A stretch of 40,169 nt of DNA from an uncultured Actinomycetes bacterium. GTDB taxonomy: Bacteria > Actinomycetota > Coriobacteriia > Coriobacteriales > RUG033. The notes beneath the pieces were generated by a model. That model had not been told where the DNA came from. It worked only from the letters and a program-made list of their open reading frames with translations, and did not search any database. Of this stretch, positions 1 to 40,169 are shown one piece after another (position 1 is the first letter of the stretch; each line of letters begins with the position of its first letter). Where the stretch lies: positions 1 to 40,169 of the forward strand of contig OMWF01000257.1 in assembly GCA_900314665.1 (NCBI GenBank), given 5' to 3'. A program made the translations under genes and the position numbers.

Positions 1-573
1 CCCGACCACGTCGCCCAGGGCCTGGCCCTTCTCCGGCGGCTGCACGACGCGGCCCTGCCCTGCCCCTTCAGCTCCGACATGAAGGCCAGCAACCGGGAGC
101 TTGCCAGGCTCATCGAAGAGCAGGGCATCGCCGACAGCCATGGGCTTGCCGCCTATGCCGAGCTGGTCCGCCTCGTGCAGGAGGGCGCGGACCGCGACGG
201 CGTCGCCTCCGTGCTCTGCCACAACGACGCGTGCGACGCAAACTTCCTGGTGACCCCCGGCGAGATGCGCCTCATCGACTGGGAGTACGGGGGACTCGCC
301 GACCCCGGCAGCGACCTGGCCTCGTTCATCTGCGGCACCCGGTTTGCCCCGGACGAGGTCGACGCCCTCATCGCCGCCTACTACGGGCACCAGCCGAGCG
401 TGGCCGAGCATCGTCACATGATCGGCTACATTGCGCTCTACTGCTACCACTGGCTGCTCTGGGCCGAATACCAGGAGGCCCATGGCATGGTGGGCAACCA
501 GATGCCGGCCATCTGGGAGGAGTACGCCCAGGCCTACATCCCGCGGGCGGCCGAGCTCTACCGCGAGCGGTGA
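1..573 (+). CDS. Choline/ethanolamine kinase-like phosphotransferase (LicA/APH superfamily), 5'-truncated by the window edge
   Basis: Frame is open from base 1 (PDHVAQGLALLRRLHD...) into ORF 79..573. Contains the Brenner-type motif CHNDACDANFL and the choline-kinase motif LIDWEY. Confidence 0.8.
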   Translation, partial: PDHVAQGLALLRRLHDAALPCPFSSDMKASNRELARLIEEQGIADSHGLAAYAELVRLVQEGADRDGVASVLCHNDACDANFLVTPGEMRLIDWEYGGLADPGSDLASFICGTRFAPDEVDALIAAYYGHQPSVAEHRHMIGYIALYCYHWLLWAEYQEAHGMVGNQMPAIWEEYAQAYIPRAAELYRER

Positions 574-637
574 GGGGTGGGCACCTCCTCCGTACAACAG
601 GCCACACAGTTCGCAAAGATGCTTGATTTAACCGTTC

Positions 638-680
638 ATATGCAATAATTGCGCATAAAATCATAAAAATATAAATTCTA
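638..680 (+). promoter_or_regulatory. AT-rich promoter/operator region of argR-argG-argH with imperfect ARG-box-like sites
   Basis: Strongly AT-rich island in GC-rich DNA. Contains palindrome GCAAT-A-ATTGC (642-652) and CATA-AAA-ATAT-type half sites resembling ARG boxes. Lies directly upstream of argR. Confidence 0.5.
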
Positions 681-801
681 CTGGGAATTCTATGGGTTTA
701 TCGATAGACTCAGAGCTGTTTGAATGCACGGTTGGGCATGGCTTCGGACGCTCCTGCGCACGGGCATTGGAGGACGGAGCCAGGTGGAATGGGGTGAGGG
801 C

Positions 802-1266
802 ATGCGACGCCGAAACGACCGACACGACGTGATACGGGACATCATCCGCACGGAGCGCATCACGACCCAGCGGGCGCTGGTTGAGTCCCTGCGCGGCCGG
901 GGCTACGACTGCACCCAGGCCACGGTCTCCCGCGACATCAAGGACTTGAACGTCCGCAAGGTCGAAGGGGGCGTCTATGCGCTGGTCGAGGACATACACC
1001 TCACGCACATGGTGCATGACCTGGTTGACGAGGTAAAGCGGACGGGCAACCTGGCGCTCGTCAAGTCGAGTACCGGCACCGCCTCCGGCGTAGCCGCGGC
1101 GCTCGATGCGACGGAGCTTCCGGGCGTGATGGGGTCCATCGCGGGCGACGATACGATTCTCGTGATCTGCGAGGACGAGGAGAGCGCCGAGAAGTTCGTG
1201 ACCATCATCGAGGGGCTGCTTCCCGAGGAAGTGCCCGAGGACGAGGAGTTCGGGGAAGAGGAGTAG
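802..1266 (+). CDS. argR: Arginine repressor
   Basis: TQATVSRDI winged-helix motif and GSIAGDDT arginine-binding motif. ATG at 802 follows GGGGTGAGGG and is preferred over the ORF-track start at 724. Confidence 0.95.
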   Translation: MRRRNDRHDVIRDIIRTERITTQRALVESLRGRGYDCTQATVSRDIKDLNVRKVEGGVYALVEDIHLTHMVHDLVDEVKRTGNLALVKSSTGTASGVAAALDATELPGVMGSIAGDDTILVICEDEESAEKFVTIIEGLLPEEVPEDEEFGEEE

Positions 1267-1333
1267 GATCCTCACGCGTTTTGTCAGGCAGGCGCGGCGT
1301 CGATAAGGCGAGCCGCGCGGAAAGGTGGAGAGA

Positions 1334-2557
<1,224 letters not shown>

Positions 2558-2634
2558 GCGCCGGCCGCCATTGACACGTCGTGGGGGCGGCTCGCATACA
2601 CAAGGCAGCTGCTCGCGTAATGGGAGGTCGGCAT

Positions 2635-4056
2635 ATGCCAGCACCGCAACATGACAACAAGGCCCTCTGGGGCGGTCGGTTTGAGGGACATCCGGAGCGC
2701 TTCACGCAGGAGTTCGGCGCCTCGCTGCCCATCGACAACCGCCTCTGGCGAGAGGATATCGACGGCTCCAAGGCTCACGCCCGGATGCTCGCCCGGCAAG
2801 GCATCATCTCGAATCAGGACGCCGAGGACATCGTGGCCGGCCTGGACCGGGTGGCGGCGAGCATCGAGGCGGGCACCTTTGTCTGGGACATCGATGACGA
2901 GGACATCCACATGGCCATCGAGCGCACCCTGACCGAGGACATCGGGGCGGCCGGGGGGCGGCTCCACACCGGTCGCTCGCGCAATGACCAGGTGGCGACC
3001 GACACCCGCCTGTGGGCCAAGCGGGCCTCGGCCAAGCTGGCGGGCGAGCTTCTGGCCCTGCGCCAGAGCCTCATCGACGTGGCGGCCGATAACCCGGACG
3101 CGGTGATGCCCGGCTACACCCACATGCAGCGGGCCCAGCCCATTCTCTTCGCCCATCACATGCTGGCCTACTCGTGGATGTTCGCCCGCGACTTCACCAG
3201 GGTGGTCGCCGCCCACGCCTCCGCTGACGTGCTTCCCCTCGGCAGCGCCGCCCTGGCGGGCACCACCTATCCTCTCGACCGCAGTTACGTGGCCGAGCAG
3301 CTGGGCTTCTCGCGCATCTCGCAGAACTCGCTCGACGCGGTGTCCGACCGCGACTTCCTGCTCGACCTGGACTACGCGTGCAGCGTGGCTATGATGCACC
3401 TCTCCCGCCTGGCCGAGGAGCTGGTGTACTGGTCGAGCGGAGAGTTTGGCTTCATCACCATGTCCGATCAGTTCTCGACCGGCAGCTCCATCATGCCGCA
3501 GAAGAAGAACCCCGATTTTGCCGAGCTCATCCGTGGCAAGTCGGGCCGCGTGGTGGGCGACCTCACCGCCCTGCTGGTCACGATGAAGGGCTTGCCGCTG
3601 GCCTACAACAAGGACATGCAGGAGGACAAGGAGGGCGTCTTCGACGCAGTCGACACCCTCACCGCCTGCCTGCACGTGATGCGCGGCATGATTACCACCA
3701 TGCGCGTGAACGAGGCGCGGATGCGCGAAGCCGCCCATGGCGGCTTCATGGCCGCCACCGACCTTGCCGACTACCTGGTGGGGACCGGCCTGCCGTTCCG
3801 CGAGGCGCACGAGGTGGTGGGCCGCATCGTGCTCGCCTGCGAGAAGGAGGGGAGGACCTTGCAGTCGCTTACCCTCGAGGAGCTCAAGGAGTTCTCCGAC
3901 CGCTTTGGGGAGGATGCCCGCGACGCGGTCGACATCGACCGGGTCGTCGACCGCCGCACCACCGTGGGCGGCACCTCGCACAGCTCCGTGGCCGAGCAGC
4001 TGGCGAGTGCCCGGGAGCAGCTAGCCGCCGATAAGGAGACGGCCAGCCGCCTCTAG
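2635..4056 (+). CDS. argH: Argininosuccinate lyase
   Basis: LWGGRF, HTGRSRNDQ, MPGYTHMQRAQP and GSSIMPQKKNPD signature. ATG at 2635 after GGGAGGT. Confidence 0.98.
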   Translation: MPAPQHDNKALWGGRFEGHPERFTQEFGASLPIDNRLWREDIDGSKAHARMLARQGIISNQDAEDIVAGLDRVAASIEAGTFVWDIDDEDIHMAIERTLTEDIGAAGGRLHTGRSRNDQVATDTRLWAKRASAKLAGELLALRQSLIDVAADNPDAVMPGYTHMQRAQPILFAHHMLAYSWMFARDFTRVVAAHASADVLPLGSAALAGTTYPLDRSYVAEQLGFSRISQNSLDAVSDRDFLLDLDYACSVAMMHLSRLAEELVYWSSGEFGFITMSDQFSTGSSIMPQKKNPDFAELIRGKSGRVVGDLTALLVTMKGLPLAYNKDMQEDKEGVFDAVDTLTACLHVMRGMITTMRVNEARMREAAHGGFMAATDLADYLVGTGLPFREAHEVVGRIVLACEKEGRTLQSLTLEELKEFSDRFGEDARDAVDIDRVVDRRTTVGGTSHSSVAEQLASAREQLAADKETASRL

Positions 4057-4093
4057 GCGGCCGATGCCATAGTCCTTGATCGGAGCGCAACGA

Positions 4094-4150
4094 GAAGGGC
4101 CGCACCGCGCAGGGTGTTCCGTAGAAACCCGGTGCGCGGTGCGGCCCTTC
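4094..4150. terminator. Long inverted repeat between convergent argH and PBP genes; probable bidirectional terminator
   Basis: GAAGGGCCGCACCGCGCA (4094-4111) is the exact reverse complement of TGCGCGGTGCGGCCCTTC (4133-4150). The inner segment can pair further (GGGT..TTC/GAAACCC). Confidence 0.75.
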
Positions 4151-4176
4151 GTGCGTTATCTCATGGGCGCGAAAGA

Positions 4177-6426
4177 CTAGTCCCCGCTGCTGTTCTCGGC
4201 GCCCCCGGCGGATTCGCCCCCGTTGCCGCCATCGCCGCCGGAACCTGATTCCTGGCCAGGGCCGGACTCTTGGCCGCCGCCGGCGCCGGCATTCGAGCCG
4301 CTTGACTCGGCGTTGCCCGAGTCGCCGCCTTCGCCGCCCGTGCCGCCGCTGGCGGCGCCGGAGCCCGTGCTGGAGCCCGTACCGGTGCCGGCTCCGGTGC
4401 TCGTGCTTGTGTGGCTCTCGGAGGTGGTTTGCGCGGTGGAGGTCGCGGTGCCCTGCCTCTCCTCATCTTTTTGCGTCGAGGTGGAGGTGGAGCTGCCGCT
4501 GCCGCCGAAGACGCTGCTCCAGCGGCTCCAGTCGTAGGTGAGGGAGCCAGTCGGCTGGCGGAACCGCTCGTTGTCCGCGCCCATGATGCCGAGCGCCTGC
4601 TCGGTGAAGGCGCCCCAGACCGGAGCGCAGGTGTTGCCGCCGTATCCCTGGCCGCCGTTGTAGTAGATGGTCGAGTCCTCGCGGGAGCCGAGCCAGATGG
4701 CGGTCGCCAGCTGCGGCGTGTAGCCGCAGAACCAGTTGTCTCGGCAGTTCTCGGAAGTGCCGGTCTTGCCGGCTGCCGCCTGCCCATTGTCGAGCGACGC
4801 CGCGGAGCCGGTGCCGCGGGTGATGACACCTTCCAGCACGTCTGTGGTCACCGAGGCGACCTCGGGGTCAAGCACCTGGGTGCCCGTGGTGTCCTCCTGA
4901 AAGAGCACGTCTCCCGCGGAGTTGGTGATCTTGGTGATGGCCGAGGGGTCGCGGTGGACGCCGTTGGCGGCCAAGGTGGCGTAGGCGGAGGCCATCTCCA
5001 GCGTGCAGACCCCCTGGGTGCCCAGGGAGATGGACTCCACCGACTCGAGCGGCGAGGTGATACCCATGGACTTGCAGGTGTCGACGATGGGCTGGGCTCC
5101 GATGGCGTGGGCCAGGTGCGCGTAGACCGTGTTGACCGAGAGCCAGGTGGCGCGCTCGATGGTCATGTCGCCGTAGCCGGTGCCCTCGGAGTTTCTGACG
5201 GTCCATGTGGGCGAGATGGTCGCCGGTGATGACGAGTCGCACGTCATCTGCGGTGAGATGCCCTCTTTGAGGGCGGTGACCAGGGTGAAGGTCTTCATCG
5301 AGGAGCCTGCCTGCCGACGGGCCTGGGTGGCGAGGTTGAACTGCTCGGCGTAGTAGTCGCGGCCGCCCACCATGGCGAGGATGTGGCCGGTCTTGGGGTC
5401 GATCGAGGTGAGCGAGTACTCGAGGGAGTCGCTCTGACCCTCCAGGTACCTGTTGGTGACTTCCTCGGCGGCGTCTTGGACGCGGGTGTCGAGGGAGGTC
5501 TGGATGACGAGGCCGCCGCGGAAAATCTCTGCGTCCGAGTAGTTCTCAGAGAGCAGGCCCTGCACGTAGGTCACGAAGTAGGGGTAGCGGTAGATGCCGG
5601 TGTGCGCCTGCGCGGCGACGTTGAGGTTGAGCGGCTCGGCCTGGGCGGCGTCATGCTCCTGCTGGGTGATGTCGCCGGCCGTGAGCATGCGGTCGAGGAC
5701 TGTGTTGCGGCGGTTGACGGCTGCATCCGGGTTGTTGACCGGGTTCAGGTTGTTGGGCGACTGGGGGATGCCCACCAGCAGCGCCGCCTCGGCCAGGGTG
5801 AGGTCGGATGCCGACTTGGAGAAGTAATGCTGGCTCGCCGCCTCGATTCCGTAGGCGCCGTCGCCGTAGTTGATGGTGTTCAGATACATCATCAGGATGT
5901 CGTCCTTGGAGTATTGGCGCTCGATCTCCAAGGCGAGAAACGCCTCGCGCACCTTTCGCCTGATGGTGAGGTCGTTCATCTCGTCGAGCAGCAGGGTGTT
6001 GCGCACGTACTGCTGGGTGATGGTGGAGCCGCCCTCGTTGCCTCCCGTGAGCTGGGAGATGACGGCGCGGCCGATGCCCTGGATGTCGACGCCGTTATGC
6101 TCGTAGAAGCGCACGTCCTCGGTGTCGACGGTGCCGTTGAGCACGTAGGGGCTCACCTTGTCTATGGTGATGGCGGTGCGGTTCTGGGTGGCGAACTCCG
6201 CAAGCAGCACGCCGTCTGCCGAGTAGACCTGAGAGGGGGCGGCGATGGAGTAGGCCTCGGCGTCTGAGGCGTCGGGCAGGTCTGAGAGCCATTCGTCGGC
6301 GACTCGGACCAACCCCACGACCCCGGCGACTGCGACTGCCACGATGGCGAGCACGATGGCCAGGGCGAGGAATCCCGGCGCATGGGTCTTGGCGCGGGGC
6401 CGGCCGTTCCAGTAGCGAGTTGACAT
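4177..6426 (-). CDS. Class A penicillin-binding protein (PBP1A family; transglycosylase + transpeptidase)
   Basis: N-terminal TM helix. GT51 motifs EDVRFYEHNG, GGSTITQQ and RKVRE. Transpeptidase motifs SxxK (SSMK), SxN (SVN) and KTG. Gly/Ser/Thr-rich C-terminal tail. Confidence 0.95.
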   Translation of the reverse strand: MSTRYWNGRPRAKTHAPGFLALAIVLAIVAVAVAGVVGLVRVADEWLSDLPDASDAEAYSIAAPSQVYSADGVLLAEFATQNRTAITIDKVSPYVLNGTVDTEDVRFYEHNGVDIQGIGRAVISQLTGGNEGGSTITQQYVRNTLLLDEMNDLTIRRKVREAFLALEIERQYSKDDILMMYLNTINYGDGAYGIEAASQHYFSKSASDLTLAEAALLVGIPQSPNNLNPVNNPDAAVNRRNTVLDRMLTAGDITQQEHDAAQAEPLNLNVAAQAHTGIYRYPYFVTYVQGLLSENYSDAEIFRGGLVIQTSLDTRVQDAAEEVTNRYLEGQSDSLEYSLTSIDPKTGHILAMVGGRDYYAEQFNLATQARRQAGSSMKTFTLVTALKEGISPQMTCDSSSPATISPTWTVRNSEGTGYGDMTIERATWLSVNTVYAHLAHAIGAQPIVDTCKSMGITSPLESVESISLGTQGVCTLEMASAYATLAANGVHRDPSAITKITNSAGDVLFQEDTTGTQVLDPEVASVTTDVLEGVITRGTGSAASLDNGQAAAGKTGTSENCRDNWFCGYTPQLATAIWLGSREDSTIYYNGGQGYGGNTCAPVWGAFTEQALGIMGADNERFRQPTGSLTYDWSRWSSVFGGSGSSTSTSTQKDEERQGTATSTAQTTSESHTSTSTGAGTGTGSSTGSGAASGGTGGEGGDSGNAESSGSNAGAGGGQESGPGQESGSGGDGGNGGESAGGAENSSGD

Positions 6427-6656
6427 GCAACCTCCCAGTCTGCGGCAGCTCGTGAACCCCTATTATCATCCTCCGCATGTCAGTCTGTCAGGTGGATGGC
6501 CGTTGCAACCGGGTCAAACGCCGGCCAGACGTGGCACAGGGCGTGCCCGGTAGCGGTGAGCGGCCCGTTTTTGACCCTATGCCTTAAACGATCGCCCCTC
6601 GTGCGCTACTCTGAAGCCTTACCTGAGAGGACAGAGGACCGAGAGAGGACAGTGCA

Positions 6657-9131
6657 GTGGGAGCTACCGGTGGGTCTTTACGGCAACGTACGTTCGAGCT
6701 GCTGGCGCCGGCCGGCACCGAGGAGGCGGCGCGGGCCGCGCTCGCCAACGGGGCCGATGCGGTCTATCTGGGCCTGGGCGAGTTCAACGCCCGCCGCAAC
6801 GCCCAGAACCTGGGGCTTGAGGAGCTCGAGCGGATCTGCCGGCTCGCCCACCTGGGCGGGCAGCGCATCTACCTGACCGTCAACACCGTCCTCGCCGGCG
6901 AGGAGCTCCCGCGCGCGCTCGCCTTGATCGACCAGGCTTGGAGGGCCGGCATCGACGCGGTCATCGTCCAGGACCTTGGGCTTCTCAAGCTGCTCACCGA
7001 AACGATGCCCCAGGTGGAGGTGCACGCCTCCACGCAGATGAACATCCAGGACGCGCGGGGCGTGGAGCTGCTGGCGCGGCTGGGGGCCCGCCGGGTGACC
7101 TTGGCCCGCGAGCTCAGCCTCGAGGAGCTCTCCTCCCTGGCCGCGCTCGGGGTCGAGCTCGAGGTCTTCGGGCACGGCGCGCTCTGCGTCTGCGCCTCCG
7201 GCCAGTGCCTGATGTCGAGCCTCATCGGCGGGCGCTCCGCCAACCGAGGCCTGTGCGCGCAGCCCTGCCGCCTACCCTACCTGCTGGTGGATGAGGAGGG
7301 GCGGCCCCTCGCCGACCCTGACGAGGTGGGGCGCTACCTGCTCTCGCCCAAGGACCTGAGCACCATCGACATCATCCCCGAGCTCATCGGCACCGGGGTC
7401 TCATCGCTCAAGATCGAGGGCCGCATGAAGTCCCCGCAGTACGTGGCCACCACCACCGCCGTCTACCGGTGGGTCATCGACCGGGCGCTTGCAGGCCGCC
7501 CCGCCGCCCCCAGCGCTGGTGCGCGAGACGACCTGGCGGAGGCCTTCTCGCGCGGGTTCACCACCGCGTACCTGACCGGCCAGCGCGACATGGGCATGAT
7601 GGGCCCAAAGCGGCCCAACAACCGCGGAATCAGGGTGGGGCGCGTCTCCGCCCTGGGAGGGGGCCTGGTGGAGCTTTCGCTCGACCGCGCCATCCGCTGC
7701 GGCGACGTGCTCGAGTACTGGACCTCCCGCGGCGCCGTGGCCGAGCGGGTGTCCTCGCTCGAGTTTCACGGCCAGGCGGCGGACGAGGCGCCGGCGGGAT
7801 CGAAGCCGCGTCTTTCCGTGAGCCGCCCGGTGGCGCCGGGCGACCGCGTGTTCCGGGTCTCAAACGCCCGCCTCGAGGAGCGCGCGGCCAAGAGCTACGA
7901 GGGCTTCGCGGGCGTGGTGCGGCCGGTGGAGGTGCGGGTCGCATGCCGGCTGGGCGAGCCGCTCGCGGTGACGCTCGCCGACCGCGAGGGGCACCTGGCG
8001 TCCGCCGCGGGCCCGCAGGTCGAGCCGGCTCGCACCAAGGCCGTCACCGAGCAGGACATCCGCGAGCACGTGGGCCGCTTCGGAGGCACCTGCTTTACCC
8101 CGGCCTCCTGGGACATCGACCTCGACGAGGGCGTGGGCGTGGGCTTCTCGCTTCTCCACCGCCTGCGCCGGGAGGCAGCCGAGAAGCTCGAGGAGGAGCT
8201 GCTCGCGCCCTATGCGGAGCGCAGCCAGCAGCCGCAGCCCCTGCTCGCCGTCGAGCGGGAGGAGGCGGGGGCAAAGCGAGCCGATCGCCCCGCCGACCCC
8301 TCGCAGGCGCTGGTGTCGCTGCTGGTGAGCGCCGAGAACGCCGATGCCGCCCGCGAGGCGGCGAAGGGAACCCCGGTGCGCATCGAGGTGCCGGCGGTGG
8401 CGCTTGCCTTCGAGGGGGAGGCGGCGGCCCCCCTGCGCCGCGCCTTTGACGAGGGGGCGGCGCTGATGATGCCCGTCAACTGCCATGACGGACGCGACGC
8501 CCGGGTCATGGAGCTGGTGGGGGAGGGGCGCACGGTGGTGGCCGAGAGCCTCTCGCTGCTCGACGGCTGCGTTCGAGCGGGGGCTTCGGTCGAGGTCGGC
8601 CCCCATCTGCCGCTGTGGAACGCGCCCGCCATCGAACTGGTCAAATCGCTCGGTGCCAGCCGGGTCTGGCTCACCCCAGAGCTCTCGCTCGCGCAGATCG
8701 GCGCGCTGGCGGGGTCGTCGGCGCTGCCTCTCGGGCTCACGGTCTCGGGTGCCCAGGAGCTGATGGTGACCGAGCATTGCGGGCTCATGGCCATCGGGCC
8801 CTGCCAGGAGCGCTGCTCCTCGTGCGCGCGTCGGCGCCGTCGCACGTATCTGCTCGACCGCAAGGGCTACCGGTTCCCGTTGCAAAGCGACGCCGTGGGC
8901 CGCAGCCACCTCTACAACGCGGTGCCCCTCGACCTCGGCCCCCAGCTGCCCGACCTGCTGGCCAGCGGGGTCGGCGCGCTGAGGGTCGACGCCACCCTGC
9001 TCGGGGCGGACGAGGTGGGGCCGGCGCTGGAACGCATGCTGGAGGGGCTTGCGCGCGCCCAGGCGGGGCGCTCGCCGTTGTCCAAGCTCGGCGGCACGAC
9101 CACCGGGCACCTGTTTCGCGGCGTGCGATAG
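6657..9131 (+). CDS. U32 'peptidase' family Fe-S protein, long RlhA-like form (probable RNA hydroxylation enzyme) with a DUF3656-like middle region
   Basis: ELLAPAG, GADAVYLG, HASTQ, LARELS, HGALCVCASGQC...NRGLCAQPCR and LKIEGRMK motifs. Second degenerate C-terminal half with MVTEHC...CQERCSSC and TTGHLFRGV. Confidence 0.85.
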   Translation: MGATGGSLRQRTFELLAPAGTEEAARAALANGADAVYLGLGEFNARRNAQNLGLEELERICRLAHLGGQRIYLTVNTVLAGEELPRALALIDQAWRAGIDAVIVQDLGLLKLLTETMPQVEVHASTQMNIQDARGVELLARLGARRVTLARELSLEELSSLAALGVELEVFGHGALCVCASGQCLMSSLIGGRSANRGLCAQPCRLPYLLVDEEGRPLADPDEVGRYLLSPKDLSTIDIIPELIGTGVSSLKIEGRMKSPQYVATTTAVYRWVIDRALAGRPAAPSAGARDDLAEAFSRGFTTAYLTGQRDMGMMGPKRPNNRGIRVGRVSALGGGLVELSLDRAIRCGDVLEYWTSRGAVAERVSSLEFHGQAADEAPAGSKPRLSVSRPVAPGDRVFRVSNARLEERAAKSYEGFAGVVRPVEVRVACRLGEPLAVTLADREGHLASAAGPQVEPARTKAVTEQDIREHVGRFGGTCFTPASWDIDLDEGVGVGFSLLHRLRREAAEKLEEELLAPYAERSQQPQPLLAVEREEAGAKRADRPADPSQALVSLLVSAENADAAREAAKGTPVRIEVPAVALAFEGEAAAPLRRAFDEGAALMMPVNCHDGRDARVMELVGEGRTVVAESLSLLDGCVRAGASVEVGPHLPLWNAPAIELVKSLGASRVWLTPELSLAQIGALAGSSALPLGLTVSGAQELMVTEHCGLMAIGPCQERCSSCARRRRRTYLLDRKGYRFPLQSDAVGRSHLYNAVPLDLGPQLPDLLASGVGALRVDATLLGADEVGPALERMLEGLARAQAGRSPLSKLGGTTTGHLFRGVR

Positions 9132-9269
9132 CCGCATCCGGGTCGCCGTCCGCTCTCAGGGTTGGACGGTAATGCTACGATACCGGGCGTTGCCCCGGGC
9201 ATCCCGCCGGTGCGCGAGGTGCCGCGCCGGGCAGCGCTTCTCGTCAGGAACTCTCCGAAAGGACCACCC

Positions 9270-10490
9270 GTGCTTTCTACCCAAGAGCAGCTTCACATCA
9301 TCAAGAGCGGCATCGATCAGCTCGTGCCCGAGGCCGACCTGGTAAAGAAGCTGGATCGAGGCACTCCGCTCACCATCAAGCTGGGCGTCGACCCCACCGC
9401 CCCCGACCTGCATCTCGGCCATGCGGTGCCGCTGCGCAAGATGCGCCAGTTCCAGGACCTGGGGCACAACGTGACGCTCATCGTCGGCGACGGCACCGCG
9501 CTCATCGGCGACCCCTCGGGCCGCAACTCGACGCGCCCGGCGCTCACCTCCGAGCAGATCGCGGCCAACGCCAAGACCTACGTCGACCAGGCCATGAAGG
9601 TGCTCGACCCCGAGAAGACCACGATTGCCTGGAACTCCACGTGGCTGCTCTCGCTCGACCTCAAGGGCCTGCTCGAGATCGCCTCCAAGTTCACGGTGGC
9701 CCGCATCATCGAACGCGACGACTTCTCCAACCGCCTGGCCAACCAGGAGCCCATCTCCATGCACGAGCTTCTCTACCCCATGATGCAGGCGTACGACTCG
9801 GTGGCCATCAAGGCGGACGTCGAGATGGGCGGCCGCGACCAACTCTTCAACCTGCTCGCCGGCCGCGAGCTGATGGAGAAGATGAACATGGAGCCGCAGG
9901 TGGCGCTTACCCTGCCGCTGCTCGAGGGCACCGACGGCGTGCGCAAGATGTCCAAGAGCTACGGCAACTACATCGGCCTCACCGATGCGCCGGCCGACAT
10001 GTTTGGCAAGGTCATGTCCATCCCCGACGAGCTGATGGTCAAGTACTTCCGCCTGGCGTCCACCCTGCCGGTGGCCGAGGTCGACCAGATCGAGCGCGAC
10101 CTGGCGTCGGGCGCCCTGCACCCCAACAAGGCCAAGCGCCTGCTGGCCGCCAACATCGTCACCCTCTACCACAGCGCCGAGGACGCCAAGGAGGCCGAAG
10201 AGACCTTCGACCGCGTCTTCAAGGAGCACGAGGCTCCCACTGACATCGAGGAGCGCTCGGTGAAGCTGGAAGAGGATGCCGAGAAGGGCGGCGTCTACCT
10301 GCCCAAGCTGCTGAGCGAGGTGGGGCTGGCCACCTCCAGCACCGACGCCCGCCACCTCATCGACGGCGGAGGCGTCAAGGTCAACGGCGAACCCGTCAGC
10401 CCGCACGCCTACTTCATGCCCAAGTCCGCCCTCGACGGCAGCACCGTCCAGGTGGGCAAGCGCAGGTACGTGAAGATCGTCGGCTGCTGA
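9270..10490 (+). CDS. tyrS: Tyrosine--tRNA ligase
   Basis: KLGVDPTAPDLHLGH (HIGH), GGRDQLFN and KMSKS motifs plus a C-terminal S4 domain. GTG start at 9270 after AAAGGA. Confidence 0.97.
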   Translation: MLSTQEQLHIIKSGIDQLVPEADLVKKLDRGTPLTIKLGVDPTAPDLHLGHAVPLRKMRQFQDLGHNVTLIVGDGTALIGDPSGRNSTRPALTSEQIAANAKTYVDQAMKVLDPEKTTIAWNSTWLLSLDLKGLLEIASKFTVARIIERDDFSNRLANQEPISMHELLYPMMQAYDSVAIKADVEMGGRDQLFNLLAGRELMEKMNMEPQVALTLPLLEGTDGVRKMSKSYGNYIGLTDAPADMFGKVMSIPDELMVKYFRLASTLPVAEVDQIERDLASGALHPNKAKRLLAANIVTLYHSAEDAKEAEETFDRVFKEHEAPTDIEERSVKLEEDAEKGGVYLPKLLSEVGLATSSTDARHLIDGGGVKVNGEPVSPHAYFMPKSALDGSTVQVGKRRYVKIVGC

Positions 10491-10707
10491 CGCGAGCTGC
10501 GGTCGCGCTTCTCGCCGGCCGGGCTACGGCCGCAGCCGGCGGAGCCGTTGCCATCCCGATACCGAGCGCCGGCCGGGAATGGGTAAGGTGCAGGCGACGG
10601 GACTCGCAGGGGCGGCGCAAAGGCCGCATGCGTGCGCGTCAAGAGTTCGAGACAGGCACATCGGGCCGGGCGCGAGCGCGCTCGGCGCCGTGAAGGGAGG
10701 ACCCACC

Positions 10708-10938
10708 ATGGTCGACAAGAACAAGGTAGAGGAAGTCATCAACCTCATCCGCCCGGCCCTGCAGGCCGACGGCGGCGACATCACGCTGGTGGGCGTGGAC
10801 GATGACGGTACCGTCAACGTTGAGCTCACCGGAGCCTGTGCCGGCTGCCCGTTCTCGCAGCTGACGCTCTCCAACAGCGTGGAGCGCATTCTCAAGGATC
10901 GCGTGGAAGGCGTGGAGCGCGTCGTCCCCGCCATGTAA
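10708..10938 (+). CDS. NifU-like (Nfu C-terminal domain) Fe-S cluster carrier
   Basis: IRPALQADGGDI...LTGACAGCP (CxxC). ATG at 10708 after GGGAGG. Confidence 0.93.
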   Translation: MVDKNKVEEVINLIRPALQADGGDITLVGVDDDGTVNVELTGACAGCPFSQLTLSNSVERILKDRVEGVERVVPAM

Positions 10939-11007
10939 GGGCGCGGGCCGTCGTCGCTTCCGCTCTGCAAGGACCGTGTACCTGTGTTATTGAAGGGGTG
11001 ATGACCG

Positions 11008-11265
11008 ATGCCCGCCTGCTGGGAACAGCGTGGGTGCGATGAGGCGATGTCCGCTCAGTGTCCGCACGCCACCCAGGCGCAGTGGTCGCCGTGCCTGCTC
11101 GATTGCATGTACACCATATGCGACCGGCCCCAGCATGTGGAGACGACAGACCTCGACCTGCTTCTCGATCCCACGATCGATCGCCAGAAGGCCGTGAAGA
11201 TGGTCTGCTGCACCTGCGAGAACTTCCTGAAGAACGGACCTCGCTTGAACGTCTCCTCCGTGTAG
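11008..11265 (+). CDS. Small cysteine-rich hypothetical protein (85 aa, 9 Cys)
   Basis: RBS GAAGGGGTG, host-like codon usage, followed by a strong hairpin. Pattern CW..RGC...CPH...PC...C....C..P.H...CC.C..FL..GP. Confidence 0.8.
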   Translation: MPACWEQRGCDEAMSAQCPHATQAQWSPCLLDCMYTICDRPQHVETTDLDLLLDPTIDRQKAVKMVCCTCENFLKNGPRLNVSSV

Positions 11266-11267
11266 CC

Positions 11268-11308
11268 AGCTCGCCCGCCCCACGCGCCGGGGCGGGCGAG
11301 CTTATTGT
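11268..11308 (+). terminator. Intrinsic terminator-like hairpin
   Basis: AGCTCGCCCGCCCC (11268-11281) pairs with GGGGCGGGCGAGCT (11289-11302) as a perfect 14-bp stem, followed by TATTGT. Confidence 0.75.
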
Positions 11309-11383
11309 CCGGCAGGGGTCGACGCCGCCGAGGGAGAACCGCTGACGACGGACGCCATCGGCCAGTGAGGGGCTTTTCGACCA

Positions 11384-12238
11384 GTGCTCAACCACATCTA
11401 CCATGCCTTGAATCCCATCGCCTTCTCCATCGGGCCCATTGACGTGAGGTGGTACGGCCTCGCCTACGTGGCTGCCTTCATCCTTGCCTACCTGCTTATA
11501 TGCCACATTTCCAAGCGCTGGGAGCTGGGGCTTGACTCCGATGACGCGCTCACGCTGGTGGTCGTGGTAGCCATCTGCCTTCTGGTCTGCGCCCGCCTGG
11601 GCTACTGCCTCTTCTACGGCGACGGCTACTACCTGCAGCATCCCCTCAAGATACTGGCGGTCAACGAGGGCGGCATGTCGTTTCACGGGGGCCTTGTCGG
11701 GTGCATCCTGGGCGGCGCCATCAGCTCCCGCCTGCTGCACGTGCCCTTCCTGACCCTGGCCGACTTGGGATCGATCGTGGCTCCGGTGGGGCTCTTCTTC
11801 GGACGTTGCGCAAACTTCGTCAACGGCGAGCTCTGGGGCAAGGTCACCACCCTCCCATGGGGAGTCGTCTTCGAGAGCGGCGGCCCGCTTCCGCGCCATC
11901 CCTCCCAGCTCTACGAGGCGCTTCTGGAAGGCGTCGTCATCTTTCTGGTCCTCTACCTCATGGCGCGGCGTCAGCCGCCCCGCTCCCGGGGCACGTTCCT
12001 CGGAACCTTTCTGGTCCTGTACGGCACCTTCCGGTTCCTCATCGAGTTCGTTCGCGTTCCGGACGTCCAGCTGGGCTACCTCATCAACGGCGTGATTACC
12101 ATGGGCCAGCTGCTCTCGCTGCCCATGGTGGTGGCCGGCGCGGTGCTGCTGGCGTGGGTCCGCGTCAGACGCCTGCCGCAGGGAAGGCGGGCGCGTCGCG
12201 CGACGCCAGGTGTCGGCGGTTCAAACGGGGAGAAGTAG
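11384..12238 (+). CDS. lgt: Prolipoprotein diacylglyceryl transferase
   Basis: VRWYGLAY, ARLGY, GGMSFHGG, GRCANFVNGELWG, RHPSQLYE and RFLIEFVR motifs. Confidence 0.97.
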   Translation: MLNHIYHALNPIAFSIGPIDVRWYGLAYVAAFILAYLLICHISKRWELGLDSDDALTLVVVVAICLLVCARLGYCLFYGDGYYLQHPLKILAVNEGGMSFHGGLVGCILGGAISSRLLHVPFLTLADLGSIVAPVGLFFGRCANFVNGELWGKVTTLPWGVVFESGGPLPRHPSQLYEALLEGVVIFLVLYLMARRQPPRSRGTFLGTFLVLYGTFRFLIEFVRVPDVQLGYLINGVITMGQLLSLPMVVAGAVLLAWVRVRRLPQGRRARRATPGVGGSNGEK

Positions 12239-12441
12239 GGCGCTTCGCGCCCCGGTTACGTCCGTGCGAGCGCTTGGGCGTTGAGCTGGCCGGCCGTTTG
12301 CCGTACCATAATCCGGTATCTCAAGCGGCATCCGGAATCACTCTGGTCGTTCACGGCAGCCTGCGCAGGCGGTATTTCCGCCTTCGCTCCTGCTCATCCT
12401 CCTTGGCTCCGATGCACACCTTAACGAGGAAGGTAGCACGT

Positions 12442-13206
12442 ATGTCCGGACACTCTAAGTGGGCCACCACTAAGCATCGCAAGGCGGCTCAGGACTCCAA
12501 GCGCTCCGCGCTGTTCTCCAAGCTCTCCCGCATCATCACCGTGGCAGCCAAGGAGGGCGGGGACCCCAACCCCGAGAACAACTCCTCCCTGGCGGCAGCC
12601 ATCGATAAGGCCAAGGGCTACTCGCTTCCCAAGGACAAGATCGAGTCGGCTATCAACAAGGCCTTTGGCGGCGGCGCTGACGGCGCGGTCTACGAGAACG
12701 TCGTCTACGAGGGCTACGGACCCGCCGGCATCGCCGTCTACCTCGAGTGCCTGACCGATAACCGCAACCGCACCGCCGCCGATGTCCGCTCCGCCTTCAC
12801 GCACGCGGGCGGCAACCTGGGCACCACCGGTTCGGTCGCCTTCCAGTTTGAGCGCAAGGGCCGCATCTTCGTCGCCAAGGAGGATAACGCCGAGGACGAG
12901 GACGAGTTCATGATGGCCGTGGCCGAGGCCGGCGGCGACGACTACGAGGATGACGACGAGCAGTGGATTGTCTACACCGATCCTAAGGAGCTGGCCACGG
13001 TCCGCAAGGGCATCGAGGACCAGGGCATCGCCGTCAAGGGTGCCGAGCTGACCATGGTCCCCACCAACACCACCGAGGTCTCGGTGGCCGACGCCAAGAA
13101 GGTCATGCGCCTGGTGGACCGCCTGGAGGAGCTGGACGACGTCCAGAACGTGTATCACACCATGGAGATGACCGACGAGATTGCAGCCGCCCTCGACGAG
13201 GACTAA
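12442..13206 (+). CDS. yebC: YebC/PmpR family protein
   Basis: MSGHSKWATTKHRK N-terminus, YEGYGPAG, LTDNRNRT and LEELDDVQNVY motifs. ATG at 12442 after GAGGAAGG. Confidence 0.96.
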   Translation: MSGHSKWATTKHRKAAQDSKRSALFSKLSRIITVAAKEGGDPNPENNSSLAAAIDKAKGYSLPKDKIESAINKAFGGGADGAVYENVVYEGYGPAGIAVYLECLTDNRNRTAADVRSAFTHAGGNLGTTGSVAFQFERKGRIFVAKEDNAEDEDEFMMAVAEAGGDDYEDDDEQWIVYTDPKELATVRKGIEDQGIAVKGAELTMVPTNTTEVSVADAKKVMRLVDRLEELDDVQNVYHTMEMTDEIAAALDED

Positions 13207-13230
13207 CGGCACGCTGATAGAGCTTGGCCG

Positions 13231-13275
13231 ACGGGCCCGCATGCTGCAGACCGGCATGCGGGCCCGTTCTCTTCT
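13231..13275 (+). terminator. Intrinsic terminator after yebC
   Basis: ACGGGCCCGCATGC (13231-13244) pairs with GCATGCGGGCCCGT (13254-13267) as a 14-bp stem, followed by the pyrimidine run TCTCTTCT. Confidence 0.75.
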
Positions 13276-13306
13276 CGCCGATTCAGGCCTTGCGGTCGCA
13301 TACATG

Positions 13307-13333
13307 TGCTACACTAATAAGAACAAATGTTCG
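13307..13333 (+). promoter_or_regulatory. Extended -10 promoter (TGcTACACT) plus LexA SOS box of the ruvCAB operon
   Basis: AGAACAAATGTTCG at 13320-13333 matches the Gram-positive/actinobacterial LexA box GAAC-N4-GTTC. It overlaps the expected transcription start just downstream of TACACT (13310-13315). Confidence 0.85.
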
Positions 13334-13368
13334 CTATTTGTCGAGCAGGGCATGATTGGGGAGGCGGC

Positions 13369-13941
13369 GTGGCAGCGGATGGACGGCAGCATAAGGGCAT
13401 CGTTATCCTCGGGATAGACCCTGGGCTGGCTAACACCGGCTGGGGCGTCATCGCCAAGTGCGGCTCCTCGCTCAAGTGCCTGGCGTATGGCTGCATCACC
13501 ACCGAAGCCCATGTCGATCTGGCGCAGCGTCTAATGAGGATTCACGACCAGATGGCGGCGGTGGTGCACCGCTATCATCCGAGCGAGGTGGGCATCGAGT
13601 CGGTCTACTTCGGGTCCAACACCCAGAGCGCATTTGCCACCGGCCAGGCCAGGGGGGCCGCCCTGGTCGCCACCGCGGAGGCCTCGCTGGCCACGGGCGA
13701 GTACACGCCCATGCAGATCAAACAGGCGGTGGTGGGCACCGGCGCGGCCGACAAGAAGCAGGTCGAGTTCATGGTGAAGGCCCTGCTGGGCATGACCCGG
13801 GACATCAAGCCCGACCACTGCTCCGATGCCCTGGCCGCCGCCATCTGCCATGCCAACATGCGGATGGGGCGCACCCTGGAGGAGCGCACCCGCCTGCTCT
13901 ATCAGATGGGCCACTCCAATCGCAAGGGGGTCCTCAAGTGA
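13369..13941 (+). CDS. ruvC: Holliday junction resolvase RuvC
   Basis: ILGIDPG, IESVYF, GQARG, EYTPMQIKQAVVGTGAADKKQV and DALAAAICH motifs. GTG at 13369 after GGGGAGG; the ORF-track ATG at 13327 lies inside the SOS box. Confidence 0.96.
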   Translation: MAADGRQHKGIVILGIDPGLANTGWGVIAKCGSSLKCLAYGCITTEAHVDLAQRLMRIHDQMAAVVHRYHPSEVGIESVYFGSNTQSAFATGQARGAALVATAEASLATGEYTPMQIKQAVVGTGAADKKQVEFMVKALLGMTRDIKPDHCSDALAAAICHANMRMGRTLEERTRLLYQMGHSNRKGVLK

Positions 13942-14537
13942 TTGATTACCTATCCGGCGAGGTCGCCGCCGTCGCCGCCGACCACGCGGTCATCGATGTG
14001 GGCGGCATCGGCTACCTGGCCAGCATGTCGACCAAGTCGCTGGCGGCTCTGCCGGCGGCGGGCCAGTACGCCCGGGTCTACACCGTGCTGCAGGTGAGCG
14101 ATTCCGGCGTGGCGCTTTACGGCTTTGCCGACCTTGCCGAGCGCACCGCCTTCAACAAGCTGGTGGGCGTCAAGGGCATAGGCCCCAAGGCGGCCCTCTC
14201 GGTGCTCTCCGTGCTCAATCCGGCAGGCTTGGCCGCCGCCATCTCGGCCGAGGACGACCAGGCCATCTCCGCCGCCCCCGGCATCGGCAAGAAGTCGGCT
14301 CAGCGCATCATCCTCGAGCTCAAAGGCACCCTCGACGAGGGACCCAACCTCTTTACCGAGCCGGGAGCAGGCTCTTCGGGAGGGGCGTCGGCGCTGGACG
14401 ACGCCCTGGCCGCCCTGCTCGGCATGGGGTTCAGCGAGGCCGAGTCCAAATTGGCGCTGCAGGGCTTTGACGGCGCTCCCACCGACGACGCCGGGGCCAT
14501 CCGCTACGCGCTCAAGAGGCTGGGGGCGGCCAAGTGA
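13938..14537 (+). CDS. ruvA: Holliday junction branch migration protein RuvA
   Basis: (M)[17 protein letters not shown], two HhH motifs ([26 protein letters not shown]) and ALLGMGF. GTGA overlap with the ruvC stop. Confidence 0.96.
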
Positions 14538-15601
14538 TCTGGGAAGCAGAAGACGCCACCTCCTACGGCAGGGGCGATGAGGGCGGCGCGGATCGGGAGC
14601 GCCTGGTGGGCGCCCAGCTCACGGCCGACGACCTGGAGGCCGACCATTCTCTGCGCCCCAAGATGCTCGACGACTATCTGGGCCAGACGCGCGTCAAGGA
14701 AAACCTGCGGGTGCTCATCGAAGCCGCAAAAAAACGCGCCGACCCGCTCGACCACGTGCTCTTCTCAGGCCCTCCGGGGTTGGGAAAGACCACCTTGGCC
14801 GGCGTGGTGGCCAACGAGATGGGAGTCGACATCAAGACCACCAGCGGCCCGGCCATCGAGCGCACCGGCGATCTGGCCGCCATTCTCACCAACCTGCAGG
14901 AGGGCGACGTCCTCTTCATCGATGAGATCCACCGCCTCAACCGCGCGGTGGAGGAGGTGCTCTACCCCTCGATGGAGGACTTTGCGCTCGACATCGTCAT
15001 CGGCAAGGGGCCGGCGGCCCGCTCGGTCAGGCTTGACATCCCGCATTTCACGCTCATCGGCGCCACCACCCGCACCGGGCTGCTCACGGGCCCGCTGCGC
15101 GACCGCTTTGGCATTGCCTTCAGGTTGGACTACTACTCCACCGAGGAGCTGCGGGACATCGTCATACGCTCCGCCACCATCCTGGACGTCATCATCGACG
15201 AGGCGGGTGCCGTGGAGATAGCGCGTCGCAGCCGCGGCACGCCTCGTCTGGCAAACCGTCTGCTCAAACGTGTGCGCGACTTTGCCGAGGTGCGGGCTGG
15301 GGGCGTCATAACCCAGCAGGTGGCGCGTGAGGCGCTCTCCTTCTTTGAGGTGGACGAGCTCGGTTTGGACGCGCTCGACAACAAGATCCTGTCGCTTCTG
15401 GCGCAGACCTTTGGCGGCAAGCCGGTGGGCCTTACCACGCTGGCGAGCGCGCTGGGCGAGGACCCTGGCGCCTTGGAGGACGTGTACGAGCCCTTCCTGC
15501 TGCAGGAGGGGCTTATCATCCGAACTCCGCGCGGACGGCAGGCCACCCGCCGCACCTTCGAGCACCTGGGGCTTCCGCAGCCCGAGGGCTTCGAGGGCTG
15601 A
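14534..15601 (+). CDS. ruvB: Holliday junction branch migration helicase RuvB
   Basis: [38 protein letters not shown] and RTPRGR motifs. Confidence 0.98.
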
Positions 15602-15697
15602 GGCAACGGCAGACGCCGCGACGTCGCCTTGCATGTGGCGCCGCGGCTATCATCGTCTGGGCACCGTGAACATCCGTTACTCATACAAGGGGGAGAC

Positions 15698-16159
15698 ATG
15701 CTCCAGCGCGACTTCATCATGCGGCAGATACAGCAGGGCATCCAGGCCATCATCGATGCCATCCACCATCGTCGCGCAGATGATCCGGATCTGGCCTGCG
15801 AGAGCATCGAGGCCATGCTCGGCTCCGTCTCGGAGATGGACCCCGCGGTGCTCCTCGCCCTCTCGCCCGAGTCCATCGGCACCATCCTCGACCTGGGAGG
15901 GGCGATGAGCGATTCGACGGCCGAGGTGGTGGTGCGGGGGCTGGTGCTCGAGTCGGACATCCTGCGCACCGAGAAGAACGACCCCGCGCTCGCGCAGCTG
16001 CGCTTTGAGCAGGCCCGCGGCATCGCACTGACCTTCCATCTCGAGTTCGATGAGATCTGCGACGTGGTTGACGAGGCGGGGGCCCGTCAGATCCTGGAGG
16101 ATGCGCGGGCCGAAGCCGAGGGCGTGCGGTATGAAGCCGGTCAGGGGGCAGGGGCGTAG
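15698..16159 (+). CDS. Hypothetical helical protein (N-terminus resembles DUF6483-type 'D[FY]IMRQI' proteins)
   Basis: ATG at 15698 after AAGGGGGAG; coding-like codon bias. Family resemblance is from memory only. Confidence 0.7.
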   Translation: MLQRDFIMRQIQQGIQAIIDAIHHRRADDPDLACESIEAMLGSVSEMDPAVLLALSPESIGTILDLGGAMSDSTAEVVVRGLVLESDILRTEKNDPALAQLRFEQARGIALTFHLEFDEICDVVDEAGARQILEDARAEAEGVRYEAGQGAGA

Positions 16160-16374
16160 GCTCCGCTGGGTGCGGCTGCGCACCGCAGGGCGTGCTACCG
16201 GCGCCGTTGAGGAAGGCGCAGAACTTTAACCGAGTTCTCATGCACAAGCAGGGCAGGTACGAGTAGAATGCCTGATGGCGGTCAAGCGACCGCTTTGTCC
16301 GCGACACGCGAGCCTTGGCTGGCATACGTGCCGTTTGCAGGTTATGCCCTACGGGGCAGAAAGAAAGGCAAGAC

Positions 16375-16581
16375 ATGGCTGAAGGTACTGTTAAGTGGTT
16401 CAATCCTGACAAGGGCTACGGGTTCATCTCCCGCGCTGATGGCGAGGGCGATCTCTTCGTCCACTACAGCGAGATTCAGATGGACGGCTTCAAGACCCTC
16501 GACGAGGGCCAGGCTGTCGTGTTCGACATCACCCCTGGTCAGAACGGCAAGCTGCAGGCGAGCAACGTTCGCAAGGCGTAA
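16375..16581 (+). CDS. cspA: Cold-shock protein
   Basis: [15 protein letters not shown] (RNP1), DLFVHYSEI (RNP2) and GFKTLDEGQ motifs. ATG at 16375 after GAAAGG. Confidence 0.97.
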
Positions 16582-16603
16582 GTCACATTTCATTTGACTC
16601 ATC

Positions 16604-16637
16604 GGAGGGGGCGGCCGCGTGCCGCCCCCTTCTTGTT
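16604..16637 (+). terminator. Intrinsic terminator after cspA
   Basis: AGGGGGCGGC / GCCGCCCCCT stem followed by TCTTGTT. Confidence 0.75.
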
Positions 16638-16806
16638 GCCGAGGGGTCGGAGTCCTTTGGGCCGGTGGTTTGGGGCGCACCGGGCTGCCCAAGCGCAGGC
16701 GAGGGCGCACCGGGCATCACCTCTGACGGCTTGCGCGTGCGTTGGGGCGAATGGTTTTGCTATGGTCTAGGACCGACGAGAGGGCACTCATCGGAAGGGG
16801 GCAACG

Positions 16807-17556
16807 ATGGCGCGGGACAGGGGACGACTGCTGCTGCACGCTTGCTGCGGTCCGTGCACGATCGAGCCGCTCAAGCTGCTCATCGGCGAAGGATGGCGGC
16901 CCGCCATCTTCTACTACAACCCCAATATCCATCCCCAGGCCGAGTATCGGCATCGGTTGCAGGTCATCGGCGATTACGCCCGAGCGCAGGGCGTAACGCT
17001 CATCGAAGGCCCCTATGATCCCGAGCGATGGCGGGCGCAGGCGGGCTGCTTTGGCGATAGACGACCCGAGCGCTGCCGCGCCTGCTACCGAATGCGCCTT
17101 GAGGAGAGTGCCCGCTTTGCCAAGGAGCATGGCTTCTCGGCCCTCTCCACTACCTTGACGGTGAGTCCTTATCAGTATGTGGGGGCCATCGGCGAGGAGC
17201 TCGAGCGGGCCTGCGGCGACGGGTTGGAGCCGATCTTCAGGGATTTCAGGCCGTATTACCCGGAGGCCACCCGCATCTCCCGGGAGCTTGGCATGTACCG
17301 GCAGAATTACTGCGGCTGCTCGTTCTCCGATGCGGAAGCGGCCGCCGAACGCAAGCAGAGGCGCGAGCAGCGCCGCGTCCAAGCCGAGAAGCGGGCGCAC
17401 GAGCGGGAGGAGCGCGAGGCCGAGCTGGCTCCGCAACGCGAGGCGGCGCGCAAGAAGCGCGAGGAGTACGACCGGCTGCAACGAAGAAAGCGCGAGGTGC
17501 GCGATGCGTTGCGGGCGCAACGCAGGGCGCAGCAGACGTCCATGGACCAGGAGTGA
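16807..17556 (+). CDS. queH: Epoxyqueuosine reductase QueH with charged C-terminal extension
   Basis: LLLHACCGPC, YNPNIHP..EY, RCRACY.MRL, TTL.VSP and YRQNYCGC.FS motifs; adjacent to queA and tgt. Confidence 0.93.
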   Translation: MARDRGRLLLHACCGPCTIEPLKLLIGEGWRPAIFYYNPNIHPQAEYRHRLQVIGDYARAQGVTLIEGPYDPERWRAQAGCFGDRRPERCRACYRMRLEESARFAKEHGFSALSTTLTVSPYQYVGAIGEELERACGDGLEPIFRDFRPYYPEATRISRELGMYRQNYCGCSFSDAEAAAERKQRREQRRVQAEKRAHEREEREAELAPQREAARKKREEYDRLQRRKREVRDALRAQRRAQQTSMDQE

Positions 17557-17558
17557 GC

Positions 17559-18662
17559 ATGAGAACCGACGATTTTGACTACGAGCTTCCTCATGAGCTT
17601 ATCGCCCAGGAGCCGGCCGACCCTCGGGACTCGTGCCGCCTGATGGTGCTCGACAAGGCCACGGGGGCGGTTGAGCACCGCGTCTTCCGCGACATCATCG
17701 ACTACCTGGACCCGGGAGACCTGCTGGTGGCCAACGACACCAAGGTGGTTCCCGCCCGGCTGCTGGGCCATAAGGAGCGGACCGGGGGAGCGGCCGAGGT
17801 GCTGCTGCTCAAGCGCGTCGGCGCGGATACCTGGGAGGCTCTGGTAAAGCCTGGGCGCAGGCTGCAGCCGGGTGCGGTCGTCGAGTTCAAGCGGGCGGGG
17901 GGTGACGCGGGAGAGGTGCTGCTCACCGCCACCGTGCTGGAGCATGCCGAGGGCCGCGGCGAGCGCATCGTCCGCCTGGCCGTGCCCGGCTTGGAGGCGC
18001 AGGGAACCGCCGGTGCGGACGCCTCCCGGCTGGAGATGGCGCTCGACACGGCGATTCACGAGGTGGGACACATGCCGCTCCCTCCTTACATCACCCAGTA
18101 CACCGGCGATGATGATCAGTACCAGACCGTCTATGCCCGCCATGAGGGCAGCGCCGCCGCGCCCACTGCCGGGTTGCACTTCACCCCCGAGCTGCTGCAC
18201 CGCATCGAGGGCAAGGGCGTCCGCTTTGCCACGGTCGACCTGGAGGTGGGCGTCGACACCTTCCGTCTGGTCGATGAGGACGACCCGCTTCAGCACGAGA
18301 TGCACACCGAGCGCTACACGGTGAGCCAGGAGGTGGTCGACGCCGTTCATCGGACCCACGAGGAGGGGCATCGGGTCATCGCCGTGGGCACCACCTCGAC
18401 CCGCTCGCTGGAGAGCGCCTGGGACGACGAGCTTCAGGACCTGCGCCCCCGCCTGCGCGAAGCCACGTCGCTCTACATCCTGCCCGGATACCGCTTCCGG
18501 GCGATTGACGCGCTCATCACCAACTTTCACGTGCCCCGGTCCACGCTCATGATGCTCGTCTCAGCCCTGGCGGGGCGCGACCACATCATGGACGCGTACC
18601 GGCAAGCCATCGATGAGCGCTATCGCTTCTTCTCCTTTGGCGACGCAATGCTCATCAAGTAG
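17559..18662 (+). CDS. queA: S-adenosylmethionine:tRNA ribosyltransferase-isomerase
   Basis: FDYELP.ELIAQ, GHMPLPPYI, YQTVYA, AAPTAGLHF, AVGTTS.R and TNFH.P.STL...FSFGDAM motifs. Start is 17559 (ATG) or 17553 (GTG). Confidence 0.97.
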   Translation: MRTDDFDYELPHELIAQEPADPRDSCRLMVLDKATGAVEHRVFRDIIDYLDPGDLLVANDTKVVPARLLGHKERTGGAAEVLLLKRVGADTWEALVKPGRRLQPGAVVEFKRAGGDAGEVLLTATVLEHAEGRGERIVRLAVPGLEAQGTAGADASRLEMALDTAIHEVGHMPLPPYITQYTGDDDQYQTVYARHEGSAAAPTAGLHFTPELLHRIEGKGVRFATVDLEVGVDTFRLVDEDDPLQHEMHTERYTVSQEVVDAVHRTHEEGHRVIAVGTTSTRSLESAWDDELQDLRPRLREATSLYILPGYRFRAIDALITNFHVPRSTLMMLVSALAGRDHIMDAYRQAIDERYRFFSFGDAMLIK

Positions 18663-18727
18663 CGCCTCGTTTCCGCCCCGTTAGTCGCGCGGACCGCCGG
18701 CCCCGCACCTGCTCAGGAAGGAATTGC

Positions 18728-19867
18728 ATGCAAGAGCTCGGATACCAGCTGCTCGCCACAGATCCCCACACCGCTGCCCGCAGGGGGGTGCTGCACACCG
18801 CGCACGGGGACATCCAGACCCCGATGTTCATGCCGGTGGGCACCCAAGGGCAGGTCAAGGGCGTGCCATGGAATCAGGTCGAGTCCATTGGCGCGCAGAT
18901 CGTGCTGGGCAACACCTACCACCTGTACCTGCGTCCAGGCGCCGACGTGGTGGAGGCGGCCGGGGGCTTGCACCGCTTCACCGGCTGGAACCACCCCATC
19001 CTCACCGATTCGGGCGGGTTCCAGGTGATGTCGCTGCAAAGCACGCTCAAGCTCGACGAGGACGGGGTCAGCTTCAAGTCGATTCTCGACGGGTCCTCCC
19101 ATCGATGGACCCCTGAGGACAACATGCGCATCCAGGAGCAGCTGGGGGCCGATATCATCATGCAGCTCGACCAGTGCGCGCCCTATCCCGCCGAGCGCGA
19201 CTTCGTGGCCCACGCCATGGAGCGCTCCTCCAATTGGGCAAAGCGCTGCCTGGCGGCGCATCACCGTCCCGACCAGGCGCTCTTCGGTATCGTACAGGGA
19301 GGCATGCACCTCGACCTGCGGCTGGAAAGCGTGGGTCGTCTGCTAGACATGGAAACCGGCGCCGACCGGCCCTTTGACGGGTTCGGCATCGGAGGCTACT
19401 CGGTGGGCGAGCCCCACGACCTCATGTTTGAGACGCTCGGCCAGGTGGCGGGCGCCCTTCCGGCCAACCGACCGCGCTACCTGATGGGGGTGGGCAACCC
19501 CACCACCCTGGTCAAGGCCGTAGGCGCGGGGGTCGACCTCTTTGACTGCGTGCTTCCCACCCGTACCGCCCGCATGAAGACGGCCTTCTCCTCTCAAGGG
19601 CGTCTGAACCTTAAGAACGCGCGCTTCACCCGCGACTTCGGCCCCATCGACGACGCCTGCGGCTGCCCGGTGTGCGCCCGGTATTCGCGCGCCTACATCC
19701 ACCACCTGTACGTGGTCAAGGAGATGGGCGCCGGCATCCTGACCTCGATACACAACCTCTACTTCCTCATCGACCTTATGAAGCGGGCGCAACGGGCGGT
19801 AGAAGCGGGGGAGTACCAGGCGTTCATGGAGGAGTGGATGAACTCGCCGGCGGCCAACGATTACTGA
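18728..19867 (+). CDS. tgt: tRNA-guanine transglycosylase
   Basis: TPMFMPVGT, NTYHL, TDSGGFQ, LDQC, GIVQGG, GGYSVGE, PRYLMGVG and FDCVLPTR motifs; Zn site CGCPVC...H. Confidence 0.97.
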   Translation: MQELGYQLLATDPHTAARRGVLHTAHGDIQTPMFMPVGTQGQVKGVPWNQVESIGAQIVLGNTYHLYLRPGADVVEAAGGLHRFTGWNHPILTDSGGFQVMSLQSTLKLDEDGVSFKSILDGSSHRWTPEDNMRIQEQLGADIIMQLDQCAPYPAERDFVAHAMERSSNWAKRCLAAHHRPDQALFGIVQGGMHLDLRLESVGRLLDMETGADRPFDGFGIGGYSVGEPHDLMFETLGQVAGALPANRPRYLMGVGNPTTLVKAVGAGVDLFDCVLPTRTARMKTAFSSQGRLNLKNARFTRDFGPIDDACGCPVCARYSRAYIHHLYVVKEMGAGILTSIHNLYFLIDLMKRAQRAVEAGEYQAFMEEWMNSPAANDY

Positions 19868-20191
19868 GGGCGGCCGGCACCGGCGGCGGCTGCGCTCCGT
19901 CGTGCCGACGAGCGCCGAGACGCACTTGGGGCGGCCGGCGCGGGCGGCGTCCGCATGCTTTGGCAGCCGTGCTCTATGACAGCCGAGCGGCGGGCACCAG
20001 TACACGGAAAGCGGGCCCGGGGGCGGCACGTCTTGTACCAAACGGTGTATCATCTGCGAGAATAAACGGGGGTAGACAAGCGCGCGCAGGGGCGTATCGG
20101 GGTTCGCGCGTTTGCATCCGCGCAATGCCCACAGACGCTGTCTTTCGGATACGGATGGCCAACTGGGCCTGTTGTCGCTTTGAGGAGGGTC

Positions 20192-21871
20192 ATGGCACGC
20201 AAAAAGGACGATGCGTCCGAAGAGTTCAAGATGGGCGTGGGCGCAGGGAAGCGCGAACGCTCCAAGGCGGAGCAGAAGCGCGAGCGCAAGGCCGCCAATC
20301 GGGCTGCGGCGCGCGAGGCTGAGGAAAACGCCGACAAGGTCTCAGAACGCACCAGGGCGGATGCCGAGGAGCGGCAGAGCGAGCGTGAGCGCCTGGCAAG
20401 CAGAGGCGGCTCTTCCCGCGCCCATCGCCATGGGCATAAGTCGGTGCGAGACCGGCACAACATCACCCTGCTCGTCGTCTTGGCCTGCGTGGTGGCCTTT
20501 GCGGTCTTCATGTTTGTGCCGCCTGCCAAGACCATCACGCAGGGCCTTGACATCCAGGGCGGCCTCTCGGTCATCATGACCGCCTCGCACCCGGATGGCT
20601 CCGCCGTCACCAACGACGAGATGCAGGAGGCCATCTCCATCGTGGAGCGCCGCGTCAACTCGCTCGGCGCCTCAGAGGCCACAGTCCAGCAGGATGGCTC
20701 CAACTCGATTCTGGTGCAGATTCCCGGCGTGGAGGACTCGGACACCGCCTTGACGACTATCGGCCGCACCGGCACCCTTGAGTTCGTCGACCTGAACGAC
20801 ATCTCAGATGCCTCCGAGGTGCTCGCCATCATGCGGGGGCAGACCGGCCAGACGCTTGAGCCGGGAACTTACACCCCGTTCATGACCGGCGACTCCATCA
20901 CCAACGTCACCATCGGGCAGGAGTCGCGCGGATCCGCCTCCTACGCCGTCAACCTGACCCTCAACGGCGAGGGCACGCAGGCCTTCGCCGACGTCTCGAC
21001 CGCGCTCGTCTCGACCCACGGCCAGATCGCCATCGTGCTCGACGGCGTGGTTCAGAGCGCGCCGGCGGTGCAGAGCGCGATCACGGGCGGACAGGTGCAG
21101 ATCACGGGCAATTACACGCTCGAGGAGGCCAAGTCCCTGCAGACGGTGCTCGAATCCGGCGCCCTGCCGGTCACCCTGACCTTCTCCGAGGCGCGCACCG
21201 TGGGACCCACCCTCGGCCAGGAGTCTCTGAGCCAGGCCGTCATGGCGGCTCTGGTGGGCATGGCCATCGTAATCGTCTACCTGCTCTTCTTCTACGGCGG
21301 CCTGGGCATCCTGACCGCTGCGAACCTGATCGTCTTCGGCCTCATCTACCTCGGGCTTCTGGCGGTGCTCTCGCGGCTCGGGGTCTTTGCCCTCTCGCTT
21401 GCCGGCTTGGCGGGCATCGTGCTCACCATCGGCATGGCGGCGGACTCCTCGATCCTCGTCCTCGAGCGCTTCCGCGAGGAGATCCGCATGGGCAAGTCCA
21501 TCAAGTCGGCCTCCATCTCCGGCGTCCGCCACGGCATCGGCACCTCGATCGACGGCGACGTGGTCTCGCTCGTCTCGGGCATCGTGCTCTTCATCGTGGC
21601 CGTGGGCGCCGTCAAGGGCTTTGGCCTCACCCTGGTCCTCGGCATCCTGGTCGACATCCTGACCATGTTCATCTTCAAGGCGCCCATCATCCGCCTGTTG
21701 GCGCCCGGCCAGATCACCCGCCATCCGGGCTTCTGGGGGCTCTCCGCCGACGTGGCCGAGGGCGTGGCCCATGGGGCGGGCGACAACGACGAGTCCTCCT
21801 CCAAGCATCGCAGGAAGAAGCACGCTGCGTCGGACGGCGCAGCCGAGAAGGGAGGTGCCGACCGTGCGTAG
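20192..21871 (+). CDS. secD: Protein translocase subunit SecD
   Basis: GLDIQGG, RVNSLGASE, AIVLDG, SGALP, VGPTLG and LTIGMAADSSILVLERFREE motifs. ATG at 20192 after GAGGAGG. Confidence 0.96.
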   Translation: MARKKDDASEEFKMGVGAGKRERSKAEQKRERKAANRAAAREAEENADKVSERTRADAEERQSERERLASRGGSSRAHRHGHKSVRDRHNITLLVVLACVVAFAVFMFVPPAKTITQGLDIQGGLSVIMTASHPDGSAVTNDEMQEAISIVERRVNSLGASEATVQQDGSNSILVQIPGVEDSDTALTTIGRTGTLEFVDLNDISDASEVLAIMRGQTGQTLEPGTYTPFMTGDSITNVTIGQESRGSASYAVNLTLNGEGTQAFADVSTALVSTHGQIAIVLDGVVQSAPAVQSAITGGQVQITGNYTLEEAKSLQTVLESGALPVTLTFSEARTVGPTLGQESLSQAVMAALVGMAIVIVYLLFFYGGLGILTAANLIVFGLIYLGLLAVLSRLGVFALSLAGLAGIVLTIGMAADSSILVLERFREEIRMGKSIKSASISGVRHGIGTSIDGDVVSLVSGIVLFIVAVGAVKGFGLTLVLGILVDILTMFIFKAPIIRLLAPGQITRHPGFWGLSADVAEGVAHGAGDNDESSSKHRRKKHAASDGAAEKGGADRA

Positions 21872-22781
21872 GTTCATTACCAAGGACATCCCGTTCATGC
21901 GGGTTCGCAAGGTCTTCTACGCCATCTCGCTGGCCCTGGTCGTCATCTCCATCGTGGCCATCGGCGCCCGCGGGCTCAACCTGGGCATCGAGTTCCAGGG
22001 TGGAACTTCCATCGACTTCACCAGCGCCGAGGGCATCTCCACCGAGCAGATGCGGCAGGCCTTCGACGATGCCGGCGTGAGCAACGCCACCATTCAGACC
22101 ACCTCCACCAACGGGCAGAGCGGCTTTCTGGTGAGGACGAGCGAGACGGTCCCCGACACCGCCGCCGCCATCGCCAACCAGGTGGGCGCGCAGCTCGGCC
22201 TGCCCTCCGACTCCTACCAGGTCACCACCATCGGCCCCGAGTGGGGCAGCAACGTGATGCGGCAGTCGCTCATCGCCTTCATCATCTCCATCGCCGCCAT
22301 CATCGTGTACATCTCGATCCGCTTCGAGTACAAGATGTCCCTGACGGCCATCCTGGCGCTGTTCCACGACCTCATCATCATCGTCGGCATCTACGCCCTG
22401 ACCGGGCGGGAGATCACCCCCAACGTGATCGCCGCCCTGCTCACCATCCTCGGCTACTCGCTGTACGACACGGTGGTCGTGTTCCACCGAATCAATGAGA
22501 ACGCCAACCCCTCCATGAAGCACTCGTACTTCTGGACCGCCAATCACTCCATCAACGAGGTGTTCATCCGCACCATCAACACCACGCTGACCTCGCTCAT
22601 CCCGGTGCTGTGCATGCTCTTCTTTGGCGGGGCCACGCTCAAGGACTTTGCCTTCGCCATGGCCCTGGGCCTCATCTTCGGGTCCTACTCGTCGATCGGC
22701 GTCGCCTCCCCGCTGTTTGCCGCCTGGAAGACACGCGAGCCGGCCTACAAGCGCCTGGCCGCCAAGTACGGCGAGGCGTAG
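21864..22781 (+). CDS. secF: Protein translocase subunit SecF
   Basis: GIEFQGG, YISIRFE, ALFHD, LTILGYSLYDTVVVFHRI.EN, RTINT and GSYSSI motifs. GTG at 21864 after GGGAGGT overlaps the secD end. Confidence 0.96.
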   Translation: MRRFITKDIPFMRVRKVFYAISLALVVISIVAIGARGLNLGIEFQGGTSIDFTSAEGISTEQMRQAFDDAGVSNATIQTTSTNGQSGFLVRTSETVPDTAAAIANQVGAQLGLPSDSYQVTTIGPEWGSNVMRQSLIAFIISIAAIIVYISIRFEYKMSLTAILALFHDLIIIVGIYALTGREITPNVIAALLTILGYSLYDTVVVFHRINENANPSMKHSYFWTANHSINEVFIRTINTTLTSLIPVLCMLFFGGATLKDFAFAMALGLIFGSYSSIGVASPLFAAWKTREPAYKRLAAKYGEA

Positions 22782-22790
22782 GGGAGCGGC

Positions 22791-25700
22791 GTGAGCTTGG
22801 ACAGCTGCGAGCAACATAGAAGGTGGGAGCTCAGGCCCGCCGACGAGAACCGCGTCAGGCAGCTCCAGTCAGAACTGGGGCTGCCCCATTTGGTGGCCCG
22901 CACCCTGGTTGCTCGCGGCATCGACACGCCGGATGGCGCGCGGGTCTTCTTCGAGCCCTCGCTGGCGCGCGATTGGGCTGACCCGACGGTCATCCCCGGC
23001 CTGACGGACGTGGCAGACGCCGTCGAGGCTGCACTCGACGGAGGCCAGAAGATCGCCATCTTCGGTGACTTCGACGTGGACGGCGTGACCGCCACCGCGG
23101 TCCTGGCGCGCGCCCTCCGCTCGCTCGGTGCCGAGGTGGTGCCGTTCCTGCCGATGCGGGAGGGGGAGGGCTACGGCCTCTCGGTGGCCGCGCTCGAGCG
23201 GCTGCTCGCGCACGACCCCGACTTCATCGTCACCGTCGACAACGGCATCGCTGCCGCCGCGGAGGTGGCCTGGCTGCTTGACCGTGGCGTGAGGGTCGCC
23301 GTCACCGACCACCATGAGCCGGCAGACCTGGTGCCCGAGGGGGTCCCGGTCTGCGACCCCAAGCTCGCCGCCGAGGGTCCCTCCCGAGAGCTCGCCGGGG
23401 TGGGCGTGGCCCTCAAGCTCGTGTGCGAGCTTGGGCGCCGCCGCGGCCAGCCCGATCTCTGGCGCAGCCTCACCGACCTCGCCTCCCTCGGCACGGTGGC
23501 CGACCTGATGCCCTTCACCCCCGAGAACCGCTCCCTGGTGGCGGATGGGGTCGCGCGCATCAATGCGGCGCCCCGCCCGGGCATCGCCGCCCTGGCGGCT
23601 TTGGCGGGGGCGGACACCCGGGAGATGACCTCCGAGTCCCTGTCCTTCTCGCTCATCCCGCGCATCAATGCCGCGGGACGCATCGACGACCCCATGATCG
23701 CCCTCGATCTCCTGCTGACAGACGACCTCGACACCGTCAACCGGGCGGCGGCCCAGCTCGAGGAGATCAACACCCGGCGCCGTCAGATAGAGTCGGAGCT
23801 GTCCGAGCAGGCCACGGCCCAGGCCGAGCAGATCTATCACGGCGAGCGAGCGCTGGTGCTCGCCGGCGAGGGCTGGCATGAGGGGGTCAAAGGCATCGTC
23901 GCTTCCCGGCTGGTCAACACCTACAAGGTGCCCACCATCCTCTTCTCGATCCACGACGGCATCGCCCGCGGCTCGGGTCGCACCGTGGGGTCGATCAACC
24001 TCTTCCAGGCGGTGAGCGCCTGCTCCGACATCCTGGAGCGCTTTGGCGGACACGAGGCGGCGGTGGGGGTGACCGTCAAGGAGGAGAACCTCCCGGAGTT
24101 CACCCGCCGCTTCACGGCGGAGATGGACAAGCTTCCCGAGCGGGCCTTTGTCAACGTCCGAAAGGTCGACGCCCTGGTGAGCCTCTCCGAGCTCACCTTT
24201 GAGAACCTCGACAAGATCCGGCTGCTCCAGCCCTTTGGACAAGGGATGCGCGAGCCGCTCTTCGTAGCCCCCCACGTTTTCATGGACAACCGCGGCGTGG
24301 TCGGCAAGACCGGGGACCACCTGCGCTTCACCGCCACCGACGGTCTTTCGCGGGTGCCCGCCATCAGGTTTCGCTGTCCCCAGATTGACGAGTTCCTCGA
24401 ATGCGACTCGGCGGTCGACGTCGTCTTCGAGGGCCGGGCGGAGGAGTGGCACGGGCGCTGCCAGGCTAAGATGATCGTGCGCGACATCGAGCAGATACCA
24501 GGGGAGGAGGACCCTCAGGTCGATGACGGCACCGTCTCCGGCCGCCTGATGGCCCACGCAGATGAATACCTGGCCGCCGGTCCCTATGTCGGGATCGAGG
24601 AGGCCGTCTCGTTCCATACCAAGGTGGCTGGCGTCACCTTCGAGGGGCGCCAGGACCGCATCGCCGGGCTTGCCGCCGGCGACGAGCTGGCCCTGGTGCG
24701 CGAGCCGGACAACGTCCATGACCCGCACGCGGTCGCGGTCCTGTCATCAGCCGGGCAGGTGGGTTTTTTGAACCGGCGGCTCGCGGAGCGGCTGGCGCCC
24801 TTGATGGACGGAGGAGCCGCCTACGGCGCCTGGGTGACCGAGGTGACCGGCGGCATGTGCGTCAAGGACTCGGACGACCAGCCCGATGAGCTCGCCCGGC
24901 CCGCGGCCCTGGGGCTCAACATCGAGGTTCGGCGCGTCGGCGCTGCCGCGGCGGCAGAGGGCGGGCCTGGCCAAGAGGACGCATCGACGCGGCGCGCCCG
25001 CTGGGCGGCCCTTGCGGATGACGAGCTCGACGAGCGCCTCAAGGAGGCCCTCATCGGGTCTGCCGCCATGCATCAGGCCCAAGTCGACGCCCTGGCCAAT
25101 CTCAAGGCCGGCCGCTCGACCCTGGTGGTGATGGCCACCGGCCGCGGCAAGTCCCTCATCTTCCACCTGCACGCCGCCCGCACCGCCCTGCGTCAGGGAA
25201 AGGCCTCCGTCTTCGTCTACCCGCTGCGGGCCCTGGTCGCCGACCAGCTGGTTCATCTGAGCGACGTGCTTGCCCGCTTCGGCCTTGCCGCGCGGGTGCT
25301 CACCGGCGAGACGCCTCGGCAGGAGCGCGAGGAGGTCCTCGGCGCACTGGCTTCCGGGGACGTCCATGTGATTCTCACCACCCCCGAATACCTGGCCCTG
25401 CACGCCGGACAGCTGGGCCAGGCGGGGAGGATCGGCTTTCTCGCCGTCGACGAAGCCCATCACATCGGGCTCGCCAAGAGTGGCCACAGGAGCGCCTACC
25501 ACCAGCTGCCCCAAGTTCGCGAGCAGCTGGGGGAGCCGGTCTGCCTGGCGGCCACCGCCACCTGCCGCCCCGAGGACGCCCGCGCCATTGAGGAGACGCT
25601 CGACATCGGCGCCCGCGTCCTCGACCCCGCCATCCGCGAGAACCTGGGGATAGACGACCAGCGCGCCGACCGTCCCGGCAAGGTGCGCGACACTTACCTG

Positions 25701-26528
25701 GCCTCCGTCGCCGCATCCGGCGAGAAGCTCATCGCCTATACCAGCTCGCGCAACGGCACGGTCCGGCTGGCGCGCATGCTGCGCAAGCGGCTGCCGCAGC
25801 TTGCCGGCCGGATCGCCTACTACCATGGCGGTCTGCCGCGGGCTGAGCGCCTGGCGGTGGAGGAGGCCTTCCGTACCGGCGAGGTCGCCTGCCTGGTCGC
25901 CACCAGCGCCTTTGGCGAGGGGGTCAACATCCCCGACATCCGCCACGTGGTGCTCTACCACCTGCCCTTCAATGACGTCGAGTTCAACCAGATGTCGGGG
26001 CGTGCCGGGCGCGACGGCCGGCCCGCCACCGTCCACCTGCTCTACTCCCGCCCCGACCAGCGCATCAACGAGCAGATACTGGGGTCGGAGGCGCCTTCGC
26101 GCACCGACCTGGCGGTGCTCTACCGGGCGTTGCACCGTCTGGCCCAGCAGGGCGCCCTGGCCACCGTTGAGGGGGCGGAGCCGCCAGCTGGGACGGACGC
26201 CGTGCTCGTCGAGCGCCCCGCCGTGACCCGCGCCCAGCTGGTCGAGGAGTGCCTGAGGGACGACGTCCGCTGCGGACTCGACGAAGACGGCGTCTCCACC
26301 GGGCTGGCGGTCTTCTCGGAGCTTGGATTCGTGAGGCTCACCGGCAAGGGGTCGGGGCGGCGGATCTGCTACGTGGAGCACCCGCTCCATGCCGACCTGG
26401 CGACATCGACGCGCTACCGCGAGGGCCAGGCCGAGCTGGAGGAGTTCTCGGCCTTCGCCACCTGGGCGCTCGGAGCTCCGGCGGAGGAGGTGCTCGCCCG
26501 CATCAACCGGGCCATCCTGCCCGCGTAG
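22791..26528 (+). CDS. recJ: RecJ ssDNA exonuclease fused to a HIRAN domain and a RecQ-like DEAH helicase
   Basis: RecJ motifs GDFDVDG, TVDNG, TDHH, GTVAD, PRINAAGR, GSGR and GGH. HIRAN-like block FHTKVAGVTFEGRQ...LVREPDN.HD..AV.V...VGFL. SF2 motifs ATGRGKS, YPLRAL, DEAH, TAT, YHGGL, ATSAFGEGVN and QMSGRAGRDG. One uninterrupted 1245-aa frame. Confidence 0.92.
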   Translation: MSLDSCEQHRRWELRPADENRVRQLQSELGLPHLVARTLVARGIDTPDGARVFFEPSLARDWADPTVIPGLTDVADAVEAALDGGQKIAIFGDFDVDGVTATAVLARALRSLGAEVVPFLPMREGEGYGLSVAALERLLAHDPDFIVTVDNGIAAAAEVAWLLDRGVRVAVTDHHEPADLVPEGVPVCDPKLAAEGPSRELAGVGVALKLVCELGRRRGQPDLWRSLTDLASLGTVADLMPFTPENRSLVADGVARINAAPRPGIAALAALAGADTREMTSESLSFSLIPRINAAGRIDDPMIALDLLLTDDLDTVNRAAAQLEEINTRRRQIESELSEQATAQAEQIYHGERALVLAGEGWHEGVKGIVASRLVNTYKVPTILFSIHDGIARGSGRTVGSINLFQAVSACSDILERFGGHEAAVGVTVKEENLPEFTRRFTAEMDKLPERAFVNVRKVDALVSLSELTFENLDKIRLLQPFGQGMREPLFVAPHVFMDNRGVVGKTGDHLRFTATDGLSRVPAIRFRCPQIDEFLECDSAVDVVFEGRAEEWHGRCQAKMIVRDIEQIPGEEDPQVDDGTVSGRLMAHADEYLAAGPYVGIEEAVSFHTKVAGVTFEGRQDRIAGLAAGDELALVREPDNVHDPHAVAVLSSAGQVGFLNRRLAERLAPLMDGGAAYGAWVTEVTGGMCVKDSDDQPDELARPAALGLNIEVRRVGAAAAAEGGPGQEDASTRRARWAALADDELDERLKEALIGSAAMHQAQVDALANLKAGRSTLVVMATGRGKSLIFHLHAARTALRQGKASVFVYPLRALVADQLVHLSDVLARFGLAARVLTGETPRQEREEVLGALASGDVHVILTTPEYLALHAGQLGQAGRIGFLAVDEAHHIGLAKSGHRSAYHQLPQVREQLGEPVCLAATATCRPEDARAIEETLDIGARVLDPAIRENLGIDDQRADRPGKVRDTYLASVAASGEKLIAYTSSRNGTVRLARMLRKRLPQLAGRIAYYHGGLPRAERLAVEEAFRTGEVACLVATSAFGEGVNIPDIRHVVLYHLPFNDVEFNQMSGRAGRDGRPATVHLLYSRPDQRINEQILGSEAPSRTDLAVLYRALHRLAQQGALATVEGAEPPAGTDAVLVERPAVTRAQLVEECLRDDVRCGLDEDGVSTGLAVFSELGFVRLTGKGSGRRICYVEHPLHADLATSTRYREGQAELEEFSAFATWALGAPAEEVLARINRAILPA

Positions 26529-26690
26529 CCGGCCCGATGGCGGGGGCGCGGCCGCTTTGCCCCGCGAGCTGCGATAAATGCTTTGGGACCCGACTTCTGC
26601 CGATGTCGGGCAGGCTGTAGACGTATACTTAACGTTCCGGATGCGCGCCGGTGAAGCGTTTGCGGCGAGTCGGTCCGAGAGGAGGCGCAC

Positions 26691-28955
26691 ATGGCAGACG
26701 GAGCCATCATTCCAGCCACCCAGCAGGGCATCAAGTCCTTGGACAACTTCGACAAGGTCATAGACCTGGTCTCGCGCTACCTCGACAAGAGCGACATCGA
26801 CCAGATCTGCCGCGCCTACGACTTTGCCTACGAGCGCCACAAGGGGCAACACCGAAAGAGCGGCGAGCCCTTTATCATCCATCCCGTCGAGGTGACGCTC
26901 ATCCTCGCGGACCTTAAGATGGATGCCGACACCCTCACCGCCGCCTTGCTCCATGACACGGTGGAGGACACCACGGCCACCCTGGACGAGGTGTCCGAGG
27001 CCTTCAACCCCACCGTGGCCGAGCTGGTCGACGGCGTGACCAAGATCAGCCGCCTTGAGATCGAGAGCTTGTCCGAGTCGCAGGCAAACAACATGCGCAA
27101 GATGCTGATCGCCATGTCAAAGGACATCCGCGTCATCGTGATCAAGCTGGCCGACCGCCTGCACAACATGCGGACGCTGATGGCCCTACGTGAAGACCGC
27201 CGCATCTTCAAGTCCCGCGAGACCATGGAGATCTACGCGCCGCTGGCCCACCGCCTGGGAATCAACTCGATCGCCTGGGAGCTTGAGGACCTGTCCTTCT
27301 TCTACCTCGAACCGGCCAAGTTCCAGCAGGTCTCCAAGATGGTGGCGGAGAGCCGTACCGCTCGCGAGGAGTACCTGGAGCGCGCCACCAAGCTGCTGCG
27401 CGAGGAGCTCGACCGGGTAGGCATCAAGGGCACCATCTCCGGGCGCCCCAAGCACCTCTACTCCATCTACAACAAGATGACCCAGAAGGGCAAGGCCTTC
27501 TCTGAGATCTATGACCTCATCGCCCTGCGCATCATCGTAGACACCGTCAAGGACTGCTACTCCGCCTTGGGCGCGGTGCACACCCTGTGGCATCCCATGC
27601 CGGGACGCTTCAAAGACTACATCGCGATGCCCAAGTTCAACATGTACCAGTCGCTGCACACCACGGTCATCGGACCTGACGGGCGCCCGCTCGAGATTCA
27701 GATCCGCACCGAGGAGATGCACCGTATGAACGAGTACGGCATCGCCGCGCACTGGCGCTACAAGGAGGGCGGCTCGAGCAGCGCCACCGACGAGAAGTTC
27801 GACCAGCAGCTCACCTGGCTGAGGCAGATGCTCGACTGGGAGCACGAGACCGACGACCCCAAGGAGTTCATGGACTCCCTGCGCATCGACCTCTTTGACT
27901 CGGAGGTCTTTGTCTTCACCCCCAAGGGCGAGGTCATCAGCCTGCGCAGCGGCTCCACTCCCATCGACTTCGCCTACGCCATCCACACCGAGGTGGGCAA
28001 CCACTGCGTCGGCGCTAAGGTCAACGGCAAGATTGTGCCCCTCGGCTACGAGCTGCAGATGGGCGACCGGGTGGAGATACTCACCCAGAACAGCTCCGTT
28101 CCCTCGCGCGACTGGCTCAACATCGTCAAGACGCCGCGGGCCCGGGCCAAGATCCGCTCGTACTTCTCCAAGGCGAGCCACGATGACGACGTGCTGCACG
28201 GCCGAGACCTCGTGGTGCGCGAGCTGCGCAAGCACGGCATCGGCTTCTCCTCGTCGACCGCCACCCGGGCGATGACCGACCTGGCAAGCGACCTGGGATT
28301 TCCCACCGAGGACGACCTCCTGGCCGCCGTGGGCACCAACAAGATCTCTCCGCGCCAGATCACCAACCGCCTCATCAAGCTCCTGGCCAAGGACGGGCAG
28401 GAGGCGGCCGAGGCCAAGATGCCGAGCTTCACCCTCAACACGCCGATGGAGACGCCGCGCCCCGCTCGGCGCAAGCGCTCGGGCACCGGCGTGGTGGTCA
28501 AGGGGCTGGACGACGCCTTGGTCCGCCTCTCGCACTGCTGCAATCCCATGCCCGGCGACGATATCGTGGGGTTCGTGACCCGCGGTCGCGGCGTGTCGGT
28601 GCACCGGGTCGACTGCCCCAACGCCAAGTCGCTGCTCGCCAACCCCGAGCGGATCATCAGCGTGGAATGGGACACGGGGTCGGCCACCACCTTCCAGGTG
28701 GAGATCGTGGTCGAGGCCACCGACCGGCTCTACCTGCTGCAGGATGTCATCACCGCGCTCTCCGGCAGCGGTGTGAACGTCCTCTCCAGCTCCACCACCA
28801 CCCATCGGGACGGGCTGGTAGAGATGCGCTTCCTCTTTGAGGTCTCGGCCACCGAGCGCCTGGAGAGCATCCTGCGCGACGTGCGCGCGGTGGAGGGGGT
28901 CTTCGACGCCCACCGGATGCTGCCCACCAAGAGCGGCAAGAACAGGCGCGCGTAA
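26691..28955 (+). CDS. rel: Bifunctional (p)ppGpp synthetase/hydrolase (long RSH)
   Basis: H.GQ.RKSGEP, LHDTVED (HD domain), KLADRLHNMRTL, GRPKH.YSI, YQSLHT and EIQIRT motifs, TGS domain (DFAYAIHT), CC.P.PGD and a C-terminal ACT domain. Confidence 0.97.
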   Translation: MADGAIIPATQQGIKSLDNFDKVIDLVSRYLDKSDIDQICRAYDFAYERHKGQHRKSGEPFIIHPVEVTLILADLKMDADTLTAALLHDTVEDTTATLDEVSEAFNPTVAELVDGVTKISRLEIESLSESQANNMRKMLIAMSKDIRVIVIKLADRLHNMRTLMALREDRRIFKSRETMEIYAPLAHRLGINSIAWELEDLSFFYLEPAKFQQVSKMVAESRTAREEYLERATKLLREELDRVGIKGTISGRPKHLYSIYNKMTQKGKAFSEIYDLIALRIIVDTVKDCYSALGAVHTLWHPMPGRFKDYIAMPKFNMYQSLHTTVIGPDGRPLEIQIRTEEMHRMNEYGIAAHWRYKEGGSSSATDEKFDQQLTWLRQMLDWEHETDDPKEFMDSLRIDLFDSEVFVFTPKGEVISLRSGSTPIDFAYAIHTEVGNHCVGAKVNGKIVPLGYELQMGDRVEILTQNSSVPSRDWLNIVKTPRARAKIRSYFSKASHDDDVLHGRDLVVRELRKHGIGFSSSTATRAMTDLASDLGFPTEDDLLAAVGTNKISPRQITNRLIKLLAKDGQEAAEAKMPSFTLNTPMETPRPARRKRSGTGVVVKGLDDALVRLSHCCNPMPGDDIVGFVTRGRGVSVHRVDCPNAKSLLANPERIISVEWDTGSATTFQVEIVVEATDRLYLLQDVITALSGSGVNVLSSSTTTHRDGLVEMRFLFEVSATERLESILRDVRAVEGVFDAHRMLPTKSGKNRRA

Positions 28956-29087
28956 GGGTCCGTGCCGGCCTGCCGCCCGATCCCTCCCGGGCATAGAGCT
29001 TCAACGGCCGCGCTCTTCAGCGGTCGGGTCGCCCCTGCGCGCGGATCGCTGCCTCTGAGCGTCCGGGCCTCGCGCGGCGCGGCGCCC

Positions 29088-29411
29088 GTGCCGCTGCCCC
29101 TCATCCAAGCGGTGACGGCCGAGACCTACGCCGCCCGCCTGGTGGGGCTCGTCCGCTGCCGCGAGCTGCCAATGGATCGGGCCCTGCTGTTTCCTCGCTG
29201 CAGGCGGGTGCACTGCGCAGGGATGCACATCCCCATCGACGTGGTGCTGCTTGACGGGTCGCTCGCCGTGCTGGCGGTGCGGACGGTCGAGCCGTGGCAT
29301 GCCGCGCCTGCGACGGCGGGCACCCGCCATGTGCTCGAGCTGGCGGCGGGGACGGCCGCATGCCTGCAGCCGGGGGACGCGCTGTCGCTTGGGCCGGCGG
29401 GGCGCATATGA
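29088..29411 (+). CDS. DUF192-family protein (start uncertain, 28962-29112)
   Basis: A.T...RL.GL...LLFPRC..VH..GM..PIDV..LD...VLEL.AG pattern. Stop overlaps the next start (ATGA at 29408-29411). No clear RBS. Confidence 0.7.
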   Translation: MPLPLIQAVTAETYAARLVGLVRCRELPMDRALLFPRCRRVHCAGMHIPIDVVLLDGSLAVLAVRTVEPWHAAPATAGTRHVLELAAGTAACLQPGDALSLGPAGRI

Positions 29412-30061
29412 GGTGCCTGGTGCTGGCGGCGGTCCTGAGCGCGCTGGCAGGCGCCCTGGTCCCAGGCGCGGCCTGCCGGGCTGCCCGCCGGCGCGGCTGG
29501 GAGCGAGACCTCCTCCCGCGGCGCCGGGCTGCGTTGTCTGCGACAAGCGCGCTTCTCGCCGGGACGCTCGCCCTGCTGCTCGGGTCGGCGGCGGGGGCCG
29601 ACCCGGTGAAGGCCGCGCAGGCGGCCCTGTGCCTCGCGGGGTGGCTGGCGGTCTGCGCCGCGGCGATCACCGACGCCCTGTGCCGGGCGATTCCCAACGC
29701 GGCGGCGCTTGCGGCGGCGACGTGCGGGGCGGCGCGGTGGCTCATCGCAGGGCAGCCGGCGTTGCTGGCAGACGCGATGGCCGGCGCCGCGGCGCTGGGC
29801 GCGGTGCTGCTGGCGCTGCGGGCTGGGCTTGGCAGGGGGTCGCTGGGCATGGGTGACGTCAAGCTGCTGGCAGGCGTCTCCCTGCTGGCAGGTCCCGAGC
29901 GATCGCTGCTGCTGGTGCTGGTGGCGAGTCTCTCGGCTGTCCTGAGCGCCCTAGCGGGGCGTTTGACGGGGCACCGGGGGCGAGGCGCGACCATGGCCTT
30001 TGGGCCCTTCATCGCCCTCGGCACCCTGGCGGTTCTCGCATCGTTGCCGAACTGGCTCTAA
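29408..30061 (+). CDS. Peptidase A24 prepilin peptidase (TadV/CpaA-like, no N-terminal Zn/methylase domain)
   Basis: Multi-TM protein with both catalytic Asp motifs (TD....IPN and GMGDVKL) and a C-terminal AFGPFI. Confidence 0.85.
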   Translation: MRCLVLAAVLSALAGALVPGAACRAARRRGWERDLLPRRRAALSATSALLAGTLALLLGSAAGADPVKAAQAALCLAGWLAVCAAAITDALCRAIPNAAALAAATCGAARWLIAGQPALLADAMAGAAALGAVLLALRAGLGRGSLGMGDVKLLAGVSLLAGPERSLLLVLVASLSAVLSALAGRLTGHRGRGATMAFGPFIALGTLAVLASLPNWL

Positions 30062-30147
30062 GTCGGGAATTCTCTGTAGCCGCCGTCCTCGTCTGCTAGG
30101 GTAGGATACAGTCAATGGACGGCTCGCATCTGTCAGGAAGGACCGCA

Positions 30148-30813
30148 ATGGCTGTGACCCAGGTGGGCACTATCGCAATCGACCGGTTGGTGGTCGGCAT
30201 GATCGACACCAACTGCTACATCCTCACGAGCGCAAGCGGATGCGTGGTCATCGACCCCGGAGGCGACTTCCCGGTCATCCTCGAGCAGCTGGCAGGCCGC
30301 ACGCCCGACGCCATCGTCCTCACCCACAGGCATCCGGACCACATCGACGCGCTGGCTGCGCTTAAGAAGGCCACGGGCGCCCCGGTCTACGCCCACGAGC
30401 TCGACGTGGAGGGGATTGAGCATCCGGAGACGGACCACGGGCCAGGGTCGGTGTTCGGCGCCCCCGAGGGCACGAAGGTCGACGTGCACCTGCACGATGG
30501 CGACGCCGTCGTGGCGGGCGACATCGCGCTTTCGGTCCTCTTCACGCCCGGGCACACGCCGGGCGGCATCTCGCTGCTGCTCTCAGACCCTGCAGGCGAG
30601 CCGGCCGTGCTCTTCTCGGGAGACACGCTCTTTGCCGGCGGCATCGGCCGCACCGACCTCGAGGGCGGCAGCTACCAGCAGATCGTCGACTCCATCCGCA
30701 CCAAGCTCGCCCCGCTTCCCGACCGGGTGCGGGTTCTGCCCGGCCATGGGCCCGGCTCCACGGTGGCGGCCGAGCGGCGGGCAAATCCGCTCATGAGCGG
30801 CGTGCGGAGGTAG
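30148..30813 (+). CDS. MBL-fold metallo-hydrolase (glyoxalase II/YcbL-like)
   Basis: TNCY, IDPG, THRHPDH (HxHxDH), TPGHTPG, FSGDTLF...GRTD and PGHG motifs. ATG at 30148 after GGAAGGA. Confidence 0.93.
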
Positions 30814-30815
30814 GG

Positions 30816-31286
30816 ATGGCAGGGTTTAACGGATACGGCGGCTGGGGGCGCGGGCCGCGCCGTGCCGGCAACGACGAGCTCAACCGCTTTCTCGTGATTC
30901 TGGCGCTGATACTGCTGCTGCTCAGCATCGTGCCGCTGCTCCGCCCGCTGCTCTTCGCCTCGATCGCCCTCTTCATGGCCGCCATCTGGCGGGTGAGCTC
31001 GACCAACGTCGAGGGCAGGCGGCTGGCCAACGAGCGCTTCCTCAAGCGCTTCTCCCGGCACGGGAGCAGCGTCAAGCGCAAGTCGTCACGCAAGGCGCAG
31101 AGGGGCGGACGGCCTGCGGAGTCCGACGTCGTTGTCGAGAACGCCTGGAGCGAGCGTCGGGGACGTCCTGACATGGTGACGCTGGCCTGCGAGAACTGCA
31201 AGCAGGAGCTGCGCGTGCCCAAGGGCAAGGGGCGCATCAGGGTCATCTGCCCCAAGTGCAAGCACGAGTTCTACACCACCACCTGA
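30816..31286 (+). CDS. Small membrane protein with C-terminal zinc ribbon
   Basis: G.DELN followed by two hydrophobic segments, R...N..FL, then CENC...[15 protein letters not shown]. Confidence 0.8.
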
Positions 31287-31353
31287 GCTGAGACGGGCCT
31301 GAGCTGCGCGGCATAGCCTGCTTAATTCCTGGTCTGCCAAGCCCAGGCTGCGA

Positions 31354-31402
31354 GAAAAAAGAAGCGTCCCCCGCCGGCCGGCGGGGGACGTATGCGTCTT
31401 TT
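31354..31402. terminator. Bidirectional terminator between the Zn-ribbon gene and gltX
   Basis: Perfect 26-bp palindrome CGTCCCCCGCCGGCCGGCGGGGGACG (31365-31390). An A-run on the left gives a U-tail for the - strand, and TCTTTT lies on the right. Confidence 0.8.
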
Positions 31403-31495
31403 GCATCTGATGGAGCGGAACGCGCCTGGCCGCGAGCGGAGCGTCCATGGAGGTCCCGACTGGGCTGCTCCGTCTGCGAGAGTGCGGCGGCGCGG

Positions 31496-32965
31496 CTAGA
31501 GCGCCTGGGGCAGGGCGGCGTCGATGCGGGCCAGGGTGCGCTCGCGGCCCAGCAGCTCGACCGACCCGAAGAGGGGCGGGGACACCATCGAGCCGGTGGT
31601 CGCCACGCGCAGGGGCTGGAAGACCTTCTTGGGCTTGAGCTCGAGCTTGTCGCACACGGCGCGCAGCTGCTCCTCGATGGTGGCGGCGTCCCACGGCTCG
31701 CAGCCGGCGAGCGCCTCGCGGCAGGCGATGAGCGCGTCTTTGGCGCCTTCCTTGGCGAGCACCTTGGCCACGGACTTCTCGTCCAGCCCGACCTCGTCGC
31801 CAAAGAGGAAGGCGACCTTGTCGGGCAGCTCCTCCAACCGGTGGATGCGCTCGTTCACCAGCGGCACAATGGCCTCGAACCAGGGTCGGCTGGCGGCAAT
31901 CTCATCGGCCGTGGCCAGCCCCGCGCGCTCGAGGAAGGGCGTGGCGGCGTCGATGTAGGCGGCGGGCGAGAGCTCCATCAGATAATGGAGGTTCATCCAG
32001 TCGAGCTTCTCGACGTCAAAGACGGCCGGGTTCTTGGAGATGTGGCCGAGCTCGAACTTGTCAAAGAGATCCTGGGCCGAGAAGATGGTGGTCTCGCCGT
32101 CGGGGGCCCAGCCGAGAAGCGCCAGGTAGTTGACGAGCGCCTCCGGCAGGTAGCCCTGGTCGCGGTACTGCTCGACGCTGGTGGCGCCATGGCGCTTGGA
32201 GAGCTTCTTGCCGTCCGATCCGTTGATCATGGAGAGGTGGGCAAAGGTGGGGACGGGGTAGCCGAGGGCCTCGTAGATGAGGATCTGCCGGGGCGTGTTG
32301 GAGACGTGGTCGCCGCCGCGGATGACGTGGGTGATGGCCATGTTGGTGTCGTCGCAGACCACCGCGAAGTTGTACATGGGGGTGCCGTCCGAGCGGACGA
32401 GCACCATGTCGTCCATCACCTCGATGGGGAAGCTCATGTGCCCCAGCACGGCGTCGTCAAACTCGACGGGGCCGTGGTCCAGGGGCACCTTGAGGCGCCA
32501 GACGTGCGGCTCGCCCGCGGCGATGCGGGCAGCTGCCTCGTCGGGGTCGATGTTGCGGCAGGTGCGGTCGTAGCCCTCGTAGGCGACGCCCGCCTCCTGG
32601 GCGGCGGCCCGCTTGGCATCGAGCTCCTCCTTGGTGCAGAAGCACGGGTAGACCTGGCCCCGCTCCTTGAGCTTCTCCAGGGCGTCGCGGTAGGTGTCGA
32701 GCCGCTCGGTCTGCAGGTAGGGGCCGTAGTCACCGCCCACCTCGGGGCCCTCGTCCCAGTCCAGCCCCAGCCAGCGCATGGCGCGGAGGATGACCTGCTT
32801 GTTCTCCTCAGTGGAGCGGGTGGGGTCGGTGTCCTCGATGCGCAGCACGAAGGTGCCGCCGGTGTGGCGGGCGTAGGCCCAGTTGTAGATCGCCGTACGG
32901 GCGCCTCCCACGTGGAGCTTGCCGGTGGGGGAGGGTGCGAAGCGGACACGGACGGGAGCGGTCAT
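31496..32965 (-). CDS. gltX: Glutamate--tRNA ligase
   Basis: VRVRFAPSPTG.LHVGG, LRIEDTD, YPCFC, HVIRG.DH and KLSKR motifs plus the anticodon domain (PLRVA.TG...SP). Confidence 0.98.
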   Translation of the reverse strand: MTAPVRVRFAPSPTGKLHVGGARTAIYNWAYARHTGGTFVLRIEDTDPTRSTEENKQVILRAMRWLGLDWDEGPEVGGDYGPYLQTERLDTYRDALEKLKERGQVYPCFCTKEELDAKRAAAQEAGVAYEGYDRTCRNIDPDEAAARIAAGEPHVWRLKVPLDHGPVEFDDAVLGHMSFPIEVMDDMVLVRSDGTPMYNFAVVCDDTNMAITHVIRGGDHVSNTPRQILIYEALGYPVPTFAHLSMINGSDGKKLSKRHGATSVEQYRDQGYLPEALVNYLALLGWAPDGETTIFSAQDLFDKFELGHISKNPAVFDVEKLDWMNLHYLMELSPAAYIDAATPFLERAGLATADEIAASRPWFEAIVPLVNERIHRLEELPDKVAFLFGDEVGLDEKSVAKVLAKEGAKDALIACREALAGCEPWDAATIEEQLRAVCDKLELKPKKVFQPLRVATTGSMVSPPLFGSVELLGRERTLARIDAALPQAL

Positions 32966-33084
32966 GTGATTGGTTCCTCTCAGACATCAGGTATCGGGTC
33001 GGTCGGGCTGTTTTTGGGGTCGGGCTGGCGGACGCCCGCAGGGGCGAGTGCGGCGCACCCGGCGGGATGCGGGGCGCGCACTTG

Positions 33085-34461
33085 TCAGACGAGGCCTCCC
33101 TCGCGCAGGGCGGGGGCGTCCGGCTCGGGGTCGACGGCCAGCGAGAGCGCAGTGGCTCCGCCGTAGGCGTCGGAGATGAGCTTCTGTCGGCTGGCCCGCG
33201 AGTAGGTGCCCGCGAAATGGCCATTATACAGGTAGAGCCCGGTGAGGTTGTGGTAGTCCGCCCACTCCGGGTTAATCGGCTGGCCGGGCTCGCGGCCCTG
33301 CTGCAGGTTGGGCGTGGCGTAGAGGGGCGCAAACTCCTGGAGCACGTAGCCCATGCCCTGGTGATCGGCGAGCACCCGGCGCCACTCGTCGTCGGTCATC
33401 GTGCAGCCGGCAAAGATGGAGTCGGCCCCGTAGCTGTTGGAGGGTTTGATGAGCCACTGCTCGCGCTCGGCCACCAGCTGGTCGAGGTCGGTCCCGGGCA
33501 GGTCGAGACGGGTGGTGTAGGGCACGTGCTCCTCGACAAAGCGCCGCTCGTCGGCGGTGAGCATCTCGGACGAGGCGGGCAGGCGCAGCACCTCGAAGAT
33601 GTTCTTGCAGTGCGCGACCTGGGTGGCAAAGCCGCCTACCAGGCAGACTGCATGGTCCTCGTACGCCCGCACCAGGTCGTCGATCTCTGAGCGGTGGGCG
33701 AGGCAGTCGCTGGTGACGGCCCGACGGTAGATGGCGTCCACCCGCCAGCCGTCCTCGTCGGTGAGCGCGCCGCGGGCGTAGCTCAGGGCTCGGGCGTCGA
33801 TGATCCGGCACTCGTAGCCGGCGGCGGCAAAGCGACGCCGGAAGATCTCGATCTCGTTGGGCGTGGTCACGTCCAAGAAGTCCACGATGGCCACGTGGGG
33901 GTTGTCGACGGCGTTCACAAAGCTCCGGTACACCGTGGCGAACTCGGTCACGAAGGGGTCGAAGAGGGCGAAGGGCGCGATGTGGTGGCGGCGGGCCATC
34001 TCCTGGTAGGCGGGCGTCAGGGCGAGCGCGTCGCCCAGCTCGCGGTCCTCGTTCATGGCGGAGGAGCCGTCGGTGTTGAACTCGCAGAACTTGAAGGCGC
34101 CGGTCTCCTCGTTGAGGAAGATGTCCACCCGGGCCATGGGGATGGGCTGCGGATAGCCGGGGTCGAGGCAGATGAGACGCTCGAGCTCGGGGTCAAATCC
34201 AAAGGGCGCGCGGTAGGAGGGGTCCTCGCGGTAGCGCCTGACGGCCTTGCAGAGGATGGCATGGGTGGTCTCGGCCGCCTGCCTGAGCAGCCGCACGGTG
34301 GGGGCGTCCCACAGCTTGGGCGCGTAGAGGGTGTCGACGACCCGCCCGTGGTAGACCGCGGTCGAGCAGTCGATAGCACGGCGGGCGAGCTCACGTCCCT
34401 CCCTGTCGCCTTCGAGCGATTCGATGATGGAGCGATACTCGGCGTCCAGTGCTTTAGTCAT
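33085..34461 (-). CDS. Circularly permuted ATP-grasp amide ligase (glutathionylspermidine synthase / eukaryotic-GS-like fold)
   Basis: ARVDIF...KFCEFNTDGSS near the N-terminus (permuted order), followed by AIYRR, WLIKPSNSYGA..IF.G, YVLQEF and GLYLYNG.F.G.YSR. Confidence 0.8.
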   Translation of the reverse strand: MTKALDAEYRSIIESLEGDREGRELARRAIDCSTAVYHGRVVDTLYAPKLWDAPTVRLLRQAAETTHAILCKAVRRYREDPSYRAPFGFDPELERLICLDPGYPQPIPMARVDIFLNEETGAFKFCEFNTDGSSAMNEDRELGDALALTPAYQEMARRHHIAPFALFDPFVTEFATVYRSFVNAVDNPHVAIVDFLDVTTPNEIEIFRRRFAAAGYECRIIDARALSYARGALTDEDGWRVDAIYRRAVTSDCLAHRSEIDDLVRAYEDHAVCLVGGFATQVAHCKNIFEVLRLPASSEMLTADERRFVEEHVPYTTRLDLPGTDLDQLVAEREQWLIKPSNSYGADSIFAGCTMTDDEWRRVLADHQGMGYVLQEFAPLYATPNLQQGREPGQPINPEWADYHNLTGLYLYNGHFAGTYSRASRQKLISDAYGGATALSLAVDPEPDAPALREGGLV

Positions 34462-34591
34462 GGCGGATCCCTGCTGTTTGGGGTATGAATCGTATCGTGC
34501 CTATTGTAGGGTCAGGCGCGGCTTGACGGGCAGCCATACGGCCCGGCCGATAAGCCGCGCGGGGGCGCCGGTTACGGGAGCGAGGAAGCGC

Positions 34592-36427
34592 GTGGCTGAG
34601 GACAACGAGAGGCTGAGCGATACGAACCCTGCCGAGAAGCTCCGGCCAGGCGACCCTGACCCCTCCGCTCCCCGTGACGCCGAGGCCGACGGCTCTCTTG
34701 CCGCCCCCGGCCGGCCCACCCGGCGCTCGCCCACCTGGCGCACCGCTCCGCGCGGGTCGGCGCCGCGCCCCGCAGTCTGCGAGGCGGGCGGCTTTGTCCG
34801 CTGGTACCGGGGGCTCTTCTCGGATCTGGGCGCCTTCACCCGCGAGCAGGCGGTCCCCCTCGCGCTCTCGGCGCTGGCGGTCGTCGCCACCTACGCCCAC
34901 CTGCTGTTCACCAACAACATCGGCATCGACACCGAGACCATGGTCAACATCCCCGGGACCATCCTCAACTGGTACGGCATCGGCCGGGAGGGCATGGTGC
35001 TCTCCAAGTTTGTGCTGGGCACCCTCGACTTCAACATGTACTGGGCCGAGTACCTGGGGCTTGCGTTTCTGTTGCTGGCGGTCTGGATGTGGTGCTTCCT
35101 GCTGCATCGCTTGGGAGCCCGGCGCCGTCTGACCTTCTGCGTCTTTCCGATGGTCTTTGCCACCCACCCTATCTTCGTCGAGCAGTTCTACTTCACCACC
35201 CAGATGGCCGAGTTCAACTTCGCGCTGCTCATGGTTCCGGTGGCCTTCCTGCTCATCGTCGAGGGCGCTCGCTCGTGCTCGGCCGGCGCCCTGGGCATCG
35301 CCGGGACTGCGGGGTGCCTGCTCTTCCTCTGGGCCTTTGCCTCCTACCAGTCGTTTCTCGCCCTGGTTCTGGCCACGGGCGCGCTCACCGGCCTGATGAT
35401 GGCGCGGCAGGATCCCTTCGACCGAGCCGCCTTCAAGCGCTGCGCCTGGTGCTTTGCCCTGGCGTTCATCGTCTCTGCCGCGGCCTACCTGGTCATCACC
35501 CGCACCTGGTTCTCCTCGAGCGACTACCTCACCGGTCAGATTCTCTGGGGCACCCAGTCGGTGGCCCTGTGCCTGCGCTCGCTGGGGCGGGCGGTGCGCG
35601 ACATGGCCTTTGGCGAGGGGCGCTTCTACACGCCCGTCTACATCGTGGCGGCGGTCCTGCTCGTCTGCCGCCAGGCCGTCGACTTCGGCCGGGGCGAGGG
35701 CGCCGGCCGCCGTGGGTTCATCGTGCTCGCCTCCGCGCTCCTGCTGGTCTGCCCCTTCCTGCTGCCGGCGGTGATGGCCACCGCCCCGGCCGCCCGCACC
35801 GCCTTCACGCTGCCCTTCGTGAGCGCCTCCGCGCTGGTGCTGCTCTGGGAGGGGAGCGACTCCACGGCGCCGGGCCTGGCCGTCAAGCGCCTGGCCATGG
35901 CCGTGCTGGTGCTCGCGGTGACGGGGTCGCAGATGGCCACCAGCCTGCGCCTCATCTACACCGACGACGTTGCCCAGCAGCAGTCGCTCGAGCTGGCGGG
36001 CGTGCTCTGCCACGACCTCGACGTGGCGCTCGAGGGGTCTTCTACCAAGGCCGTGGTCTTTGTGGGCTGCTGGGAGCCGGAGCTCAACTCGGCCTGCCTC
36101 AGGGGCGAGTACATCGGGACCACCGAGTTCCATTGGGGCGACGCCTCGCTGCCTCACTACCAGCGCTCGTCCGAGATCGTCTGCAACTGGCTCGAGTCCC
36201 AGGGCCACACCTACGCCCACCCCACCGACGCCCAGGTCATCGAGGCCCGGAAGATCGCCTACACGATGGCGCCCTACACCAAGGGGGGCGGCATCTATGA
36301 CGCCGGGTCCTTTGTGGTGGTGAAGCTGGGGCCGGACCTCTTCTATAATCAGGACATCGCACCGCTTGCCGCAAGCGGCCAGCCGGCATCGCCTGGAACC
36401 GACGAAGCCCTCAGTGCGACGTTGTAA
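34592..36427 (+). CDS. Multi-pass membrane glycosyltransferase, GT-C/GtrII (Glucos_trans_II)-like
   Basis: IGIDTE...W..IGR, HP.FVEQFYF..Q, ASYQS and R..F motifs, about 10 TM segments and an extracellular C-terminal domain. GTG at 34592 after GAGGA is preferred; the ORF-track start 34424 overlaps the divergent gene. Confidence 0.75.
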   Translation: MAEDNERLSDTNPAEKLRPGDPDPSAPRDAEADGSLAAPGRPTRRSPTWRTAPRGSAPRPAVCEAGGFVRWYRGLFSDLGAFTREQAVPLALSALAVVATYAHLLFTNNIGIDTETMVNIPGTILNWYGIGREGMVLSKFVLGTLDFNMYWAEYLGLAFLLLAVWMWCFLLHRLGARRRLTFCVFPMVFATHPIFVEQFYFTTQMAEFNFALLMVPVAFLLIVEGARSCSAGALGIAGTAGCLLFLWAFASYQSFLALVLATGALTGLMMARQDPFDRAAFKRCAWCFALAFIVSAAAYLVITRTWFSSSDYLTGQILWGTQSVALCLRSLGRAVRDMAFGEGRFYTPVYIVAAVLLVCRQAVDFGRGEGAGRRGFIVLASALLLVCPFLLPAVMATAPAARTAFTLPFVSASALVLLWEGSDSTAPGLAVKRLAMAVLVLAVTGSQMATSLRLIYTDDVAQQQSLELAGVLCHDLDVALEGSSTKAVVFVGCWEPELNSACLRGEYIGTTEFHWGDASLPHYQRSSEIVCNWLESQGHTYAHPTDAQVIEARKIAYTMAPYTKGGGIYDAGSFVVVKLGPDLFYNQDIAPLAASGQPASPGTDEALSATL

Positions 36428-36439
36428 GGGGGAGGGGCC

Positions 36440-37435
36440 GTGCTGCTGTCGATCGTCGTGCCCTGCTATAACGAGCAGGAAATGGTACCGCTGCTGTGGC
36501 GGGCGCTGACGGGCGCGCTCGCTTCCCTTCATGACGAGCAGGGCCTCGACTCCGAGGTCATCCTCGTCGACGACGGGTCGTCCGACGCCACGCTGTCCGA
36601 GCTGCGCGGGCTTGCGGCCGACCCCACCTGCCAAGGCGAGCTCTCCGGCTACCTGCCCGTGCTGCGCTACCGCTCCTTCTCGCGCAACTTTGGCAAGGAG
36701 GCGGCCCTCTCGGCGGGCCTCATGGCGGCCGCGGGCGACCTGGTGGCGGTCATGGACGCCGACCTTCAGGATCCGCCGGAGCTGCTGGCGCAGATGTACG
36801 AGAAGCTCAAGGCCGGCACCTGCGACGTGGTGGCCGCCCGGCGCGTGACCCGTGAGGGGGAGCCGCCCATACGCTCGGTCTTTGCTCGCCTCTTCTACCG
36901 GCTCATGGGCGACCTCTCCAAGACCGAGGTGGTCGACGGCGCCCGCGACTTCCGGATGATGACCCGTCGGGTGGTCGATGCGGTGCTCTCCCTACCCGAG
37001 CGCAGCCGCTTCTCCAAGGGCATCTTCAGCTGGGTGGGCTTTAGGACCGAGTGGATCGAGTACCGCAACGTGGAGCGGGCGGCGGGGGAGACGAGCTGGT
37101 CGTTTTGGGGGCTCGTCCGCTACTCCATCGAGGGGATCGTCTCGTTTTCCATCAAGCCCCTGCACCTGGCCAGCGGCGTGGGGCTCACGATGAGCCTGCT
37201 GGCGCTGGTGGCCATCGTCGTGATCATCGTCCGCACGCTGGCCTTTGGCGACCCGGTGGCGGGCTGGCCGAGCCTGGCCTGCCTGGTGACGCTGGTCGGC
37301 GGCATCACCCTGCTCTCGACCGGCATCCTGGGCGAATACCTGGCCCGGGTCTACCTCGAGGTCAAGCAGCGCCCGCTGTTCCTGGTGGCCGAGGAGGGCA
37401 GCTCGCAAGAGCCCGAAAATGACGGGGCCGCCTGA
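36440..37435 (+). CDS. GT2 polyprenyl-phosphate glycosyltransferase (GtrB/YkoT-like)
   Basis: SIVVPCYNE, VDDGSSD, FSRNFGKEAA, MDADLQDPP, GARDFR and RFSKG.FSWVGF motifs, two C-terminal TMs and GEYL.R.Y.EVK.RP. Confidence 0.93.
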   Translation: MLLSIVVPCYNEQEMVPLLWRALTGALASLHDEQGLDSEVILVDDGSSDATLSELRGLAADPTCQGELSGYLPVLRYRSFSRNFGKEAALSAGLMAAAGDLVAVMDADLQDPPELLAQMYEKLKAGTCDVVAARRVTREGEPPIRSVFARLFYRLMGDLSKTEVVDGARDFRMMTRRVVDAVLSLPERSRFSKGIFSWVGFRTEWIEYRNVERAAGETSWSFWGLVRYSIEGIVSFSIKPLHLASGVGLTMSLLALVAIVVIIVRTLAFGDPVAGWPSLACLVTLVGGITLLSTGILGEYLARVYLEVKQRPLFLVAEEGSSQEPENDGAA

Positions 37436-37452
37436 CGTGTGAGGCGGCCCCG
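37423..37452. terminator. Hairpin at the convergent junction of the GT2 gene and the glutamate-cysteine ligase gene
   Basis: CGGGGCCGCCT (37423-37433) pairs with AGGCGGCCCCG (37442-37452) as an 11-bp stem overlapping the GT2 stop. No clear U-tract. Confidence 0.55.
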
Positions 37453-37476
37453 CGGCTTCGCTGCCTTGCCTGCGTC

Positions 37477-38799
37477 CTACAGGTGCGCTCCGTGCGGGCC
37501 CTGCTCGTAGGGGTTCTCCCAGCTTTGGGCGGGGGTGCGGCGGTCGGCCACCAGCTCCTTCAGGGGGAAGATGAGCTCGTACTCGTCATCGCCCAGCGAG
37601 CGCTCGGCGCGGGCTACCAGGTCGTCTGCCAGCTCGGCCGCCGTCTGCTCGTACGGGGTGCCGGCAAGCAGCACCGCCTCGTATCCGCGTTCGCTTATCG
37701 CCTGCTTCATGGCGGGTACGGTGGCGTCGTCAAAGGACTCCGCCATCTGGCTGAGGTCGCGGATGGCGGTGTCGCTGTAGAGGAGGCCCTTGATGAGCGC
37801 CACGTATGCCAGCGCCAGCTCGGGCTTGACGGCGTCGGCCTGGCGTATCTCCAAGTACTCCTTCAGGCGCACGTCGGGGAAGAGCATGGACAGCACATGG
37901 GTCGCCTCCGCAGGGGTCATGGCCCGCTCGGCGTAGATGTCGTTGACCGGCTGGCTGCCGGTGTAGCGCCAACCCACTTCCTGGGACGGGTCCGGCACCA
38001 GGATGGGGGGCGTGGCGAGCACGTAGTCCGCATACGCCTCGAAGTCGAAGCCCTCGTCGAAGAGGCCCGGCACCACGTTGCAGCGGTCTGGGTCGCAGCC
38101 CTGCCAGCAGGCGGCCCGCATGATGTGGTGGGGGCGCCAGGCGCCCTCAAAGACCGGCGCGTTGTCGAGCATCAGGTAGAGCACGGGGCCTATGGCGCTG
38201 GCCGCCCGCATCTTGGCGATGGCGTCGTCCTCGTGCTTGTAGTCGACCGAGACCTGCAGAGAGGCGGTGCCCCGCATCATCGAGCGGCCCCAATGGCTGA
38301 TGCCCATGAAGTACCGGTCCATGCTGCGGTAGCGGAACTTGGGGATGAGCGCCAGATCGTCGACTTTGGCTGTGGGGTGGTAGCCCAGGAAGGGCGTCTC
38401 GGCGCCGATGCGCTCGAGCGCGGGGTCGAGCGTGCGGCGGAAGTCCCGGTACTCGGCGGCCACGTCGGCAAGCCGGTGGTAAGGGCGCATGCTGATCTCA
38501 AACTGGGCGGCCGGCTCGAGGGTGATGGTGTGGCCGGTGCGGGCCAGCCCCAGGATGCCGCCGGTGCCGTCCTCGTGGACCGGGGTGACCTCCTTGTACG
38601 CCTCCTTGAGGCTTTCGAGCAGCACCTCCACGCCCTGCTCGCCGGCGTAGGGGACGGGCGCGCCGCTGCCCTGGCGCACGAGCTCGTGCTCCATCTCGAC
38701 GCCCACCCGCTTGCTCTGGGAGATGCCCGACTCAAAGATCTTGACCAGAATCTCGCGGTTGGCGGCGGTCGCCTGGTGCTCGGTTACGGTCTTGCGCAT
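37477..38799 (-). CDS. Glutamate--cysteine ligase family 2 (GCS2; plant/EgtA-like type)
   Basis: VGVEMEH, TLEPAAQFEIS, PK.RY..M..YF, MMRGTASLQVSVDY and H..S.LFPDVRLK.YLEIR.AD motifs. Confidence 0.9.
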   Translation of the reverse strand: MRKTVTEHQATAANREILVKIFESGISQSKRVGVEMEHELVRQGSGAPVPYAGEQGVEVLLESLKEAYKEVTPVHEDGTGGILGLARTGHTITLEPAAQFEISMRPYHRLADVAAEYRDFRRTLDPALERIGAETPFLGYHPTAKVDDLALIPKFRYRSMDRYFMGISHWGRSMMRGTASLQVSVDYKHEDDAIAKMRAASAIGPVLYLMLDNAPVFEGAWRPHHIMRAACWQGCDPDRCNVVPGLFDEGFDFEAYADYVLATPPILVPDPSQEVGWRYTGSQPVNDIYAERAMTPAEATHVLSMLFPDVRLKEYLEIRQADAVKPELALAYVALIKGLLYSDTAIRDLSQMAESFDDATVPAMKQAISERGYEAVLLAGTPYEQTAAELADDLVARAERSLGDDEYELIFPLKELVADRRTPAQSWENPYEQGPHGAHL

Positions 38800-39022
38800 G
38801 AGATGCCATCCTCGCAGAAGTCGTCGTGCGTGGTACGCGCGTGTCTTGTATATGTCCCGATACTACCGCGTGCAGCGGCCTTGCGCGGGCGCGGCATGAG
38901 CAGCGGGGTCGGAGACGCCTGCCAGATACCACTGACGTCCGTTTACCGGAGCACTGGCCCCGGGCCGCTAGTCAACATGGTGTTGAGCGAAGGGTATTCT
39001 CGCGGGAGTAGTAAGTTCACAG

Positions 39023-39183
39023 CACCATCAAGAGGCGGCGGGAAACCGTCGCGCGGGTCGAGGGACCGAGCCCTATGAAGCCCCGGCAACCGGCGCACAA
39101 AGCTGCGCGCGGTGCCAAGTCTCGGCAGAACGCCTTTGGCCGGAGGTTCTCGCCGCGGTCGCGGGCGCTTCGGAAGATGGGGG
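39023..39183 (+). ncRNA. SAM-I (S-box) riboswitch aptamer, variant
   Basis: CCATCAAGAG ... GAGGGA-CCGAG-CCCTATGAAGCCC-CGGCAACC ... GGTGCCAAG ... GAAGATGG. P1 is CCATC/GATGG, kink-turn GA/GA elements are present, and it lies upstream of metK. Confidence 0.92.
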
Positions 39184-39206
39184 AAGAGCGCGCCTGAGGG
39201 TCTGGC

Positions 39207-39239
39207 GCAGGAAGCCCCCGCACGGAGCTTTTTTCTTGC
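39207..39239 (+). terminator. Riboswitch expression-platform terminator
   Basis: AAGC..CC-GCAC-GG.GCTT imperfect stem followed by TTTTTT (39229-39234), between the aptamer and the metK RBS. Confidence 0.6.
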
Positions 39240-39306
39240 CCCGTGGAAGGATACAAGGGTCGGCGGCGCCGCATCCGCTGACACGGGATCGAGAATGGAG
39301 CACTGC

Positions 39307-40169
<863 letters not shown>

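Follow-up and report, generated by a model that had tools for sequence, protein, structure and literature searches.

In the RecF pathway the classic partnership of a helicase with a nuclease is that of RecQ and RecJ, and a gene lying at positions 22791-26528 (+) of the window, that is, of the whole 40,169-nt stretch of DNA analysed here, raised the question of whether the two have been combined in a single polypeptide and what such a protein would do for its host. The sequence-only reading of this DNA had proposed a RecJ nuclease, a HIRAN domain and a RecQ-like helicase in one chain, and had expected the usual annotation to be merely recJ; the sources do label the protein only 'RecJ'. A single uninterrupted frame of 1245 aa with a GTG start was found to encode all of the RecJ, HIRAN and helicase parts together with a C-terminal domain (CTD), and six Pfam domains (DHH, DHHA1, RecJ_OB, HIRAN, DEAD and Helicase_C) scored above their gathering cut-offs, in agreement with the proposed architecture. 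A Shine-Dalgarno-like GGGGAG motif (22781-22786) is situated 4 nt upstream of the GTG, directly past the secF stop codon. The gene forms part of a queA-tgt-secD-secF-recJ-relA housekeeping locus, with secD (20180-21871, +) and secF (21771-22781, +) upstream, queA and tgt further upstream, and a gene for a RelA/SpoT family protein (26691-28955, +; TIGR00691, 823 bits) downstream. A profile search of the genome, which is 94.5% complete, returned the fused gene as the sole recJ match (462.4 bits).

The first module is predicted, from its family membership, to be a complete RecJ 5'-3' ssDNA exonuclease of the DHH-DHHA1-OB type. It matched the NCBIfam recJ equivalog TIGR00644 over residues 33-566, with 459.2 bits against a cut-off of 396.9. 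The DHH domain (23049-23495, +; residues 87-235; Pfam E 2.5e-18) carries D93/D95/D97, D150, D173-H174-H175 and D238, while G419-G420-H421 lies in the DHHA1 domain (23850-24122, +; residues 354-444; Pfam 9e-14), which is followed by the RecJ_OB (PF17768) OB-fold domain (24165-24485, +; residues 459-565; Pfam E 1.8e-19). The DFDVDG motif, D150, DHH at 173-175, D238 and GGH at 419-421 were intact here and in 50/50 full-length relatives tabulated. Moreover, the DHH/DHHA1 metal and catalytic motifs, along with the Q motif, Walker A, DEAH, motif III and motif VI of the helicase, were at least 90% conserved in a set of 54 relatives with identities as low as 27%, and the catalytic motifs that had been described as intact thus proved near-invariant. 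The best solved-structure match of the RecJ part by sequence was S. aureus RecJ (8Y30; 9.6e-183); Foldseek likewise returned 8y30 (3.2e-40) and D. radiodurans RecJ 5f55 (1.2e-39), and the RecJ model superposed on 8y30, 5f55 and 2zxo over 505-530 columns with an rmsd of 2.8-3.8.

A flexible linker of low pLDDT (24486-24611, +) connects the RecJ module to the HIRAN module; AlphaFold pLDDT falls below 50 at residues 572-576 of the protein (527-531 in the numbering of the model). The HIRAN domain itself (24612-24938, +; Pfam residues 608-675) contains the motifs GVTFEGRQ and REPDNVHDPHAV, and its beta-barrel extends to about residue 716 in the predicted model. Its presence had been put forward from the letters of the sequence, and the PF08797 profile supported it with 43.4 bits (3.1e-11) against a gathering cut-off of 24.7. 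The region also aligned with human HLTF HIRAN structures (E about 2e-3). In this alignment HLTF NNPYDKNAI pairs with DNVHDPHAV, N641 and D644 being kept at what we take to be HLTF pocket residues N91 and D94, and H643 replacing Y93, a position at which most family rows have Y, F or H; F617 was paired with HLTF Y72 by eye only. According to the HLTF study (PMC4666394), Y72 and Y93 edge the HIRAN cavity that holds a single-stranded dinucleotide. On the basis of family membership, the domain could be a 3'-end binding module. Of 40 relatives scanned, 29 gave a hit and the other 11 were rows chosen beforehand as HIRAN-less; the domain was absent from at least 48 of the 150 class matches listed. None of the 19 same-order genomes examined had it, and most families of the order to which the window belongs lack it. 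This absence in many relatives indicates that the core function does not require HIRAN.

The helicase consists of RecA-like domain 1 (DEAD; 25077-25568, +; residues 763-926; Pfam 4.7e-20) and RecA-like domain 2 (Helicase_C; 25710-26018, +; residues 974-1076; Pfam 1.6e-26). The first carries Q764, Walker A MATGRGKSL (residues 781-789; nt 25131-25157), DEAH (residues 887-890; nt 25449-25460) and TAT (residues 922-924), and the second ends in motif VI, QMSGRAGRDG (residues 1067-1076; nt 25989-26018); the positions previously assigned to Walker A, DEAH and motif VI were correct. In both sequence and fold the helicase resembles the RecQ family most: its nearest sequence matches were RECQ4 (1.8e-33) and RecQ (2.1e-32), a profile of the fused family matched RecQ at 1.4e-64 versus 4.4e-37 for a DEAD-box helicase, and fold comparison returned RecQ 4tmu at 5.7e-23. 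The earlier assignment to a RecQ-type helicase thus held for the SF2 core, in which motifs Q, Walker A, DEAH, III and VI are all present, but not for the aromatic loop, the Zn-binding subdomain or HRDC. The RecQ family model TIGR00614 gave 163.6-166.4 bits, under its cut-off of 219.8, whereas some relatives' fused helicases pass it (e.g. G021, 269.9 bits in a 1195-aa frame). The RecQ aromatic-rich loop (consensus DEAHCISQWGxDFRPxY, with invariant C, S, Q, W, G, D, F, R and P in an 8-sequence RecQ alignment) is absent by direct reading of the sequence, a comparison made without a statistical test, and reads DEAHHIGLAKSGHRSAY here. RecQ models aligned only as far as position 361 of 591, the family consensus has no conserved cysteine past motif VI and hence no Zn-binding four-cysteine subdomain, and HRDC was absent among Pfam matches at E<=0.1. 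Given the failed cut-off and the absence of the Zn cysteines, HRDC and aromatic loop, RecQ-like behaviour is not guaranteed.

The fusion is real and standard in the class Coriobacteriia. The HIRAN-helicase part was matched in 198/201 sampled class genomes at E<=1e-20, with E<=1e-85 for every one of these except two, and more than 100 protein clusters share the architecture. Outside the class the module was found in six of 278 sampled Actinomycetota genomes, and the helicase module in 0/401 genomes of one Bacillota phylum. The OB-HIRAN-helicase junctions are spanned by contigs from four independent studies, in which length varies only by an in-frame indel of 3 nt within the linker, where a GGA insertion after 24502 separates strains (contigs of runs X5 and X7). 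An assembly or gene-calling join of recJ with a neighbouring helicase gene, which the earlier reading had itself raised as a danger, is already refuted by the unbroken frame, by these spanning contigs and by the prevalence of the architecture; nothing was found in its favour. The single listed oddity was a relative, G175, in which the gene is split into overlapping 436-aa and 852-aa frames.

This near-universality, together with the locus and the status of sole recJ, points to a housekeeping gene and counts against a reading of the protein as an anti-phage helicase-nuclease akin to the DpdF or PsyrT RecQ-like helicases. DpdF (188.8 bits) and PsyrT (157 bits) were the top PADLOC matches, for the helicase core only; however, NCBIfam DpdF reached 133.7 against a cut-off of 550, and no DpdF- or PsyrT-system partner genes were present among the neighbours scanned. 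We consider a defence role very improbable.

The proposal of a three-part machine was upheld as far as its architecture is concerned, and weakened by natural variants, in that HIRAN is dispensable in many relatives and the ATPase is dead in one clade. In this four-member clade RecJ and HIRAN are kept while Walker A, DEAH and motif VI are destroyed. Together with the remnant-only RecJ of Bacillota, described below, it shows that RecJ can do without the motor. It could be envisaged that the helicase module is no working motor and instead binds DNA or SSB as a scaffold for positioning RecJ, its ATPase motifs being retained in the lineage yet unneeded. The one clade does keep the whole module without these motifs, what is left in long Bacillota RecJ is a RecA2 remnant devoid of motifs plus the CTD, and D. 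radiodurans RecJ has an unrelated C-terminal domain that binds the SSB C-terminus (PMC4846377). Nevertheless, every ATPase motif is intact here and in 46/50 full-length relatives tabulated, and the conservation noted above argues for selection on catalysis, which makes a scaffold without a working motor decidedly improbable.

We favour the reading that the fused protein is a helicase-nuclease in a single chain, serving this gut bacterium as its housekeeping RecJ, and that it would act as a RecQ/RecJ-type 5'-strand resection enzyme; jointly we give these a probability of about 0.65, with polarity, coupling and 3'-end binding each predicted from family membership. The AlphaFold model of residues 570-1245 was of high confidence (pLDDT 91.7, pTM 0.89), while that of residues 46-1245 (pLDDT 90.3) had a pTM of 0.65 and a low-confidence linker, so the placement of the nuclease relative to the helicase is not confidently predicted. 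As modelled, the protein is composed of two rigid modules on a flexible linker, DHH-DHHA1-OB and then HIRAN with the RecQ-like SF2 motor and a winged-helix-like CTD. The HIRAN pocket and the CTD would assist in positioning the enzyme where ssDNA meets dsDNA and a 3'-OH is free, such as at a gap, a 3'-tailed or blunt break, or a nascent strand where a fork has stalled. The motor would travel 3'-5' along the 3'-OH strand, peeling away the complementary strand, and the freed 5' end would thread into the tethered RecJ for 5'-3' degradation, leaving 3' ssDNA for RecFOR/RecA. Motor and tethered nuclease would in this way do in cis what separate RecQ and RecJ do in the RecF pathway. The polarity logic, as first proposed, agrees with the cooperation described in PMC4846377, where a 3'-5' helicase feeds a 5'-3' ssDNA exonuclease: E. 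coli RecQ is required for RecJ to begin resection at blunt or 3'-overhang ends, and D. radiodurans RecJ is stimulated by RecQ plus SSB. The RecF-pathway pair of E. coli and D. radiodurans, RecQ and RecJ with SSB, represents the same enzyme families and the same presumed division of labour (PMC4846377). There, however, the two are separate proteins, in contrast to the one chain with HIRAN in between found here, and RecQ possesses the Zn cysteines, HRDC and aromatic loop.

A role of the fusion as a stand-in for a missing recQ or addAB is contradicted by the genome, which encodes a separate canonical RecQ (461.5 bits) and two UvrD+PD-(D/E)XK ORFs of 1206 and 1148 aa of the AddAB/AdnAB type. The fused protein is thus not the cell's sole resection machine; it would act beside these enzymes, replacing neither, and its role may be narrow or redundant. 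Across the class a separate RecQ-family gene was found in 59/121 sampled genomes, about half being without one. The presence of an AddAB/AdnAB-type candidate for break ends also speaks for a function mainly at stalled forks or daughter-strand gaps, where HIRAN would capture the nascent leading-strand 3' end as in HLTF/Rad5, the motor would remodel or unwind the fork and RecJ would trim the nascent lagging strand, in place of the resection of double-strand break ends. HIRAN is N-terminal to an SF2 motor, the order seen in HLTF, and RecQ and RecJ reportedly process blocked forks, a finding ascribed to Courcelle and Hanawalt in 1999. In contrast, the motor is RecQ-like and no Snf2-type dsDNA translocator, and the helicase is kept though HIRAN has been lost across most of the window's own order; a mainly fork-directed role is thus unlikely, if less so than the scaffold.

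Among known systems, HLTF/Rad5 likewise place HIRAN ahead of an SF2 ATPase, and the NxxD core is kept, with the Y93 position still aromatic or His, but they combine HIRAN with a Snf2 motor and RING, whereas here there is a RecQ-like motor, no RING and an attached nuclease. AddAB/AdnAB/RecBCD also combine helicase and nuclease in one DNA-resecting machine; these are multi-subunit complexes with SF1 UvrD-like motors and PD-(D/E)XK nucleases, for neither of which the fused protein gave a Pfam or NCBIfam match. WRN (DnaQ-like exonuclease and RecQ helicase) and ExoDinG (exonuclease-DinG, PMC12345164) are natural single-chain nuclease-helicase fusions too, and WRN helicase was among the top structural matches of the fused helicase. 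Their nucleases, however, are of the 3'-5' DnaQ type as opposed to the 5'-3' DHH type, the domain order differs, and DinG is a different helicase family. In seven of 80 loci examined, these of the Bacteroidales type, recQ lies directly downstream of recJ on the same strand, an independent genomic link between both functions, but as two genes without HIRAN and with RecQ a full family member. Literature searches found no paper on a RecJ-HIRAN-RecQ-like fusion, in keeping with the earlier statement that no characterisation of the three-domain form was known, and the fusion is apparently unstudied.

A conserved CTD (26064-26510, +; about residues 1092-1240), in which E1211 is invariant, completes the chain and had gone unmentioned in the sequence-only reading. 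The domain, the last ~150 residues of the chain, recurs in the tails that long RecJ of Bacillota carry, S. aureus RecJ (PDB 8Y30) among them (PF10141 region). A fusion-only CTD HMM matched 14/17 RecJ tails (E 1e-20 to 3e-4), and although this profile gave only a weak match to 8Y30 (4.3 bits), one built from the window and 14 Bacillota tails, 3 of them from Bacilli, S. aureus's own group, matched residues 647-752 at 6.8e-13. The ssDNA-exonuc_C model (PF10141) itself remained under its gathering cut-off (14 bits vs 26.4) and at E<=1e-3 matched 0/40 relatives; its only match in the genome was the fused protein (E 0.008). In a search for an RQC winged helix, the CTD aligned with the RecQ region past the core at 62% hhalign probability (E 7.3e-5), the structural comparison being dominated by the RecA domains. 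The long Bacillota tails also aligned to the fusion RecA2+CTD region (hhalign 98.5-98.9%), and as they reach into the second RecA domain they look like the vestige of a helicase. Long Bacillota RecJ, whose 8Y30 best matches the RecJ part, thus have the CTD in common with the fusion but are without HIRAN, the RecA1 domain and the ATPase motifs, all three of which the fusion has. We tentatively suggest, as a possibility that falls short of an even chance, that the fusion may predate the other forms of Gram-positive RecJ, which would make the ~200-residue Bacillus/Staphylococcus tail (PF10141, 8Y30) a fossil RecQ-like helicase plus winged-helix domain. The graded series of full fusion, HIRAN-less fusion, ATPase-dead fusion, RecA2 remnant with CTD, and CTD alone would then mark repeated motor loss.

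Annotation as plain 'RecJ' hides a helicase in a class that, by the names the sources give relatives, includes common gut genera. With a natural covalent fusion as the norm in an entire class, RecQ/RecJ coupling can be studied in a system that needs no construction, and one can ask what a bacterial HIRAN domain does, with the HIRAN-less, ATPase-dead and helicase-remnant forms serving as a set of built-in mutants. The tie to the PF10141 tail would also make sense of an as yet unexplained domain in the RecJ proteins of B. subtilis and S. aureus. If the fusion is indeed the older form, Coriobacteriia would keep in working order a single-chain enzyme for resection that model Firmicutes have dismantled, with HIRAN as an optional device for targeting 3' ends.

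The fusion gene was found to occupy 22791-26528 (+) as one uninterrupted open frame of 1245 codons, with a GTG start located nine bases after the secF stop codon and preceded by GGGGAG. Pfam scanning of its product placed six domains above their gathering scores, namely DHH (residues 87-235), DHHA1 (354-444), RecJ_OB (459-565), HIRAN (608-675; 43.4 bits against a gathering score of 24.7), DEAD (763-926) and Helicase_C (974-1076). These matches bore out the sequence-only reading, which had described RecJ, HIRAN and helicase parts in a single frame and had named the absence of a HIRAN profile match as refuting; the positions it had given for Walker A (25131-25157, +), the DEAH box (25449-25460, +) and motif VI (25989-26018, +) proved to be exact. 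The domains, their conservation and their order are observed from the sequence. The feature is real and well conserved, and its parts and likely job are known from separate enzymes.

The fusion also passed the NCBIfam recJ equivalog (459.2 bits against a cut-off of 396.9) and was the single recJ-model match in its genome (2.27 Mb in 314 contigs, 94.5% complete). The gene is flanked by secD/secF and relA/spoT, queA and tgt being located further upstream, and is the housekeeping recJ of its genome. As had been anticipated for its annotation, those relatives that were named by their sources among the best 120 of 2607 matching proteins were all called 'RecJ'. The top PADLOC matches were the RecQ-like defence helicases DpdF and PsyrT, covering the helicase core only; a reading as a defence gene was rejected despite these matches, on the basis of the housekeeping locus and the class-wide distribution within the Coriobacteriia. 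Elsewhere in the window, 30115-30813 (+) encodes a 232-aa MBL-fold hydrolase whose best match, glyoxalase II-like, fell under all cut-offs, and the ORFs at 16807-17556 (249 aa) and 31841-33166 (441 aa) had no NCBIfam match.

A 2-kb stretch from the OB fold through HIRAN into the first part of the helicase was present in 20 public runs from 13 studies, with source records of bovine gut, pig gut and manure metagenomes and no RNA run among them. Contigs from four different studies bridged this stretch, and their sole length difference was three in-frame bases, GGA, inserted after 24502 within the OB-HIRAN linker; two of the four studies compared had contigs with this insertion. An assembly artefact, earlier named as a possible refutation, was ruled out by these bridging contigs together with the same architecture in relatives.

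Conservation was assessed in an alignment of 54 relatives, with identity to the fusion down to 27%, in which residues conserved at 90% or more were scored. In the RecJ part these included D93, D95, D97, D150, D173-H174-H175, D238 and G419-G420-H421. The helicase retained Q764, T783, G784, G786, K787 and S788 (Q motif and Walker A), D887, E888, H890 and T924 (DEAH and later residues) and Q1067, G1070, R1071, G1073 and R1074 (motif VI), and a C-terminal set comprised L1203, S1206, the invariant E1211, P1241 and P1244.

By sequence, the closest structures to the helicase were RECQ4 (1.8e-33), Cronobacter RecQ (2.1e-32) and E. coli RecQ (8.7e-30), and the family profile matched RecQ at 1.4e-64, where the top DEAD-box chain reached 4.4e-37. 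Foldseek of the helicase retrieved RecQ 4tmu at 5.7e-23, while VIA-align put BLM, WRN and D. radiodurans RecQ on top (Z 28), with DEAD-box helicases about 1-3 Z lower. The RecQ type proposed in the sequence-only reading stood in part, in that RecQ models described the helicase best, yet it missed the RecQ family cut-off (163.6 against 219.8 bits). In contrast to RecQ, which has an aromatic loop after DEAH, the fusion helicase has HIGLAKSGHRSAY there. No conserved cysteines were seen after motif VI in the family alignment and no HRDC was detected in the fusion by Pfam scan. Judged from its sequence, the helicase is RecQ-like but not a canonical RecQ. Fused helicases above the family cut-off, unlike the window's copy, were seen in some class members (G021:C7:8034-9182, G018:C2:2097-3245, and G118:C19 and C11), with 220-270 bits and frames of 1107-1195 aa.

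The HIRAN domain aligned with solved HLTF HIRAN structures at an E of about 2e-3, with REPDNVHDPHAV of the fusion opposite RDPNNPYDKNAI of HLTF. In HLTF, Y72 and Y93 are described as flanking the HIRAN cavity and stacking against a single-stranded dinucleotide (PMC4666394). The fusion has H643 at the Y93 position, where most relatives carry Y, F or H, and the N and D beside it are retained in the fusion; in our own reading of the alignment, F617 would be the counterpart of Y72. A model of residues 570-1245 reached a mean pLDDT of 91.7 and a pTM of 0.89, on which HIRAN, both RecA domains and the C-terminal domain (CTD) are predicted to form one compact body. The model of residues 46-1245 gave a pLDDT of 90.3 and a pTM of 0.65, and its confidence dropped under 50 at protein residues 572-576. 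We read this as two modules, each probably rigid, connected by a flexible linker; the model does not fix how nuclease and motor are placed relative to each other.

The domain list of the sequence-only reading was sound up to the helicase and stopped there, leaving out the last ~150 residues of the fusion, a conserved stretch that is winged-helix-like in the alignment. A comparison of the CTD with the RecQ winged helix by hhalign gave 62%, and the VIA-align rows bearing on this question were dominated by the two RecA domains, with RecQ-family and DEAD-box chains within about 1-3 Z. A single-sequence search of the CTD alone against the PDB gave no match. A DHH-motif pattern search of genome contigs returned ordinary RecJ from many phyla and no fusions; its loci served as a RecJ comparison set and not as a survey of the architecture. 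Among 80 such loci from many phyla, 17 encoded a RecJ tail of at least 60 residues after the OB fold, and an HMM made from fusions only matched the CTD in 14 of these 17 tails (E 1e-20 to 3e-4), from Bacilli, Clostridia, Negativicutes-type genomes and Desulfosporosinus. A mixed CTD profile of the window and the 14 Bacillota tails, of which three belong to Bacilli, matched residues 647-752 of PDB 8Y30, the S. aureus RecJ released on 2025-01-29, at 6.8e-13; the match of the fusion-only profile to the same region was weak (4.3 bits, conditional E 3e-4). In Paenibacillus RecJ, the CTD-equivalent region is covered by Pfam PF10141 (ssDNA-exonuc_C). The PF10141 profile, run over the window's genome, gave a single, weak match, which was the fusion CTD, and by plain Pfam scanning it was below significance on the fusion.

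The longer RecJ tails measure 210-255 residues. An 820-residue Syntrophomonadaceae RecJ, in which motif VI is degenerate, aligned by BLASTP with fusion residues 942-1111 (27% identity, E 6e-5). Comparison of eight long tails with the fusion family by hhalign gave 98.9% probability (E 3.7e-17) over RecA2 and the CTD, and without the Syntrophomonadaceae tail still 98.5% (E 1.7e-15), starting at the motif V-VI region and continuing to the C-terminus. On these BLASTP and hhalign matches, the PF10141 tail of RecJ looks like a helicase remnant, with either loss or insertion as the direction of change. In a FastTree tree of the RecJ core, used as a hint of interleaving only and not for direction, the fusions did not form one clade and were interleaved with tailed Bacillota RecJ, several of them adjoining Bacillota-type RecJ; the backbone of this tree is weak, with values under 80 at 33 of its 127 inner branches, and many of the aligned rows are of odd composition. 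Such interleaving hints at repeated loss or transfer.

With residues 570-1245 as query, 2607 proteins matched at E<=1e-3 among 7997 candidates scored, and 677 clusters at 50% clustering matched at E<=1e-30. Nearly all of the best 120 of the 2607 had 1186-1359 residues and the same Pfam domain set, and those among them with a name belonged to genomes of Coriobacteriia, Coriobacteriales or Atopobiaceae. Of 201 genomes sampled in the class, 198 matched the query at E<=1e-20, two of them weakly and both of these incomplete; the three class genomes without a match were 59%, 92% and 100% complete. The phylum sample yielded matches at E<=1e-40 in 29 of 301 genomes, 23 inside the class and six outside it in three family codes (f31, 4 of 4; f63; f90), with none at this threshold in the other 272. 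No fusion was found in five named Bacillota genomes, nor at E<=1e-40 in the phylum of the Faecalibacterium-labelled genome G204 (0 of 401, two candidates scored per genome), this being the one Bacillota-type phylum sampled.

Natural variants were also encountered. At least 48 of the 150 class matches listed start at query residue 124-163 and are HIRAN-less, in frames of about 1110-1310 residues, and 11 of 11 representatives chosen as HIRAN-less had no Pfam HIRAN match. All 19 matches in same-order genomes start in this HIRAN-less manner; thus the window's genome is unusual within its order for keeping HIRAN. Four relatives (P0238, P0244, P0249 and P0254) are ATPase-dead, lacking Walker A, DEAH and motif VI and keeping the RecJ and HIRAN motifs, and HIRAN is degenerate in one relative, P0131. 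As to labels, P0254 is assigned to Armatimonadota, and a full fusion, P0220, to an 'archaeon' MAG, perhaps through wrong binning. Four proteins of about 630-670 aa (P0143, P0151, P0164 and P0177) look like stand-alone HIRAN-helicases, and a similar short frame in genome G103 reaches the contig end. One relative's copy (locus L093, G175:C5) is split into overlapping ORFs at 2410-3720 and 3530-6088 (436 aa and 852 aa); the break, within the RecJ part, reflects a frameshift or an error in sequencing.

On the question whether carriers lack recQ, a separate RecQ (461.5 bits, above the family cut-off) is present in the window's genome, and stand-alone RecQ was found in 59 of 121 class genomes. A RecQ family match at E<=1e-60 was obtained in 62 of the 121, the fusion alone being the match in three. 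By family, stand-alone RecQ occurred in 37 of 52 genomes in f2-f4 and 21 of 68 in others, plus the window's genome, counts that are descriptive only, as related genomes are not independent. The separate RecQ of the window's genome (L001, G000:C112, ORF 3-2465, -) is cut off by the contig edge after 821 aa or more, which exceeds the 620-780 aa of most class RecQ frames. The same genome carries two UvrD-like ORFs (1206 and 1148 aa) with C-terminal PD-(D/E)XK domains at C9:2469-6857 and C83:841-4158, and a third PD-(D/E)XK ORF on C9 upstream of the UvrD-like ORF. None of these passed the AddA or the RecB cut-off; by sequence they form an AddAB/AdnAB-type set. In seven of the 80 RecJ loci (L052, L055, L063, L067, L072, L080 and L082), with labels including Prevotella, Muribaculaceae and Sodaliphilus, recJ is immediately followed on its own strand by a full RecQ gene, recJ ending near 4630-4860 and recQ extending to about 6550-6775, which looks like a recJ-recQ operon. 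L082, labelled Faecalibacterium prausnitzii, carries a Bacteroidales-type recJ-recQ pair, and on the tree its RecJ clusters with that of Prevotella (100*); this contig is possibly mis-binned.

Literature searches, with subscription journals and supplements outside their scope, found no description of the RecJ-HIRAN-RecQ-like architecture, nor any publication on 8Y30, the structure of S. aureus RecJ. As far as these searches go, the architecture is undescribed; a biochemical characterisation of the three-domain form, of which the sequence-only reading knew none, was likewise not found. The fusions described in PMC12345164 are exonuclease-DinG fusions, a different architecture. RecJ alone is reported to digest 5' overhangs, whereas for blunt or 3'-overhang ends it requires RecQ, a 3'-5' helicase, and D. 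radiodurans RecJ is stimulated by RecQ and SSB together (PMC4846377). We put at roughly two in three the probability that the fusion is a single-chain resection enzyme, a prediction in which every activity is inferred. Most likely, it would carry out in cis the resection performed by RecQ and RecJ, with HIRAN and the CTD as its putative targeting parts.
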